A DNA stretch of 64,000 bases from contig JARVJZ010000004.1 of assembly GCA_029775855.1 (NCBI GenBank), positions 96,001 to 160,000 on the forward strand. The letters run 5' to 3'. Each line of letters opens with the position of its first letter. Position 1 is the first letter of the stretch. The translations under genes and the position numbers were made by a program. The notes under the pieces are model-generated. The model saw nothing but the letters and a program-made list of their open reading frames with translations. It was not told the origin of the DNA and searched no databases. Positions 1 through 64,000 of this stretch are shown piece after piece. The stretch is from Nitrososphaeria archaeon (GTDB lineage: Archaea > Thermoproteota > Nitrososphaeria > Nitrososphaerales > JAAOZN01).

Positions 1-1
1 A

Positions 2-706
2 ACATCCCCACCAGGTGTCATAGGACAAGCAGGAGGAGGGATCGCTAACGCCATTCAAGGAACACTCATTCTAATAGGGTTATCTTCCCTTATAGGTGTA
101 CCCTTAGGAGTATTAGCTGGAGTTTATCTTGCTGAGTTTGGGGATAATCCATTTGGTAGAGTGATCCGCTTCTTCAACGACGTTTTGATGCAGATGCCAT
201 CGATTGTGATTGGAATATTTGTGTATATTTTGGTTGTGCTTGCTCTAGGTCGGTTTTCTTCTCTTGCTGGCGCGGTAGCTCTATCCATCATAATGCTCCC
301 AATTGTTGTGAAGACAACGGAAGAATCGATTAGGCTTGTCCCCAATCTTATACGTGAAGCTGCGTTGGGACTTGGTCTAAGAAGGTGGAGGGTAACCTTG
401 AGCATAGTAGTTGTGGCTGCGAAAAGTGGAGTGATAACTGGTATCATGCTTGCAGTGGCAAGAATAGCTGGAGAGACTGCGCCACTCATAATGACTGTTC
501 TGGGCAACCAATGGTTCGTTTCAAGCCTATTTGAACCAATAGACGCGATTCCCCTTAGAATATGGCGACTAGCGCTACTTCCCTACGATTACGCGCACCA
601 ACAAGGCTGGGGTGCTGCATTGGTTTTAATAACTATTGTGTTAGTTCTGAATGTGGCTGTGAAGGCTTTAACTAGGACAAAATTTAGTGGTAGGGTGAGA
701 GTTTGA
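2..706 (+). CDS. pstA: Phosphate ABC transporter permease PstA (5'-truncated by the window edge)
   Basis: Frame is open from base 2 (…[15 protein letters not shown]…YLAEF…); EAA loop 'EAALGLG', '[10 protein letters not shown]'; upstream of pstB. Confidence 0.95.
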
Positions 707-1521
707 CGCTTAGATTGATAGTTGAAGGTAAGGAGGATAAAAAACCACAACCAACACTTAAACCAGCGTATAAGATTGAGGCAATCGGTTTAAACGCTTG
801 GTTTGGAAGCAACCATGTGCTTAAAGATATAAACCTAAAGATTAAACCGAATACTATAACCGCTGTAATAGGGCCTTCTGGCTGTGGGAAGTCAACACTC
901 ATCAGATGCTTCAATCGAATGCACGAGCTTGTCCCTAATGCCAAAGTTTCAGGCAAAGTCTATCTTGATGGAGAAGATATCTACGCCCCAGGTGTAGATC
1001 CAGTCACCGTTAGAAGGAGAGTTGGCATGGTCTTCCAAAAGCCTAACCCCTTTCCAACGATGTCCGTCTACGACAATGTAGCCGTAGGTCTTAAGCTCGC
1101 TGGAGTTAGAAACAAACAGATTCTCGATAAGATTGTTAAAGAGAGCCTTGAAGCTGCATGGCTATGGGAAGAGGTGAAAGATGATCTTAATAAGTCTGGT
1201 GCGGCTCTCTCTGGCGGGCAGCAGCAAAGGCTCTGTATAGCACGCGCGCTTGCTGTTAAGCCTGAGGTTATACTGATGGATGAGCCTTGCTCTGCTTTAG
1301 ACCCGATAGCTACGGCTAAGATAGAGCAGCTTATGGTCAAGTTGAAGGATGAGTATACTGTTGTTATAGTTACACACAACATGCAGCAAGCTGCGCGTGT
1401 AGCAGATTATACTGCTTTCCTATACCTCGGTAGGCTGATAGAGTACGGAGAGACCGCTCAGATCTTTGAGAACCCGCGTGAGGAGTTGACTGAGAAGTAT
1501 ATAACCGGCAAGTTCGGGTAG
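703..1521 (+). CDS. pstB: Phosphate ABC transporter ATPase PstB
   Basis: [48 protein letters not shown]. Confidence 0.97.
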
Positions 1522-1530
1522 TGTTTAGAC

Positions 1531-2175
1531 TTGGTTAGACTACTTGACATAGGGTTAGAGCGGCTTAAGAATATGCTGATTGATATGGGTACCTTCTCAG
1601 AGAAGACCGTCACAACAGCCATCGACGCCTACACTCAAGGTAAGAACCTTGTGAATGAGGTATATACAGCTTCGGAGAGACTCAGGATGCTTGAGGAAGA
1701 GGTAAGTGAACTGGCCATAGAACTATTGGCGAGGTATCAACCTGTTGCGTCGGACCTCCGTTTTATAAAGTCTTGCCTCGAGATAGCATACGGCTTCACA
1801 AGATTCGGTAGATATGCTTACGATATAATGCAGGTTAGAAGCGTGTTTGGAGACCTCTCTAAATGTGATACCAAACCCATAGAGGAGGCGGGTAAGCACG
1901 CCAAAGAAATGATTCAACTCAGCATAAAGGCTTTTATAGAACGAGACATAACTATGTCTAAGAAACTCAAGGAGATGGATAGTATAATCGACAACCTATA
2001 CCTTCAGTATGTTAAGAACGCTGCTGAAAAGCGAGACCAAGACATCAGATGCACTATAGCCGCCACACTTATTCTGAGGTATCTAGAGAGGATATCTGAC
2101 CACGCTACATATATTGCAGATTCAGTCGCATACATAAAGTCAGGCACTAAAGCGTCAAGACGGGCTATTGGTTAA
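1531..2175 (+). CDS. phoU: Phosphate uptake regulator PhoU
   Basis: QPVASDLR and LERISDHATYI PhoU repeats; follows pstB. Confidence 0.93.
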   Translation: MVRLLDIGLERLKNMLIDMGTFSEKTVTTAIDAYTQGKNLVNEVYTASERLRMLEEEVSELAIELLARYQPVASDLRFIKSCLEIAYGFTRFGRYAYDIMQVRSVFGDLSKCDTKPIEEAGKHAKEMIQLSIKAFIERDITMSKKLKEMDSIIDNLYLQYVKNAAEKRDQDIRCTIAATLILRYLERISDHATYIADSVAYIKSGTKASRRAIG

Positions 2176-2176
2176 G

Positions 2177-4093
2177 TTAGTCAGCGAGTTTACCGTATGA
2201 GGCTAGATCGTCTGCAACATATTTTAAATCAAGGCGCTCCAAGGTGCTTCTTTTAGGTATTCCCGTTTTTTTATCCCAACCTCTAACCTCATAGTATTCA
2301 TCTAGCATAGGCTCTAACTCCACAATTGAGCCAGCTGATGGACCGCATTCTGGTGGTAATGGCTCTTTAAGGAAGCGTTCTGGTAGAGTATCATCTTTTC
2401 TTGTTATGCCCTCTCTTACGACGAAAGCGCGCTCTATGTTTATGATTCTCTCACCCATTTGTAGAACATCCCTAGGCGACATATCCCAGCCTACTGCAGC
2501 TTTAAGAAGCCTAGAGGCAACTTCTTCTAACTCATAATATCTTGGTGCACCATCTAGCATGGCGGATATGTTCTTACACATAGTTAGTGAGTCAGCTAAG
2601 GCTGCGCATTCCTCATAGTATTTGACTACTCTCCCCTTAGCCTTATACTCCAATCTAAAGGCTGCTTCTTTAGCTCCAAATCTCTTCACAGCCAATTCAG
2701 CATTATTTGAGAATTCAAACATCGGTTCTGCTCTTAGGTGATCAGCACCTCTGCTCGAGACCGCGTAAGTTAATGCGAAGGCTTTCATTCCTCTAGGTTC
2801 TCCCGCTATAATTTCAAGCCCTTTTACTTGAGCTGCGAGCTTGTCTGCACCCTGCCCTACAAATTCGCCGAACTTCTTTGCACCGTAAGCCATCTTCTCA
2901 CCTATTCCCTTTTTATATGCGATCATATCGATTAATGTCAGCACAGCTTCTGCATTACCCCAAGTTAAGTCCAGACCACCTAGCTGCTCTTTGGTAAGAA
3001 GACCTCGCTCATAACACTCCATAGCTAATGCTATCACCTCACCAGTCGTGATAGAGTCCATTCCATATCTGTTCAGTTTATCATTAGCCTTCAAGATGGC
3101 TTCAATATCATCTACACCACATCTCGAACCTATAGAGCCAAGCGTCTCGTATTCTGGGCCTTCACCAGCTAACCCAGCGAACCTTCCACTCTTTATGACG
3201 TAAAATCTGCTACATGGAAGCGGACATGAGCCACAAGCCTTAACCTTAACATTATAGTGGTCGCGTAAGGTTTCTCCGCTTATCTTATCTGCACCTTCAA
3301 ACACACCTGTCTTAAAGTGGTAAGATACTAAGAATCCTAGTTGATTAAGTGGGTTTACAAGCCTGGTGGAGCCCATGGTAGAGCGCCCAACATAGTCTGG
3401 TGAAGAGTAGATCTGCTCTTCGATTTCTTTTACGATCTTATCAAATTCGTCGTAATCAGCAACTTCAACTGGCTTCGTTCCCCTAACTACGATCGCCTTT
3501 AGGTTCTTAGAAGCCATTACTGTACCCATACCCGTCCTTGCAGCGATTCGGACTAAACTCGTGACCACTCCAGCGTATGATACGCCGTTTTCAGCAGCGG
3601 GGCCGATGCAAGCTACCTTAGCATCGCTATCGCCAACTTCCTCCTTCAGTAGCAGATCTGTTTCCCACACATCTTTTCCCCAGAGGTGGGATGCGTCTTT
3701 AATCTCTACAGTGCCGTCAAAGATCTTTAGGTAGATTGGTTTAGGTGCTCGCCCCTTTATTGCAATCTGGTCTAATCCAGCGTATTTGACTTCTGGTCCG
3801 AAGAAGCCTCCTGCGTTTGCATCTCCAAGTATGCCTGTGTGTGGTGACTTTGCTGATACTGTGAATCTGTTTGAACCTGAGCATATAGTTCCTGTTAGTG
3901 GCCCTACGCCTATTATCAGCACGTTTTCTGGGCTTAGTGGGTTTACATTAGGGTTTACTTCTTCAAAGAGCGTAGCTGAGTTAAGTCCTCTCCCGCCTAG
4001 GAACATTTTGAGCTGTGCTTCACTTATATCCTCTAAACAATAGTCTCCTCTAGATAGATCTACCCTTAGCCTCCTACCAGCATATGCCTTCAA
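2177..4093 (-). CDS. aor: Tungsten/molybdenum aldehyde:ferredoxin oxidoreductase family protein
   Basis: YAGRRLRVDLS, KSPHTG, ARTGMGTVMASKNLKAI, CxxCxxxC, GPEYET, DDTLPERF. Start placed at the TTG at 4093 (the ORF track extends to 4117). Confidence 0.93.
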   Translation of the reverse strand: MKAYAGRRLRVDLSRGDYCLEDISEAQLKMFLGGRGLNSATLFEEVNPNVNPLSPENVLIIGVGPLTGTICSGSNRFTVSAKSPHTGILGDANAGGFFGPEVKYAGLDQIAIKGRAPKPIYLKIFDGTVEIKDASHLWGKDVWETDLLLKEEVGDSDAKVACIGPAAENGVSYAGVVTSLVRIAARTGMGTVMASKNLKAIVVRGTKPVEVADYDEFDKIVKEIEEQIYSSPDYVGRSTMGSTRLVNPLNQLGFLVSYHFKTGVFEGADKISGETLRDHYNVKVKACGSCPLPCSRFYVIKSGRFAGLAGEGPEYETLGSIGSRCGVDDIEAILKANDKLNRYGMDSITTGEVIALAMECYERGLLTKEQLGGLDLTWGNAEAVLTLIDMIAYKKGIGEKMAYGAKKFGEFVGQGADKLAAQVKGLEIIAGEPRGMKAFALTYAVSSRGADHLRAEPMFEFSNNAELAVKRFGAKEAAFRLEYKAKGRVVKYYEECAALADSLTMCKNISAMLDGAPRYYELEEVASRLLKAAVGWDMSPRDVLQMGERIINIERAFVVREGITRKDDTLPERFLKEPLPPECGPSAGSIVELEPMLDEYYEVRGWDKKTGIPKRSTLERLDLKYVADDLASYGKLAD

Positions 4094-4103
4094 GAATAAT
4101 CGC

Positions 4104-4598
4104 CTACTTCTTGACACCCCAGCTTCTTAAGATAGAGCGTGAAGCCGCTTCAGCTGACTGAGTTGATTTGGTTTTCGCTGCCTCCGTCAGAGTTATGTAT
4201 CTGATAGCCTCAGTTGGGCATCTAGCCACACAAGCAGGGTTGCCGGAGCAGAGATCACAGACAATTGGAAGCCTAGTCCTAGGGTGAAGCACAATAGCTC
4301 CAAATGGGCAAGCTTCTACACAAGCCCCACACATTATACATATCTCGGACTTTAGAAGCACAATATCAGAGCCTTGTGTGCGAAAGAGTGCACCGACTGG
4401 GCAAGCCTCGATGCAAGCTGCTTTACCGCAGAATCTGCAGACCGAAGGGTAATCTAACCCTATGGGTTCAACCTTGACTACCTTTATTCTTGATATGGCT
4501 GGGTCGAAGACTTGTTCGTGGGCTGCGCTACAAGCTACTTCACAGAGTCTACAGCCAGTGCACTTTCTTGGGTCTGCTACTATCCTTCCCTTCTCCAA
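4104..4598 (-). CDS. Multi-[4Fe-4S] ferredoxin-like electron-transfer subunit (HycB/DmsB-like) of the AOR
   Basis: Four CxxCxxC…CP clusters; directly upstream of aor. Confidence 0.9.
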   Translation of the reverse strand: MEKGRIVADPRKCTGCRLCEVACSAAHEQVFDPAISRIKVVKVEPIGLDYPSVCRFCGKAACIEACPVGALFRTQGSDIVLLKSEICIMCGACVEACPFGAIVLHPRTRLPIVCDLCSGNPACVARCPTEAIRYITLTEAAKTKSTQSAEAASRSILRSWGVKK

Positions 4599-4605
4599 AA
4601 TTACA

Positions 4606-5613
4606 TTACTTCTCCATTTCTCTAAAGTATGGGATTACATACTTACCGAGTAGCTTGACTGATTCTTCTGGGTCTGGCCCTAGGGGTGCACCTATTGAGA
4701 TGTGTTGTAGCCCCTTCTTCTGAAGCATCTCGATCTTTGCTATGCAGTCGTCTGGTGTTCCTCTTATGGCTAGATTAAGCATCTTATCAGTAACGAGTTT
4801 AGCTGCTGCATCTAAGCCTTCTTTACGCCAGACTTCTTGAATTGGTTCAAAGTCCTTGTGGCTTAGCCCTATAGTCGATAGACCTAGTTCTCCGAGCATG
4901 GGTCCGAAGTATGCGACTAGCTTGCGGAGAGGCTCTTCAGCTACTTCGCCCTTCTTTGATATGGAGAGCCATACACATCCTGCAACATCGACCTCTGAGA
5001 AGTCTCGCCCGACTTCTCTTGCACCAGCCTTCATACGCTCCATCGCTATATCTATGAATTCTGGTGGATATAATATGGGTAGGACGCCATCACCATATGC
5101 TCCACTATAAGCTAGTAGCTTTTCTCCTTGACCACCTATGTATATTGGTATCTTCTTCTTATATTGGTCGAAGCGCATATAGCATTCTGAGCTCCACTTG
5201 ATCTCCTTACCGTTATATGCAGCGTTTTCTCCAGCCCAAAGTTTTCTTAGAACCTCAACAGTCTCCTTAACTCTGGTTAATGGTCGCTCGTGTTCTATTC
5301 CAAGCCATCTAAGGTATTCTAAGGCGCCAGCGCTTAGCCCGCAGAGTGCTCTTCCCTTCGTGTATTCGTCGAGCGCGGAGAGATACATGGCTATTTCAGC
5401 TGGGTTGGTTGTGTATGGGTTTAGTATCGTGTTGCCTAGGTAGACTTTCTTCGTCTGCGCACCTATTATGGTCAGAGTGACCATAGAGCTTCTCATGAAG
5501 ATGTCGTGGCTCACCCAGACCGAGTCAAAACCATTCTTCTCAGCTAATACGCCTAGCCGAACCATATTCTCGACGCTGCCGAACCAATCACACATTCTTA
5601 AGCCGAACTTCAA
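4606..5613 (-). CDS. LLM-class, probably F420-dependent, oxidoreductase (Mer-like)
   Basis: AEKNGFDSVWVSH, NPYTTNPA, IPIYIGGQG, GAPLGPD. Confidence 0.85.
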   Translation of the reverse strand: MKFGLRMCDWFGSVENMVRLGVLAEKNGFDSVWVSHDIFMRSSMVTLTIIGAQTKKVYLGNTILNPYTTNPAEIAMYLSALDEYTKGRALCGLSAGALEYLRWLGIEHERPLTRVKETVEVLRKLWAGENAAYNGKEIKWSSECYMRFDQYKKKIPIYIGGQGEKLLAYSGAYGDGVLPILYPPEFIDIAMERMKAGAREVGRDFSEVDVAGCVWLSISKKGEVAEEPLRKLVAYFGPMLGELGLSTIGLSHKDFEPIQEVWRKEGLDAAAKLVTDKMLNLAIRGTPDDCIAKIEMLQKKGLQHISIGAPLGPDPEESVKLLGKYVIPYFREMEK

Positions 5614-5703
5614 CCCTTATCCCTAACCTTATTTTTCACAACACTATTCTTAAATCTTATTATATTAAATATTTAGAAGCTGAAGATGGATGTAGAATCT
5701 TTA

Positions 5704-6432
5704 TTATTGGTTTTTCTTAACTACACCTAAGTAAATTCTAATAATTTCTTCGTTATTTAAGATATCGTTAGGCTTTCCCTCGTATGCAACCCTACCTTCA
5801 ACCAAAACCAAGCCTCTATCAGATATCGTAAGCGCCTTCCTAGCGTTTTGCTCAACTATCATAATAGTCACACCTAATTTCCTTATCTCAAGAATCTTGC
5901 TGAAGAGCTGATCCGCTAACTTAGGCGCTAGAGCAGCAGTAGGCTCGTCCAAAAGTAGAAGCCTAGGTTTAGCTATTAACGCTCTTGCCAAGGCTAGCAT
6001 CTGGCGCTCACCACCACTTAGAGAGCCCGCTTTCTGCCTTCTTCTCTCCTCAAGTATGGGAAAGATGTTGTAGATTTCAGCCAAGTTGACCTTTATCTCC
6101 TCTTTGCTTTCTAAAGGAACAGCGCCCATTTCAAGGTTCTCTTCAACGGTTAGCGCTGAAAAGACGTTGTTGATCTGCGGCACATATCCTATCCCTAATC
6201 TGGTAACGAGATCCGCTCTTGTCCTCGTTATATCTTTGCCCTCAAACATCACTTGCCCATCGAATATCGTTGTGAGGCCATAGATGGATTTGATGAAGGT
6301 GCTTTTACCGCTTCCGTTAGGTCCGATTATGGCAACGATCTCTCCTTTTCTCACCGATGTTGATATACCGTGCACTACTATCAGCTTGCCATACCCTGAA
6401 ACAAGGTTGCTTGTTTCTAATATTGTGCTCAA
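5704..6432 (-). CDS. livF: Branched-chain amino acid-type ABC ATPase LivF
   Basis: GPNGSGKST, LSGGERQMLA, VEQNARKAL. Confidence 0.92.
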   Translation of the reverse strand: MSTILETSNLVSGYGKLIVVHGISTSVRKGEIVAIIGPNGSGKSTFIKSIYGLTTIFDGQVMFEGKDITRTRADLVTRLGIGYVPQINNVFSALTVEENLEMGAVPLESKEEIKVNLAEIYNIFPILEERRRQKAGSLSGGERQMLALARALIAKPRLLLLDEPTAALAPKLADQLFSKILEIRKLGVTIMIVEQNARKALTISDRGLVLVEGRVAYEGKPNDILNNEEIIRIYLGVVKKNQ

Positions 6433-6435
6433 CGT

Positions 6436-7209
6436 TCAACCACCGAGGTATACTTCGGCGACAACTTTGTTTTCAAGTATCTCTTCAGGCTTACCTTCTG
6501 CTAGAACCTTACCTCTATGCATCACATAAACATATTCAACGTAGTCGAAAAGGACTTCGAGCCTATGCTCTATTATAAATAAAGTTAGGTTAAACTCCTC
6601 TCTTAACGCTAACAGCCTCTCGAAGATATCTCTTGCAAGTTTAGGTGCGACACCAGCTGTAGGCTCATCTAGAAGAAGCATCTTCGGGTCAGCCATAAGT
6701 GTTCGACCCATCTCAAGAAGCTTCATCTGCCCACCAGAAATCTCAGCGGATAGTGTCTTATGTAAACCTTTTAGAAGCAGTCGACTGAGCAGATCTGAAG
6801 ATTTTTTAGCTAAACTGATCTCTTGAGCCCGCCAGCGTGAATGAATAGGCGCGTTCAATGGGTTCTCACCTATCTGACCCTTAGGTGGAACAAGTAAGTT
6901 ATCTAACACAGTCATGCCGAGAAAGAGCCTTGGATCTTGAAAACTCTTTACCAACCCCAGTGAAAAGATCTTATGCGGCGGAAGGTTGTCGATGCGTATA
7001 CCTCTAAACCAAATCTTACCCTCATCGGCTCTATCTAGACCAGAGATCACGTTGAAGAGTGTCGACTTGCCGCTTCCATTTGGCCCGATTAGTCCAGTTA
7101 CTGTTCCCTCTTTTATTGAGAGTGTGACGCCGTCTACTGCTCTTAAGCTCTCATAGCATTTTACTACCCCTTCTAACTTAAGTATTTCACTCAACTTTAA
7201 CCACCTCAT
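6436..7209 (-). CDS. livG: Branched-chain amino acid-type ABC ATPase LivG
   Basis: GPNGSGKST, ISGGQMKLLE, DEPTAGV, IIEH. Confidence 0.92.
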   Translation of the reverse strand: MRWLKLSEILKLEGVVKCYESLRAVDGVTLSIKEGTVTGLIGPNGSGKSTLFNVISGLDRADEGKIWFRGIRIDNLPPHKIFSLGLVKSFQDPRLFLGMTVLDNLLVPPKGQIGENPLNAPIHSRWRAQEISLAKKSSDLLSRLLLKGLHKTLSAEISGGQMKLLEMGRTLMADPKMLLLDEPTAGVAPKLARDIFERLLALREEFNLTLFIIEHRLEVLFDYVEYVYVMHRGKVLAEGKPEEILENKVVAEVYLGG

Positions 7210-8218
7210 ATGCTGGCGTCTTCACGGGCTTCTCAGGAAGGATCCCTTTTTGCCTAAACATCAATATGGCGAGCATCAGTATGCCAACAATTATGTAGCG
7301 CAGATAGTTTAATTCCGCTATACCACCGAAGGTTTGGAGCTGTATTGCAAGTATCTGTGTGCCTCTGTCTATGGCTGTCATTATTGCCGCACCTAATAGC
7401 ACCCCTCTATTATTGGCTATACCGCCTAAAACGACCATAACCCAAACATCAAAAGTTCTTATAGGGATAAAGTCATCAGGATTCACATAGCCACTGTAGT
7501 AAGCATATAAAACACCAGCCAACCCAGCCAAAGCTGAGCCTAAGATAAGCACTTGCCCACGCACCTTCACAAGGTCTTTACCTAGACTCGTTGCAGCAAT
7601 CTGGTCGTCACGCATCGACTTAAGCAGCCTACCAAAAGGGGAGTTAACTAGCTTGTTGATGTAGATATAGACTCCTAAAGCAATCACAAGTATCAAAACC
7701 ATATATGCTAAGGAGACTTGATCAGCATCACCAAGCCATCTAAAAGGATTTGGGATTAACACTCCGTTGTAGCCATTAACGATAGGAGGGTAGCTTCTTA
7801 CAACAACCCGAAGTATTTCACCAGTAACCAACAGAACCATAGCTAAGAACCACTCCTCCCTAATCCTAATAGCCGGATAAGAGACAAGGTAGCCAAAAGC
7901 CCCCGAGATCAAAGCAGCTAATAAAAGCGCAATCAGAAATGTCAATAGGGCAGCATAAGGATTACTTTGTGTTATAGCAACCCTCTGCATCGTCCCCTCT
8001 GGGCTGAAAGGATCAAGTGGTGCTATACCTGCGATAAGAGGCATAAGGCGTGAAGCCACAACACCGGCTACAAAGGCGCCAGTCGCGTAAAAGGCAACCT
8101 TACCGAAGTTAGGCTGACCACCAAAACCGTATTCAAGATTAAGGCTAAGCGAGAGTATAGAGAAGATGCCAAAATAGCTTAAGAACGACACAGCAGCAGA
8201 GAATATCGGATCAGGCAA
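7187..8218 (-). CDS. livM: Liv-type ABC permease LivM
   Basis: LSLNLEYGFGGQPNFG, SPFGRLLKSMRDD, hydrophobic helices. Confidence 0.9.
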   Translation of the reverse strand: MPDPIFSAAVSFLSYFGIFSILSLSLNLEYGFGGQPNFGKVAFYATGAFVAGVVASRLMPLIAGIAPLDPFSPEGTMQRVAITQSNPYAALLTFLIALLLAALISGAFGYLVSYPAIRIREEWFLAMVLLVTGEILRVVVRSYPPIVNGYNGVLIPNPFRWLGDADQVSLAYMVLILVIALGVYIYINKLVNSPFGRLLKSMRDDQIAATSLGKDLVKVRGQVLILGSALAGLAGVLYAYYSGYVNPDDFIPIRTFDVWVMVVLGGIANNRGVLLGAAIMTAIDRGTQILAIQLQTFGGIAELNYLRYIIVGILMLAILMFRQKGILPEKPVKTPAYEVVKVE

Positions 8219-8222
8219 CGCA

Positions 8223-9158
8223 TCAAACCTCCACTCTACTAGGAACTCTAGAAACTATTCTTGTTTTAGATAGAAGCCCTACAAGCCCCTTCGGTCTCAC
8301 CAGCAGCACCAATATGATTATTGCAAAAGGTATTACAGGTTTATAGGTGAACTCGACACCAAAGCTTCTATTCAAAACATCCATAACAAGGTTCTCAGAC
8401 AACCCGACTATGAAGCCTCCAGCTATGGTGCCTGAAAAACTGGTTAATCCGCCGAGAACCACAGCAGCGAAGACCGATAAGAGCGCGAACCAGCCAACAT
8501 AGGGGCTTGCGTAATATAAGATAGCCCAAAGCGCACCAGCAACACCAGCCAACCCACCGGCCAAAAGCCAAGATATGTCTTGAATCTTACCAACATTAAT
8601 ACCAGTAATCTGAGCCAAAGTGATATTATTAGCTACTGAACGCATCATCTTACCAATCTTCGTTCTACTCAAAAGTAGATGTAGGAGAAGAACAAGAATA
8701 AACGCAGTGGGCAAAGACCAGAGGAAAACATTAAGAATCACTGTTGTGCCGATTAGTCCAACAACTTGCTGAGGTATCAGAGGACGCACCTGCAGATACC
8801 CTGTAGGACTAGCCCAAAGCAATATAATGTATCGTAGAACTAAACCTAGGGCAAAAGAAGCCAAAACAAGCGTATACATCGTAGCACCCCGATTAGAGAG
8901 AGGTCTATACACTACACGATGGCAACTAAACGCTACTAAAGCTGTTATAACAAAGGCTAAGATCAACGCAAAAGATATGTCGCTGCTAATTAAGCTTGAC
9001 AAAACAGCCACATAAGCACCTATAGTTATGAGCTCAGCATGCGCAAAGTTAGGCAGCCTAACAACACCAAGAGTAAGAGTTAAACCGAGTGCCATAAGGG
9101 TATATATGCTTCCTATTAAGATTGAACGAAGCACGGAGCCAAGTAGCCAGTCGAACAA
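8223..9158 (-). CDS. livH: Liv-type ABC permease LivH
   Basis: ALGLTLT…PNFAHAE, TKIGKMMRSVA, VRPKGL. Confidence 0.9.
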   Translation of the reverse strand: MFDWLLGSVLRSILIGSIYTLMALGLTLTLGVVRLPNFAHAELITIGAYVAVLSSLISSDISFALILAFVITALVAFSCHRVVYRPLSNRGATMYTLVLASFALGLVLRYIILLWASPTGYLQVRPLIPQQVVGLIGTTVILNVFLWSLPTAFILVLLLHLLLSRTKIGKMMRSVANNITLAQITGINVGKIQDISWLLAGGLAGVAGALWAILYYASPYVGWFALLSVFAAVVLGGLTSFSGTIAGGFIVGLSENLVMDVLNRSFGVEFTYKPVIPFAIIILVLLVRPKGLVGLLSKTRIVSRVPSRVEV

Positions 9159-9284
9159 CGGATACCAACAGCCTTCTAGTGCGTTGTATATTTTAATATT
9201 GCTTAGAGCTCTCTCATAGAGAATTCATAATTTATATAGATAAAGATATATGCGACTTAACACACACTCATGAAGTGAAGAGTT

Positions 9285-10784
9285 ATGGTGAACAAAAAAA
9301 GATCTGGAGTAAGCACGGGTGTTGCAGCTGGACTTGCGGTGGTTCTTCTCATTATAGGCGTCGTGGGAGGATACTTCGCAGGCTCAGCTGTTCCACCAGT
9401 AACGAGCACCGTAACATCTATAAGAACCTCAACAGTCACTCAACCCACTACAGTCGTATCTACAACAACTGTAGCAGCCGGCACAGTCACTACAACAGTC
9501 ACCGCGGGCACAGCAACAACCACCGTCACACAACCCACAACCATCACACACACTGCAACCGCAACAGTGACAACAACCGCAACAGCAACACAACCACCAA
9601 CTACAATCACAACAACAGTAACAGCACCAGCTGCAGCGAGAACCTATGTAATAGGTGTACCATTACCTTTCAGCGGCCCGCTAGCGAGCTATGGGAAATC
9701 ATTTGCAGACGCTATAGCGATGGCAGTAGATGAGATCAACGCAATGCTGCAGAGTGCAGGCTCAGCTACAAGATTTGAGGTAGCGACAGCAGACACGGAA
9801 ACAACAGCAGCTGGCGCGTTAAAGGCGATGCAGAACCTCTATCAGACAAAAGCTATACAGGTATCTGTAGGTCCTCTTACTACAAGTGAAGTAATGGGTG
9901 TCAAGCAGTTTGTCGACCAAAACAAGATTGTTGTAATAGCGCCAGCGTCAACAGGCCTTGCGGCAGCAATACCTGATGACTACATCTTTAGAGTCGTAGA
10001 TCCTCCTGACAACTTCCAAGGCGCAGCGCTAGCGCAATATGTCAAGTCAAGAGGTATAACAAATGTTATAGTAGCCTACCGAGATGACACATTTGGACAA
10101 GGGATGTGGAACATATTTACAAAGCGCTTCACAGCTTTAGGCGGCAAGACAACACCCCTTAAATTCGCACCAGACCAACCCGACTACTCGAGTGAAGTGG
10201 CCAAGCTAACAACACTCGTAGCAGAAGCTAAAGCCTCAGGCCCTACGGGTGTTTTATGGGTCGCATGGGAAGGCGAAGCCCTTAAATGGTTACCTCTACT
10301 ACAAGGCAACCCTGTTCTAAGTTCGGTAGAATGGTTCGGAATCGACAACTTAAAGTCACCCAACCTACTACCACCAAAGGTTTCAAATGAGATAGGTGAC
10401 TTCCTTGTGAAGACGAAGTTTACCGTCACATCATTCTATACACCTGGAAACCCACTAACACCATCCTTCAAAGAAAACTTCGTCAAGAAGTATGGCAGAG
10501 AACCTCTACCTTACTCTGATGGAGCATATGACGCAGCATACATAGCAGCTTGGTCCATATTGATTGCAGGTAAATACGACGGAGAGGCGATAAAGAAGGT
10601 GGTCCCAACTGTAGCAAGCCGCTTCATAGGAGTTACCGTTCAGACATACTTAGATGAGAACGGTGATCAGGCTATCGCCTACTTTGGACTATATAGGCCA
10701 GAGGTTGTTCAAGGAGCCTATTCCTGGGTGGGTGTGGGTTACTACGACGGCTCAACCGATAAGGTGGTAATCGAAAAGCCTTAG
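9285..10784 (+). CDS. Liv-type ABC substrate-binding protein with class III-like signal peptide and Thr-rich linker
   Basis: KKRSG/VS followed by a hydrophobic stretch; about 75-aa Thr-rich tether; periplasmic binding protein type 1 fold motifs (PFSGPLASYG, DDYIFRV, YDAAY). Confidence 0.9.
   Translation: MVNKKRSGVSTGVAAGLAVVLLIIGVVGGYFAGSAVPPVTSTVTSIRTSTVTQPTTVVSTTTVAAGTVTTTVTAGTATTTVTQPTTITHTATATVTTTATATQPPTTITTTVTAPAAARTYVIGVPLPFSGPLASYGKSFADAIAMAVDEINAMLQSAGSATRFEVATADTETTAAGALKAMQNLYQTKAIQVSVGPLTTSEVMGVKQFVDQNKIVVIAPASTGLAAAIPDDYIFRVVDPPDNFQGAALAQYVKSRGITNVIVAYRDDTFGQGMWNIFTKRFTALGGKTTPLKFAPDQPDYSSEVAKLTTLVAEAKASGPTGVLWVAWEGEALKWLPLLQGNPVLSSVEWFGIDNLKSPNLLPPKVSNEIGDFLVKTKFTVTSFYTPGNPLTPSFKENFVKKYGREPLPYSDGAYDAAYIAAWSILIAGKYDGEAIKKVVPTVASRFIGVTVQTYLDENGDQAIAYFGLYRPEVVQGAYSWVGVGYYDGSTDKVVIEKP
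9400..9625 (+). repeat. Low-complexity ACA/ACC-rich Thr linker coding sequence
   Basis: Repeated TVT/TQPTT units. Confidence 0.8.
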
Positions 10785-10787
10785 TTA

Positions 10788-10820
10788 TGGTGGTTTCTCC
10801 CACCACATCTTATTTTTATT
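10788..10820 (+). terminator. Hairpin plus T-tract after the substrate-binding protein gene
   Basis: tggtgg-tttctc-ccacca stem followed by tatttttatt. Confidence 0.5.
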
Positions 10821-11011
10821 AGCTTATATATCAAAATTTTGGAGGAATCGCAAAAATTAGCAGACGAATTATATATCACCGAATACTACAAAACAAATCT
10901 ATCAAGAATTATTGAGGTTTTTGGTAATTAAATTAATTCTTCAAGTCAAATTCTCAGATATGTATCGAAAATTTTTAAAGAGACTTTAGGTGCAGTTATA
11001 CACGATGGGAA

Positions 11012-12196
11012 TTGAATAAGTGGATCTATCCGCCAATCGGCTTCGTCATAAACATAGCCTTAGGCACCATTTACAGCTGGAGCGTATTTAGAGTACCTTT
11101 AGAAAAAATCTTTAGCTGGTCAAGTGTTGAGTCGAGCTTACCTTTTACCGTCTTTCTGGCTTTATTTGGGCTTACTATGCCTTTTGGTGGAAGAGCGATG
11201 TCCACTATTGGTCCAAGGAAGACCGCGCTCTTAGGTTCGATCTTGGTTGGTTTAGGTTGGGTGCTTGCTGGGTTTGCTGGTCAGGTTTCTTGGCCTCTCC
11301 CATACATGCTCATTGCTTACGGTGTGGTTGGCGGTATCGGCGTTGGCTTAGTCTACGGTGTTCCTATAGCTGTGTCGAGTAGATGGATACCTGAGCGTAA
11401 GGGGTTAGCCACAGGCATCACAATACTAGGCTTCGGTCTCTCTCCGCTAATCACAGCAGTAACATCAGCAGCCATGATTCAACTCTATGGTGTCCTTCAA
11501 ACCTTCCTCTACCTAGGAGTAATATTCGCCGTAATCTTGATCCTACTCTCTCTACCGCTTAAATTCCCACCAGCACAGACACCATCAACAACTACAGCTT
11601 CAGCTGCTAAAGGCATAGACATACAGCCTAGACAAATGGTTAAGACTAGACTATTCGCGGGACTCTGGCTCTCATATGTGCTTGGAACCACAGGAGGCTT
11701 TATAGCGATCTCTTTAGCGGCAAAATATGGGCAAGAGGTCTTAAAGCTCGAGCCAGCTATAGCAGCTGTTGCCACAGCCGTCTTCGCCATCTTCAACGGT
11801 GTTGGCAGACCATCTTTTGGATATCTATGCGACAAGATAGGCCCATATAATTCTGCTTGGATCTCCTTCATAATCATCCTCGCATCAGCCCTAGTCGCTA
11901 GCAGCGGCGCCACGCTACCCATTTACTTCGCAACCTTTGCACTACTCTGGTTCACATTCGGAGGCTGGCTAGCTATCGCCCCAGCTGCTACATCAACATA
12001 CTTCGGTGTTAAGAACATAGGTGCGAACTACGGCATCGTCTTCACAGCTTATGGTGTTGGTGCTATAGTTGGTCCCCAAGTTGCTTCATACCTCTACACA
12101 ACAACAGGCTCATACATCCTAGTCTTCACAACGACAGCTGTGCTCGCGGTTATTGGGTTAATTGTGGCGCTAACTACTTTAAAGCGTGGCAGCTAA
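11012..12196 (+). CDS. MFS transporter, oxalate/formate antiporter (OFA) family
   Basis: GTIYSWSVF, WIPERKGLATG, FNGVGRP, GANYGIVFTAYG. Confidence 0.88.
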   Translation: MNKWIYPPIGFVINIALGTIYSWSVFRVPLEKIFSWSSVESSLPFTVFLALFGLTMPFGGRAMSTIGPRKTALLGSILVGLGWVLAGFAGQVSWPLPYMLIAYGVVGGIGVGLVYGVPIAVSSRWIPERKGLATGITILGFGLSPLITAVTSAAMIQLYGVLQTFLYLGVIFAVILILLSLPLKFPPAQTPSTTTASAAKGIDIQPRQMVKTRLFAGLWLSYVLGTTGGFIAISLAAKYGQEVLKLEPAIAAVATAVFAIFNGVGRPSFGYLCDKIGPYNSAWISFIIILASALVASSGATLPIYFATFALLWFTFGGWLAIAPAATSTYFGVKNIGANYGIVFTAYGVGAIVGPQVASYLYTTTGSYILVFTTTAVLAVIGLIVALTTLKRGS

Positions 12197-12201
12197 GCAG
12201 C

Positions 12202-12603
12202 CTACAACATAATAGTTTTGTTTATGTAATGCTCAACAAGGTAGAGGGTGTGCTGATTTCTAGGTGAGCCTTCAACTCTAAGCTTAAAATCATCATACAC
12301 CTTGAGGATTGCTTCTTCAGACTGTGAGCATCGGTGTGTCAGAGCTCCTCCGGCTTGGACTTGGGTTAAAGACCACTCTATTTTATCTTGGTCTCTGCAT
12401 ATTAGAATCGCCCATCTGAAGCCTCTTTTAGCTTCTGTGAAGCCCAATTCTCTCGGCGCTTCAGTTTCACCCCAGCGTTTCTCCTCGCAGAAGATCTCCT
12501 TACATAGGTTGCACATCCAAACATCAACAGCACCTATAGCCCTTCTGCTATGCATAAGGTTGACTGCCCCCATATAGAGCACTTCATGCTTACAGTTCGT
12601 CAT
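12202..12603 (-). CDS. Hypothetical Cys/His-containing protein, co-transcribed with trmB
   Basis: CKH, CxxC, HRC; 9-nt gap from trmB. Confidence 0.65.
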   Translation of the reverse strand: MTNCKHEVLYMGAVNLMHSRRAIGAVDVWMCNLCKEIFCEEKRWGETEAPRELGFTEAKRGFRWAILICRDQDKIEWSLTQVQAGGALTHRCSQSEEAILKVYDDFKLRVEGSPRNQHTLYLVEHYINKTIML

Positions 12604-12612
12604 ATAGCCACC

Positions 12613-13392
12613 TTACCTAACATGCTCTTCTAGTGTAGTTGAGTCTGACCACAGGTAGTCGAAGTAGTTTTTCGCGAACTTCGCTAATCCGCTGTGATCT
12701 GACCATATGGCTAAATGTGACTCATTCTCTCCGCTTGCTCCAAGTATAAGTATAACTTGAGTAGCATCAGCTATTACTCCACCGCCAAACATCTGATCTC
12801 TTACTCTCACTTCGCCTAGTTTCGCCAAGGTTTGTAATATGTTTTGGCTTATGTTTGATGATAGAAGCACACGTACCTTAACATTTGAACCAAGCCTTGC
12901 AAATGTTGGTGTGATTAGGTTGGCTAATTTTGGTGATATGGATGGTATGGCTATGTTGAGCTCCTTTCTACAGGAGGATATGGTTTCTTTAACTTTACTT
13001 AGAATGTTATATTCTCCTCTTATGATCCAGATTTCAGGCCTCTCTCTTACATCCCTCTTCTCATATATTGGTGTGAGCTCCTCTATAACTCTACTTTCGT
13101 TTTCAGCCATCTCCTTCTCCAACCTCATCTTAGTAATCTCGACGCAGGTCGCGGGCGGCTTGGGGTAGAATCTACTCGGCCTAGAGCGCTCCACCTCAAC
13201 CCAACCCTTCTCCTCCAAGCTGTTCAGAACCTCGTAGATCTTCGAATATGGCACACCAGAGTTCCTGCTAAGGTCTGATGCTGTCTGCTCACCGTATTCA
13301 ATCAAAGTTGTGTAGGCCTTTATCTCATACTCAGTCAACCCAAGACCCTCCAACGCTTTTCGAGCACGCTCACTAATAGGCAGCAGAACCAC
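12613..13392 (-). CDS. trmB: TrmB-family transcriptional regulator
   Basis: LGLTEYE…SGVPYSKIYEVLNSLEEKGWV wHTH plus C-terminal effector domain ending FDYLW. Confidence 0.9.
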   Translation of the reverse strand: MVLLPISERARKALEGLGLTEYEIKAYTTLIEYGEQTASDLSRNSGVPYSKIYEVLNSLEEKGWVEVERSRPSRFYPKPPATCVEITKMRLEKEMAENESRVIEELTPIYEKRDVRERPEIWIIRGEYNILSKVKETISSCRKELNIAIPSISPKLANLITPTFARLGSNVKVRVLLSSNISQNILQTLAKLGEVRVRDQMFGGGVIADATQVILILGASGENESHLAIWSDHSGLAKFAKNYFDYLWSDSTTLEEHVR

Positions 13393-13479
13393 CTTCTACT
13401 ATTACGTATCCTTGCAACCCTTATTAACCTTCTACCCAAAGATAAATGGTATCTAAGATTCTATGCTGAGTGATTAGGC

Positions 13480-14574
13480 TTAGAATAGAGATTGAGTAAC
13501 AGTCCTAGCTATCCTTGCTATTTGATAACGTTGCTTATCACCAGGCTCTTTGGAAGTTGCTAAGGATGCTTCAAGCCTCGAAGCTCTAAGCATTAACTCT
13601 AACTTTTCAGATTCACGACCTTCTTGGATAGCTAGATATAGTAGTTTAACAAATTCTATTGCGTCATCAGCTTCGGTGCGTCTGATCTGTGTAGCTTTGC
13701 TTAGAGCAGCTCTTAATAATCTCTCCACAGAGTCTTCTTTATCTTTAAGTTTAGATAACGCTTTACCGCATCTAAGCCAGAGATCGGTCAAGTGAACCGT
13801 GACCGCTGAGATGGGCTTCATAGACTGACCAGGCTCTTCCACATCTATTACGAGTAGGTCTTCTGCTGAAGATGGTGGAAGCTTTAAGGCAAACCAGAGT
13901 ATCAGAGCCTCCTCTGGATTTAATCCTGGGATGGATGATACGTGGTCTCTGAGGTTAATGTATAGATCGTATTTTGAAACCTTTAGGTTAATAGGGAAGA
14001 TTAATGTAGTGAGCAATGAGCGAGCAATTCTTCTAGCCATATGTCTAGCTGCTAAGTATCCCGCTATGCAAATCATTGTTTGATGTATGTTAAGCTTAAA
14101 ATCAAATTTGTATTTGCTGTCGAAGAATGGTGCTCTAGTCAGAGCGTACAGATCTAGCAGAAAGACTTGGAATGGGATGAAATCTCCGTCTTCCCTAAAT
14201 GGGAATAAAGATTGAAAAATCTGCTGATGATATGAATTTAGGCTTTTTGAGTATTTCTCTAACGCTTCTAAGATAGACGCATTTGGTGGTAGAGATAAAG
14301 ATTTAAGTAAATTCGGCAAAAGTTTCTTTCTTTCGTTGTTTGTCACTGGGAATTCGCTACGAAAGCCTTTCTGATTATAGTTTTGGGATAATTCTATGGC
14401 TTTTTTAAATGCATCTTGCAAAACTGGTCTTATGTCCGGGCCTACAGCTTCCAGCTCCACACCACGGTCTATAAATGTTAATCGAGCTGCATCATAATCA
14501 ATTAACTTAAGGAATGCGAAGTAAAGGTGTCTCAGATAGGGTAAGCTGGGGAGACCTAATTTAATCTTCTTCAA
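13480..14574 (-). CDS. cas8a: Type I-A CRISPR large subunit Cas8a (Csa4-like)
   Basis: Last gene of the csa5-cas7-cas5-cas3'-cas3'' operon, about 360 aa; called mainly on gene position. Confidence 0.75.
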   Translation of the reverse strand: MKKIKLGLPSLPYLRHLYFAFLKLIDYDAARLTFIDRGVELEAVGPDIRPVLQDAFKKAIELSQNYNQKGFRSEFPVTNNERKKLLPNLLKSLSLPPNASILEALEKYSKSLNSYHQQIFQSLFPFREDGDFIPFQVFLLDLYALTRAPFFDSKYKFDFKLNIHQTMICIAGYLAARHMARRIARSLLTTLIFPINLKVSKYDLYINLRDHVSSIPGLNPEEALILWFALKLPPSSAEDLLVIDVEEPGQSMKPISAVTVHLTDLWLRCGKALSKLKDKEDSVERLLRAALSKATQIRRTEADDAIEFVKLLYLAIQEGRESEKLELMLRASRLEASLATSKEPGDKQRYQIARIARTVTQSLF

Positions 14575-15241
14575 GGCTTATCAACTCTTCCACAAACCAT
14601 CGCCTATCAGCTGCTAAATCACCGCCTCTAGCTTTGTAAGCATCTAGGTTATCGCCAACAGAGAGTGGTGTAAGAAGCAACATGTAGAGTTTAAGCCCTT
14701 CCGCCTCCTTATTATTCTTAGAAATTTTATCGTTGATAGCGCAGCGCAGCGTCTCAAAATCACTATATGAAACGCAAATATCTACAGTAAGGTTAAAGTG
14801 TTTACAGATGAACTCCTTGACAGCATCACCATACATGTTGAAGCGCCAGGTTGTGATGAGTTTTGTAGGCGTTTGGCTCAGCCAGTCTCTAATAGCGCAC
14901 ATATGTTGAAGTACTACCATAAACACGATATCTTTGACCGCTGCTAGACGCAAAGCCTCACATATTCTAGAACTTATGACTGCAGATGGAATTTCGTGGA
15001 GATGGAAACTTAAGGGCAAATAGTTCTTTTGGTATCTATCATCAGCCTTTCCAATATCGTGTAGTAGGGATGAGATTCTTACAGCCTCTTCTAACATTTC
15101 ATGATCTATCTCTAACCCATATTTCTTAAATCGCTTGCAAACAACATCTTTGCCCATCTTATCCAAGGTACGTGAAGCTATCTTTTCAGTATTTTCTAGA
15201 TGCTCAAAGAGGTTATGATTAGGGTATGCATATGGAGCCAT
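14561..15241 (-). CDS. cas3'': CRISPR-associated HD nuclease Cas3''
   Basis: LFEHL, LHDIGKA…YQ, HEIPSA, QH, GDNLDA. Confidence 0.92.
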   Translation of the reverse strand: MAPYAYPNHNLFEHLENTEKIASRTLDKMGKDVVCKRFKKYGLEIDHEMLEEAVRISSLLHDIGKADDRYQKNYLPLSFHLHEIPSAVISSRICEALRLAAVKDIVFMVVLQHMCAIRDWLSQTPTKLITTWRFNMYGDAVKEFICKHFNLTVDICVSYSDFETLRCAINDKISKNNKEAEGLKLYMLLLTPLSVGDNLDAYKARGGDLAADRRWFVEELISLEED

Positions 15242-15242
15242 T

Positions 15243-16835
15243 TTAATTCAACCCTATCAAACTATCGTATGTGTTTGCGTCTATAACTACTCCTCTGTAT
15301 CCTTCTCTCAGTAGATATAGTGCTACTGAGGGCTTCATCATATAAATGGGCATATAATCGGTTTCTCCACTCTTAATATTCTTGAGAACCTTAAGCTTGC
15401 CACTTGTAGAAAGCTTTAAAACCTCTTTCTCACTTAGTGGAACTGCTTCTTTAGGGTTGTAAAAATCTTCCTTGTAGCCACTGATTATACCAGCTGAGTT
15501 TGTGAAACCCTGAAAGTATAGATAAGCATTCTTGGCGTCGATTAAACCAAATATTGGGCGAGAATCAATATTCTTAAGCGCGTCAAACATTTTTTGAGAA
15601 ACCCGAAGAGTACCGACACTGCTAAAAACTCGCTCTATTAACTCCTTACTCTTTACGTAAGTGAGATTATCGCCTTCCTTAAGGTAATTCCACGTTATAT
15701 CGACTAATTCTTTGTCATATGGGTGGTTATCGTCTAGTTTTAGAACCCATATCTCACCTTGGTCTTTATTCCTAGCTACCCTTCCCGCTCTTTGCACTAG
15801 TCTATCGGCTGGGCAGCATTCAGTAATCATCACATCGAAGTTTACATCAACACCAGCTTCTATTACTTGGGTCGCCACTACAAAATAGCTGCTTCTACTC
15901 CTAATATCAGTTAAAAACGACCGTCTTGACTCCGGAAGACGGCCATGCGCCAGAATCAAATCCTCGCGTATGGAATCCTCTTGCTTCAACCTCCTATAAC
16001 ACTCTACAGCTTTATCTACAGTATTAAATATCAACGCAACCTTTAACCCTCTAAACTTCAGCAAGTCTAAGTCGCTCAACGCAGTTAGCCGGTGAATTAA
16101 TCTTTGCTTCCTATTGATCTTCTCGTCAAAGCGTTGATCTTCACCAGGCGTATAAACAATCTTCTCTACACTGAAGTTATATTGGCTCAACTTATTCTCA
16201 ATCAAATCTAATATTGGTTTAGGAAGCGTAGCAGTCATTACGACAACTGAAATACCCGCCTTCAGCATGGATATTATAGCCGCCAAGACAGCGGTGATGC
16301 TCTTCATCTCTTCAGAAACAGACCCTAGACCGCTCAATAGATGAAATTCGTCAAGAACCACAATCGAAGTATAGATCATGGCTCTAGGATGCTCAAAATG
16401 TGCAACATTCCTATCAAAAGCTTTAGCAAGCTCGTAAGCAGGCAGCTTAAAAAAGTTCAAGATGAAGCTATCCAGCGTCGTAACTATACATCTTTTAAAA
16501 AATAGTGGCGAACCTGGGGTAAGCATATACTGTGCAGCAACATTCTTAGTTGCGCTAGCACCTAAGACATTTCCAACACATTCTCTTACCCTCATATATA
16601 GGTCATCTATGATACTCCTCATAGGTAATACGTGTATAACCCTGCTGAAGTATGGGTTACCTTCGATAGCTAATCTGGCTAAAACCGTTGTTGCTGTGGA
16701 CTTTCCATAGCCAGCTGGGAGATCCAGTATATACAACTTGGGTTCGTCGAGTTGTTCAAGGTTTAAAGCAAGTTCCTTAAAGAATTTGCTTAAGTAAAAT
16801 CTGTCTTCAAAACCTAACTTTTTAGTAGTCTCCAA
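15243..16835 (-). CDS. cas3': CRISPR-associated helicase Cas3'
   Basis: PAGYGKST, DEFH, MTAT, HGR, ATQVIEAGVD, QRAGRVAR. Confidence 0.95.
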   Translation of the reverse strand: METTKKLGFEDRFYLSKFFKELALNLEQLDEPKLYILDLPAGYGKSTATTVLARLAIEGNPYFSRVIHVLPMRSIIDDLYMRVRECVGNVLGASATKNVAAQYMLTPGSPLFFKRCIVTTLDSFILNFFKLPAYELAKAFDRNVAHFEHPRAMIYTSIVVLDEFHLLSGLGSVSEEMKSITAVLAAIISMLKAGISVVVMTATLPKPILDLIENKLSQYNFSVEKIVYTPGEDQRFDEKINRKQRLIHRLTALSDLDLLKFRGLKVALIFNTVDKAVECYRRLKQEDSIREDLILAHGRLPESRRSFLTDIRSRSSYFVVATQVIEAGVDVNFDVMITECCPADRLVQRAGRVARNKDQGEIWVLKLDDNHPYDKELVDITWNYLKEGDNLTYVKSKELIERVFSSVGTLRVSQKMFDALKNIDSRPIFGLIDAKNAYLYFQGFTNSAGIISGYKEDFYNPKEAVPLSEKEVLKLSTSGKLKVLKNIKSGETDYMPIYMMKPSVALYLLREGYRGVVIDANTYDSLIGLN

Positions 16836-16849
16836 GTAGGTTTCGAATA

Positions 16850-17701
16850 TCAGAAACAGAGCACCTCCTCATCCCTTAACATTATAACATACCCATCAAC
16901 TATCTTAAAGTTCGTAGGCTTAGTCGATATTGGCACCCTAGTTCCAGGTATTATATAGTCTTCGAATATCAGTTTATCTTTTCTTGACCAACCACCCCTC
17001 CAAAACTTCTCAATATAGAATTCTCTTGGCTCACTGCTTGCTTCTGCAAGCTTATATGGGAAGTAGCATTTGGTTCTAACCTCTAGAGGTGGTTTCAGTA
17101 CATTTAGATTAGGTAGTATTTCTGCTCTGCTTACGCTGACGATAGATTCCTTACTACCCACCCTAGTTATATTCGAAGCTGCTTTTAGAAAGCATTCTTC
17201 AGGGTTATCTACAAGTAATTTTCTTGCTTCATTAAGATCTATGATGTAGCAAGCTGTGCCCCTGCCGTTAGGCATTGAAACCTTACCTACACGCAACGCA
17301 CCCATTCGATATTGCGGGAGATACCTTCTTTTACCCAGAAGAGTACCTGTTTTCTCATCTTTTTCTGGAACTAATTGATGATAGTGGAGCGTTATATATT
17401 TATTTGTATCTTCGTAGGTGAAACCTGCTTGTTTCTCATTAAAGTAAAACGAAACTGCGGGTATGGCGCTATCAAGAATTGCCGCAGCGCTGCTAACACC
17501 TAAATCTGTTTTTACGACTTCACCTTTAACCCCATTTAATAAGCCAAAATGTATTAACGGCTCGGCTAAAGCGCCTATGAGTGTTGTAGGTGGCGGAATG
17601 GTGAGCGTCTCCTGGTATCTACTTGTAAACGGAGCCCTTACCCAGAAGCCCCAATGAAATGTGAGCTCAACCCGTAAACCTAAGAGTTGGCGGGTAGCCA
17701 A
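16850..17701 (-). CDS. cas5: Type I-A Cas5
   Basis: FHWGF…PPPTTLIGALA RAMP signature, RVGSKESIVSV. Confidence 0.93.
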   Translation of the reverse strand: MATRQLLGLRVELTFHWGFWVRAPFTSRYQETLTIPPPTTLIGALAEPLIHFGLLNGVKGEVVKTDLGVSSAAAILDSAIPAVSFYFNEKQAGFTYEDTNKYITLHYHQLVPEKDEKTGTLLGKRRYLPQYRMGALRVGKVSMPNGRGTACYIIDLNEARKLLVDNPEECFLKAASNITRVGSKESIVSVSRAEILPNLNVLKPPLEVRTKCYFPYKLAEASSEPREFYIEKFWRGGWSRKDKLIFEDYIIPGTRVPISTKPTNFKIVDGYVIMLRDEEVLCF

Positions 17702-17714
17702 TGCAGACTCTTGC

Positions 17715-18719
17715 TCAACTCTGCGCGAGACTTACTAGTTCTTTCAGAACTTCTTCAACAGAATTGAAAATAGGTATTTGGAGACCTTTCGCAGCACCTT
17801 CCTTGTCAAATGCCAGTATAGTCGCACTGCATTGTTCTTTACTCAACCTATTGATTGTGTTAATTAAAGCATCTTTTCTCTCTACAGTTGTTGGAATATA
17901 GTCTTTGCCGTTTCCAGGGGAGACGATGAACTTTAAACCTTTTGAATAGCTGGCTACAAGAGAAACCGGCTGCATATTCGGTAGAAATCTTGAACGCTTA
18001 GCGCCGAAAGAGAGGTAGCTAAATAACTTCACAACCGCGGATAAAGCGCCATTTATCCTTTCTACCCTAGAGCTACTCAACCGATCTTCATTATTCTTAT
18101 CGACATCACCAAACTGCGTTGATGGCACACCTATCCTTGATAAATCGATGTTAAATGTGAAGGTATAGAGAGCACTTCCCACTTCAACATTATAAGGCAT
18201 CTGAAGATTTTTGCTAGACGGTGCGAACCTGACATGGAACTGGCTCTCCAGCGCAGCAACTTCTTCCTCATTGATTGCTGGTATAGCGTAGCCTACTTGA
18301 AAACAAGAAGTTCGTTTAACTGGTATGTTACCTGCGTAGAGAAAGCCTCCAACATCTGCCACATAATCACTTAAAAGAATAGCAACTTCCGTCTTTCTAA
18401 TTTCATCCTCCTTTACAGGGGGAGAGAGCCCTTCCTCTTTTAGTATTTGATCATCGCTAAATTTAAGGAACTCAAACCTTCTGGAGTAGCTGCTTATAGG
18501 TAGGTCTCTTTGAATTGCTTCTTCAACCAATAACTCTTGATAAGCATGGGCTATCGACTCACCAGATAATACAGGAAGAAACCTTACGGTATAGCCATCC
18601 TTTGTTGGGATAACGATAGGTGCTGTCCTGTGGCGCGCCAAGTTTCCTACAGTCTCTACTCCACTTAGGCTTTCAAGATTTAGTAGAGCCCTCAAAGCTA
18701 TGCTTATGAAAGCCATCAT
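17715..18719 (-). CDS. cas7: Type I-A Cas7 (Csa2/DevR)
   Basis: ETVGNLARHR, PVLSGESIAHAYQ, DVGGFL, FGAKRSRFLP. Confidence 0.96.
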   Translation of the reverse strand: MMAFISIALRALLNLESLSGVETVGNLARHRTAPIVIPTKDGYTVRFLPVLSGESIAHAYQELLVEEAIQRDLPISSYSRRFEFLKFSDDQILKEEGLSPPVKEDEIRKTEVAILLSDYVADVGGFLYAGNIPVKRTSCFQVGYAIPAINEEEVAALESQFHVRFAPSSKNLQMPYNVEVGSALYTFTFNIDLSRIGVPSTQFGDVDKNNEDRLSSSRVERINGALSAVVKLFSYLSFGAKRSRFLPNMQPVSLVASYSKGLKFIVSPGNGKDYIPTTVERKDALINTINRLSKEQCSATILAFDKEGAAKGLQIPIFNSVEEVLKELVSLAQS

Positions 18720-19126
18720 TTCTCACCTTTTCTAACCGCTTCGGAAACCTTGCTTGCTACAAGTGTGGCTGCATAAGCAGCTGTTTGTCTTGCAACTTTT
18801 ATATCTTTAGAAGCGCTTGCCAGAAAGTTGTCATAAGCTTTGCAATCAGGAAGATTACCCTTAATAATGAAAGTTCTTTCCCCATCCCATTCGGCGTTTA
18901 CCCTAATGTTATCTCCTTCTTGCGTAATTGATTGACCTTGTTTTGGATTCCTCATTATAACTTCTAAGCCTCGTGCAAGTTCATATACGCCTTTGTTAAC
19001 AGCATCCACACTTATCGCGTTCGCCAACCTATCGAGAACAGTATAGCTCCTTGTAGCAAGAACTAGGGCTGCCAGAGCCCTAGCTACACCATAATTGATA
19101 TACCCTTCAGTCAATCCTATCAGCAA
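18716..19126 (-). CDS. csa5: Type I-A small subunit Csa5 (Cas11)
   Basis: SYTVLDRLANAIS motif; first gene of the operon, overlaps the cas7 start. Confidence 0.85.
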   Translation of the reverse strand: MLIGLTEGYINYGVARALAALVLATRSYTVLDRLANAISVDAVNKGVYELARGLEVIMRNPKQGQSITQEGDNIRVNAEWDGERTFIIKGNLPDCKAYDNFLASASKDIKVARQTAAYAATLVASKVSEAVRKGEK

Positions 19127-19141
19127 TTACTCTACAGCATC

Positions 19142-19168
19142 TCCATATAAATGTTTCGTTTAGATGGA
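19142..19168 (-). promoter_or_regulatory. csa5 promoter (BRE/TATA) inside an imperfect inverted repeat
   Basis: Minus strand reads cgaaacaTTTATATgga, about 20-25 nt before the csa5 TTG; tccatataaa-N7-tttagatgga has 1 mismatch. Confidence 0.55.
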
Positions 19169-19194
19169 AAATTTTCTAAGAAGAAAAACTTAAG

Positions 19195-19226
19195 TATCAT
19201 TGTTCTATCTTGTTAGAACAATGATA
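19195..19226. promoter_or_regulatory. Perfect 13-bp inverted repeat overlapping the csa3 start; candidate operator
   Basis: tatcattgttcta-tcttgt-tagaacaatgata. Confidence 0.65.
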
Positions 19227-19865
19227 ATCATCCTTACCTTAGGGTTTGACGAAAAATTTGCATTGAGAGCCGTGGCTAGAAGAGGCTTAACTCCTCAAGA
19301 CGAGGTGTTAGTGATCTTAGCAGAGCCTGTAGATGAGAGAGTTGAAAGAGCATATAGGCAACTCAAGGATCTTATAAAGAAGATCTACGACCAAGCTTGT
19401 GTAAACAGTGTTACAGTTGACGCTAAGAATTTTGACGCCGCATTGAATGTACTAGTTGAGGAGTTCTCCAAGCGGAGGAAATCAGAGTTTATAATTAATC
19501 TGAGCGGCGGTTTTAGAGCCCTAATACTAGAGGTTTTAGCAGCAGCTCTGCTAGCAGATGTTAAAGGCGAAGTAGAAAGTGAACTTGAAGACTTTACAAA
19601 AGTTATTACGTTTCCGCTTACGATCTTGAAACCTATTAATGTCGACAACACCGACTTAAGGATAATGAGTCTTTTAGGGGAAAGTGAACTCACTCTAAGC
19701 ACACTAACCACAAGAACAGGCCTTGGGAAAACCACTGTTTGGCGAAGGCTCAAAAGACTCGAAGAAGTAGGGTTGGCATCTCATCAGAGATTATATAAAC
19801 TTACAAGCTTGGGACTTCTCACCCTTAAAGTTAAAGGTATCCCTGATTATAAAAAAGAAAAATAA
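19221..19865 (+). CDS. csa3: CRISPR-associated CARF-HTH regulator Csa3
   Basis: TLGFDEKFALR, INLSGGFRAL, C-terminal wHTH (KTTVWRRLKRLEEVGL); start taken at the ATG at 19221. Confidence 0.93.
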   Translation: MIIILTLGFDEKFALRAVARRGLTPQDEVLVILAEPVDERVERAYRQLKDLIKKIYDQACVNSVTVDAKNFDAALNVLVEEFSKRRKSEFIINLSGGFRALILEVLAAALLADVKGEVESELEDFTKVITFPLTILKPINVDNTDLRIMSLLGESELTLSTLTTRTGLGKTTVWRRLKRLEEVGLASHQRLYKLTSLGLLTLKVKGIPDYKKEK

Positions 19866-19910
19866 AAGGCTTAAGAAGGTTTATTTAAAGAAAAAACGTT
19901 AACATCTGGT

Positions 19911-20318
19911 ATGCCTACGGAGAAGGAGGAGAGTCTGCTAAGAGAGGAGCGTGTAGCCAGACTAGCAACATTCTCTAAGAACGGTAAAATCCACTTGATT
20001 CCAGTCTGCTATGCATATGACGGCAAGCACATCTATGTAGGCACCAGCCTAGATTCTCAGAAGGTTAAGAACCTAAAGAGAAACAGCAGCGTATCCTTAA
20101 TCGTAGACAGATACTATGAAGACTGGTCGAAGCTGAAGGGTGTAATGATACAAGGCAGTGCTGAGGTGATAGAGGGGGGTGAAGAGTTCGAGTCAGCGAA
20201 GAAGATGCTATACCAGAAGTATCCGCAGTATGAAGAGCAAGTACCCATAAGAGAGGGTGAGTCAGCCATCATAAAGATAACGGTTGAGAAGATACTTTCT
20301 TGGGACTACGAAGGTTAA
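19911..20318 (+). CDS. Pyridoxamine 5'-phosphate oxidase-like (PPOX class, probably F420-binding) protein
   Basis: ARLAT…HLIPV…KVKNLKRN…VSLIVDRYYEDWSKL. Confidence 0.85.
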   Translation: MPTEKEESLLREERVARLATFSKNGKIHLIPVCYAYDGKHIYVGTSLDSQKVKNLKRNSSVSLIVDRYYEDWSKLKGVMIQGSAEVIEGGEEFESAKKMLYQKYPQYEEQVPIREGESAIIKITVEKILSWDYEG

Positions 20319-20421
20319 AAACTCGCTTAGCCAAGAAAGGATAACAGTCAGAGAAGATGCCAACATGCTTAGTGGAAAATAGGTGTATGGCTTAAATAAG
20401 AATATAGTCCATTTAAATAAT

Positions 20422-21795
20422 ATGTGTAGCATAAAGGTAGAAAGAGCTTCTTGGATAATAACACTTGACCAAAAACGGCGTATCATAAAGGACGGATCTA
20501 TCTACATCGAAGATGGAAGGATTGTAGCAGTCGAAAAAGCAGATAAACTAAAACTTGAAGGCGCTGACATAGTCATAGAAGGGTTAAACAAAGTCATCAC
20601 ACCCGGCTTCATAAATAATCATATGCACATCAGCTACGCTCACCCAGTTAGAGGCATCTTCCCAGATGACCTACCACTCATGACTTATCTGAACTACGTG
20701 TTCAAGCTGCAGTCCGCAATGAAGCCCCACGAAGAATATTACGCCACACTCTTGGCGGTGACTGAACTCCTGAAAAGCGGCTGCACCTGTTTCGCAGACC
20801 CAGGGAGCATAGGCAGCCTCGAATCTGGAGTTAAAGCCATTCTAGACGCTGGGATAAGGGCAGTAGTCGGTAGAGACGTGGTAGATAAGCCTAACCCGCT
20901 ACATCTTCCTGTTAGAGAAACTGAGGAGGCGGTTAAGATGTTGGAGGAGACGCTAAGAGCGTATTCCGATTTATCAAACGGTAGAGTAAAGGCGTGGGTT
21001 ACTGTCTTCTCACCAGACTACGCAAGCGACGAGCTGCTAATCAAAGCGAAGGAGCTTGCTGATAGATACCGTACCGTGCTCACGCTACACACATCTTTTA
21101 GCGAAGAGGGTGTTAAGAACTTTGAGGCAAATAGGGGTAGAAGACCAATAGAACACCTAGCACACTTAGGAGTCTTAGGTGAAAACGTGCTTCTCTCACA
21201 CGCGTTAGTGGTAAATGAGAGAGAGATCGGCTTACTGGCTAAAAGCGGAGCCAAAGTTGTGCATTGCCCTTCTGCGGCGGTCAGAGGATTTGGAGCAACC
21301 AAGTTCGGTAGGTTTCCAGAGATGTTAGATAAAGGTATACACGTAAGTCTGGGGAGCGATGCTGCAAACTCATCTTACTATCTAGACATGGTTAGGCTGA
21401 TGTATCTAGCCATGGTTCTCTACAAGGATGCGAAGTTGAATAAAGCTGTTATGCCACCTGAGGTAGCGCTAGAAATGGGAACTATTAACGGGGCTTGGGG
21501 GCTTGGGTTAAATGAAGAAGTAGGCTCAATAGAAGTCGGTAAGAAGGCTGATCTAGTAGTATTTGACACGAAGAGGGCTGAATGGAGGTCAATATTCTAT
21601 CCTGTAAACAACCTAATATATTCTGCTGACGGTAGAAGTGTTGATACAGTTATAGTTGATGGCAGAATAGTTGTTCAATCAGGCACACCCCGATACGTTA
21701 ACGAACAAGATTTGTGTGGAAGGGTGCAAGAGATCGGCGAAGACATCCTTAAGCGAACAAATGTATCATTCAACTACAGATGGCAAGTTGAGTAG
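20422..21795 (+). CDS. Metal-dependent amidohydrolase (MTA/SAH deaminase or AtzA/B-like)
   Basis: PGFINNHMH, VVHCPS, LGSD, GSIEVGKKADLV. Confidence 0.88.
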   Translation: MCSIKVERASWIITLDQKRRIIKDGSIYIEDGRIVAVEKADKLKLEGADIVIEGLNKVITPGFINNHMHISYAHPVRGIFPDDLPLMTYLNYVFKLQSAMKPHEEYYATLLAVTELLKSGCTCFADPGSIGSLESGVKAILDAGIRAVVGRDVVDKPNPLHLPVRETEEAVKMLEETLRAYSDLSNGRVKAWVTVFSPDYASDELLIKAKELADRYRTVLTLHTSFSEEGVKNFEANRGRRPIEHLAHLGVLGENVLLSHALVVNEREIGLLAKSGAKVVHCPSAAVRGFGATKFGRFPEMLDKGIHVSLGSDAANSSYYLDMVRLMYLAMVLYKDAKLNKAVMPPEVALEMGTINGAWGLGLNEEVGSIEVGKKADLVVFDTKRAEWRSIFYPVNNLIYSADGRSVDTVIVDGRIVVQSGTPRYVNEQDLCGRVQEIGEDILKRTNVSFNYRWQVE

Positions 21796-21803
21796 AGATA
21801 CAG

Positions 21804-22718
21804 TCACTTAAGCAACAGTTTAATCTTATCTTGAAGAGCTCCGTAAACCCCTTTCCTGAATCTTAATACAACGGTAAGAGTTACGATGCCTAGAATAAGA
21901 GTTCTATATGGACCCAAGGCTCTCAAATATTCGTTAAAGAATGTTACAGTATAAGCCCCAATAAGCGGTCCCGGTAAAGTGCCCCATCCGCCGAGCAATA
22001 TCATTACCAAGGCTTGGAAGGTAAGGTCAAATGAGAGTACACCAGGCCCTACTACACCAAGGTAATGGGCATAGAGCGAACCCGCTAATCCGGTTAAGGT
22101 TGAGGATATCGTGAAAGCCAATATCTTGTATTTAACCACATTAACACCCATAGCCTCAGCGAGGTCTTCATCTTCCCTAATAAGTTTGAAGCCATACCCC
22201 AGCCTACTGCGCAGTATCAAGGTAAGTATAATTGTGGTTAGAAGTGCATAACTTACGAAGATGAAGTAGTTGAGGGAAGGCTCAGCAGAAACTTTAGGTA
22301 CGCCGGTTAAACCGTCTTCACCACCCGTAAATTCAGAGAAAGAGTATACTAGGTTGACTAAAACAAGGTTGCTAAGCGCGGTCACAAGCAGCAGAAACGG
22401 GCCTTTAGCCCTAAGCGTCAAGAATCCTAAGAGAAGCCCAGCTGCTGAAGAGATAAAGGTGGAGACTGGTATAGTTAAGGCTAAAGGTAAACCTATCATA
22501 GCGCTTAGATAGGCCGACACATACCCACCAGTTCCAAAGAAGATTGCGTGGCCTAGGTTTACTTGTCCGACATAGGCTGCAGTGAAGTTAAGTGTCGCAG
22601 CGTAAATGGCATAAGCTGAGCCGAAGATCATAATTGTTAGCAGATATCTATCTCCAGTAATCCCTATAACGTAAAGCAGTAAGACAGCACATAACACCGC
22701 TAAAACAGTTTTGTTCAA
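21804..22718 (-). CDS. livM: Liv-type ABC permease LivM
   Basis: GQVNLGHA, TGGEDGL, IREDEDLAEAMGVN. Confidence 0.88.
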   Translation of the reverse strand: MNKTVLAVLCAVLLLYVIGITGDRYLLTIMIFGSAYAIYAATLNFTAAYVGQVNLGHAIFFGTGGYVSAYLSAMIGLPLALTIPVSTFISSAAGLLLGFLTLRAKGPFLLLVTALSNLVLVNLVYSFSEFTGGEDGLTGVPKVSAEPSLNYFIFVSYALLTTIILTLILRSRLGYGFKLIREDEDLAEAMGVNVVKYKILAFTISSTLTGLAGSLYAHYLGVVGPGVLSFDLTFQALVMILLGGWGTLPGPLIGAYTVTFFNEYLRALGPYRTLILGIVTLTVVLRFRKGVYGALQDKIKLLLK

Positions 22719-22720
22719 AT

Positions 22721-23593
22721 CTACTTCCTCCCTAAGATCCCATAAGGTCTGATCTGGATAGCTAAGATAGCGATGATCAACGGAATTATTCCTCTAAGCT
22801 GGCTTCCGAAAATGTAAATCGCTGCTGTTTCAGAATATCCTAGCAGCAGTCCAGCCAATATGGCTCCAGGTATACTTCCGAGACCTCCCAGTATCGTGAC
22901 TGTAAATATGGGCACAATCGGGTCTAGGATCGTTGTAGGCGTCACAACCTCAAGAGACACAAAGAGTACACCAGCCAGCGAAGCTAATGTAGATGAAATC
23001 ATCAGAGTTAGTAGATAGTACTTCTGAACACTTAAACCCAGCAACCTTAAAGCTAAAGAGTCTTGTGAAGCTGCTCTAATCGCTTTACCCGCTCTAGTCT
23101 TTCTAAGGAATATGTGAAGCAGCAGTAGTGCTAAGACTGATGTAGGAACGAGGATGAAGCGTTGAAGAACCATATTTACTCCAAATATTGATATATTACC
23201 CTCTACTATCGTAGGCACACCACGGGGCTGCGGAGAGAAGAGAAGCATAAAGACCTGTGTCATAGCTATCACGAGTAGGAATGTGGCTGTGATGGTGAGT
23301 TCGTGGTTTTCCATTATCGGCCTAATGAGAACGGTGAAGAGAGCAAGATCAACTAACACAGCGATAATTATTGCAAGCGGCAAAGCCAAAACTGCGCTCA
23401 ACCCTACAACCCTAACTAGATAATAAAACAAGTAGGCTGAGAGTGCGTATGAAAGACCGTATGCTACATTCACTATCTTAGTAACACCGTAGAGTAATGT
23501 GAAGCCAGAAGCTATAAGTATCCAAGTTGCACTTATCGACGCGCCGAAAAGCAGATACTCAGCCAACAAAGTTGACATATTAAACTCACCCAA
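22721..23593 (-). CDS. livH: Liv-type ABC permease LivH
   Basis: ASGFTLLYGV…NVAYG, GKAIRAASQD, LGGLGSIPGA. Confidence 0.88.
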   Translation of the reverse strand: MGEFNMSTLLAEYLLFGASISATWILIASGFTLLYGVTKIVNVAYGLSYALSAYLFYYLVRVVGLSAVLALPLAIIIAVLVDLALFTVLIRPIMENHELTITATFLLVIAMTQVFMLLFSPQPRGVPTIVEGNISIFGVNMVLQRFILVPTSVLALLLLHIFLRKTRAGKAIRAASQDSLALRLLGLSVQKYYLLTLMISSTLASLAGVLFVSLEVVTPTTILDPIVPIFTVTILGGLGSIPGAILAGLLLGYSETAAIYIFGSQLRGIIPLIIAILAIQIRPYGILGRK

Positions 23594-24302
23594 AATACTG
23601 GCTTATCAAGCTCTTTGAGAGCAGTATCTCACGTGATAAACCACTTAACGTAATTTCACCCCTAGTTATTAGGTAAGATCTATGGGAATGCTCTAATGCA
23701 GCATATGCATTCTGTTCAGTAAAAAGTATGGATACCCCGCTTTCGCTTAACGCCTCCATCGTTTTAAGTAGAGAAGAGACAAGTTTAGGGGAAAGACCGG
23801 TTGAAGGCTCATCTACAAGAAGAAACTTTGGCCTAGCCATTATACCCCTAGCTATAGCCAGCATCTGTTGTTCACCTCCGCTGAGTGCTTTCGCTAACTG
23901 CTTTCTCTTCTCTTTGAGCGCTGGGAAAAGATTGTAGACTACGTCAAGAGAATCTCTATATCTTCTCCTAGCTTCCTCTAAGTATGCACCTAACTCCAAA
24001 TTCTCTTCGCAGCTCATATTAGGGAATAGTCTACGATCATCTGGAACCAAAACCACTCCTAGTTGCGCGACTCTTTCAGGCTCTTTACGCGTGATATCTA
24101 TACTGTCGATAGATACCGTTCCCTCGAATATGTCTGCTATCCCTACGATACCCTTAAGTATGGTCGTTTTACCAGCCCCATTAGGGCCGACTAAACTCAC
24201 TATCTCCTGCCTTCCAACCTCTAAGGAAATGTTCTTAACAACTTTGAAGGGTTTGTAACCCGCTGTGAGGTTACTTAGCCTCAGCATATTTGACTTCGCC
24301 AA
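23586..24302 (-). CDS. livF: Liv-type ABC ATPase LivF
   Basis: GPNGAGKTT, LSGGEQQMLA, EQNAYAAL. Confidence 0.9.
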   Translation of the reverse strand: MAKSNMLRLSNLTAGYKPFKVVKNISLEVGRQEIVSLVGPNGAGKTTILKGIVGIADIFEGTVSIDSIDITRKEPERVAQLGVVLVPDDRRLFPNMSCEENLELGAYLEEARRRYRDSLDVVYNLFPALKEKRKQLAKALSGGEQQMLAIARGIMARPKFLLVDEPSTGLSPKLVSSLLKTMEALSESGVSILFTEQNAYAALEHSHRSYLITRGEITLSGLSREILLSKSLISQYFG

Positions 24303-25008
24303 TGTAAGATTCTATCACGTACCTATTACTTAGAACATCATTTGGGCTTCCGTCTGCTATAATCGCGCCCTTATTTAAGACGACAACGCGTGGGCAAAGA
24401 TTTATGATAGTTGGAAGGACGTGGTCTACTACAATTAGTGTCCTTTGTTTTGTGTGGAAGCTCCTTATTAGATTCAACATGTTTTCACGTTCATCATCAG
24501 ATAGACCAGCTGTAACCTCATCGAATAACGCTACTTTGGCGTCTGAGACAAGTATCCTAGCTAATTCGAGCTTCTTTAAACCGGCTGCAGGTAGCAAAGT
24601 TGGGTACTGATCAAGACGATCACCTAACCCGATCCGCTCAAGAACCTTTATGCATTTAGCTTTTGCTTTATTTAAATCTATGTTGGAGTCTTCGAATAGA
24701 AGTGAAACTAATACGTTTTCTAACACTGTGAGGTTTTTAGCAGGTTTAGGTATTTGGAAAGTTCTTGCGACGCCTAATCTGCGTATCATATGAGGCTTCA
24801 GCCTAAGGATATCAACCCCATCTAGTATCACTTTTCCAGCATCAGGCTTTAGGAAGCCTGAGACTATGTTTAGAAGGGTGGTTTTGCCTGCCCCGTTAGG
24901 TCCTATTATGCCTAAAATGTCCCCTTCGTTCAAGCTGAAGGAGACGTTATCAAGTACTTTGTTGCTACCGAAGCTTTTGTTCACACCTTCTACTGTGAGA
25001 TGTGGCAG
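24271..25008 (-). CDS. livG: Liv-type ABC ATPase LivG (probable CTG start at 25008)
   Basis: GPNGAGKTT, ARTFQIP; in-frame upstream LPHLTVEG preceded by a GAGGTG RBS. Confidence 0.88.
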   Translation of the reverse strand: MPHLTVEGVNKSFGSNKVLDNVSFSLNEGDILGIIGPNGAGKTTLLNIVSGFLKPDAGKVILDGVDILRLKPHMIRRLGVARTFQIPKPAKNLTVLENVLVSLLFEDSNIDLNKAKAKCIKVLERIGLGDRLDQYPTLLPAAGLKKLELARILVSDAKVALFDEVTAGLSDDERENMLNLIRSFHTKQRTLIVVDHVLPTIINLCPRVVVLNKGAIIADGSPNDVLSNRYVIESYIGEVKYAEAK

Positions 25009-25042
25009 TGTTGATGCACCTCGTTTCGGTAGGTTTAGTTGT

Positions 25043-26320
25043 TTATAGTTTTATCCAGCTTGGTAAAATCAGTTCTGCGGTCTTGAAGCGGTCTGGTGAT
25101 ACTGTCTCTAACCTATCTTTGTATCCGTATGCGGCGAGCTGCCACTGGTTTACGAAGGGGTAGAAGTTGGGGGGTTCCCTTACGACGTCGTGCCGTTGGT
25201 TATATCTGTATGTGCCTAACGCGCCTTCAACTTGTATTCCTTCTAAAGCTTTAACTATATCTTCGGCCTTTGTTGAACCCGCTTTCTCTATCGCAGCTGC
25301 AAGCACCATAAATGTATCGTATCCTTCAAATGAGCCTCGTGGTAGCCTACCGCCAGCTTTACTCAATATAGCATCTCTAACTTCTGGTGTCTTTCTTGTC
25401 ATATTGCTGTTGTAGTTGTAGTCTCCAACGAGGATCTCTGAGTGGCAAGCCCCTTCTGTCCACTTTGGGTAATCTGTGTCGCTACCAACCCAGTCTCCAA
25501 AACCTATTATGTAAGGCGGTTTGAGAGTTGACCACTGCTTGAGTATAGTAACGTTTTCAGCGACTATGTGATTGTTGAACATGAGCATCTGGGTAGCTGC
25601 TGAAGCAGCCTTAGAGAGTTCTACGGAGAAGTCTTTGGTCCCGATTGGGAAGATGCTTTCATAAACTATTTTGAAAGGTTCTTTGAGTTCGGAATTTATC
25701 CTTTTTATCCCCTCGGTGATCTGTTTCGCGTAAAGCTGGTCGCTAGTTAATATGGAAACATTATTCCAACTGGTCTTCTCTCTAATGAACTTGAGAGCCT
25801 CTACAACTAACTCAGAGTAGTGTGGTGTTGTTCCGATTCCTGTATGGAAGTAGTATTTGTATCTGTTGTAGTTCTTTTCAACATTATCTACAAGTGAATA
25901 GCTCGAAACGTAGGTGGAGAGGAAAGGAAGCTTGTTATCAGCCACTACTTCTTGAACCGGCAGCACAACTATTGTGCTTAAACCTCCGACCGCTGCTACT
26001 ACGCCTTCGTTTACAAGCCTCGTCATCGCGTTGACCCCTTCGGTTGCTTGATTCTTATCGTCTCCGTAGATTAGTTCTATAGGCCTGCCGAGTATGCCTC
26101 CCTTCTTCTCTAACTCTTCTTTTGCAACTTCAACGCCTATCTTAAGGGCTTCCCCTAATACAGCAATTGGTCCTGAGAAGTCTGCAAGCACACCTATTTT
26201 AACCGCCTCTTTCTTCTGTGTGGTGCCTAGATAAATGTAGGCAGCGTAGCCTGCTGCTGCAGCGGCAGCAATGCCAGCTGTGGCATAAATGAATCTTCTT
26301 CTACTCACTTTGCTGCTCAT
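25043..26320 (-). CDS. Liv-type substrate-binding protein with Tat signal
   Basis: SRRRFI followed by an Ala-rich h-region; KIGVLADFSGP, GGILGRPIEL. Confidence 0.88.
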   Translation of the reverse strand: MSSKVSRRRFIYATAGIAAAAAAGYAAYIYLGTTQKKEAVKIGVLADFSGPIAVLGEALKIGVEVAKEELEKKGGILGRPIELIYGDDKNQATEGVNAMTRLVNEGVVAAVGGLSTIVVLPVQEVVADNKLPFLSTYVSSYSLVDNVEKNYNRYKYYFHTGIGTTPHYSELVVEALKFIREKTSWNNVSILTSDQLYAKQITEGIKRINSELKEPFKIVYESIFPIGTKDFSVELSKAASAATQMLMFNNHIVAENVTILKQWSTLKPPYIIGFGDWVGSDTDYPKWTEGACHSEILVGDYNYNSNMTRKTPEVRDAILSKAGGRLPRGSFEGYDTFMVLAAAIEKAGSTKAEDIVKALEGIQVEGALGTYRYNQRHDVVREPPNFYPFVNQWQLAAYGYKDRLETVSPDRFKTAELILPSWIKL

Positions 26321-26341
26321 ATCGCTTATCCTCCTTTCTTA

Positions 26342-27334
26342 CTAGAAGCTGGGCAGTATCTCTTTAGCAACCTTTTCAACCATCTCCTTTTGCTTAGTAG
26401 TAGTCATTCTAAGTGTGATGACTTTTGCACCAGCATTTACGTACTCTTCTAGCCTCTTGATGCATTTTTCGCGGTTGCCTAGGGCTACCCAAGAGTTTAT
26501 TACTTGTGGGCCGAAGTTTGTCATGTAGTATCGGTCAAGGAAGTCTTTTGACTCTTTGAATGCCTTCTCCTCATCCTCTTCTAGATTTATGTTGTAGTAG
26601 AGTGACTTTTCTAACGTATTTGGGTCTTTACCTATCTTTAGAGCTTCCTCTTTTATTACTCCTAACCCGTGCTTGAATTGTTCTGGTGTTACGAGTGTGG
26701 TCATCCAGCCATCAGCTATTCGTGCTACTCTGTTGAGTCCTCTTCTGATCTGTGCATCTGGTGGGTTAAATGGGTATGGGTTGCTTACAAGCCATATCGG
26801 CGGCCTAGGCTTCTGATATGGCTTTGGCTCTAGGGTTGCATCCTTTAGCTTGTAGAATTTGCCATCGTAGTTTACTTTGTCTTTAGTCCATAGTGCCTTT
26901 ATGATTTCAATGTTCTCTTCAAGTATCTTAGCCCTCTTACCGTAATCAATACCTAAATTATTAAACTCGGTCTGGAAGTCGCCGCCAGCTTCCCTACTAC
27001 CACCACCCATGCACGCTACAAGAATCGTGCGCCCCTTAGAAATCTGGTCTAGTGTAGCCCAGGTGTAAGCTGTGAGAACTGGGTGCCTAAGGGGGAAGCT
27101 AGCCATGCAAGCAACACCTAACTTAACCACTTTCGTTCTCGACGCAACGGCTGCAAGCACTGTTGTAGATTCAAAGCGTGGCTTAGCCATTATGCTGTCA
27201 CCAACCCATACTGAGTCGAAGCCACCTTCCTCACCTATCTCCGCTAGGGTTATTAGAAGGTCTGGCGTTATTTTATCTGGGTATATTAGTGGACCTCTAT
27301 TTGGTAGTGTTAAGCCGAACTTTACTTTACTCAA
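26342..27334 (-). CDS. LLM-class flavin/F420-dependent oxidoreductase
   Basis: GFDSVWVGDS, LRHPVL…ATLDQISKGR, PKPYQKPRPPIW, ADGW. Confidence 0.88.
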   Translation of the reverse strand: MSKVKFGLTLPNRGPLIYPDKITPDLLITLAEIGEEGGFDSVWVGDSIMAKPRFESTTVLAAVASRTKVVKLGVACMASFPLRHPVLTAYTWATLDQISKGRTILVACMGGGSREAGGDFQTEFNNLGIDYGKRAKILEENIEIIKALWTKDKVNYDGKFYKLKDATLEPKPYQKPRPPIWLVSNPYPFNPPDAQIRRGLNRVARIADGWMTTLVTPEQFKHGLGVIKEEALKIGKDPNTLEKSLYYNINLEEDEEKAFKESKDFLDRYYMTNFGPQVINSWVALGNREKCIKRLEEYVNAGAKVITLRMTTTKQKEMVEKVAKEILPSF

Positions 27335-27481
27335 GTTAATAGCACTTATAATAACGCCGTTATATAAAGTTTATGCATCAAATATTAAGCTACACTAAAA
27401 CCAATCAACACTATCGCAACGTCGGTTTAAGCGACACAGAGCAGCTAAACTTTATCTTAAACCAAATCGAAGGGGAGAATA

Positions 27482-27570
27482 GCCGGGATCGCCTAGCCTG
27501 GTAGGGCGCAGGCCTGCTAAGTCTGTGACCCGTATGGGTCTCGTGGGTTCAAATCCCACTCCCGGCGCCA
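27482..27570 (+). tRNA. tRNA-Ser(GCT), intronless, CCA encoded
   Basis: GCCGGGA/TCCCGGC acceptor stem, CAGGC-CT-GCT-AA-GTCTG, long variable arm, TTCAAAT T-loop. Confidence 0.97.
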
Positions 27571-28114
27571 CCTCATATGATTTGGTTTAAGAAGCTGTTT
27601 AGTTTAGAAGATTTGATGTTTTGACCTCCGACTTTTCGGTTAACTATAGATCTTGACTGGTATCTGATTGGTGTCTGCTCTATTAGCATGAAGTTCAAGA
27701 TCTAGAAGGATAGCGCTGCAGGGTATGCTTAGTGCTTGGTGGGCTGGCTCTTATGGGGCTAGGTAGTGTTATGGTGCCTCCTTGCAACATTGAAGGCGAT
27801 CAAATTACTTATCTACTGCTCATCTGTGGTGACAGATGTTCCTGCAACTGCTTCACGCTTTGTCTACGGGACGGTATCGACTTCTAAGATTGGAGGCGGT
27901 GAATGAAGGCTTGTTCTTAGTAAAAGGTGACCCTATAGCTGCGCCATCAAATACTTCCTTTACCTTGAATCTCCTGAGTATGTGTTAACTGCTAGAAATG
28001 CGAATTCATCTCATTGACGATAATATCAAAGACCTCAAAGCCATTCATTTGATAAAGCTTAATGTCCTATCTATAGAGTTTATTTAACCCTTCGATCTAA
28101 TCTTTTCTAGCAGC

Positions 28115-29053
28115 TTGGAGCTAAAGTGTAGGGTCTGTGGAACCAGTTCTGACGAGGAGGACATATTTTGTAGAAGTTGTAGAGTTAGGCTTCTTCAAAG
28201 TAGAAGGTATGACGTTAACAGATTGGACTACGCTTACGCAGCTGATTTAGAGAAGCTTGCACTGCTCAAGGAGCTGGCTACCCCAGCTGCCTTAATCAAA
28301 GCTTTCTACCTTAAAAAGGCTGTCTCTATGCTCGTAAAGGAGGTCTCTGACAGAAGCGCCTTGGTTGAGCGAGGTTCTAAGCTTGGTTGGATGCTTATCA
28401 AATGTGCAGATACATTATGCCTAAAGTATCTGCCTGAGATGTATGTAGATGGTTATGTCGGCTTCAACGCATACTCTTTCGGCTTCGACGAAAAGCCTTA
28501 CGTTGTATTAGGGGAAAGGCTGCTTAAAGTTCTTACAGAAGAGGAGATGACCGCGTTAATAGCTCACGAGCTTGGGCATATAGGATGTGGGCATATGCTC
28601 TACCATACCTTAGCAGAGTTCATCGTTCAAGGCGTAGGCTGGTCAGCGTCAACAATAGGCATACCGCTCTTAGAGACGCCTCTTAGATTAGCGCTGCTCA
28701 GCTGGAGGCGTGAGTCTGAGGTCAGCGCTGATAGAGCCAGCCTACTAGTAGCTGGGAGTGTAGAGGCTGTTAAATCCCTTCTACTGAAGCTCACAACCCT
28801 TAACAAAGAAGTCAGCTGCGGTGATGGAGTTCTTGGGAGCTTGAGTGAGGTTGTTAGCAGCCATCCGCTTGTAGCCAGAAGAATAGCGTTGTTAGAAGAG
28901 TATTATAAAAGTGTTGGATACGCTAAGGCTAGGAGTAAGATCTCTAAAAGAAACTTGGTGCGCCGAGCCTTTGTGCCAATATGTAGGTTCTGTGGAGCAA
29001 AGAAGCCTCCTAGCTCACTCTTCTGTAGCAGCTGCGGTAGGAGCTGCGTGTGA
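28115..29053 (+). CDS. M48 (HtpX-like) zinc metalloprotease with N- and C-terminal zinc ribbons
   Basis: HELGH, ESEVSAD, SHP; CxxC…CxxC at both ends. Confidence 0.88.
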   Translation: MELKCRVCGTSSDEEDIFCRSCRVRLLQSRRYDVNRLDYAYAADLEKLALLKELATPAALIKAFYLKKAVSMLVKEVSDRSALVERGSKLGWMLIKCADTLCLKYLPEMYVDGYVGFNAYSFGFDEKPYVVLGERLLKVLTEEEMTALIAHELGHIGCGHMLYHTLAEFIVQGVGWSASTIGIPLLETPLRLALLSWRRESEVSADRASLLVAGSVEAVKSLLLKLTTLNKEVSCGDGVLGSLSEVVSSHPLVARRIALLEEYYKSVGYAKARSKISKRNLVRRAFVPICRFCGAKKPPSSLFCSSCGRSCV

Positions 29054-29175
29054 GTGTAAATTGATTTGGCACTCTGGTTTAGGTATCAAAATAGGTTAAT
29101 GCGCTTAATGTAGTTCACTTTTCACCGTCGCATTTGTCTGATAATCTTTATAACCTATTAAACTTACCACTATAA

Positions 29176-30804
29176 GTGGTTAAGATGGCTCTAATAGAAA
29201 TTAAGGAAGCCGAAGCTAAGCTTCATGAAGAAATTATCAGAAGGACACAGAGCCTATGCCCAGAATGCAACCGTATACTAGACGCCGAAATCCTAGAGAG
29301 AGACTCAAAGATATATCTGCGGAAAATCTGCCCAGAGCACGGTGAAGTAGAAGAACTCTACTACGGCTCAGCCGAACTATACAAGAAGTTCAGCACCTAT
29401 TGGCGTGATGGAAAAGGGATACAAAATCCCAATGTTCCCGTGGACTCCTGTGCCTGCCCAATGAATTGCGGGCTATGCACAAACCACTTAAGCCACACAG
29501 GTTTAGCGAATATAATAATCACGAACAGATGTGACTTAACTTGCTGGTACTGCTTCTTCTACGTTAAGAAGGGGTTAGAGGGCGCATACGTGTATGAACC
29601 TACATTGGAGCAGATAAGATCTATGGTCAGAACCTTAAGGGCTGAAAGACCTGTCGCAGGTAACTCCATACAGTTAACCGGCGGAGAGCCGACGCTGAGG
29701 GACGACTTGATAGAGATCATCAAGATGATAAAGGAGGAGGGTGTAGATCACGTGCAGCTAAACACGAATGGAATAAACCTAGCTTTAGACCCTCAGCTCG
29801 CCTACAAGATCAAGGAGGCTGGTGTAAGCAACCTCTACATGAGCTTCGACGGTGTGACAGCAAGAACGAACCCTAAGAATCATTGGGAAGCACCTTACGC
29901 CATAGAGAACTGCAGAAGGGCTGGCGTCGGCGTAGTCTTAGTGCCTACTGTAATCAAGGGGATGAATGACCATGAGCTAGGAGCGATAATAAGATATGCT
30001 CAAAAAAACATTGATGTGGTTAGAGCGGTGAACTTCCAACCCGTCTCACTGACAGGTAGGATGGCTAAGCAAGACAGAGAGAAGTATAGGATAACGATAC
30101 CAGACTGCATAAAGGCTATCGAAGAACAGACTAACGGCGAAGTCCCAACAGAAGCTTGGTTCCCGGTGCCCAGCTGCTCACCATTAACCAACTTCATCGA
30201 GGTGTTGACAAATAAACCGAAGTATGAGTTATCGATACATTTTGCCTGCGGCGCAGGAACCTATGTCTTCACAGACGAAGAAGGGAGGCTTATACCGATA
30301 ACGAGCTTCGTAGATGTAAGGGGATTAATCGAATACTTGGAGGAGAAAACAGAGGAGTTAAAGAGCGGTGAAAACAGATACAAAGTGATGGCTCATATGC
30401 TTCTAAAGCTTGGGTCATTTATAGATAAAGCTAAGCAGCCTAAGGGACTCAACCTAACAAAGATGCTACTCAAAATCATCTTAAGGCACGACTACTCATC
30501 TGTTGGGGAGTGGCACAGGAGAAGCCTCTTCCTAGGTATGATGCACTTCCAGGACAAGTATAACCACGATGCTGAGAGGGTTCAGCGCTGTGACATACAT
30601 TACCTTACACCAGACTTGAGGATAATACCGTTCTGCTCATTCAACGTGATACCTGAGTGGTATAGAGACAGGATTCAGAAGAAGTACGGCATACCAGTAG
30701 AAGAATGGGAGAAGATACACGGTCAAAAAATAGAAGACAAGCTCTACAAAGGCACGCTACGAAAGGGTGAGAAAGCCGCATATAGCTGCGGCCAGTGCCT
30801 ATAA
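29176..30804 (+). CDS. tes: Radical SAM tetraether lipid synthase (Tes/GDGT-MAS)
   Basis: SLCPEC…CPEHG, CPxxCGLC, CDLTCWYC, TGGEPT, HFACG, MHFQD, RCDIHY…IPFC. Confidence 0.9.
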   Translation: MVKMALIEIKEAEAKLHEEIIRRTQSLCPECNRILDAEILERDSKIYLRKICPEHGEVEELYYGSAELYKKFSTYWRDGKGIQNPNVPVDSCACPMNCGLCTNHLSHTGLANIIITNRCDLTCWYCFFYVKKGLEGAYVYEPTLEQIRSMVRTLRAERPVAGNSIQLTGGEPTLRDDLIEIIKMIKEEGVDHVQLNTNGINLALDPQLAYKIKEAGVSNLYMSFDGVTARTNPKNHWEAPYAIENCRRAGVGVVLVPTVIKGMNDHELGAIIRYAQKNIDVVRAVNFQPVSLTGRMAKQDREKYRITIPDCIKAIEEQTNGEVPTEAWFPVPSCSPLTNFIEVLTNKPKYELSIHFACGAGTYVFTDEEGRLIPITSFVDVRGLIEYLEEKTEELKSGENRYKVMAHMLLKLGSFIDKAKQPKGLNLTKMLLKIILRHDYSSVGEWHRRSLFLGMMHFQDKYNHDAERVQRCDIHYLTPDLRIIPFCSFNVIPEWYRDRIQKKYGIPVEEWEKIHGQKIEDKLYKGTLRKGEKAAYSCGQCL

Positions 30805-31382
30805 CGTGGTCTAATGTGAGCGTAATTAAGGTAAAAGAGGAAGGATGCAAAACTCGCATAGAGGGCTTAGGGTTAAAGCCTCAGAGCTCAGAAATATTGT
30901 TAGATGAGGTATTAAGGCTTAAAGTAAGCTACAGAATCGTTGGCGAGTTAAGAGATGTCTTAACCCAGAAGAGCATCGAAGAAGCATACAAAAAACACGA
31001 TGTGAACTTCAGACTCACGTCAACGGTCAACCTACTTAAGCAAACAGCGCCATTCATCTATAGGCGAGTCAAAGCGATTAAACTTGCTAGAAAGGCGATA
31101 TTTTACTGGAGCAGAGATAGTAGCGTGGAGAGCAGAATAAGGATTATGGTTGTGAATGAAAACGGCAACCCATCAATCGTAGAGCAGATAGAGCAGCTAA
31201 ATGAAAAACTGTTTGACTACACCATAAAAATAACCCTACTTGGAAGAGACTTGGGTATAGGAGAGCATAAATTAGCCGCTAAAGTAAGGGTTAAGTGGGG
31301 TTCTCACACCTTCATAAATAAAGGAAAAGCAGAATCAACCTCAGAAAAATTAAAGATCTTGATTAAACCCACGTCTCATTAA
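30795..31382 (+). CDS. Hypothetical protein
   Basis: 195-aa ORF overlapping the tes stop; no recognisable motif. Confidence 0.55.
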   Translation: MPITWSNVSVIKVKEEGCKTRIEGLGLKPQSSEILLDEVLRLKVSYRIVGELRDVLTQKSIEEAYKKHDVNFRLTSTVNLLKQTAPFIYRRVKAIKLARKAIFYWSRDSSVESRIRIMVVNENGNPSIVEQIEQLNEKLFDYTIKITLLGRDLGIGEHKLAAKVRVKWGSHTFINKGKAESTSEKLKILIKPTSH

Positions 31383-31406
31383 CATGTTGCTGTAGATGCA
31401 TGACTT

Positions 31407-31593
31407 CAATCTACAGATCGATACTTTAATGTGATGGTTAGACAGTTTGTATACAAATCAAGTAAAATCGTCATAAACCAAAGGGATACGGGTTACAATT
31501 AGGCTTAAATCGGCAGACGTTACTCACGGATTCTACATAGCTGAGTTAGGTATCAATGAAACAGTCTCTTTTTGCGAAGAAACAACACAATAA
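31407..31593 (+). pseudogene. Frameshifted cupredoxin (COX2/CuA-like) domain remnant
   Basis: YFNVMVRQFVYKSSKIVINQRDT, +1 frameshift near 31491, then VTIRLKSADVTHGFYIAELGINETV…stop. Confidence 0.7.
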
Positions 31594-31776
31594 TGCTTGG
31601 ATATAGAAGACTGAAGCGTTTATCTGATCTGTGTGTTAAATCATATAGGCTTCGACTTTCTTTAGTGAAGCTTTGGTTGACGAGCTTTAAAACAAATGCT
31701 TTCCTACACGAGAAAAATATGTATAGTAGAAGTTAACTACCTTTAGTAAGAAGGCGAATGGTACAAAGTTGCCGCT

Positions 31777-31942
31777 GGGGACGTAGTCTAGCAAGGTTCC
31801 TGTTGAGCCCTGGAGAGGTAGGACGACAGGCTCCAGAGGTTTAGTGCTATAGGTTCGCTGACAGTGTTGGATGATGTACCCTTTGGAGCTAGGGTGAGGG
31901 GGAACCTGTAGGCCGTGGGTTCAAGTCCCACCGTCCCCACCA
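31777..31942 (+). tRNA. tRNA-Trp(CCA) with two introns (D-loop 31794-31815; anticodon 37/38 31837-31903)
   Basis: GGGGACG/CGTCCCC acceptor stem; ACAGG-CT-CCA-G|A-CCTGT; BHB central helices CTAG/CTGG and CTCC/GGGG. Confidence 0.92.
31837..31903 (+). ncRNA. Intron-encoded box C/D guide RNA for tRNA-Trp 2'-O-methylation
   Basis: Guide ctataggttc before CTGA (31858-31861) pairs with gaacctgtag, and the N+5 rule hits C39; C'-like ATGATG; second guide ctttggagc pairs with the anticodon loop. Confidence 0.75.
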
Positions 31943-33425
31943 ATTTTGTGGCAATAGTTTTATCGCCAAATCGTTAGTTCTGTAGATAGGCATCGAGATA
32001 TTCTTGAGTTTTCTATCATTTTCATTTCTTCTTGCAAAGTTCAGCTTATAAATCATTGCTTCATTTCCCTACTAGTATGGCTTAACAGGAGCCTATTTGG
32101 ATGCAGTCCTTATCTTTTGTTGTTAAAGGACTAATCAAGGTATATATGGTGGACGTAGGTTTATATCTCACAAACTAAATTAGGTTATTACCTTTAGTTC
32201 GACCATTCAAATTATGACTATGTTTACCTAAATAGTCTTGTATAGTAGTAGGTAGGATCGCCGAAAAAGAATTTTCTTAATATATCCTCCAAATATTGTT
32301 CAAGTTCTACAATTCTTGGTTTACTTTGTTCTTTATAAACCTTATAACCATCATAGAAACACTCATGCTCTTTACAATTTTTTAATCCGCACAAAGCAAA
32401 TTTCCAACGAAGTCTATCTTCGATGCCAAACATTGGAAATTTGTCACCAAATTTAATTTTATATTTTTCCACATGAAGACCATATATACTTTCAAATCGG
32501 TCATCCCAGCAGTCAGGGTGATAGAATGGCTTGTTCGTTGCAGGATGATAGAAAGTTTTGATGTATTCCTTTCTCTTATAATTCCCGACAATTAGATTGG
32601 TTACACCTATTCCAAAGCCAGCAACAGCTGTCCAATCAATGTTGGATATATGGGTGTGAACATACTCCATATTTTCACACGCTATCATATGCGCTTCATA
32701 GAATTTCTTGGCTACGCTTGCGTGTGTTTGTGTGATAATTTTAAATTCTTCAGGGTTAGAGCCCTTAATCGAAATTTCGATAACAACTTTGAAAGGCTTA
32801 TCTTTAAGAGGACTGAAGACAGCTTTTAATTCATCCTTATCGATGATGCCTAGAAGAATTCCGTTTGTTTGGATAAGTATAGAATTGTTAAACCTAGGCG
32901 AGATATCCTCTGGAATTTTCATTAGAAAGTATACATAATGTTCTAGCGATTTTTTGTTTAGAAAAGGTTCTCCACCAAGAATTCTAAACCAGTTATAAGA
33001 GGATTTGTTGCCCGGAATTGGAATTCTACTCATGAATGTTAGAAATTCGTCAACTAATCTATCTAGAGACACGCAGATAACTTTTTTATTCTTTTTAGCC
33101 TTTTCATGCCAAGAGTAATTATAAGCGAAACAAGGGATGCAACGGAGATTACAAAAAGCAGACCTTATTACAACCTCACCTGGTGGAGTTGGTCCACACT
33201 CAGCGTTTGTGACAATTTTTCCGTTATCTACTTTAAATTTTAGTGTTTTAGTGATTTCTTCTCCAAATAGTGAGAATTGTTTCATTGGGAAGTCTCTCCT
33301 CTAACTTCCGATAATTTATCTTACTAACTCATATTTAAAAGTGGTTTAAAGAATATTTCTATGCTTCTTTAGGCGCCTTCCTCTAGGTCATTCTCTTTAT
33401 ATTAATGTCACACCGTCCCTATCAA
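31925..33425. mobile_element. Relic tRNA-Trp-targeted mini-island with degenerate att repeats
   Basis: gtcccaccgtccccaccaa (31925-31943) vs gtcacaccgtccctatcaa (33407-33425), 16/19 identical; the enclosed DNA is visibly AT-rich. Confidence 0.55.
32224..33285 (-). CDS. Radical SAM protein of unknown function (AT-rich, probably acquired)
   Basis: CNLRCIPC, GGEPF, QTNG, ISIKG. Confidence 0.85.
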   Translation of the reverse strand: MKQFSLFGEEITKTLKFKVDNGKIVTNAECGPTPPGEVVIRSAFCNLRCIPCFAYNYSWHEKAKKNKKVICVSLDRLVDEFLTFMSRIPIPGNKSSYNWFRILGGEPFLNKKSLEHYVYFLMKIPEDISPRFNNSILIQTNGILLGIIDKDELKAVFSPLKDKPFKVVIEISIKGSNPEEFKIITQTHASVAKKFYEAHMIACENMEYVHTHISNIDWTAVAGFGIGVTNLIVGNYKRKEYIKTFYHPATNKPFYHPDCWDDRFESIYGLHVEKYKIKFGDKFPMFGIEDRLRWKFALCGLKNCKEHECFYDGYKVYKEQSKPRIVELEQYLEDILRKFFFGDPTYYYTRLFR

Positions 33426-33453
33426 CTACTACCTCAAGGTAATAAGACTAATC

Positions 33454-36400
33454 TTACTTGCCTTTGGTTATTCTTGACTTTTTTAGGAGTACTACTATTA
33501 TTGATACTGCTATGAGTAAAATAACTGAGACCAGTAAGGCTAGATTTAAGTTCTCTGGCGCTGAGACCGCAATTTGTGGAGTTGTAGAGGTAGGCGTTTC
33601 ACTTATTGCTTGGGAACTTTCGGTGAATACGCTTTTTTCTCTCTTGGTTTCTATAGTTGTTGTGGTTTCGGTCTTTTCGCTGGCTTGTGTTTTTATAACC
33701 TCTATAGAGCCGCTTGCCTTTAACTTTACGACCGCTAGAACGGGGTCTCCAGTACTCAGAGTAAGAACTATCTCCTTTTTGCCCTCATCGTAAACCCAGT
33801 TTCTTAGCAGTATATATTCTTCTTTCTGCGCAAGGTACTTGAAGATGCCTATTTCATCAGCTTTCTTAACGTCTAATTCACTTATTTTAACACTAACAGC
33901 TACAGATGCTTCATCTGCCTCGATTATATCTAGGAGTAAAAACTTGGCTTTTTCAGCTATTTCGATTACCTTTGACTCTTTGAATGGATTCTCTTGAAGT
34001 TGAGTTATCTGCACCACTATCTTACCCTTTGATTCGACTGTGACACCCAGATTTGAGTGAACTTGCCCTTGACCTACAACAGTTTCACTTTTAGATGTCA
34101 CGCTCCTGAGGGTCAAAACACCAGTAGTAGGCTTTGATAAGGCTACCCCAACAAGAGTAGCGCCGTCTAACCTTAACTCTCCAGATCTAACGACCTTCCC
34201 ATCTAATTCTGCTAAGAACCTAGGCTTCATAACTTCGTCAGACACTAGAACAAGAAAGTTTCTCACACCAGAAAGCTTAATCTTATCGTTTTCAACCTTT
34301 ATAGGCGCATCGGCCCAAACCTCCAACTTACCACCACTGCTATAGTATACTTCTCCACCTTTAGTATCTTCTAGTGAGATTACCGTGGCTGCTACAGTAT
34401 GTCCATCAGCATTCACCTGGAGTACTAAGTTTTCTTTGAGCAGATTTTGATCGACCTCAGCTTCGAAGCTGAATCGTTCTTGGCTTCTAGGCTTTACTTC
34501 TTTTTTATCGGATCTGATTTCGTTATGGCCGTTGGCTAATCCAATATAAACATTCGCTGGCTCATCTCCCAAGTTATGAACGGTAGCTTCGATGCGGGCT
34601 ACCCCTTCTTTTATGCTGATCTCAACATCTTCTTGTCTAAAAACTATCACTGCACGTAATTTCTCAGCATAGCTTCCTGGTTCAGCTCTGCTTACTATTT
34701 GTGCAGCGTCATGTAGCAGCCTAGCCATTTCATCTATGGTTAGTGAGATATAGTACGTGTCTTCGTATGAAAATCTTAATGATGGTGTTGAAACTATTAA
34801 GTTCAAAACGTCTAGGAGCTCTTGGCGAAGAGCCGAGAATAAAGTTAAGTTACCGGCTATTTCGTTTTGCAGCTCGGGTGTAAGAGCTTTTAAGGCTGCT
34901 CTCCTCAACATTAAGTCTGCTGAATTAACTACATCGATGATTAAGTTAAGGTCACTTATACTGTAGCTGACTTGTGATAAGGAAACTAAAAGCCTAGCTT
35001 TAACTTTATTTAATTGTGATGATAAGTCATTTAGGTCTTTGACGTCTTTGTTGTAGTCGGAAAAAAGAGTGGATGGGGAGCCAGTGTTTATCATAAATTT
35101 AGATGGGATGTAAGTCAAAGTTGATTCCAATGGTATAGGTCTAGGTGACTCAAATTGGTTGACAAATAGAGTAGTCTTAGGACTGGCTATACGTAATGTT
35201 ACTAGTGTTGATAGAATTGGTCCGAGAACTTGTGCTGTGTGTATAAGCGCGAAGACAAAAGCTTCAAATTTACTCTCTTGCCCGCCGACGAAAGCGTAGT
35301 ATAGGGTTGGGGTCCAAACCCCCTTTACCGCCATGTCAAACAAACTGCTTAAGATTAAAGCAAGGTAAAGCTTTGCTACTACATCTTTTAAGCCTACTTG
35401 CTTAGTTGTGGTGCCAGCCTTGAAGGTTAGAGGAATGTTCAAAGCCTTTAAGAGTTGGGGGCTTACGGATATGCTTGAACCCATCATCTTCTCGTGTATC
35501 CCATCAAGCCCTCTAGCTATTGACAGTAGGAGTGCTGCAATATTCTGCGCTTTGATTAACACGTCTGCTGTACCATAGAAGAGCTCTTCAGTGTAGCTGT
35601 AGAAGGATGCAGAGGATAATACGCCTTCACGTTCAACCCTACCACTCCACGTTTGAGAGGCTGGCTTTTTGCTTCGTAGAGAAGATAATGGTGAAGTTAG
35701 GCTTTCAAAATCGGCTAGCTCATTCGGATACTTTCCAAGGTTAGGCAGTGAAAGCAGGATTACGTTGTTGAGAGCAGGGATTAGAGGAGAAACTACAGAT
35801 AACACTGGCGTCCCTACAGGGAAATAGGTGTATTGGGAATCGAGCTCGTTCACTACTATTAACTGCATCATCACATTGTAGAGGTACATGAGAGTGTGTG
35901 CTATAAGTGTACTTAAAACTTGAAACATCAATTCAAAACTTAACTCACCTAAAAATTCTCCCATACCGATCAGCGAAGAGTAATAAAATCTTATTAATTT
36001 GAACGAAAAAGCTATAAAAGCAGTGGAGGCTTCTTTACTTCCAAGCATCTCATTAAGGGTTCTGGATATTAAGTCGTTTCCCAGTATATTCAGTAGTGAA
36101 AGTATAGTGCCTTCAGTTACTAGATACGCTATCTTCTTACTGCCTAATATGGTTGCTACTTCTTTTGGTGCGATGTTGGGATACTTCTTAGCGATCTGCG
36201 CAAAAATATTCTTCTGGTTCCAGAATTTAGTATAGCTGAAATATCCTTTAAAGGTCTCTAAGGTCATGGCTAGAGCGAGTATCTTAGAGGTTAGTAGAGT
36301 TGATAATTCAGCATAGAAATAGTTTCTAAGCATTAATCCTTGTAGGGCAACCAGTTTAGCTAGCTTATTCCAGTAGTTAGTTGGGACATCTATATCGGTA

Positions 36401-39400
36401 GGACTTAGCCTGAACTGTGGTAGACTAAGGTTCAGAGGATTATTGAAGACTTCCAGTTCAGTACCCCTAGTCTCTTCTGTGCCTATAGTTGGAAAGATTA
36501 CCCTTGGTCCTATGTACATTAGATCTTCTTGTCTTTTTAAGGTAGTTGCAAAAATTTCTTTAAGAATATTCTTTATGTCTGACTCGCCGCTGAAACGGTC
36601 TAAGGAATTTAAGAGATTTTGAGCAAATCGCAGCATCTGATTTACTATGGTATGGTCAGCAAGTACCATCTTGTAGTTTGGTTCTACAGCAAGTTTCTTT
36701 TGGTAATCAATATAGTATGTGAAAAGTGAGTATGGTAAGTAGAGTTTTACGTCGTAGACCGCAATTCCTTGAGTTTTTTCTTCTTTAGGTATTACAACTC
36801 TAACTCCCGCATCATTAACATTTAAAGTAGGGTATCCTTTAATACCATAAGAACCGAAATATATTGTATAAGATATTCGATAGACCGCATCTTCCTTAAT
36901 ATTCTCATCGTCGTCTAAGGAAACCAGAAGCGGCTTTGAACCCACGCTAAAGCTCTCTATTACTTTGTTAGTCTTGGTGTCGATCAAATTGATAGCTACA
37001 GGTTTGGGTAAGGGTCTCTCAAGCTTTCCGCTATAGATGCTTTCCCTTATAGAAGTGAGAATATTCCTCCTCCAAGGGTTATCTGGGTATCCTAGGTATA
37101 AGTCATACGCAGTGATACGTAAGTATTTTCCAAAGGTGTATATGTCGATCCAGCTCGTGGAATCAGCTCCTCTACTATCCTCCGCTTTTAACCTCAGATA
37201 TAGGAACTTGGGCACATCACCACGTAAGGTTTCATTTAGCTTGCTGTATGAGGGTATCTTAATCTTGAAGTAAGCATATCCAGTTTTATCAGCCTTGCTT
37301 TGCATTTTTGATAGTTGCAGTACAACAGTTTTATTTGTTAGTTCTAACCAACTTTCTAATTTGACTGTAACATCCTCAGAACCTTCACCATAACTTGCGG
37401 TGATAACCTCTACTTCTTCTCCGCTAAGCACTGAATACTTGTCTGGAATTATAAATAAGATCTTACTTTCTCTCTGATACACAGAGGCTTCGGCTTCTCC
37501 ATATGGGAACTCTAATATTGTGTTTACATAAACTTCACCCCCAGAAAACATTAGAGGTGTGTAGGTATTGTTTTGCCGTATTATTTGCCCCATCCAAGCG
37601 AAGATGGCATATTGTGTTTCGCCCTGTTCAACTTGGTTTATCGTATCTTTGTCGACGAATGCTCTATTTAGATATAACTCAGCGTATAACGGAAAAGTCC
37701 TAAATACACCTTTAACAGTAGCGTTGACATATCCTAGTGGCTCACTACTAATTTTGTAGGCCTCAGATTTTTGTTCATGGCTTACTCCGGTGAGATAACT
37801 TTGGTAGGTGGTGGAGCGATCTTCTGCAAACTGCATAAGGACATTAACAGACGGTGGCTTATTATACAGGTAGAGCAGAAGGTCTATCTTAGAACTTGAC
37901 TGGAAGACATCTGAGCTTCTACTTTCATCCCACACTATCTCGTCTTTAAAGAACGCTCTACGCTCTCTTAATGAGTAAAATTTATTATAGTCTATCTCCT
38001 TTGAAACTATCTGAGCTTCTGGTGGGAGTTCAACCTTTTCTTGGATAAAATAAGACTCCCCAGTATAAAGAACTTTTTGGTAACGCTTAAAGTGCATCTC
38101 ATGTGAATACATAATGCATTCTAATGATGTAGCTTCAATCGCATAACCAGGTGGAGCAGGGTTAGGCAACCATCCTCCAACCTTAACTAATCCGCTAACT
38201 CGTGTCTTGGCTTGGGCTTCCTCCACTTCAATACCTAGAGGATTCTTACTGTTCTTATAAAGAGATTGCGCGTGATTATAAAGAATTCCGACATTTAAAA
38301 GTAAAGCCCCATCATCTGCATAACCCGCCTTATTAACACTTAACCTTGTATAGGTAGTGTAGGAGCCGTCGAACTTCACCTGCGGAGTTTCAACGGTATC
38401 GGAGAACGTCTTAAGGTCGTAATGAACATGCTTGAGAAATGCTTGAAATCTTTCAGGCCCTACCTCAACTTCGAAATTAAAGGTTAGCTTAAACCTTTCT
38501 TTTGAATCCGATATGGTTAAGCTGACAATATCATTCCCTTTGTAGACCTCTGGATCAATTATGTAGAAGACTGCGGTGCTAAGGAAGAAACTTTTCATGT
38601 CATTGATAAGCAAGTCTATAGTTTGGTTATGCTTTGTAGTAGCTGCTCCTATAGGCTGGAAGATTCTGGTTTTATTCTTATTCCAAAAGACATGGTGTTT
38701 ATATTCACTAAGATACCGTTCCATCTCCTCCTCAGTCCACTTAACGTGGATTATAGCGCCTGAGGGGTTAGGGGCAACTATATGCTCGTAGTCGGCAGGC
38801 GCGGCTGGAATGAAGTAGCCTACCTTACCCTCTGTGCTCCATGAGACCGTTAAATGAGAATAATAAAGATCATCTACCGGTAAAGAGCCCAACAAACTCA
38901 TTAAATCGTTCGGAAAAGGAATACTCCTCCTTTCACCCTTCAATATACTCCTAACAACACTCAAGATGTTAACCTGTTTGAAACCTAAGGATAGGAGAAG
39001 GCTCTCACCCTTAGGTATCTTCACAGCCCCGCGGTTTGGTATCGTAAGATAAGTGTAAAGCGCTTCAGGGTATTCCTCGTAAACACTTTCAACTGGGAAT
39101 GAAATGTGATAAAACATCACATCGCCTTCTTGGTAAAGAGTGTACATGTTCGGTTTAAGAGAGTCTGGGATATAGCCTCCCCACAACAAGTATTGATCAA
39201 ACTTAATCTTATCTATGCGATAAGTTAGGTTATAGGGCTCACGACCTATCGTAATAGGTCCGACCTTTTTCCAGCCGGGGAAGGAGATGTTTAGCAAGAA
39301 GTAATCTTTGCCCTTGTAGAGATAATTTGTAATATAGTCTAGGTATGTAGGTCTACTTTCAGCCTTCCAAAACTCCAGTGCACCTAAAGGTTCACTAAAA

Positions 39401-39618
39401 CTTATTGGTGGGTCTATAACCTTGCCTAAGCTTTCGTAAGGCAAGCCTCTAAATACAAACATTCCGTTGATTATTAAGTTGTTTGAAAGCCAATTTCTTA
39501 ATTGAGTGTATGGGTCATCTAAGGCCACCGCTAGTGGTGAAGATAAATTTGATAAAGCCAACATAAATATGAGCGATGATGCAGCTAGTTTTAGCGTATG
39601 GTTCTTCATCTCACACAT
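33454..39618 (-). CDS. Giant (2054 aa) secreted, C-terminally anchored surface protein
   Basis: N-terminal signal peptide, Ig/CARDB-like segment (IEATVHNLGDEPA), S/T-rich linker, C-terminal TM helix plus basic tail; internal hydrophobic helices. Confidence 0.8.
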   Translation of the reverse strand: MCEMKNHTLKLAASSLIFMLALSNLSSPLAVALDDPYTQLRNWLSNNLIINGMFVFRGLPYESLGKVIDPPISFSEPLGALEFWKAESRPTYLDYITNYLYKGKDYFLLNISFPGWKKVGPITIGREPYNLTYRIDKIKFDQYLLWGGYIPDSLKPNMYTLYQEGDVMFYHISFPVESVYEEYPEALYTYLTIPNRGAVKIPKGESLLLSLGFKQVNILSVVRSILKGERRSIPFPNDLMSLLGSLPVDDLYYSHLTVSWSTEGKVGYFIPAAPADYEHIVAPNPSGAIIHVKWTEEEMERYLSEYKHHVFWNKNKTRIFQPIGAATTKHNQTIDLLINDMKSFFLSTAVFYIIDPEVYKGNDIVSLTISDSKERFKLTFNFEVEVGPERFQAFLKHVHYDLKTFSDTVETPQVKFDGSYTTYTRLSVNKAGYADDGALLLNVGILYNHAQSLYKNSKNPLGIEVEEAQAKTRVSGLVKVGGWLPNPAPPGYAIEATSLECIMYSHEMHFKRYQKVLYTGESYFIQEKVELPPEAQIVSKEIDYNKFYSLRERRAFFKDEIVWDESRSSDVFQSSSKIDLLLYLYNKPPSVNVLMQFAEDRSTTYQSYLTGVSHEQKSEAYKISSEPLGYVNATVKGVFRTFPLYAELYLNRAFVDKDTINQVEQGETQYAIFAWMGQIIRQNNTYTPLMFSGGEVYVNTILEFPYGEAEASVYQRESKILFIIPDKYSVLSGEEVEVITASYGEGSEDVTVKLESWLELTNKTVVLQLSKMQSKADKTGYAYFKIKIPSYSKLNETLRGDVPKFLYLRLKAEDSRGADSTSWIDIYTFGKYLRITAYDLYLGYPDNPWRRNILTSIRESIYSGKLERPLPKPVAINLIDTKTNKVIESFSVGSKPLLVSLDDDENIKEDAVYRISYTIYFGSYGIKGYPTLNVNDAGVRVVIPKEEKTQGIAVYDVKLYLPYSLFTYYIDYQKKLAVEPNYKMVLADHTIVNQMLRFAQNLLNSLDRFSGESDIKNILKEIFATTLKRQEDLMYIGPRVIFPTIGTEETRGTELEVFNNPLNLSLPQFRLSPTDIDVPTNYWNKLAKLVALQGLMLRNYFYAELSTLLTSKILALAMTLETFKGYFSYTKFWNQKNIFAQIAKKYPNIAPKEVATILGSKKIAYLVTEGTILSLLNILGNDLISRTLNEMLGSKEASTAFIAFSFKLIRFYYSSLIGMGEFLGELSFELMFQVLSTLIAHTLMYLYNVMMQLIVVNELDSQYTYFPVGTPVLSVVSPLIPALNNVILLSLPNLGKYPNELADFESLTSPLSSLRSKKPASQTWSGRVEREGVLSSASFYSYTEELFYGTADVLIKAQNIAALLLSIARGLDGIHEKMMGSSISVSPQLLKALNIPLTFKAGTTTKQVGLKDVVAKLYLALILSSLFDMAVKGVWTPTLYYAFVGGQESKFEAFVFALIHTAQVLGPILSTLVTLRIASPKTTLFVNQFESPRPIPLESTLTYIPSKFMINTGSPSTLFSDYNKDVKDLNDLSSQLNKVKARLLVSLSQVSYSISDLNLIIDVVNSADLMLRRAALKALTPELQNEIAGNLTLFSALRQELLDVLNLIVSTPSLRFSYEDTYYISLTIDEMARLLHDAAQIVSRAEPGSYAEKLRAVIVFRQEDVEISIKEGVARIEATVHNLGDEPANVYIGLANGHNEIRSDKKEVKPRSQERFSFEAEVDQNLLKENLVLQVNADGHTVAATVISLEDTKGGEVYYSSGGKLEVWADAPIKVENDKIKLSGVRNFLVLVSDEVMKPRFLAELDGKVVRSGELRLDGATLVGVALSKPTTGVLTLRSVTSKSETVVGQGQVHSNLGVTVESKGKIVVQITQLQENPFKESKVIEIAEKAKFLLLDIIEADEASVAVSVKISELDVKKADEIGIFKYLAQKEEYILLRNWVYDEGKKEIVLTLSTGDPVLAVVKLKASGSIEVIKTQASEKTETTTTIETKREKSVFTESSQAISETPTSTTPQIAVSAPENLNLALLVSVILLIAVSIIVVLLKKSRITKGK

Positions 39619-39867
39619 CTACTAGTTTTAGCTAAATTATTTAAATTATTCGTGACAAGTTGCGGAGGGGGTTGAAAAGAATACTTACTTAACAGCGCTA
39701 TATCAGTCCTTATTTTGAATCTTGCCGATGCTCCCTGTCTCAGGCATTCAATTTCACCCCTATGCTTTATCCGCTGCTAGAGACCCGTTTTATATGATTA
39801 TGCATCCAAGAAAACATAGCTGAAAAAGGTAAACTTTAAAGAAAGGCTTATATAGTTTATTAACAGC

Positions 39868-41688
39868 ATGTGCATCAATTTGAGCGTCAAGCATCTTTTA
39901 TCAAGGAGGCAGACTCTTGCCGTCCTCCTTACAATTGCGATTATTGGAGGGTTACTTTTCATTCCTCAAGCATCCGCCATCAGGGTGGAGATAAGCGGTA
40001 TAACCAGCGGTGAAACTATAACGCTTGGTGTAGTTAAAGAACTTGAGTTTAGGATAGTTGTGGAAAGCGGCGAAGTGGTGCCTGTGCAAGAGATACGTGT
40101 AGTCATAGATGGTGTGCAATACACAGCTCCACCTACTGGTGGTGACCTAACACCAGCAAACAGCATCATACCAACAATCACACTAGTTACACCACCACCA
40201 GGCTACTTCTACTCAGCAAGCTACGGCTACGGATACGGATACCTCTACGGATACGGATATGCATTCGGATATGGATACAGAGCTCTCTACGGCTACGGTT
40301 ACGGATATGGTTTCACATCTGGCAGCCAGATAAGGTATTCAGCATCACTCTACACATCATATCTAAGTTTAGGCAGCCACACAATAAGGGTTGATGTAGC
40401 GACTGGTCTCCAGCCCTCAAACATATTCTCCTCACAGACCATATCGTTCACGTTAGTATCCCCGCCTACACCTACACAACCAGCACCATCAGCACCACCA
40501 ACAGCGTCTGATCTCGAAGCTATGTCTGCTGAGGAGAGGGCTGCACAACTTACACAGATGAATGCATCTGACGCAGCAAATAGAATTGAGCAGATGAGCG
40601 TAGACAAAGCTGTAGAAGCAATAAAGGCGATGAACGCTACAGACGCAGCAAGAATACTTAACCTCGTCAACACAACTAGAGCTGCTCAAATCCTAGCCAG
40701 ATTAACCGTTGAAGAAGCGGTTAGAATTACACTTAACCTCAACGTGGACAAAGCTGCAGACGTCGTTTTAACGATGGATGTAAGAGAAGCCGCGCCGGTA
40801 GTTGAGGGAATGACTAGGGAGAATCTGCATAGGGCTGCTCAAGTAGTAGATAATATGATTGCTAAGGATGCTGCAGGCGCAGCTAGAGTTATAGATGAAC
40901 TACCTCCAGACGTGGCAGCTGATCTACTACTCGAGATAGCTGGGTTGCCCTCAACACCTGAGAAGGCCGCTATGCTCATAGATGCGATGAGCTTAACGAA
41001 GGCTGTTGACGCCGTAAAGTCGATTATAGCATCCAACAAGATGCAGACACTCGCACAGATACTCAGCCACGTATCAACAAGCAGACTCAACGAAATATTC
41101 AAGCAGCTCTCATCTAGTGAGAGGCTCAGAACCCTACCATATCTCGACGCAGCGACACAAGCTAGGTTGAAACACGTAAAGGCGACCTTGACAGTAGAAA
41201 GGGTGGATGCACAGCCGGGCAGCTCAGTCAAAGTTAGGTTGGCCCTATCATCTACTCAACCCATACCTGAAGGCTCTGTATCATTCAGCATCCCAGCCGC
41301 TTTCAAGACAAAAGCTCTATCTGTTGAAGGGCTACCTGGAACATCTGCAAGAGAGGCTACTAGGCTCATAGTCACTAAGTTGGCTACTCAACCATCATAC
41401 GCAGCTGCTTCAGTCGCATTCGACTTGGTTGTGCCACTTAACGCCAGCGTCTCGGTTGGGCAGATTGTCACGGTAGTTGCGTCGGTGAACGTGCCAGACT
41501 TTGCTGTAAGCTTTGACACACCAACAGCGGTAAGTGTGACTGTGGTTAAACCTACGGTGCAGAGCATATTCAGCGCCTTAAACTCCTACTTCGATAAGAC
41601 AGTAAGCGTATACACTGAGGGAAGAGTGCCTGTGAAGCAAGACATATACAGCTTACTGGACTTCTACTTCAGAGGGAGAGTGGATTAA
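39868..41688 (+). CDS. Secreted protein: YG-rich domain, MgtE-N-like helical repeats, cohesin-like domain, C-terminal dockerin-like helices
   Basis: Signal peptide ending ASA; YGYG tract; AADxxxxM repeats; AQPGSSVKV beta-sandwich; twin xIxSxLxxYF helices. Confidence 0.75.
   Translation: MCINLSVKHLLSRRQTLAVLLTIAIIGGLLFIPQASAIRVEISGITSGETITLGVVKELEFRIVVESGEVVPVQEIRVVIDGVQYTAPPTGGDLTPANSIIPTITLVTPPPGYFYSASYGYGYGYLYGYGYAFGYGYRALYGYGYGYGFTSGSQIRYSASLYTSYLSLGSHTIRVDVATGLQPSNIFSSQTISFTLVSPPTPTQPAPSAPPTASDLEAMSAEERAAQLTQMNASDAANRIEQMSVDKAVEAIKAMNATDAARILNLVNTTRAAQILARLTVEEAVRITLNLNVDKAADVVLTMDVREAAPVVEGMTRENLHRAAQVVDNMIAKDAAGAARVIDELPPDVAADLLLEIAGLPSTPEKAAMLIDAMSLTKAVDAVKSIIASNKMQTLAQILSHVSTSRLNEIFKQLSSSERLRTLPYLDAATQARLKHVKATLTVERVDAQPGSSVKVRLALSSTQPIPEGSVSFSIPAAFKTKALSVEGLPGTSAREATRLIVTKLATQPSYAAASVAFDLVVPLNASVSVGQIVTVVASVNVPDFAVSFDTPTAVSVTVVKPTVQSIFSALNSYFDKTVSVYTEGRVPVKQDIYSLLDFYFRGRVD
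40201..40314 (+). repeat. Tyr-Gly dipeptide repeat coding tract
   Basis: tacggc/tacgga/tatgga hexamers encoding GYFYSASYGYGYGYLYGYGYAFGYGYRALYGYGYGYGF. Confidence 0.9.
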
Positions 41689-41689
41689 G

Positions 41690-42616
41690 ATGAATAAGTT
41701 ATGCTTTAATAACTTGACTTCATATGGATGTGCGGGTAAAGCCTTGAAGATATACACCTATACAGCTTTAGCGATTCTTATACTTGCCTCAGTATTGACA
41801 TTCCTACCTAACGTATATTCAGCGCAAGCAACAGCTGCCTTCAATCTCTCAGATGGTTTGATTAAGGTTGAAGTCACAAGCCCGGTAGAAGTCTATCAAT
41901 TTCAACTCTCAATAACTCTACCTAGTGGTGCAACCATCAATGCTGCGCAAGCATCTACCACGGGCTTCATGGAGAATGCGGTCTTCCTGCAGGTGGGCAA
42001 TGAATATAGGTGGTTCAATCTTGACGCAAAACCATCGAAGGTAGGCTCATTAACCGTGCCAGCTTCTGGAGTAGGTGTAGACAACTTACCTCAGCTGCAG
42101 CTAGTAAGATTGGATCTGCTGGACGCGGGTGGAAATAAGATAGATCTTCAGCAGACATTACCGCTAAAGGCTACACTGGCACCGATTACAGTGACAACTA
42201 CGGTTAGGGAGACTATAACCACGACAACAACCGTAACCCAGACAACAACGCGCACAACCACAGTAACACAGCCTACAACAACCACACTCACATCAACCAT
42301 AACGCAGCCGACCACAATTACAACTACCTCTACAGTCACACAACCAACCACAGTCACAATAACGGTTACTTCAACAACAACTCAGCCAACAACAGTTACC
42401 GCGACATCTACAACTACAGCAACCGAAGTCAAAACCACAACTCAGACAACTACATCAACATCCACATACACAATAACTAGAACAGAGCTAGCAACTACAA
42501 CGGCCTACAAAGAGATAACCGTAGACACAACACCATACATAGCAGGCATCGTTATACTGATAATTATAATCATCATCCTAGCGATCCTAATGCTTAGACG
42601 CAAAGCAGCGGTCTAA
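41690..42616 (+). CDS. Membrane-anchored cohesin-like protein with Thr-rich stalk
   Basis: Signal peptide; VEVTSPVEVYQFQLSITL…LDLLDAGGNKI; about 110-aa Thr stalk; TM helix followed by RRK. Confidence 0.75.
   Translation: MNKLCFNNLTSYGCAGKALKIYTYTALAILILASVLTFLPNVYSAQATAAFNLSDGLIKVEVTSPVEVYQFQLSITLPSGATINAAQASTTGFMENAVFLQVGNEYRWFNLDAKPSKVGSLTVPASGVGVDNLPQLQLVRLDLLDAGGNKIDLQQTLPLKATLAPITVTTTVRETITTTTTVTQTTTRTTTVTQPTTTTLTSTITQPTTITTTSTVTQPTTVTITVTSTTTQPTTVTATSTTTATEVKTTTQTTTSTSTYTITRTELATTTAYKEITVDTTPYIAGIVILIIIIIILAILMLRRKAAV
42190..42530 (+). repeat. Thr-rich low-complexity stalk coding sequence
   Basis: TTVTQPTT units. Confidence 0.85.
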
Positions 42617-42644
42617 ACCCCAATTTTTTAAACTTAGATAAAAG

Positions 42645-42717
42645 TGCGGGATGCGGGATTCGAACCCGCGACCACCAGCTTGGGGGGCTGGTATCCTAAC
42701 CACTAGACCAATCCCGC
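42645..42717 (-). tRNA. tRNA-Gly(CCC)
   Basis: Reverse complement GCGGGAT…CCAGC-CC-CCC-AA-GCTGG…TTCGAAT…ATCCCGC-A. Confidence 0.95.
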
Positions 42718-42833
42718 CACATTAACTTCCCCTTCAGCCTCCTTTAAACCGTTACTCCCTTCTTTCTCAAGGAAGGGAGAAGATACTGAGAAGTAAAATC
42801 TTTAATCAAGCATTTCAGTAGCTAGAGTGAAGG

Positions 42834-42968
42834 GCCGCGGTCGCCTAGGCTAAACAAGGGGGAGACGCTAAATGCCCCAGCTCGGTAGGGCGCAGGCCTG
42901 GAGCCTTAGTCCAGCTTGTTAGCCTGTGACCCGCAAGGGTCTCGAGGGTTCAAATCCCTCCCGCGGCG
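42834..42968 (+). tRNA. tRNA-Ser(GGA) with a 32-nt D-loop insertion (about 42849-42880) and an anticodon intron (42904-42920)
   Basis: GCCGCGG/CCGCGGC acceptor stem; CAGGC-CT-GGA-G|A-GCCTG; variable arm similar to the Ser(GCT) copy. Confidence 0.88.
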
Positions 42969-43036
42969 CTCTCTATTAAGAAGCTGGTTAATATTAAAGA
43001 TATTTAACGATTTAGGGAACTTTACTACTTATTATA

Positions 43037-43058
43037 GTTAATTAATTAATTAATTAAC
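43037..43058. repeat. Perfect 22-bp palindrome g(TTAA)5c upstream of the candidate defence operon
   Basis: gttaattaattaattaattaac. Confidence 0.85.
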
Positions 43059-43096
43059 AAAAAATTTATATTTCAGATGCGCTCTTACTCAGTTCT

Positions 43097-43366
43097 ATGA
43101 ATTGGAAGGCGTCGAGTAAAGATTTCCGTGAAGAATTAGAAAGAATCTTCCAAGAAGGCGAGCGTAAAGGCTTACAATATGTAGATGTTATTTCAGGTGA
43201 GCTACATAGGAGAGTAGGTGGGTACCCCGGACGCAATCATAGAATGCCGCTCTGTTGTCACGTTATGCGAAGTATGATGCAAGAAGAAGATGAAGTGCTT
43301 GCTGAGCCGCCTAAAGGTAATGGGGCTACCCTAAAGATAAGGTATAGATTGCCAAGGAGGGTTTGA
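43097..43366 (+). CDS. Small conserved protein (GELHRxVGGYPGxNHRMPxCC family), putative DNA-binding
   Basis: Motif recalled from small proteins and domains associated with HNH nucleases; not verified by a search. Confidence 0.7.
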   Translation: MNWKASSKDFREELERIFQEGERKGLQYVDVISGELHRRVGGYPGRNHRMPLCCHVMRSMMQEEDEVLAEPPKGNGATLKIRYRLPRRV

Positions 43367-43367
43367 A

Positions 43368-43841
43368 GTGAGGATTCTTATAGTCGTACCTTGCGGGAAG
43401 AGTAAGATCTGGGATGTAGACCAGGACAGAGGGCCGACGAGGGCAGAGGAAGCATACACTGGAGGGCCGTTCAAGGTTAATCGGGCGTTTGCAAAGAGAT
43501 TCGCCGATAGATGGGTGATCCTTTCAGCTAAATACGGTTTCATAGACCCGTCTTTCACTATCCTCGAAAATTATAACGTGACATTTAAAGACCCTTCTAC
43601 TAACCCGATAAGTTTAGAACAGCTAAGAAGCCAGGTGGATGAGATGAAGCTGGATGCATACGATGTCGTGATAGCCTTAGGCGGCAGAGATTACACATCA
43701 ATAGTCAAGAGGTGTTTTGGCGATAAAAAGAAGGTGATATGCCCAGCTGAAGGGCTGCCGGTGGGTAAAGCTATGGGGTGCATCAGTAATCTTACAAATC
43801 TCGACAGAGAGGAGATGCTAAGGGAGATAGGTTTGTGTTAA
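43368..43841 (+). CDS. DUF6884-like protein
   Basis: VVPCGKSK…AYTG…F…WVILSAKYG…YNVT…LGGRDY. Confidence 0.75.
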   Translation: MRILIVVPCGKSKIWDVDQDRGPTRAEEAYTGGPFKVNRAFAKRFADRWVILSAKYGFIDPSFTILENYNVTFKDPSTNPISLEQLRSQVDEMKLDAYDVVIALGGRDYTSIVKRCFGDKKKVICPAEGLPVGKAMGCISNLTNLDREEMLREIGLC

Positions 43842-44482
43842 TGTGGAGAAATTCTGTGGAAGAAATCTGTAGATGTGTACATGAACTTATCAGCTCACTG
43901 TCAGCGTACTCTAATCCCAGTCAAGTGTCTTTCACCAATGGCCTATACTTCTTTTACGAGAAGGGGGAAGTGTCCATTCATGCACCCAATGGTCGTGTTG
44001 TTAGAGTAGGTAATCACCCATATTCAAGCAATGGTTTAAAAAGGCGCTTGCAGCTCCACTACTCTGGAAACAAGAATAGCAGCGTGTTCCGCAAGTTCCT
44101 TGGAGGAGCTTTAATGCGTAGAGAAAACCCTGCACATCCATGTTTACCTCATTGGGAAAAGCAAGGCCAACCTACCTGCAAAGTATGCAGGAAGGTCGAA
44201 GAAGATGTTTCAAATCTTCTAAGAGCTAACTTCTACTTCCGATGTGTAAAGATCGAGGATAAAGGGACGCGTAATCTTCTTGAGAAAAAGCTGATAGCCA
44301 CAATCTCTTCATGTAAGATATGTAAGCCGTCTGGAAATTGGTTAGGGAGGTACGCATATTCAGATCTTGTTAGAAGTTCTGGTTTATGGAACTCTAATTA
44401 TGTTTATGATGGGGATTGGGTTATGTCAGCAGAAGATTTAAATTTGCTGCGTAATCTGATACAGTTAACGCGTGTAAGGTAA
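43835..44482 (+). CDS. GIY-YIG-like nuclease
   Basis: GLYFF…VVRVG…LKRRLQLH…SVFR…LEKKLI…GLWN; two CxxC motifs. Confidence 0.7.
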   Translation: MLMWRNSVEEICRCVHELISSLSAYSNPSQVSFTNGLYFFYEKGEVSIHAPNGRVVRVGNHPYSSNGLKRRLQLHYSGNKNSSVFRKFLGGALMRRENPAHPCLPHWEKQGQPTCKVCRKVEEDVSNLLRANFYFRCVKIEDKGTRNLLEKKLIATISSCKICKPSGNWLGRYAYSDLVRSSGLWNSNYVYDGDWVMSAEDLNLLRNLIQLTRVR

Positions 44483-44634
44483 TGACAGCGCAGAGCCGTA
44501 TTGTTCTTTGCAGCTATTGTAAGAGAAGAAGGGCGGAATATGACATTGGCAGCGAGGTTTATCTATGCAAGGAATGTTACGAGGAGTGGCACTTTAACGC
44601 TTTTCAACAGATGAGTGAATTCAGCTTATTCTAA
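44482..44634 (+). CDS. 50-aa zinc-finger protein (not in the ORF track)
   Basis: TAATG coupling to the nuclease stop; MTAQSRIVLCSYCKRRRAEYDIGSEVYLCKECYEEW…. Confidence 0.65.
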   Translation: MTAQSRIVLCSYCKRRRAEYDIGSEVYLCKECYEEWHFNAFQQMSEFSLF

Positions 44635-45851
44635 CGATACACCGCTCTTTTTGAACGATCAACACCCACTGGAAGCAGAAGTATAACGCTTAAGACCATT
44701 GCCGCTGCTGAAAGTGTAAAGGCTGGGCTATAGCTACCCATAGACTCACGTAGAAAGCCCGCAACAATAGGAGATACTGTAGCACCGATACCGTAAAATA
44801 AGGTCCATAAGCCGATTACTGATCCAGACGACTTCTCCTCAAAATACTCTGAAGCGCAAGCTGCATATATAGGGAACATAGACGCATAAAAGATGCCGTA
44901 CATAATGGCTAAGAGCATCAGTAGATGGAGACTTGCTCCAATAGCAACCATGCTGTAGATTGACACTGCGACACCAAGGTTGCAGAGGGCTAAGCCTTGT
45001 ATTCGACCTATTTTGTCTGATAGATATGGGAGGATTAGACTTGCGGGGATGCCGCTGAAGGCAACGGCGCTAGCCAGTCCTGCCGAATAAGCATAATCTA
45101 TTGAGAGATCTATGTTAAAGTATGCTACCATAAAGGTCATCGTGGTGCTTGTAGCGAAGGCTATAGCAAAGTATGATGAGGCTATGAACCAGAACGTTCC
45201 TGATGATAAGATTATTTGAGTTGCTTCTTGTGTTCTAAATTCTCTTCGTCTATCCGTTGATTCTTTTTCTTTTAGGAGAAGCGCTGAGGCTGCAGCTAGT
45301 GTTAGGGTGAAGACGCCCATTAGATACCATCCATGCTGCCAACCATAGGTGTCTACAATTATTGGCAGCAGTAAACCCATCAAGCCGTATCCAACACCAT
45401 AGCCTGAATTCACTACTCCTATTGCTCTACCTCTCTTCTCAGCTTTAAACCACATAGTAACAAGCCTTATGATTGCAACCCATCCAGCGTGTGAACCAAC
45501 CCCGACGAGCGCGAATAAGAAGACTCCTAGAGACCACTCTTTAACAGAACCCATCATAAATGTGCCGAACCCCATCACCACACAGAGCAGCGGTATAACC
45601 TTCTTGCAGCCAACTCTATCAACCATGAAGCCTATCAGTGGCGCTGATAGCGTATATGAGAGGAAATAGGCGCTTGCTATAAACCCGCTCTGAACATCTG
45701 TCAAATTTAGAGAAGACTTCATCGGCGGTATTAGAATACCGTATCCAAACCTTATGCCATATGATGCGAGCACAAGAAGAAAACCTACACCAAGTATCAC
45801 ATAACCCCAGTAAAAGCGCTTGAGCATCCTCTTGTATGAGAATAGACCCAT
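44631..45851 (-). CDS. MFS transporter
   Basis: GFMVDRVG, WFKAEKRGRAIG, SDKIGR; 12 hydrophobic segments. Confidence 0.9.
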   Translation of the reverse strand: MGLFSYKRMLKRFYWGYVILGVGFLLVLASYGIRFGYGILIPPMKSSLNLTDVQSGFIASAYFLSYTLSAPLIGFMVDRVGCKKVIPLLCVVMGFGTFMMGSVKEWSLGVFLFALVGVGSHAGWVAIIRLVTMWFKAEKRGRAIGVVNSGYGVGYGLMGLLLPIIVDTYGWQHGWYLMGVFTLTLAAASALLLKEKESTDRRREFRTQEATQIILSSGTFWFIASSYFAIAFATSTTMTFMVAYFNIDLSIDYAYSAGLASAVAFSGIPASLILPYLSDKIGRIQGLALCNLGVAVSIYSMVAIGASLHLLMLLAIMYGIFYASMFPIYAACASEYFEEKSSGSVIGLWTLFYGIGATVSPIVAGFLRESMGSYSPAFTLSAAAMVLSVILLLPVGVDRSKRAVYR

Positions 45852-45905
45852 TAGATTAAGTTTCTCTTTTTAATAAAAATATGAAGTGGGTAGGTTTTCT
45901 TTATG

Positions 45906-46679
45906 CTACCTACCCTTAAAGACAGGCTTCCTCTTTTCCAGAAACGCTCTCATAGCCTCCTTTTGATCCTCAGTTGTGAAGAGTGGAAGCTGCTCGAGCT
46001 GCTGGTAAAGTAGCCCATCGTCGATCTGCATCTCTCCACCAACATTGATGGTCATCTTGATGGCGCCGATTGCCTTTGTCGGCCCGTTTGCTAATTGATT
46101 GGCGATTCTAAATGCTTCTTCAAAGAGTTTATCTGCTGGAACGACCCAGTTGACTAATCCAAGCTTCTGAGCTTCCCAAGCTGATATTGGATCTGGGAAG
46201 AAGAGGAGCTGCTTGGCCTTTAATCTGCCAACCCATCTAACTAGAAGCTGGGAGATTCCTGCGCCTGGTGAGATTCCTACGCCTACCTCTGGGTTGGCTA
46301 ATCTTGCGTCATCAGCAGCAACGATGAGGTCAAAGCCGTTCAGCATATCCATTACGCAGAAGCCGTTGACCGCAGCTATAATCGGCTTCCTCAGCCTCAT
46401 CATATATTTGTAGAGCTCTATCATTTTGCCGTTAAACTTGAGCATGAATTCTGGGGTTGCATCTTTGAACTCCTGTAAGTCGCCACCAGCATTAAAGTTC
46501 CTACCAGCAGCTGTGAATAGTATGGCTCTTACACTATCGTCTTCACCGGCTCTGTGCATGGCATCCCAGAGCTCAGAGACCATCTGAGAGTTGACTGCAT
46601 TATTCACCTCAGGTCTATTCAAAGTGATTATAGCAACGCCGCCACGCTGCTCATACTTGATAGTCTTATACTCAGACAT
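45906..46679 (-). CDS. Crotonase/enoyl-CoA hydratase superfamily protein
   Basis: TLNRPEVNNA, FNAGGDL, KPIIAAVNG, PEVGVG, AFLEKRKPVFKG. Confidence 0.9.
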   Translation of the reverse strand: MSEYKTIKYEQRGGVAIITLNRPEVNNAVNSQMVSELWDAMHRAGEDDSVRAILFTAAGRNFNAGGDLQEFKDATPEFMLKFNGKMIELYKYMMRLRKPIIAAVNGFCVMDMLNGFDLIVAADDARLANPEVGVGISPGAGISQLLVRWVGRLKAKQLLFFPDPISAWEAQKLGLVNWVVPADKLFEEAFRIANQLANGPTKAIGAIKMTINVGGEMQIDDGLLYQQLEQLPLFTTEDQKEAMRAFLEKRKPVFKGR

Positions 46680-46761
46680 AGCGCATCGTTAAGCATTTAT
46701 CAAAAGGGTCTTTTTAGCCTTTCGACTAAAAGGTTAAAGCATCTTATGTCTTTCAAAATCT

Positions 46762-47460
46762 ATGATGCAGAGGGCTAAGGTAGGTACATCTGGATACAGC
46801 TACTTTTGGAACTTAGGTGTGCCTACACCCTTTGAGTGGTATGTTAAACAAGGCTTTAACACAGTCGAGATCAATGCAAGCTTCTACCGTTTTCCCTCTC
46901 CAAGCTGGATCAAGGCTTGGAGTAAAGCGCCCTCAGGATTTGATTTCTCCGTTAAGGTGCATCGCTCTCTAACACACTACGCTAAGCTTTCAGAGAAAGC
47001 AGTAAAGCTTTGGTATATCTTCAAAGATCTGTTCAAACCTATTGGGGACAGAATTGCTTTCTGGCTCTTTCAGATGCCTCCAAGCTTTACACCAACAGAA
47101 AAGAACCTAAAACGCATTAAAGCCTTCTTCAACACGCTGCATCTAGGCTCATCAGCTGCTGTTGAATTTAGGGATCCCGCGTGGTGGAGCGTTAAAAATG
47201 ATTTAAAGGATTGTGAGGTTACTTTCTGCTCAGTAGATGCACCTTTTCTGCCGAGAGAAATAGTCTGTCTGAGTGATGCGCTCTATCTTAGGCTTCACGG
47301 TAGAGAAGAGTGGTACGCTTACACATATAGTAGGCGTGAACTTGAGGAGATTGCGAAGCGGGTTAAAGAAGCGCAAACAGAGAGAATATACATATATTTG
47401 AACAACGACTTTGGTATGCTAGAGAATGGCAAACTTCTACTGAAGCTTTTAGAAGAGTAG
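46762..47460 (+). CDS. DUF72 family protein
   Basis: VGTSGYSY, VEINASFYR, FQMPPSF, YLRLHG, YLNND. Confidence 0.9.
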   Translation: MMQRAKVGTSGYSYFWNLGVPTPFEWYVKQGFNTVEINASFYRFPSPSWIKAWSKAPSGFDFSVKVHRSLTHYAKLSEKAVKLWYIFKDLFKPIGDRIAFWLFQMPPSFTPTEKNLKRIKAFFNTLHLGSSAAVEFRDPAWWSVKNDLKDCEVTFCSVDAPFLPREIVCLSDALYLRLHGREEWYAYTYSRRELEEIAKRVKEAQTERIYIYLNNDFGMLENGKLLLKLLEE

Positions 47461-47505
47461 GGTTAACTTTATCTACAATAAATAAGGTAATCATGCTGTA
47501 TTACT

Positions 47506-48000
47506 TTGGCGCGCAGACGCATATTTCTACTCGTACTTCTCGCTCTGATAGGGGTTGCTGCATCAGGCTCAGCATCAGCTATGGGCAAAGAAGAAGCGAA
47601 TAAGATGCTAGAAGATGTGAAAAAGAGTGTACCCTCTTCGCCAAATATTATAGACATATTCACTAACAACCTTAGAGTAGCTCTGCTTATGCTAATACCA
47701 GGATTAGGGCTTATTCTAGCACCCTATGTGCTCTACAACACAGGATTGGTCTTCGCAGCCACAGGTGTAGTGAATGGTGTACCCGGTTTAATGCTTCTTT
47801 TGGCAACAGCTATTTTACCCTTTTTTTGGCTTGAGTTCGTAGCGTATGCCACATCCACCACGCAGAACCTATATCTGATATGGGCGATTAAGTCCAAGAC
47901 TCTTCGCTATGAGCTACGAAACCTTGGCTACAGCTTACTTATGATAGTACTCTTACTTCTGTTAGGCGCTTGGATAGAAACGCTCTTTCTATCTTCTTAA
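47506..48000 (+). CDS. Stage II sporulation protein M / DUF95 membrane protein
   Basis: IFTNNLRVAL…P…LEFVAY…GAWIET. Confidence 0.8.
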   Translation: MARRRIFLLVLLALIGVAASGSASAMGKEEANKMLEDVKKSVPSSPNIIDIFTNNLRVALLMLIPGLGLILAPYVLYNTGLVFAATGVVNGVPGLMLLLATAILPFFWLEFVAYATSTTQNLYLIWAIKSKTLRYELRNLGYSLLMIVLLLLLGAWIETLFLSS

Positions 48001-48001
48001 C

Positions 48002-49447
48002 CTACTTAATTTTCTGATTGAGTCTAATCTTATTGTTGAGTTTCTCAAGTAGCCAAGGCATATACTTCTTGACCAACATAAGCATCTCGTCATTTCCTAT
48101 CCTTGTAAGTCTACCTTCATCATACTTAGCTTGAATCTCTCTGTGGATCTCAGATACTCCAGGTGTTGACTTTGTAACCTTATTTTCTCCCGTGAGTCTA
48201 AAGTAGTGGTTTATCCAGAATACAACACCAGCTAACCCCGAATATTCAGAAACTGCTACACTTGGAGAGCGATCCAAGAGCTTCTCGGTGTCGAACGGCA
48301 GATACATTTCTATATTCTTTAATAATCCGTCTGCGTGTATTCCAGCCCAAGTTATGTTGAAGTTCTCGCCTACTATAGGGTAGTATGAAGGTATGCTGTA
48401 ACCCACTTCCTCTTCGTAATATTGGGCTATCTTGGTTATGACTTTAGTGTCCATCCCATCTAAGTCGCCTTTTATGGTTGCATACATGAAGACCATCGCT
48501 TCTAAGGGTACATTTCCAGCCCTTTCACCTATACCCAGCAAGGTGCAGTTTACTAGCGATGCACCATATAGCCAAGCTGATACAGAGTTAGCAACACCCA
48601 TGTGAAAATCGTTATGCCCATGAAACTCCAGACAATCAGATGGAACATCACATAAATTGTTGATTACCCAGATTAGCTTCGGCACGCTTCGTGGAAGCGC
48701 GCTCGAATCCCAAGGTAGTCCTATACCTAGTGTGTCGCATACCCTAACCTTAGCTGGTAACCCATATTTTCGCGAGAGTTTCATAAGTTTCTTTATGAAT
48801 GGTACTACCACACCAAAGATGTCAGCCCTTGTGCTGTCCTCTAAATGCACTCTTGGCACTATACCAAGCTTGAAGGTTTCTTCAGCAACCTCAAGATACT
48901 TTGATATAACCTTCTGCCTTCCTAACCCTTGAAACTTATAGAAGATATGGTAGTCGCTTACTGGTGTAACCATACCGCACTCCTCTACACCACTTTCTTT
49001 AACGAGCCTAAGGTCTTCGTACGTAGGTCTCATCCAACCAGCGATAATAGGATATTCATAGCCAAGATTTCTACAGGCCTCAACAGCTTCTCTATCCTTC
49101 TTAGAGTATAAGAAGAATTCTGATTGAAGAACCTTTCCCTTAGAGCCGCCTAACTCGTGTAATAGTGTATAAAGATCAACTATCTGCTTAACGGTATAGG
49201 GTTCACGCGCCTGCTGCCCGTCTCTAAATGTAGTGTCTGTTATCCAGATCTTGTCAGGTATCTTTATGGGTAAGAGAACACCGTCGAAGACAGTTAAAGG
49301 AGGCTTATCCCAAGGAAAGAACTCCTTGTAAAGCTTCGGCTGAGGCACTTCTACAACTTCGTAGTCAGGAAGGTCTATAGATTCCTTTCGAAGGTAGGAT
49401 AGGAATTCCTGTCTTTTTTCGTAATCAAGGTAGTTCCACTTGCTCAA
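48002..49447 (-). CDS. Re-citrate synthase-like DRE-TIM acyltransferase
   Basis: IWITDTTFRDGQQA, QSEFFLY, SDYHIF, HLED, HGHNDF, GIHADGL. Confidence 0.78.
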   Translation of the reverse strand: MSKWNYLDYEKRQEFLSYLRKESIDLPDYEVVEVPQPKLYKEFFPWDKPPLTVFDGVLLPIKIPDKIWITDTTFRDGQQAREPYTVKQIVDLYTLLHELGGSKGKVLQSEFFLYSKKDREAVEACRNLGYEYPIIAGWMRPTYEDLRLVKESGVEECGMVTPVSDYHIFYKFQGLGRQKVISKYLEVAEETFKLGIVPRVHLEDSTRADIFGVVVPFIKKLMKLSRKYGLPAKVRVCDTLGIGLPWDSSALPRSVPKLIWVINNLCDVPSDCLEFHGHNDFHMGVANSVSAWLYGASLVNCTLLGIGERAGNVPLEAMVFMYATIKGDLDGMDTKVITKIAQYYEEEVGYSIPSYYPIVGENFNITWAGIHADGLLKNIEMYLPFDTEKLLDRSPSVAVSEYSGLAGVVFWINHYFRLTGENKVTKSTPGVSEIHREIQAKYDEGRLTRIGNDEMLMLVKKYMPWLLEKLNNKIRLNQKIK

Positions 49448-49567
49448 GGTTCCTAACTATACCTATTGGATAGAGAGTATATTACCTTATCGCTTTTCTG
49501 GGCAAACTAGCAGCAAATCACCCTATCACTTAACATTTGTCGATTAAAGTGTGTTCTTGCTGGACGA

Positions 49568-50029
49568 TTAATGTTTAGATACATTTATAATTTCTGCACA
49601 AATAGTGCTTTGCAAATCGCTGACCTTTATCTTCATGACAGCGTTCGGTTCACCAGCAGCAGCCCAAACTTCGCTCCATCTGAAAAGGGATACATCAAGA
49701 TAGATCTTCACTTGAGGGTTATGTGGAAACGGTGGGACACCTCCTATCACATAGCCTGTGTTTGCCTGGATGTATTCTGGGTCTGCCATTTCAACTCTTT
49801 CATTTACGATGTTTGATAGGGTGTTTAAATCGACTTTTTTGTCGCCAGAGATTACTACGACGATAGGCCTAGAGCCTTTGAAGACTATGGATTTGGCTAT
49901 CTGTGCTACTGTGCAACCTAATGCTTCTGCCGCAAGCTTGGATGTCTTTGTGCTGGAGTCTAGAACTACAATTTCAGCATTTATACCTTTCTCATCGATA
50001 AAATGCTTAACCCGGTCTATCCCCTTCAA
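49568..50029 (-). CDS. YbaK/EbsC aminoacyl-tRNA deacylase family protein
   Basis: QIAKSIVF, TGYVIGGVPPF, WAAAG. Confidence 0.92.
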   Translation of the reverse strand: MKGIDRVKHFIDEKGINAEIVVLDSSTKTSKLAAEALGCTVAQIAKSIVFKGSRPIVVVISGDKKVDLNTLSNIVNERVEMADPEYIQANTGYVIGGVPPFPHNPQVKIYLDVSLFRWSEVWAAAGEPNAVMKIKVSDLQSTICAEIINVSKH

Positions 50030-50039
50030 TTCTTCATCA

Positions 50040-50744
50040 TTATTTTAGACCTAAGTAGAGCTTGCCCAACTCTGGATGTGATAGGAGTTCTTGGCTTGAG
50101 CCTTTAAAAGCCACCCTTCCACTAACTAGCAGATACGCTTGTTCACCTAATTCAAGCGCCTTTTTGGCATTTTGCTCCACCAAGATTATTGTCATATCTC
50201 TATTCTCTCTTAGCTCAACTATCTTGTCTAGGACTTCAGCGGATATCTTTGGTGAAAGGTTTGCAGTCGGTTCGTCAAACAACATTATTTGTGGGTTTCT
50301 TATTAGAGCCATAGCCATAGCTAGCATCTGCTTCTCTCCACCACTTAGCGTGCTAGCTTTCCGATCTAGGTAGGTCTTTAATACGGGGAAGAAGTTGAGG
50401 CTTTCTTCTACTCTATCTTTTAGTTCTTCGCCGCATCTATAGCCAGCCATAAGCAGATTCTCTCTCACTTTTAGAGTGTTGAATACGTTGTTGGTCTGTG
50501 GCAGATATGCTACTCCTTTTTCAGCTATCTTATGTGGCGGTAATCCGTTCAACTCGTATCCATTATATTTGATTTCGCCTGAAAAGATGGTTGTTAATCC
50601 GAAGATGGTTTTTAGTAATGTGCTTTTCCCGCTACCATTTGGTCCAACGATGACGGATATGCTTCTTCTTTGCACATCTAAGTTGATGTCATAGAGAACT
50701 TGAAGCCGACCGTATCCGGCAGAGAGGTTTTTGATGCTCAACAT
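50040..50744 (-). CDS. livF: Liv-type ABC ATPase LivF
   Basis: GPNGSGKST, LSGGEKQMLA, VEQNAKKAL. Confidence 0.92.
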   Translation of the reverse strand: MLSIKNLSAGYGRLQVLYDINLDVQRRSISVIVGPNGSGKSTLLKTIFGLTTIFSGEIKYNGYELNGLPPHKIAEKGVAYLPQTNNVFNTLKVRENLLMAGYRCGEELKDRVEESLNFFPVLKTYLDRKASTLSGGEKQMLAMAMALIRNPQIMLFDEPTANLSPKISAEVLDKIVELRENRDMTIILVEQNAKKALELGEQAYLLVSGRVAFKGSSQELLSHPELGKLYLGLK

Positions 50745-50746
50745 AC

Positions 50747-51505
50747 TTATCCACCTAGGTAGGCGCTTATGACTTGCGAGTCTCGCATCACCTTCTCTTT
50801 TTCCCCTTGCGTTATAAGTTTACCGTATGCTAGGACGTAGACGTAATCTACATACGGTAAGGCTAGATCAAGTCTATGTTCTATGATCAAGAATGTCAGC
50901 CCTAGCTTATCTCTTAGATTAAGTATGTATGTGAAAATCTCATGCGCTAAGGTTGGGTTTACACCAGATATGGGTTCATCTAGTAAGATCATCTTCGCAT
51001 CACTCATTAGGCTTCTCCCTATTTCAAGTAGCTTCATCTGCCCACCACTCAGCTTCGAAGCCCTAAGGTCCCAAAGGTGATCTATCTTTAGGAGCTGTAG
51101 TATCTTTAACGCTTTATCTAGATTCTCCTCTTCATCTTTGAGCCAAGAACCCGTGAAAGGCGCCTTTAGAAAGCTTTCACCTCTGTTTACCTTAGAGGCT
51201 ACGAGCAGATTCTCCAGCACAGTCAATCTTGTGAATAGGGATGGTATTTGGAAGGTTCTTACTAATCCGAGTTTGTATATTTGATGTGGTGGTAGGGCGG
51301 TTATGTCTCTGCCGTTGAAGTAGATCTTACCTTCATCAGGCGCATAGAAGCCAGAAACCACATTTATTAAAGTGGTCTTCCCGCTGCCGTTAGGCCCGAT
51401 CATCAACGCAACTTGCTTCTCATTTACCTTTACGTTCACACGGTCTAGTGCTTTGACTCCTCCGAAGCTCTTTGAGACTGATTGTATGTCGAGGAGAGTG
51501 TTCAT
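50747..51505 (-). CDS. livG: Liv-type ABC ATPase LivG
   Basis: GPNGSGKTT, LSGGQMKLLE, IIEHRL. Confidence 0.92.
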   Translation of the reverse strand: MNTLLDIQSVSKSFGGVKALDRVNVKVNEKQVALMIGPNGSGKTTLINVVSGFYAPDEGKIYFNGRDITALPPHQIYKLGLVRTFQIPSLFTRLTVLENLLVASKVNRGESFLKAPFTGSWLKDEEENLDKALKILQLLKIDHLWDLRASKLSGGQMKLLEIGRSLMSDAKMILLDEPISGVNPTLAHEIFTYILNLRDKLGLTFLIIEHRLDLALPYVDYVYVLAYGKLITQGEKEKVMRDSQVISAYLGG

Positions 51506-51538
51506 GCCCCAAAAAATAGGGGATGGGTGTTCGATATT

Positions 51539-52906
51539 TTAGGTTGGCTGTAGCCATGTTATAGAGTCGGATGCAAAGTTGTAGACCGCTGCTTTAACCC
51601 AGTCGTAGGTGCCTTGAGGTGTCTTTGCTACGCCCCAGATGTCATAGTCTCCGCCAGCCCTATCTCCCGCCTCATTAAGCAGTGTCCAGCCGCTCGCGCC
51701 GAAGTAGTTTGCGCAGATAGAAGGATAGATTTGCTTGATGGCGGTTGCATCGTATACTCCTGTTACAGATATTGCGATGGCTAGTGTCCAAGCTATGTCA
51801 TATATGGTGTAGGAGTAAATTTCTGGGTCTTCACCTATCGCTGCTTTTACCTGTGACCTTAGCTTCTCGTATTTTGGTGATGAAGTCGCTGCGAAGATTG
51901 TGCTGTAGAGCTTAATCTTCTCAGCTATAGGACCTGCGTCTGAGACTACTCTGCTGTTTTGAGCTGTGCCATCGGTCCCATACCAAGTTACATTTACTAG
52001 GTTGGGATAGTCTTTTGCTTGGAGCAGTATTAGAGCCGCTTCGTCAAATGAAATGTCAAGGAGAGCAACCTTAGCAGCACCGTAGCTCTTTATCCAATCA
52101 CCTATCTTTGTGTTTGCGCTGCTTAGCTCTGCTGAGAAGTCCTTTGCATCAGGGTTGTATCTAATAGGCACAACTTCACCACCTACCTTGCTGAATTCCC
52201 TTGCAAAAGCGTCTTGAAGCCCATCACCCCAAGCGTCACCTCTATAGAGCACAACAACGTGACTTACGCCAGCGCTTGAGAGCAACTTTGAGAGAGCTTT
52301 ACCTTGGAAGTTATCATCAGGCACAAGTCTGAATACATAGTCATCAGGTATTGCTAGAGCTGGTGCAGTAGAAGATTGGCTTACAACCAAAATTCTGTTA
52401 GAGTCAGCATACCCCTTTATGTTTCTCAGCTCACCACTAGATAGAGGGCCGATAACAAGCTTTACACCCCTTGCTGCTAAGGACTGAAGCTTCTGTAGAG
52501 CTACTGCTGGTTGTGTTGCGGTATCTTCTTCGATGATCTTGAATGTCCAACTCTGCCCAGATAGTTTAAGCCAGTCGTTTATCTCTTTTTCAGCTATCTT
52601 TAGGGATGTTGACTCCCTTTTGCCGAAGCTTGCTAAGTCTCCGCTTAAACTCATTAAAGCTCCTACCGCAATTTCGCCGCTTAGCCTAGCGCCAGGCGCT
52701 GTTACAGTTGTTGTTACTGTTGTCGGAGCAGCTGTTACCGTTGTTGCTGTTGTCTGTGTTGTAGTTCTGACTTCGGTTACTGTGCTAATGACTGGTGGAG
52801 TGGATGAGCCTACAAGATATCCTCCAGCTGCGCCTATTATTAAGCCAACGATTAGTAATACAGCCGCTATTGCTGAAGAAACACCTAACCTTTTTCTGAT
52901 ACGCAT
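51539..52906 (-). CDS. Liv-type substrate-binding protein with class III-like signal peptide and Thr linker
   Basis: RKRLG/VS followed by a hydrophobic stretch; paralogue of 9285-10784 (IPDDYVFRL, FQGKAL). Confidence 0.9.
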   Translation of the reverse strand: MRIRKRLGVSSAIAAVLLIVGLIIGAAGGYLVGSSTPPVISTVTEVRTTTQTTATTVTAAPTTVTTTVTAPGARLSGEIAVGALMSLSGDLASFGKRESTSLKIAEKEINDWLKLSGQSWTFKIIEEDTATQPAVALQKLQSLAARGVKLVIGPLSSGELRNIKGYADSNRILVVSQSSTAPALAIPDDYVFRLVPDDNFQGKALSKLLSSAGVSHVVVLYRGDAWGDGLQDAFAREFSKVGGEVVPIRYNPDAKDFSAELSSANTKIGDWIKSYGAAKVALLDISFDEAALILLQAKDYPNLVNVTWYGTDGTAQNSRVVSDAGPIAEKIKLYSTIFAATSSPKYEKLRSQVKAAIGEDPEIYSYTIYDIAWTLAIAISVTGVYDATAIKQIYPSICANYFGASGWTLLNEAGDRAGGDYDIWGVAKTPQGTYDWVKAAVYNFASDSITWLQPT

Positions 52907-52991
52907 AAAGGTTGTATCTATGCGTTGGATTTATAAAGCTTATCTTCTAGATATCGATAAATGATTAAGAGATGGCTGGTGATGCTTTAGT

Positions 52992-53927
52992 TTGATTGAT
53001 CCTCTTCTTAGAAATGCAATAATCTTTGCTAATATGCTTACTTTGATGAGTATAGGTTTGACCCTAACTTATATGACGACAAAGGTTCCTAACTTTGCTC
53101 ACGGCACCTTAGTGACTGTAGGGATCTATGTGTCGATGACTGCAGGTCAGATCTTTAACTTGACGCCTTACCTTGCTCTTCCGTTCTCCTTTGTTTTAGG
53201 TGGTTTTACGGCAGTCGTCATCTACCTGCTAGTTTTGAGACCGCAGATGAAGCGTGGCGCTTCGATTGTGGGGCTTATGGTTGCCACATTAGCTATTGAT
53301 GTCTTCTTCATAGGTGTGCTCAACATATATGCAGATAGTGTGCAGCGTATCTCTAAGGTTGTGACACGCTACTTTATTTTGAGGAGATTTGACTTTACAT
53401 TTGCTGACCAGCCAGGTATCTTTTTTGTGCTTCCAAGTTTGGTTGTATGTTCGGTTGTGCTTCTTTATATTCTTCTCACACGCACAAAGTTTGGTATAGC
53501 TATGAGAGCGGTAGTTGAAGATGCGTCTCTTGCGGGGGTTCTTGGAATAAACGTGAATAAAGTGTATCTTGTTTCGTGGTTTATAGCAGGAGGGCTGGCT
53601 TCGCTTGCTGGTGCTCTTTTACCACTCTGGCTTCAAGGTTCAACTGACACAGGCACAAGGATGATAGTTAGTATCTTTTCTGCCAGCATATTAGGCGGGC
53701 TTCTTAACATATATGGCGCGGTCTTAGGTGGGCTGCTTGTCGGTTTGGTTGAGGTTCTTGGAACCAATCTACTTGCGCAAATATTTGGAGTCTGGATTAT
53801 ACCGTATAGACCAGCCCTACCTCTAGCAATTATGGTTGTTACTCTACTAGTAGCACCTATGGGTTTAGCTAGTATAAGAAGGTCAGAACTAAGAGCGGTA
53901 AAGAGGAGGGGAAGAAGTTGGCTCTAG
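52992..53927 (+). CDS. livH: Liv-type ABC permease LivH
   Basis: SIGLTLTY…PNFAHG, TKFGIAMRA. Confidence 0.9.
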   Translation: MIDPLLRNAIIFANMLTLMSIGLTLTYMTTKVPNFAHGTLVTVGIYVSMTAGQIFNLTPYLALPFSFVLGGFTAVVIYLLVLRPQMKRGASIVGLMVATLAIDVFFIGVLNIYADSVQRISKVVTRYFILRRFDFTFADQPGIFFVLPSLVVCSVVLLYILLTRTKFGIAMRAVVEDASLAGVLGINVNKVYLVSWFIAGGLASLAGALLPLWLQGSTDTGTRMIVSIFSASILGGLLNIYGAVLGGLLVGLVEVLGTNLLAQIFGVWIIPYRPALPLAIMVVTLLVAPMGLASIRRSELRAVKRRGRSWL

Positions 53928-54991
53928 CGTTATTTGCACAGTTTATTGTGGATCTGCTGGCCTTCTTCGCTGTCTACATGATCCTATCTGTGAGTCTAAA
54001 TCTTGAATTTGGATATACAGGTGTCCCTAACTTCGGTAAGGTTCTTCTTGTAGCTGGAGGAGCGTATGTAGTAGCAGCATTCTCAGGTAGGTTCTCTCAG
54101 CTACTACTTAATGTAGCGGTAGATAAGGACTTTATCAAGGATAATGCTGCGGTTATGGCTGCGGTTAACTCGGCTTTCTCTCAAGACATCGTTGCAGCCC
54201 TCATAGTCTTCTTCGCTACAATAGTCCTAGCAGCTTTTGTGGGTGGGGCTTTAGGGTATTTGGCTTCATACCCTGCGGTTAGACTGAGAGAAGACTACCT
54301 TGGTATGACGCTCTTAGCCATAGGTGAAATATCACGGGTTATCGGTCAGAACTATGAGCCTATAGCTGGTGGAACATTGGGTGTGCAGGTGCCAGATCCC
54401 TTTGCTTGGGCTGGTGAGGTTAGGTTCTTAGCATTTACTTTGATCTTACTCGCCTTTGCGGGCTTGATCTATCTTTATGCTGAGAGGATAGCTCGTTCGC
54501 CTTTAGGTAGGCTGCTGCGCTCGATTAGAGATAATGAACTTTCTGCTGAGGCGCTAGGCAAAGATGCTACAAAAGTTAGGATAAAGATACTTATTGTAGG
54601 TTCTGCTATCGCTGGTGTAGCTGGTGCGCTCTATTCGTTCTATGCTGGAGGCGTGGTTGCTACAGCATTTAATAGAGTGGATTGGACTTTTTGGCCTTGG
54701 CTTATACTAATAATTGGTGGTGCTGCAAATAATGTGGGTGTAGCGTTTGGTTCATTCATCTTCATCACAGCGAGAAGGGTTATCGAGTTTTACAAAGATT
54801 CATTCACATTTTTACCCTTCGATGCGGTTTGGCTTGAATACCTTCTTCTCGGCTCAATCCTTATACTTGTGCTCATCTATAGACCTGAGGGGCTTATACC
54901 TGAGAAGGCTACACCAACTATCAGCAACAAGCGTCTTAAAGCCCTTATAAAGAAGGTTAAAGATGAAGCTGCTCACAAAGATAATGTTTAG
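53918..54991 (+). CDS. livM: Liv-type ABC permease LivM
   Basis: SLNLEFGYTGVPNFG, LREDYL, SPLGRLLRSIRDN. Confidence 0.9.
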   Translation: MALALFAQFIVDLLAFFAVYMILSVSLNLEFGYTGVPNFGKVLLVAGGAYVVAAFSGRFSQLLLNVAVDKDFIKDNAAVMAAVNSAFSQDIVAALIVFFATIVLAAFVGGALGYLASYPAVRLREDYLGMTLLAIGEISRVIGQNYEPIAGGTLGVQVPDPFAWAGEVRFLAFTLILLAFAGLIYLYAERIARSPLGRLLRSIRDNELSAEALGKDATKVRIKILIVGSAIAGVAGALYSFYAGGVVATAFNRVDWTFWPWLILIIGGAANNVGVAFGSFIFITARRVIEFYKDSFTFLPFDAVWLEYLLLGSILILVLIYRPEGLIPEKATPTISNKRLKALIKKVKDEAAHKDNV

Positions 54992-55024
54992 AAAGGTGGT
55001 CTAGATAGGTCTGTTGGTTGTGCA

Positions 55025-55573
55025 TTGGTTGTAGTTATTGCTGTAGTGGGTGGTAAAAAGTCTGGTAAGACTTGGACCATGGAGTATCTTATCTCTAGGC
55101 TCTCTGCCCTAAATTTTAAGGTGGCTGCTGTAAAACATATTCACGAAGAAGGAATTACAATAGACACCGCTGGCAAAGATACTTGGAGGTTCGCAAAGGC
55201 TGGTGCAAAAGTAGTCCTAAGTGCATCTCCAGATGAGTTAGCCTTGATCAAAAAGGCTAAGATGTATTACAGCAACTTGGATAACATTTTGGATTATTTA
55301 AAGGGTGAAGATTTGGACTTCATATTCGTCGAAGGATTTCATTCACTTGCAGCGAAAAGAATGGATGTATATAAGATCATAACCGCAAAAGATTTAGATG
55401 ATTTAAACAGACTTCTTGTAGGCACAGAGCCCCCTATACTTGCTGCAACAGGCGTAATAGGTCAGAGCGTAAGCCAAACTTCAGCATCCGACATACCGAT
55501 AATTAACCTTATGGTGAATGGAGAAGCACTAGTTGATATGGTTAGGCGGCTTGCTGTTAGAGGCAAACATTAA
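55025..55573 (+). CDS. mobB: Molybdopterin-guanine dinucleotide biosynthesis protein MobB
   Basis: GGKKSGKT, AVKH, GKDTWRFAKAGA, VEGF. Confidence 0.9.
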   Translation: MVVVIAVVGGKKSGKTWTMEYLISRLSALNFKVAAVKHIHEEGITIDTAGKDTWRFAKAGAKVVLSASPDELALIKKAKMYYSNLDNILDYLKGEDLDFIFVEGFHSLAAKRMDVYKIITAKDLDDLNRLLVGTEPPILAATGVIGQSVSQTSASDIPIINLMVNGEALVDMVRRLAVRGKH

Positions 55574-56289
55574 GCTTTGAGCACTTCTACTCCACTTATA
55601 ACCTCTTCTTCGTTGGCCTCAATAACCTCCTCAGCGTTGTTGAACTTTGTTGACTGGGCGAGCTTAACTCTAACACTGCAGCCCTTATAAGTGAAGGTCG
55701 CTGTATCATCTATAGGCTCTACAGCACGAAACCTCTTATTTGTAGCACCCATAGGAGCTTGGATGCCGTCTGCTATACAACCTTTAGCAGATACTATAAC
55801 CTTAAGCTCTCTATCTCTTGGATAGCAACCTAGTTCACTTACCGCCCTGTAGAGCATTCTTACACCTATGGCAACACCAGCACATAGATCGCCGTGAAAG
55901 TGTTCAGCTTCCTTTAACATAGATTTAAGCATCACCGTCTTTGGTGTGCTGCTGAATTTAGTTGCGTCATTTGGCGTTGAAGCGCTATATATGCAATCAT
56001 CTGCTGTATGATATGGCTGGATATGTAATATATTGGTAGGCTTCTTTATATTATTTGTTCTAACTTTGATTTCTACACCCTCTTTGCTAATAACTTTAGC
56101 GACATAAGCTACCGTGCTCCTACTTCTTTTCGAGTAAGCTACGAGGATTATGTGTGAGAAGCCTTTAATCTTCTCGATTATTCCTTCGGGGTCTTCAAAC
56201 AACCTGATCTTAACTAGACCATTGAGAAACGATTGAGCGCCCTCTGTTAAAGGTTCTGCTTGTGCTATCCATTTAACCTTTAAATACAT
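55570..56289 (-). CDS. Degenerate TrmO/TsaA-like domain fused to an FmdE domain
   Basis: GFSHIILV…LHIQPY…D in the N-terminal half; FHGDLCAG…CIADGIQ in the C-terminal half. Confidence 0.7.
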   Translation of the reverse strand: MYLKVKWIAQAEPLTEGAQSFLNGLVKIRLFEDPEGIIEKIKGFSHIILVAYSKRSRSTVAYVAKVISKEGVEIKVRTNNIKKPTNILHIQPYHTADDCIYSASTPNDATKFSSTPKTVMLKSMLKEAEHFHGDLCAGVAIGVRMLYRAVSELGCYPRDRELKVIVSAKGCIADGIQAPMGATNKRFRAVEPIDDTATFTYKGCSVRVKLAQSTKFNNAEEVIEANEEEVISGVEVLKA

Positions 56290-56323
56290 AGTTGGTTACT
56301 TGCTCATCTTAGCTAAATAAAGG

Positions 56324-56890
56324 TTAAACAAATCGCTCTTCTTCACCGACGATCTTCGTGAAGTTGGAGAGTATCTTTGACCCATCTCTACTACATTCAG
56401 GGTGGAATTGAACGCCATAAAACATCAACTCTTCATGCCCAATTATTTCGTTTTCACAGTTTTCGGAATAACCTAACGTCTTGAAGCCATTTGGTAGGCG
56501 AGATATGTTGAAGATGTGCGATTCAAATACTTTAAGCCTTGAATACGGTTCGGTCAATATATTTGGCTTCCTCACATATACGGTTTGATAGCCATAGACT
56601 TTTTGACCTAACCTAGTGAGCGCCCCACCCATAGCTAGAGATAAGATTTCAGCGCCATAGCATATTCCTAGTAGCGGTTTATGCTTTACTAGAGCTTGTT
56701 TAATCACCTTTATGTTTGCTCGGTTGATTTCGTCTGAAGCTGATCTGCGTCCAGTTAAGATAATGCCTCTATAGTCATCTAGTTTGATTGGTTGGTCATA
56801 TCGGATTATTTGATATGCAGCTCTAAGCTTCTCCAAGCTATCCACCAACTCTGGGAGTGTTGTTGAGTCGTTGTCTAGTATGAGCAGCAT
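56324..56890 (-). CDS. Class I glutamine amidotransferase (GuaA subunit A-like)
   Basis: PLLGICYG, ESH, GVQFHPE. Confidence 0.88.
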   Translation of the reverse strand: MLLILDNDSTTLPELVDSLEKLRAAYQIIRYDQPIKLDDYRGIILTGRRSASDEINRANIKVIKQALVKHKPLLGICYGAEILSLAMGGALTRLGQKVYGYQTVYVRKPNILTEPYSRLKVFESHIFNISRLPNGFKTLGYSENCENEIIGHEELMFYGVQFHPECSRDGSKILSNFTKIVGEEERFV

Positions 56891-56947
56891 CCTTCAGCCT
56901 ATAACCAACACCCTTTATATTCATCTTCTCCCAGCTTAGTTAAGTAC

Positions 56948-57724
56948 TTGCTCAGTAAAGATGAGTTATTTGATGTTAGTGGTAGAGTTGCAGTAGTAAC
57001 TGGAGCAGCTGGCACATTAGGCTATGCTTTCGCAGAAGCTTTAGCTTCGAGAGGCGCAAAAGTCTTTTTAACAGATAGAAGAGCTGAAGACCTTAGGAAA
57101 GTAGCATTAGACCTCAGTGGTAAAGGCTTAAATGTTGATTGGCTTGAAGCCGATTTAACCAGAGAAGAAGATGTAGACCGAGCCTTTAACAAATGTGAAT
57201 CAACTCTGGGGCATCCAAATGTGCTTGTTAACAGCATCGGCGACTCGATTTACAAACCAACCTTAGACCTCTCTCTCGCAGAGTGGAACAGAGTAATCAA
57301 CGTGAACCTAACCGCAGCATTCCTATGCTCAAAAAGAGCGGCAAAAAGCATGATAGAAGCAAGCATAAGAGGAAAGATAATACACATAGCCTCAATCTAC
57401 GGACTACGAGCAGACCGCTTCCCTATAGCAGCCTACTACTCTTCTAAGGCTGGGCTTGTGAACTTGACCAAAGCACTTGCAGTCGAATGGGCAAGATATG
57501 GTATAAATGTGAATGCAATCGCACCATCATTTTTTGCTAGTAGATTGACTAAAGTTATTCTTGAAGACACTAAGAGTAGAGAGCATCTGCTCAACCATAC
57601 ACCACTAAGGAGACTTGCTGAGCCTCAAGATCTAGTAGGCGCATTAATCTTCTTGGCGTCTCCAGCATCAGACTACGTGACGGGGCAGGTTATCGTTGTT
57701 GATGGCGGTTGGTCTTCTTGGTAA
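56948..57724 (+). CDS. Short-chain dehydrogenase/reductase
   Basis: TGAAGTLG, YYSSK, NAIAP, VDGG. Confidence 0.92.
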   Translation: MLSKDELFDVSGRVAVVTGAAGTLGYAFAEALASRGAKVFLTDRRAEDLRKVALDLSGKGLNVDWLEADLTREEDVDRAFNKCESTLGHPNVLVNSIGDSIYKPTLDLSLAEWNRVINVNLTAAFLCSKRAAKSMIEASIRGKIIHIASIYGLRADRFPIAAYYSSKAGLVNLTKALAVEWARYGINVNAIAPSFFASRLTKVILEDTKSREHLLNHTPLRRLAEPQDLVGALIFLASPASDYVTGQVIVVDGGWSSW

Positions 57725-59884
57725 TCAGTCGCCACAGTAGTTGAATTCCGCTACTTCTCTAATCTTAGATGCTGTCTTATCTCCTATTCCCTCAACCGTC
57801 TTTAATTCATCTAAGCTTGCTGAGAAGACCCCCTTAACGTTCTTAAAGTGTTTGAGAAGCCTATCAGCCAAGATAGCATCAATACCCGGCACACCAGCAA
57901 CAACATACTTCTGAATCTCTGGTGTAGTTAATGGTTTTCTGCCCTCCCTAACTCTTACAGCCTTTCTTCCCTCCTCTTGCTCCCTTTTAGCTATATAGTA
58001 GATAATTACAGCTGTCTCTTCATCGTCTTCTGACGTATATATTGGGATGTAAAAGTCTGTTAATGCACTCGCGAGTGAAGAGTAGAAGGCTGGTAGCCCT
58101 ATGCTGGCGCCCTTCTTTCTACTGCCTTGCACGATGAGCAGCGGCTTTGGATACTTATTCTTCATTGCTACCAGTTGGCTGAAGAGCCTGTTATCCATAA
58201 GCGACTTGATGTAGTCTTCAACGGTCTTTCGTTCAACAACAATATCCTCACTCAAGACGAAGTCTCCTATGTCTAGTTGCTCAATGTGGACTTCTGCACC
58301 CATCCTCTCCAGACAATCTACGAGAGATCTTGACTCACGCGTGTCAACATATATTATTGGACCCTTTGTGGGTTTTAAGTATGTGTCTAGGATTTGAGCT
58401 TCTTTCTTAACCTTAAGCTCTTCAATCACTTGCTTTGCTTCCCTCAACCTTTTCTTAGCCAGCCAATAGTATGCTTCATCTCTTGTTCCTTTAACTAAGA
58501 ATGCCACTACTCTACCCGGCGCTCTTCTTCCTGTTCTTCCTCTTCGCTGAACAAAGCGTATCGCGCTAGGCACGTTGTCGTAAAAGACTACCAGCCTACA
58601 TTCAGCTATGTCTAGACCCTCTTCGCCAACTTGTGTTGATATAAGTATGTCAAATTCTCCTCTTCTCATCTCCTCAAGCACCGCTACTTGCTCCTTTTGT
58701 GTAAGACCGCCGCTTCCTCGCTTTCCCACTAAGATTCTTGCTCTTAGACGCTCTGAAGCCAGCTTCTTATAGATCTCTTGAACTGAGGCTCTGTAGCTAG
58801 TGAATACGATAGCCTTTTCTCCTGGAGGTAGGGTTTTAAGCACCTTGATCAGCTCCTCAAGCTTAGGGTGCTCGACCCCTAACTCGAGTGTACCCTTGGC
58901 TATTTCATATGCAGTCCTCAGATGCTCGTTTTGCAGAAGTTCTTTTAACCCTATGCCTTTACCTCTACTTAAGAGCCGCTCCATAAACTGAGTGAATGAT
59001 GCTACTGTCTGAGTCTCTATTAGCCCAAGCATCATGGTTAACCTAATTAGAGAGAAGAGCGCGCTCCGTGCAGCAGGATTTGCTGAATACTCCGGCTTAG
59101 CCCTCAACTCAATTAGATGCTTCATCTTAGGCTGAACACCTATTTCTCCTAAACCAAGTGCAGCAAGCCTACTCACATAGTCTTTTATTGCTTCAAGCAG
59201 TTCACTTCTTATTCTATTCAAGAGAGGGTTAAGTTGAACTTCAATCCATTCGATAGAGGTCTTTTGCACATACCGCGCTATCTGCTCACTATCTTCCCTC
59301 TTCGCCTCCACTCGATTTAGCTTGAGGTTCCTCAGAATCTCCTCTACCTTCTCTTTTTCTGCTGGTAGTGATGCTGTCATCCCAAGCCTCTTTACATTAG
59401 GGTTTTCACCCATTTTCATACTAACCAAAGTGTAAGCGTAGGCTCCAACAGACCTATGCGCTTCGTCAAATATTATGAGTGAAAACTGTTTGGGATCTAT
59501 CAGCCCACGCTCCAAATCAGCAGCCATTATTTGAGGGGTTGCGCAAACCACACGCTTAGACCAAGCAAGCACTCTATCATTTAACTTCATCTCACCAGTT
59601 ACAACAGAAATATCCTCTGAAGATATATCCAACATCCTAGAAAGGAAAGCCTCGTGCTGAGAAGCCAAGACCCTAGTTGGTGTAAGCAAGACGCACTTCT
59701 TATCAGGATACCTATAGAGCATCTCAGCAATTAGAAGGAGAGCTACAGCTGTCTTGCCTAATCCTGTGGGAAGCACGATGAGAAGGTCTTCTTCTAAGCA
59801 GAGTCTAAATAGGTCTAACTGATAATCTCTTTTCTCAAGCGTCTGGCTTTTTAGTAGAGGGTGGCTTACCCACTCCATAGGCAA
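57725..59884 (-). CDS. hef: Hef/FANCM-like helicase-ERCC4 nuclease
   Basis: LPTGLGKT, DEAH, QRRGRTGR, GDF…ERKT, HhH tail. Confidence 0.95.
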   Translation of the reverse strand: MPMEWVSHPLLKSQTLEKRDYQLDLFRLCLEEDLLIVLPTGLGKTAVALLLIAEMLYRYPDKKCVLLTPTRVLASQHEAFLSRMLDISSEDISVVTGEMKLNDRVLAWSKRVVCATPQIMAADLERGLIDPKQFSLIIFDEAHRSVGAYAYTLVSMKMGENPNVKRLGMTASLPAEKEKVEEILRNLKLNRVEAKREDSEQIARYVQKTSIEWIEVQLNPLLNRIRSELLEAIKDYVSRLAALGLGEIGVQPKMKHLIELRAKPEYSANPAARSALFSLIRLTMMLGLIETQTVASFTQFMERLLSRGKGIGLKELLQNEHLRTAYEIAKGTLELGVEHPKLEELIKVLKTLPPGEKAIVFTSYRASVQEIYKKLASERLRARILVGKRGSGGLTQKEQVAVLEEMRRGEFDILISTQVGEEGLDIAECRLVVFYDNVPSAIRFVQRRGRTGRRAPGRVVAFLVKGTRDEAYYWLAKKRLREAKQVIEELKVKKEAQILDTYLKPTKGPIIYVDTRESRSLVDCLERMGAEVHIEQLDIGDFVLSEDIVVERKTVEDYIKSLMDNRLFSQLVAMKNKYPKPLLIVQGSRKKGASIGLPAFYSSLASALTDFYIPIYTSEDDEETAVIIYYIAKREQEEGRKAVRVREGRKPLTTPEIQKYVVAGVPGIDAILADRLLKHFKNVKGVFSASLDELKTVEGIGDKTASKIREVAEFNYCGD

Positions 59885-59906
59885 GAGGAGGCTCCTTTAG
59901 CTTGCT

Positions 59907-60170
59907 TCAGCCAAACCGTCTTGTGAATTCTTCTCTGGGTATCGCAGGGAAGGTTTCGGTTGAGCATATATCTGATAAACCTACGACCACTTCGGTAACC
60001 TTTAGTTGGTCATCAGCCTCAACGTGCCAGATCACGTCGTATCTACCTAAAGTGAAGTACATGCCGTGTGGTTTGAAGCCTGGAGGTGGTTTTTCACATA
60101 GGTTGTTTAGGCGGCTTAGAGTTTCTCTCCCAACCTTGCTTCTAAACTTCATCACGATTATGAAGTCCAT
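59907..60170 (-). CDS. GYD domain protein
   Basis: YFTLGRYDV…TETFPA. Confidence 0.8.
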   Translation of the reverse strand: MDFIIVMKFRSKVGRETLSRLNNLCEKPPPGFKPHGMYFTLGRYDVIWHVEADDQLKVTEVVVGLSDICSTETFPAIPREEFTRRFG

Positions 60171-60212
60171 ACTTACTGTTGCAGGGCTAGAACTATTTAT
60201 ATCTAATATGGG

Positions 60213-60725
60213 CTAAGCAAGGACTAGATTATACAGATATTCCCACCCTATGTGACCTACGTGAGCATAGATGAGGTTAAGAATTATCTTACCGGATATG
60301 GCTGCTAAAAGTGCCTTGAGCTTGGGATACCTCATTGCTCCTAATGGTATCCATATTAGGTCGTCTGGGGTCAGAGGTGTAGCTGCAAAAAGAAATATCA
60401 AGATTACCCCGTATTTGTCAAGTCTCTTTCTCCATTTATCTAACCCCTCCCTCCGCTTTGTTGAGAGGAGATACCTACCACCTAACCCAACATAGTAATG
60501 CAGAAACTGCCCTACGCCAGCACCTAGGCCTCCTAACACTCCTACAATTATAGGGTTAAGCGTCGCCCCTAGAAGCGCGATGACGACATAGGATGGGAAG
60601 ATAGATATGAAGAGGCTGCTTGAGCCTAATACACCAGCTACAAAGGCGCCCACATAGCCAAGATTTGACACAATCTTTAATATAAATGCTATATCAAGCA
60701 ACCTTGGTCTCTCATCTACTTTCAT
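60213..60725 (-). CDS. DedA/VTT family membrane protein
   Basis: GAGVGQFLHYYVG, FAATPLTPDD, GK. Confidence 0.85.
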   Translation of the reverse strand: MKVDERPRLLDIAFILKIVSNLGYVGAFVAGVLGSSSLFISIFPSYVVIALLGATLNPIIVGVLGGLGAGVGQFLHYYVGLGGRYLLSTKRREGLDKWRKRLDKYGVILIFLFAATPLTPDDLIWIPLGAMRYPKLKALLAAISGKIILNLIYAHVGHIGWEYLYNLVLA

Positions 60726-60728
60726 AAA

Positions 60729-61154
60729 TTAAACAGAATGCTCAAAATAGTCTACTTTTAGCTGTAGAATACCCCTTAAAGAAGCTAATTCCTCGCCAAT
60801 TTTCTTTATCTCGAAGCTAGAGCCTCTTACCACAATAACCGCCAAACACTTGATTTCATCGAGATGGATGTGTAGTGTTGAGGACACCAAATTTCTATAT
60901 TTGTGCTGTATGTCGGTTATCTTCTCATCCAGTCCACCTACTTCGTGGTTATAGATCAGCAATATGACCGCTGAACCTCTTGACTTAGGTTCCTGGCTCC
61001 ATTGAAATTCGCTTATGAAGTTTCTCATTGCGGCTTGTATGGCTCTTGAGCGTTCATTATACCCCATAGATGAGGAGACCTTATCAAAGAGGTCCAGTAG
61101 GGTTGGTGGTAAGGATATGCTAATTCTCTTGACATTCTCCTCTTTTTCTTTCAA
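60729..61154 (-). CDS. nikR: Nickel-responsive regulator NikR
   Basis: RISISLP RHH domain; QH…HIHL…C Ni ligands. Confidence 0.92.
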   Translation of the reverse strand: MKEKEENVKRISISLPPTLLDLFDKVSSSMGYNERSRAIQAAMRNFISEFQWSQEPKSRGSAVILLIYNHEVGGLDEKITDIQHKYRNLVSSTLHIHLDEIKCLAVIVVRGSSFEIKKIGEELASLRGILQLKVDYFEHSV

Positions 61155-61198
61155 CCTAGAATAGGCACCATAGACCTTATGTATAAACTTGATGGGAC

Positions 61199-61882
61199 TT
61201 ACTTGCGTCCTGCAACCAAGAGAAGTATGTCCGAGAGGTTATCTACCAGATAGTCTGGTTCAGCATCTAAGTCACTCTTAGAGCCGAAGAATGTGCTTTT
61301 TAAGGCCACAACCACTACCCCGGCCGCTCTACCAGCCTTAACATCTATGGGGCTATCTCCTACAAACATAGCACGACTTTCAGAAACAGCAAACCTTCCT
61401 AAAACCCATTTTATACCATCAGGATAAGGTTTCAACCTAAGCCCATCGTTTCTGGTTATAATAGCGTCAAAGAAGCCTTCTAAACCAAACTTCTTTATCA
61501 TAAACTCAGTAGCTTTCCTACCGTTATTAGTAACTAAAGCGAGCTTCAAACCGAGCTTTTTAAGAGCTTGTAGAACTTGTAATGTGTCTTCAAATAAGCG
61601 CGTCGTAAGAGCAGCTTCCATCTCATATTCGTCAATTACTTCGCTAACACGCCTCATGACTTCATCCAAGTCAAGCGAACCTAATCGCTTGACTTGGAAA
61701 ACAATTTCGTCAAATATATCTTGCGTGGATTTGCGTAGAGCTTCATCAGATAAAGATATTCCCATTTCAGCCAAGATCTTCAGAACACTTATCTTGGCTT
61801 CTTTGAAACGGTATCTGAACTCAACTAAAGTGCCATCAAGATCAAATATAACTAGATCTACTGAACGATTAACGATAACCAA
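61199..61882 (-). CDS. HAD-superfamily phosphatase
   Basis: FDLDGTL, TN, KP, VGDS…D. Confidence 0.9.
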   Translation of the reverse strand: MVIVNRSVDLVIFDLDGTLVEFRYRFKEAKISVLKILAEMGISLSDEALRKSTQDIFDEIVFQVKRLGSLDLDEVMRRVSEVIDEYEMEAALTTRLFEDTLQVLQALKKLGLKLALVTNNGRKATEFMIKKFGLEGFFDAIITRNDGLRLKPYPDGIKWVLGRFAVSESRAMFVGDSPIDVKAGRAAGVVVVALKSTFFGSKSDLDAEPDYLVDNLSDILLLVAGRK

Positions 61883-62339
61883 TTTGCATACCTAAATTTT
61901 TGGGTTCTAATTCAAGCGTGGAATAAGCTTTCCAGATAGCATCAATAGCATCCTTCTCTCCATAAGATTTATGGTGGAGGAGATGCCCGAGACAACCTTG
62001 CTTACAATCTGAGGAGCCAAATCCTTTAATCGGTTGAGCGCCCAATAGTAAGCAGATCCTCTTATTAACTTCACACTCCATTCTCTTCTTAGTAGGTGAG
62101 AAGACGGCTTCCAACACTACACCATCACCATCAAGCAGATAATCTATATGCCAAAATCGCTTTTTATTTGGAACCAGATGTCTCCCAATCCTCCTCTCTA
62201 GGCTCGCTGAACCTTCCCCAAATGCTGAACCTGTGTAGATGTAGTAGCCCTTTTCAATATAAAGCTGTAAGCCAGATCTGAGCCTAATCGGCTTATCCTT
62301 ACATAACTCTATAAATAGACTATACACACCCTTACTCAA
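61869..62339 (-). CDS. DUF123 / Uri GIY-YIG endonuclease-like protein
   Basis: GVYSL…YIYTGSA…RH…WHIDYL…EC…GFGSSDC. Confidence 0.88.
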   Translation of the reverse strand: MSKGVYSLFIELCKDKPIRLRSGLQLYIEKGYYIYTGSAFGEGSASLERRIGRHLVPNKKRFWHIDYLLDGDGVVLEAVFSPTKKRMECEVNKRICLLLGAQPIKGFGSSDCKQGCLGHLLHHKSYGEKDAIDAIWKAYSTLELEPKNLGMQIGYR

Positions 62340-62340
62340 A

Positions 62341-62472
62341 CTAGTCAGCTCGCCCCTTAGCGACCAAGATCAGAATTACAAGCCCAGCAAATCCCAATGC
62401 AACAATAAGTAAAGATATGGGAAACATCAGCTCAGAGCCTTTAACTGCAAGCATCAAAAACTCCTTTAGCAT
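62341..62472 (-). CDS. 43-aa single-TM small protein (not in the ORF track)
   Basis: MLKEFLMLAVKGSELMFPISLLIVALGFAGLVILILVAKGRAD; its stop is 1 nt from the DUF123 start. Confidence 0.5.
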   Translation of the reverse strand: MLKEFLMLAVKGSELMFPISLLIVALGFAGLVILILVAKGRAD

Positions 62473-62568
62473 CCCAAAAGATGTGATTAGACACCATCTT
62501 AAAGTTTAAGTTCGGTAATCAAAAGGGTTAAAAGTTAAGTATAGCCAGTTCGAATCCCATATTGAAGG

Positions 62569-63792
62569 TTGATTAGAGAAATGAACTTGGAACAAGGACC
62601 TTGGGTAGGCGACAAATGGTGGGTCAGCCACTTCAACTATGTAGAAGAGGTAAGAAAGAACTTCAACCTACCTAACAGAGTCGAAATATACGATGTGACT
62701 CTTAGAGACGGGGAGCAGACACCCGGAGTAGTCTTCAAAAAGGAAGAAAAACTGCACATAGCACAGCTCCTAGACGAAGCTGGTGTGCATAGAATCGAAG
62801 CCGGCATGCCAGTAGTCTCATCTGAAGACGCTGAGGCAGTCAAAGCCATAGCCCACGCCGGGCTTAAGGCAAAGATCTTTGGCTTCTGCCGTATGGTGAA
62901 GGGCGATATCGACGCTGCGATAAAAAGTGATGTTCAAGGAGTAATAATAGAGGGACCTGTCGGTGTGCCTAAGCTGAAGCAGTTCGGCTGGCCTTACGAT
63001 GAAGTCGTTAAGAAAGCTATAGAGGCTGTGGATTATGCTAAAGCGCACGGGCTGCAGACAGCATTCTTCTCTGTAGATATGACTAGAGCGGAACTCTCAT
63101 TCATAAAGAGGCTGTTGAGCGAAATAGGCACACAAACAAAGGTTGACTCCTTCATTGTTGTTGATACGTTTGGTTGCGCTTTACCCGAGGCTATGGCCTA
63201 CTTGGTTAGGGAGCTCAAGAAGGTGGTTAAGCAGCCGCTTGAAATGCACTGCCACAACGACTTTGGCTTGGGTACGGCTTGCACATTAGCTGGTATAGCT
63301 GCTGGAGCTGAGGTAGCGCATACGTCTGTTAACGGCATAGGTGAGAGAACTGGAAACGTCTCTTTTGAGGAAGTTGTTATGGGTTTGAAGTATCTTTATG
63401 GTGTCGATTTAGATATAAAGACTGAAAAGTTATATGAGTTATCTAAAGTCGTTGAACAATACTCAAGGTTCAAGGTTCCAGTTAATAAGCCGTTTGTAGG
63501 CGATCGAGCCTTTACCAGAGAAGCAGGAATATCAATCGCTGGTTGGGTTAAGTACTACCTCGGTTCAGAACCTATTCTCCCTGAGTTGGTAGGCAATAGA
63601 CACGGTGTAGTTATGGGGAAGAAGAGTGGTAGGCATTCGGTTGAGTGGAAACTGCAGCAGCTAGGTATGCACGCTCCTCCTGAAAAGATCCCACTGATAC
63701 TTGAGGAGCTTAAAAACGAGTCTGTAAGAAGAAAAGCAGCGATAGAGGATGAAGACTTCAAGAGCATAGTCGCCAAGGTGCTTTCGTCTTAA
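62569..63792 (+). CDS. Homocitrate/isopropylmalate/citramalate synthase family (DRE-TIM) enzyme
   Basis: DVTLRDGEQ, HCHNDFG, GIGERTGN, GKKSG; no LeuA regulatory domain. Confidence 0.88.
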   Translation: MIREMNLEQGPWVGDKWWVSHFNYVEEVRKNFNLPNRVEIYDVTLRDGEQTPGVVFKKEEKLHIAQLLDEAGVHRIEAGMPVVSSEDAEAVKAIAHAGLKAKIFGFCRMVKGDIDAAIKSDVQGVIIEGPVGVPKLKQFGWPYDEVVKKAIEAVDYAKAHGLQTAFFSVDMTRAELSFIKRLLSEIGTQTKVDSFIVVDTFGCALPEAMAYLVRELKKVVKQPLEMHCHNDFGLGTACTLAGIAAGAEVAHTSVNGIGERTGNVSFEEVVMGLKYLYGVDLDIKTEKLYELSKVVEQYSRFKVPVNKPFVGDRAFTREAGISIAGWVKYYLGSEPILPELVGNRHGVVMGKKSGRHSVEWKLQQLGMHAPPEKIPLILEELKNESVRRKAAIEDEDFKSIVAKVLSS

Positions 63793-63898
63793 ATCGGAGT
63801 GTGAGTGGCTTTCTCAATAACCCCATCTCTTCAAAAAGTTTAACTAACAAGAGAAGAAAACACAGCTCAGCAGAAGAGAAGCGGCTAAAGTGAGCCAT

Positions 63899-64000
63899 AT
63901 GCTAGCAATCTTTGACTTAGAGGGTGTTCTTGTCGACGGGGAATTCCTTCCAGAATTAGCCAAGCTTAAAGGTATAGAGGATAGGATCTGGGATATAACG
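63899..64000 (+). CDS. serB: Phosphoserine phosphatase SerB-like HAD (3'-truncated)
   Basis: MLAIFDLEGVLVDGEFLPELAKLKGIEDRIWDIT. Confidence 0.7.
   Translation, partial: MLAIFDLEGVLVDGEFLPELAKLKGIEDRIWDIT

Follow-up and report, generated by a model that had tools for sequence, protein, structure and literature searches.

Four tightly coupled open reading frames (ORFs) on the + strand of the window (the whole 64-kb stretch of DNA analysed here), genes A to D, read as one operon, the two middle genes of which match both PADLOC models of the phage-defence candidate PDC-M57 over their full length. What is new here, compared with the PDC-M57 entry, is genes A and D: domain fusions tie gene A firmly to the core, and the linkage of gene D to the core is moderately supported. 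We lean, with moderate confidence, towards a four-gene variant of PDC-M57 that would be an antiviral, DNA-targeting accessory nuclease, maybe dependent on modified bases.

Gene A (43097-43366) encodes 89 amino acids (aa) forming a small winged-helix-like domain that bears no family name. After a gap of 1 nt it is followed by gene B (43368-43841; 157 aa, GTG start), which belongs to DUF6884 (YaaA-like fold) and corresponds to PDC-M57A. Gene B overlaps by 7 nt with gene C (43835-44482; 215 aa, GTG start), which has a divergent GIY-YIG fold and corresponds to PDC-M57B, and a TAATG joins gene C to gene D (44482-44634; 50 aa), a CxxC...CxxC zinc ribbon. An ATG at 43841 is an alternative start for gene C, with which the junction to gene B would be a TAATG overlap instead. 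The four coupled ORFs and their junctions had been described in a first-pass annotation, and all were found as claimed between 43097 and 44634; the 50-aa zinc protein that it reported, i.e., gene D, is likewise present, with C10xxC13 and C29xxC32. The operon is beyond chance, with strong family matches for genes B and C and homologues for genes A and D. Contigs X10 (43645-43954) and X9 (43506-43977), which come from two metatranscriptome libraries of the same study, span the junction of B and C and give a hint of expression of the operon; such libraries can contain DNA, and both contigs lie in B/C, outside genes A and D.

The match of gene C to the PADLOC model PDC-M57B (PDLC04713) has an E-value of 7.1e-39, covers profile positions 3-207 of 211 and is the sole PDC-M57B match in its genome. 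Gene B matches PDC-M57A (PDLC04712) at 2.7e-12, with residues 1-141 aligned to profile positions 1-134 of 138. PADLOC's rule for PDC-M57, in its general form, concerns the adjacency of two genes; genes B and C are adjacent, overlapping and on the same strand, as in a PDC-M57 two-gene cassette. The PDC set, as presented in the main text of its source, arose from a guilt-by-embedding screen of genes that lie inside BREX, DISARM or type I restriction-modification (RM) systems, and its 145 candidate systems are described there as untested [see Payne et al., bioRxiv 10.1101/2024.01.29.577857]. The name PDC-M57 was not found in the main texts of the literature searched. The first-pass annotation had called the system undescribed, and had itself named correspondence to a known system as the finding that would overturn this; since the B and C core is the named candidate PDC-M57, that claim fails.

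Gene B lies above the cut-off of Pfam DUF6884 (PF21818; 2.8e-15, 57.1 bits, cut-off 30), with which a whole-genome search agrees. It carries both motifs given for DUF6884 in the available text of PMC11701544: CxxxK, as C9-G-K-S-K13, and LSAxxG, as L52-S-A-K-Y-G57. Thus, the earlier description of the second protein as DUF6884-like is confirmed. Further matches are to phrog_5935 in PHROGs (2.1e-11) and, weakly, to three DpdC models (1.9e-4 to 1.1e-3, residues 22-88); NCBIfam gave no match. C9, K13, Y30, S53, G57 and Y69 are invariant in an alignment of 16 sequences. DUF6884 is related to the DNA-binding protein YaaA, and YfjM, a DUF6884 protein of B. subtilis, is among the interactors of abasic and ribonucleotide lesions, as far as the same text reports [PMC11701544]. 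Gene B is regarded here as a putative DNA-binding, base-flipping reader or enzyme.

For gene C, the AF2 model (pLDDT 94.9) has a beta-beta-alpha-alpha-beta-alpha core. The best three VIA-align matches of this model were EndoII (Z 5.6, rmsd 3.4, 103 residues aligned), UvrC (Z 5.4, rmsd 2.8, 85 aligned) and I-TevI (Z 5.3, rmsd 2.9, 87 aligned), followed by AtGRXS16-N (5.2), Eco29kI (4.8), PD-T4-3 (3.8) and HIGLE (2.9), all of these scores being modest (maximum 5.6). These are the top 7 of 20 rows, all of which seven we take to be GIY-YIG-type folds; Slx1 is also among the structural neighbours. By hhalign, gene C aligns with a Pfam-positive GIY-YIG protein (probability 70.6 %, E 3.9e-5), and its Y38, R71 and H75 fall on that protein's GIY Tyr, Arg and His. 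Y38, R57, H75 and E150 are invariant in 22 sequences, and R71 is at least 90 % conserved. The catalytic set of GIY-YIG enzymes consists of a first Tyr (GIY), a second Tyr (YIG), an Arg and a Glu. In gene C, the position of the YIG Tyr is held by the invariant Arg (R57), and E150, judging by its conservation, is the candidate catalytic Glu. Gene C scores 14.8 bits against Pfam GIY_YIG_2 (under the cut-off of 22.4), and Pfam detects GIY-YIG in only 1 of 22 family members at E <= 0.1; Foldseek against the PDB gave no match at E <= 0.001, and there was none in a PDB sequence-profile search, NCBIfam or PHROGs. Gene C contains C115xxC118 and C160xxC163, has a Cys-rich insert specific to its clade, and falls in a subclade marked by an additional Cys cluster (C103, C115, C118). 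The third protein had been proposed to have a GIY-YIG-type fold and two CxxC motifs: both motifs can be read, and the AF2 model with VIA-align, together with hhalign, supports the fold in a divergent form. Gene C is, on this modelling, probably a divergent GIY-YIG-fold nuclease, nuclease activity being predicted from the fold.

Gene A carries GELHRRVGGYPGRNHRMPLCC, and the consensus of its family is LHRRVGGYPGRNHRMPxCC. There are 118 short homologues at E <= 1e-16, plus 38 long ones, and no match in Pfam or NCBIfam (both at E <= 1), PADLOC or PHROGs. The topology of the AF2 model (pLDDT 89.5) is H-E-H-H-E-E, which fits the winged-helix order H1-S1-H2-H3-S2-S3. The best VIA-align matches (Z 6.3-5.0, so low that they may reflect merely a common arrangement) are mostly winged-helix DNA binders, i.e., RctB, JetABC (8dk1_E), GntR-type regulators, E2F, F-112 and Z-alpha, and include Smr domains. 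Foldseek against the PDB gave nothing at E <= 0.001 (best E 0.09), and a PDB sequence-profile search nothing useful (best E 0.32). Some sources name relatives of gene A "HNH endonuclease" or "McrA". These names find no support: Pfam and NCBIfam find no HNH domain, the precomputed Pfam lists of the 38 long homologues contain no family recognised as HNH, and the AF2 topology and VIA-align matches point to winged-helix domains. In viruses, gene A stands alone in 13 contigs, next to B or C in none of the 13, and has been seen inserted, in the manner of a moron, between the head and neck genes of phages. It is present in 3 of 401 genomes of the window's phylum (own genome included, and one match weak) and has one weak match in 401 genomes of another phylum; because it is so rare in both searches, they yielded no cellular contexts for stand-alone gene A. 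A likely role for gene A is that of a DNA-binding or adaptor subunit.

Gene D has, besides its two Cys pairs, a conserved FQQMxEFxxF tail, and it is very rare: 1.84 billion representatives contained 5 matches, two of them small full-length homologues. Eight metagenome loci were found, with seven near-full-length copies. A homologue lies directly behind a fusion of TPR, DUF6884 and canonical GIY-YIG in another lineage (L044), and a further one behind a decayed copy of this fusion (L046). Five of the seven near-full-length metagenome loci are without B or C, none of 27 C loci has gene D near gene C, and in its other lineage gene D is always just upstream of a Sir2 gene, with B/C present or absent. 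Complex prediction of gene D docking on B and C gave a median score of 0.51 (best of three controls 0.00), runs agreeing in at least 54 % of contacts and a partner pLDDT of at least 67, a result marked "weak support". In calibration, counts of which are only rough here due to custom alignments, 58 of 80 solved complexes reached this mark, as did 2 of 110 mismatched pairs, and at scores <= 0.60 it was reached by 7 of the 80 solved complexes and both passing mismatches; the prediction is not counted as evidence. Gene D is a possible accessory subunit, with moderately supported membership of the system.

PDC-M57 is spread patchily over archaea and bacteria. The host of the window is a hot-spring archaeon. 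At 21 of 27 genome loci, C has a B-like gene no more than 2.5 kb away (none at the other 6), and in the same taxonomic order B is beside C in all three full-length matches, as a fusion, a pair and a pair with a fragmentary B. At least two of four IMG/VR contigs have a B-like neighbour of C, and on a Deinococcus megaplasmid the neighbour of C is named "DUF6884 domain-containing protein" by RefSeq. The core genes also occur fused, as C+B (L006) and B+C (L037), and in L025 HEPN_Swt1, TPR and zinc ribbon are fused in front of C. Gene A is fused to DUF6884/YaaA-type domains in 8 of its 38 long homologues, among which the B domain of P0136 is 50 % identical to the window's gene B. In P0140, a single protein combines A, DUF6884/YaaA and an AGOG domain (8-oxoguanine glycosylase/lyase). 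A triple fusion, A+C+B, is encoded by a single 466-aa ORF (L008/P0148; precomputed Pfam PF26468). From the A-C-B, A-DUF6884, C+B, B+C and TPR-DUF6884-GIY-YIG fusions it is argued that A, B and C form one complex. The closest relatives of gene C are in L002-L007 and those of gene B in L018 and L009, where C shows just 33-40 % identity; this discordance suggests shuffling. Of the 201 genomes of the order, 5 carry M57B; the 3 other genomes of the genus lack it, and the A-D module has no DNA match in 30 relatives. Gene C is found in 8 plasmid records, all labelled "hypothetical protein", and further copies are in predicted viral contigs; 50,697 phage records contained no match.

The operon lies behind a tRNA gene at 42834-42968 (+), ~128 nt separating the tRNA end from the start of gene A. 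Its earlier assignment as tRNA-Ser(GGA) is the better reading: the stems can be read directly, GCCGCGG (42834-42840) being complementary to CCGCGGC (42961-42967). On this reading the gene contains two introns, one non-canonical in the D-arm and one in the anticodon loop, and when a D-arm segment of 31-37 nt is excised, ARAGORN returns a full-length tRNA-Ser(gga) from 42834 with an anticodon-loop intron. On the unedited sequence, ARAGORN calls tRNA-Thr(agt) at 42874-42969, which has acceptor-stem mismatches and fits less well; Rfam made no tRNA call at 42834-42968. An AT-rich (TTAA)n palindrome with a TATA-like box occupies 43032-43096 (+), the palindrome spanning 43032-43070 and the TTTATAT box lying ~25 nt upstream of the gene A ATG. 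Of the AT-rich palindromic promoter proposed before, the palindrome is there (inverted repeats I1-I4), and the promoter role is a matter of sequence reading: 43032-43096 is a putative archaeal promoter, from which a leaderless or short-leader transcript would be made.

A strain-variable stretch of 3.8 kb, 42970-46775, is missing from a genome of the same genus (G003). By blastn, 42644-42969 of the window corresponds to 5913-6233, and 46776-49513 to 6310-9021, of contig G003:C37; homology ends at 42969, and the tRNA-Ser 3′ end is the left border of the variable stretch. The indel consists of genes A to D and two ordinary metabolic genes on the - strand, named from Pfam: an MFS transporter (44631-45851), convergent to A-D and with its stop overlapping that of gene D, and an enoyl-CoA hydratase (45906-46679). 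Of the proposed insertion behind the tRNA, the strain-variable stretch starting at the tRNA 3′ end is supported. Neither an integrase nor an att repeat marks an insertion: none of the 10 neighbouring ORFs is an integrase, and a repeat search found no att-like repeat at the far border. The sole tRNA-derived repeat (D4) is a 13-nt match of 85 % identity within gene C. The GC composition profile has no clear anomaly over the A-D module.

The window is not a defence island. PADLOC matched none of the 10 neighbouring ORFs at 1e-5, and the flanking genes are, by Pfam, MFS, enoyl-CoA hydratase, DUF72, SpoIIM-like, HMGL-like and tRNA-editing genes; the neighbours include no methyltransferase, as had been noted. 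Around C at 27 loci, 128 ORFs within 4 kb were tallied (from a simple longest-ORF caller, >= 120 aa, with B, C and two ORFs in the wrong frame taken out). As raw counts without a background control, they include, by PADLOC, matches to up to 5 type I restriction R subunits, 3 S subunits and 2 each of GajB-like, DRT-RT and CARF models and, by Pfam, 5 ResIII, 3 Methylase_S, 2 HSDR_N and 2 BglII; most of the neighbours are housekeeping genes.

As a four-gene variant of PDC-M57, the operon may work as follows. Gene B, with its YaaA-like fold, would bind DNA and probably flip a base into a pocket of invariant Cys, Lys, Ser and Tyr; in this way it would recognise an unusual (modified or damaged) base. 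Gene C, the divergent GIY-YIG nuclease, would then cut the DNA, gene A, in the same complex, would add DNA binding or targeting through its winged-helix-like domain, and the zinc ribbon of gene D may dock on gene C as an accessory. As there is no methyltransferase, the mode of action would be either dependence on modification (type IV-like) or abortive infection. The net role of the four genes would most likely be accessory, horizontally moving restriction of the DNA of viruses or other foreign DNA. Gene order and coupling, family membership, the modelled folds, the fusions of A, B and C, the patchy occurrence and the place in a variable stretch are observed; we infer the base flipping, the substrate, the nuclease activity, the antiviral role and the part of gene D; the sensor/reader plus nuclease module of the first-pass annotation is a reasonable reading, with B as DUF6884 and C as the GIY-YIG-type fold. 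A bolder form of the proposal, which we consider decidedly unlikely, is that A-D make one complex, a new modification-dependent restriction enzyme, in which B would flip out and chemically probe a hypermodified base (e.g. a 7-deazaguanine derivative) via the Cys/Lys pocket, A and D would aim and license C, and morons of A in tailed phages would jam such systems or exclude rival phages.

Other roles have to be weighed against a PDC-M57 variant acting in defence. Perhaps A-D is a module for DNA repair, in which B would sense a damaged base, abasic site or embedded ribonucleotide, C would nick beside it in the manner of UvrC or another alternative-excision nuclease, and A and D would aid DNA binding; this is unlikely, with a small but real chance. 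The relation of DUF6884 to YaaA is in its favour, and the binding of DNA lesions by YfjM points to repair, not defence, on what PMC11701544 reports of these proteins. The glycosylase/lyase domain in P0140, UvrC and Slx1 among the structural neighbours of gene C, and the housekeeping neighbourhood in the window are also in line with repair. Set against these are the type I RM neighbours and HEPN fusion of related loci, and the embedding of the cassette in defence systems, as the text of its source has it [Payne et al., bioRxiv 10.1101/2024.01.29.577857]. A core repair function would not be expected to be as sporadic as this one, present in just 5 of the order's 201 genomes and in none of 3 in the genus, and there are the copies on plasmids and in predicted viral contigs.

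The remaining two explanations are both very unlikely in our estimation. DpdC alters a base in the host's own DNA, and B could act on host DNA in the same chemical way while C restricts unmarked DNA, in an arrangement like Dpd or RM. The set of invariant Cys, Lys, Ser and Tyr in gene B suggests catalysis over mere binding, and the three DpdC matches fit; however, these matches are weak and partial, and among the 10 neighbours neither DpdA/DpdB-type genes nor genes of the preQ0 pathway were seen. The GIY-YIG domain is a classic one of homing endonucleases, and the operon could also be a selfish nuclease cassette (homing-endonuclease-like or addiction-type) of no benefit to the host, with D, and perhaps A, as unrelated passengers. 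I-TevI among the structural matches of gene C, the discordant relatives of B and C, the moron-like position of gene A in phages and the constant place of other-lineage D upstream of Sir2 would suit such a cassette, but it has no intron, intein or target-gene context and is not within a conserved gene, A is joined to B and C by fusions, and D recurs behind DUF6884 plus GIY-YIG in two unrelated genomic contexts, both families being rare.

The natural fusions (A-C-B, B-A, TPR-B-GIY-YIG) argue for a single reader-plus-nuclease machine, and gene A is a small domain, without a name and wrongly annotated, which phages carry as well. No DUF6884 protein that is partnered by a nuclease has, to our knowledge, an established function. 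A-D is a compact four-gene construct of 1.6 kb with clear catalytic residues for mutation, and would make it possible to ask by biochemistry, for a first time, which feature of DNA is read by DUF6884 proteins; should the antiviral role not hold, the same work would probe the rival role in repair.

Among known systems, PDC-M57 is the one that genes B and C resemble over the full length of both models, adjacent, on the same strand and translationally coupled; the window differs from it by the coupled genes A and D, neither of which has a significant PADLOC match, and by a gene C from the subclade with the extra Cys cluster. With the GIY-YIG nucleases (T4 EndoII, the UvrC N-domain, I-TevI, R.Eco29kI and PD-T4-3, a 5hmC-specific enzyme), gene C has the core fold in common and keeps equivalents of the GIY Tyr, Arg and His and a candidate Glu, whereas it is below the Pfam threshold, has an invariant Arg in place of the second Tyr, reaches a Z of only 5-6, and differs by an insert that is long, helical and Cys-containing and by a W-rich extension at the C-terminus. 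Gene B resembles DUF6884/YaaA proteins (E. coli YaaA, B. subtilis YfjM) in passing the Pfam cut-off and having CxxxK and LSAxxG, and resembles DpdC of the 7-deazaguanine Dpd system weakly; in the available text of PMC11701544, YaaA and YfjM are associated with oxidative stress and with lesions in DNA rather than with defence. Compared with type IV systems of the McrA type (reader plus nuclease), gene A differs in having no HNH domain and a winged-helix topology in its model, whereas A-D would share their logic, in which a module that reads DNA is coupled to a nuclease and a methyltransferase is absent.

Upstream of the cassette, the gene at 42834-42968 (+) is that of a tRNA-Ser(GGA), as the first-pass annotation had it, an identity backed by direct reading of the stems and by ARAGORN, which finds a complete Ser(gga) beginning at 42834 once a 31-37-nt segment of the D-arm is excised. 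Both the D-arm and the anticodon loop of the gene appear to contain an intron. The Rfam tRNA model makes no call for this interval, and the Thr(agt) that ARAGORN calls at 42874-42969 in the uncut sequence, with mismatches in its acceptor stem, is a miscall. Four + strand genes follow: A (43097-43366, 89 aa), B (43368-43841, 157 aa, with a GTG start preceded by GGAGG), C (43835-44482, 215 aa) and D (44482-44634, 50 aa). A and B are separated by a 1-base gap, B and C have seven bases in common, and C and D meet at TAATG, all as the first-pass annotation had described. The AT-rich palindrome that it placed ahead of the operon is also present, as a (TTAA)n repeat immediately 5′ of A with a TATA-like box alongside. 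The B/C junction is spanned by contigs of two metatranscriptome libraries, both from one study, which weakly hints at expression. In a DNA sequencing run, X2, the T that starts the stop codon of A (43364) is an A, and a homologue 97 % identical to A (P0001) is 102 aa long; thus, in sister strains A is 13 codons longer and crosses the start of B.

B matches Pfam DUF6884 at 57.1 bits (cut-off 30), which confirms its proposed family, and has CxxxK and LSAxxG motifs whose residues are invariant across 16 diverse sequences. The Pfam curators describe both motifs for DUF6884, a YaaA-related and probably DNA-binding family (PMC11701544). B and C are full-length matches to the PADLOC models PDC-M57A (2.7e-12) and PDC-M57B (7.1e-39), respectively, so the core of the operon is an already catalogued phage-defence candidate. 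PDC systems were identified by Payne et al. (bioRxiv 10.1101/2024.01.29.577857) in a guilt-by-embedding screen, from genes that lie inside BREX, DISARM and type I RM loci; the preprint counts 145 of them and terms them untested. The name "PDC-M57" does not occur in the searchable text of published papers.

The assignment of C to the GIY-YIG nucleases comes from its fold. Its Pfam GIY_YIG_2 score (14.8 bits) is under the cut-off, one of 22 C-family members has a Pfam GIY-YIG match at E <= 0.1, and a Foldseek search with the C model gave no significant match. The AF2 model (pLDDT 94.9) has a beta-beta-alpha-alpha-beta-alpha core, and VIA-align against 48,161 chains ranked T4 EndoII (Z 5.6), the UvrC N-domain (5.4) and I-TevI (5.3) highest, followed further down by R.Eco29kI (4.8), PD-T4-3 (3.8), HIGLE (2.9), Slx1 (2.7) and Hpy188I (2.3). 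These are GIY-YIG enzymes, and PD-T4-3 is specific for 5hmC. Aligned by hhalign with a Pfam-positive GIY-YIG protein of a sister cassette (probability 70.6 %, E 3.9e-5), C places Y38, R71 and H75 on canonical residues and has an invariant R57 at the position of the YIG tyrosine. Model, structural matches and hhalign thus support the proposed fold; the two CxxC motifs ascribed to C are both present, but neither is family-wide: C160xxC163 is common, whereas C115xxC118, like C103, is confined to its subclade.

The homologues of B and C do co-occur: of 27 genome loci with C, across archaea and bacteria, 21 have a B-like gene nearby, as do the order's other full-length matches and a Deinococcus megaplasmid, and the two are fused at loci L006 and L037. 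On a Thermoplasmata contig (L025:1591-2868), HEPN_Swt1, TPR and zinc ribbon segments are fused ahead of the PDC-M57B-type domain, and a DUF6884 gene lies immediately 5′ of this fusion. On an Acidobacteriaceae contig (L004:5518-6924), the C domain has a 154-aa N-terminal extension without a Pfam match; no DUF6884 neighbour was detected there, and by eye the neighbouring large ORFs look like DndD/SMC-like ATPase genes. Among 128 ORFs near C in other loci, the commonest families are type I restriction R and S subunits, in a tally without background control; GajB-like, DRT and CARF proteins also occur, and most of the 128 are housekeeping genes.

The distribution of the cassette is sporadic: 5 of 201 genomes from the order have a PDC-M57B-type protein, and the three other genomes of the genus lack one. 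In G003, a genome of the same genus, the two tRNAs lie 76 nt ahead of the DUF72 and SpoIIM-like genes whose counterparts lie at 46762-47997, so that the window has an extra stretch of 3.8 kb, which also holds an MFS transporter and an enoyl-CoA hydratase. This stretch begins at the tRNA 3′ end, behind which the operon was first proposed to be inserted, but neither an integrase nor an att repeat was found at it; PADLOC matched none of the 10 ORFs flanking the operon. On the other side, 39868-42616 (+) encodes two secreted or membrane-type proteins: one contains MgtE_N-like repeats together with a stretch rich in Tyr and Gly, and the other is extremely rich in Thr and ends in a membrane anchor. 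The G003 relative of the second gene is on a contig other than that of the tRNA pair, so synteny may break off at this pair in both directions. A 2053-aa ORF at 33454-39618 (-) has no Pfam match at E <= 0.001 and no PADLOC match.

A matched no family in Pfam, NCBIfam, PADLOC or PHROGs. Its AF2 model (pLDDT 89.5) has winged-helix topology and modest structural matches (Z 6.3-5.0), for the most part to DNA binders of the winged-helix type. With H37 invariant in the family and H48, C53 and C54 nearly so, a metal site is conceivable. Some sources label its homologues (118 short, 38 longer) "McrA" or "HNH endonuclease"; no HNH domain was found by sequence. Among the 38 long homologues, 8 join the A domain to DUF6884/YaaA-type domains; P0136 is a B-A fusion, with 50 % identity between its B domain and the B of the window, and P0148 (locus L008) is an A-C-B triple fusion. 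Stand-alone A occurs in 13 IMG/VR contigs, where it sits between genes for head closure and neck, follows the major head protein or adjoins a serine integrase, with B or C adjacent in none. Free-standing or fused copies of the domain lie in predicted tailed-phage genomes among the IMG/VR contigs (L058:4929-5231, L060:1662-1925, L062:4119-5207, L064:4995-5240), moron-like, between the genes for head closure and Neck1, behind the major head protein or adjacent to serine integrases; no PHROGs family covers these copies.

D, a zinc ribbon, is very rare: 1.84 billion representative proteins yielded five matches, two of them small and full-length, and there are eight metagenome loci. On the metagenome contigs L044-L050, a gene for a 377-393-aa methyltransferase-like protein is always upstream of D and a Sir2-family gene always about 60 nt downstream. 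In L044, D lies directly 3′ of a single protein with TPR, DUF6884 and canonical GIY-YIG domains (PF01541, above cut-off), and L046 has a decayed version of this arrangement; in five metagenome loci, D is accompanied by neither B nor C. Thus, D is tied to DUF6884 plus GIY-YIG in two unrelated contexts, inconsistently.

With a slight preference, we read the A-D operon as an accessory, PDC-M57-like system, probably antiviral, that targets DNA by pairing a reader with a nuclease. In it, B would read or flip bases and C would be the nuclease, with A as an integral DNA-binding domain and D as a possible accessory. A lesion-repair module, for which the cited binding of YfjM to lesions and an AGOG fusion speak, is rather unlikely; a Dpd-like modification-restriction pair is improbable, as is a selfish cassette with passenger genes. 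The biochemical roles in all these readings are putative.

The interpretation in the first-pass annotation thus holds up in part: a reader-plus-nuclease module is a reasonable reading, but the description of the system as undescribed is wrong for the core. As judged from the PADLOC models, B and C are already known as the PDC-M57 candidate; what this operon newly adds to it is the four-gene architecture, with the A domain and the D ribbon.
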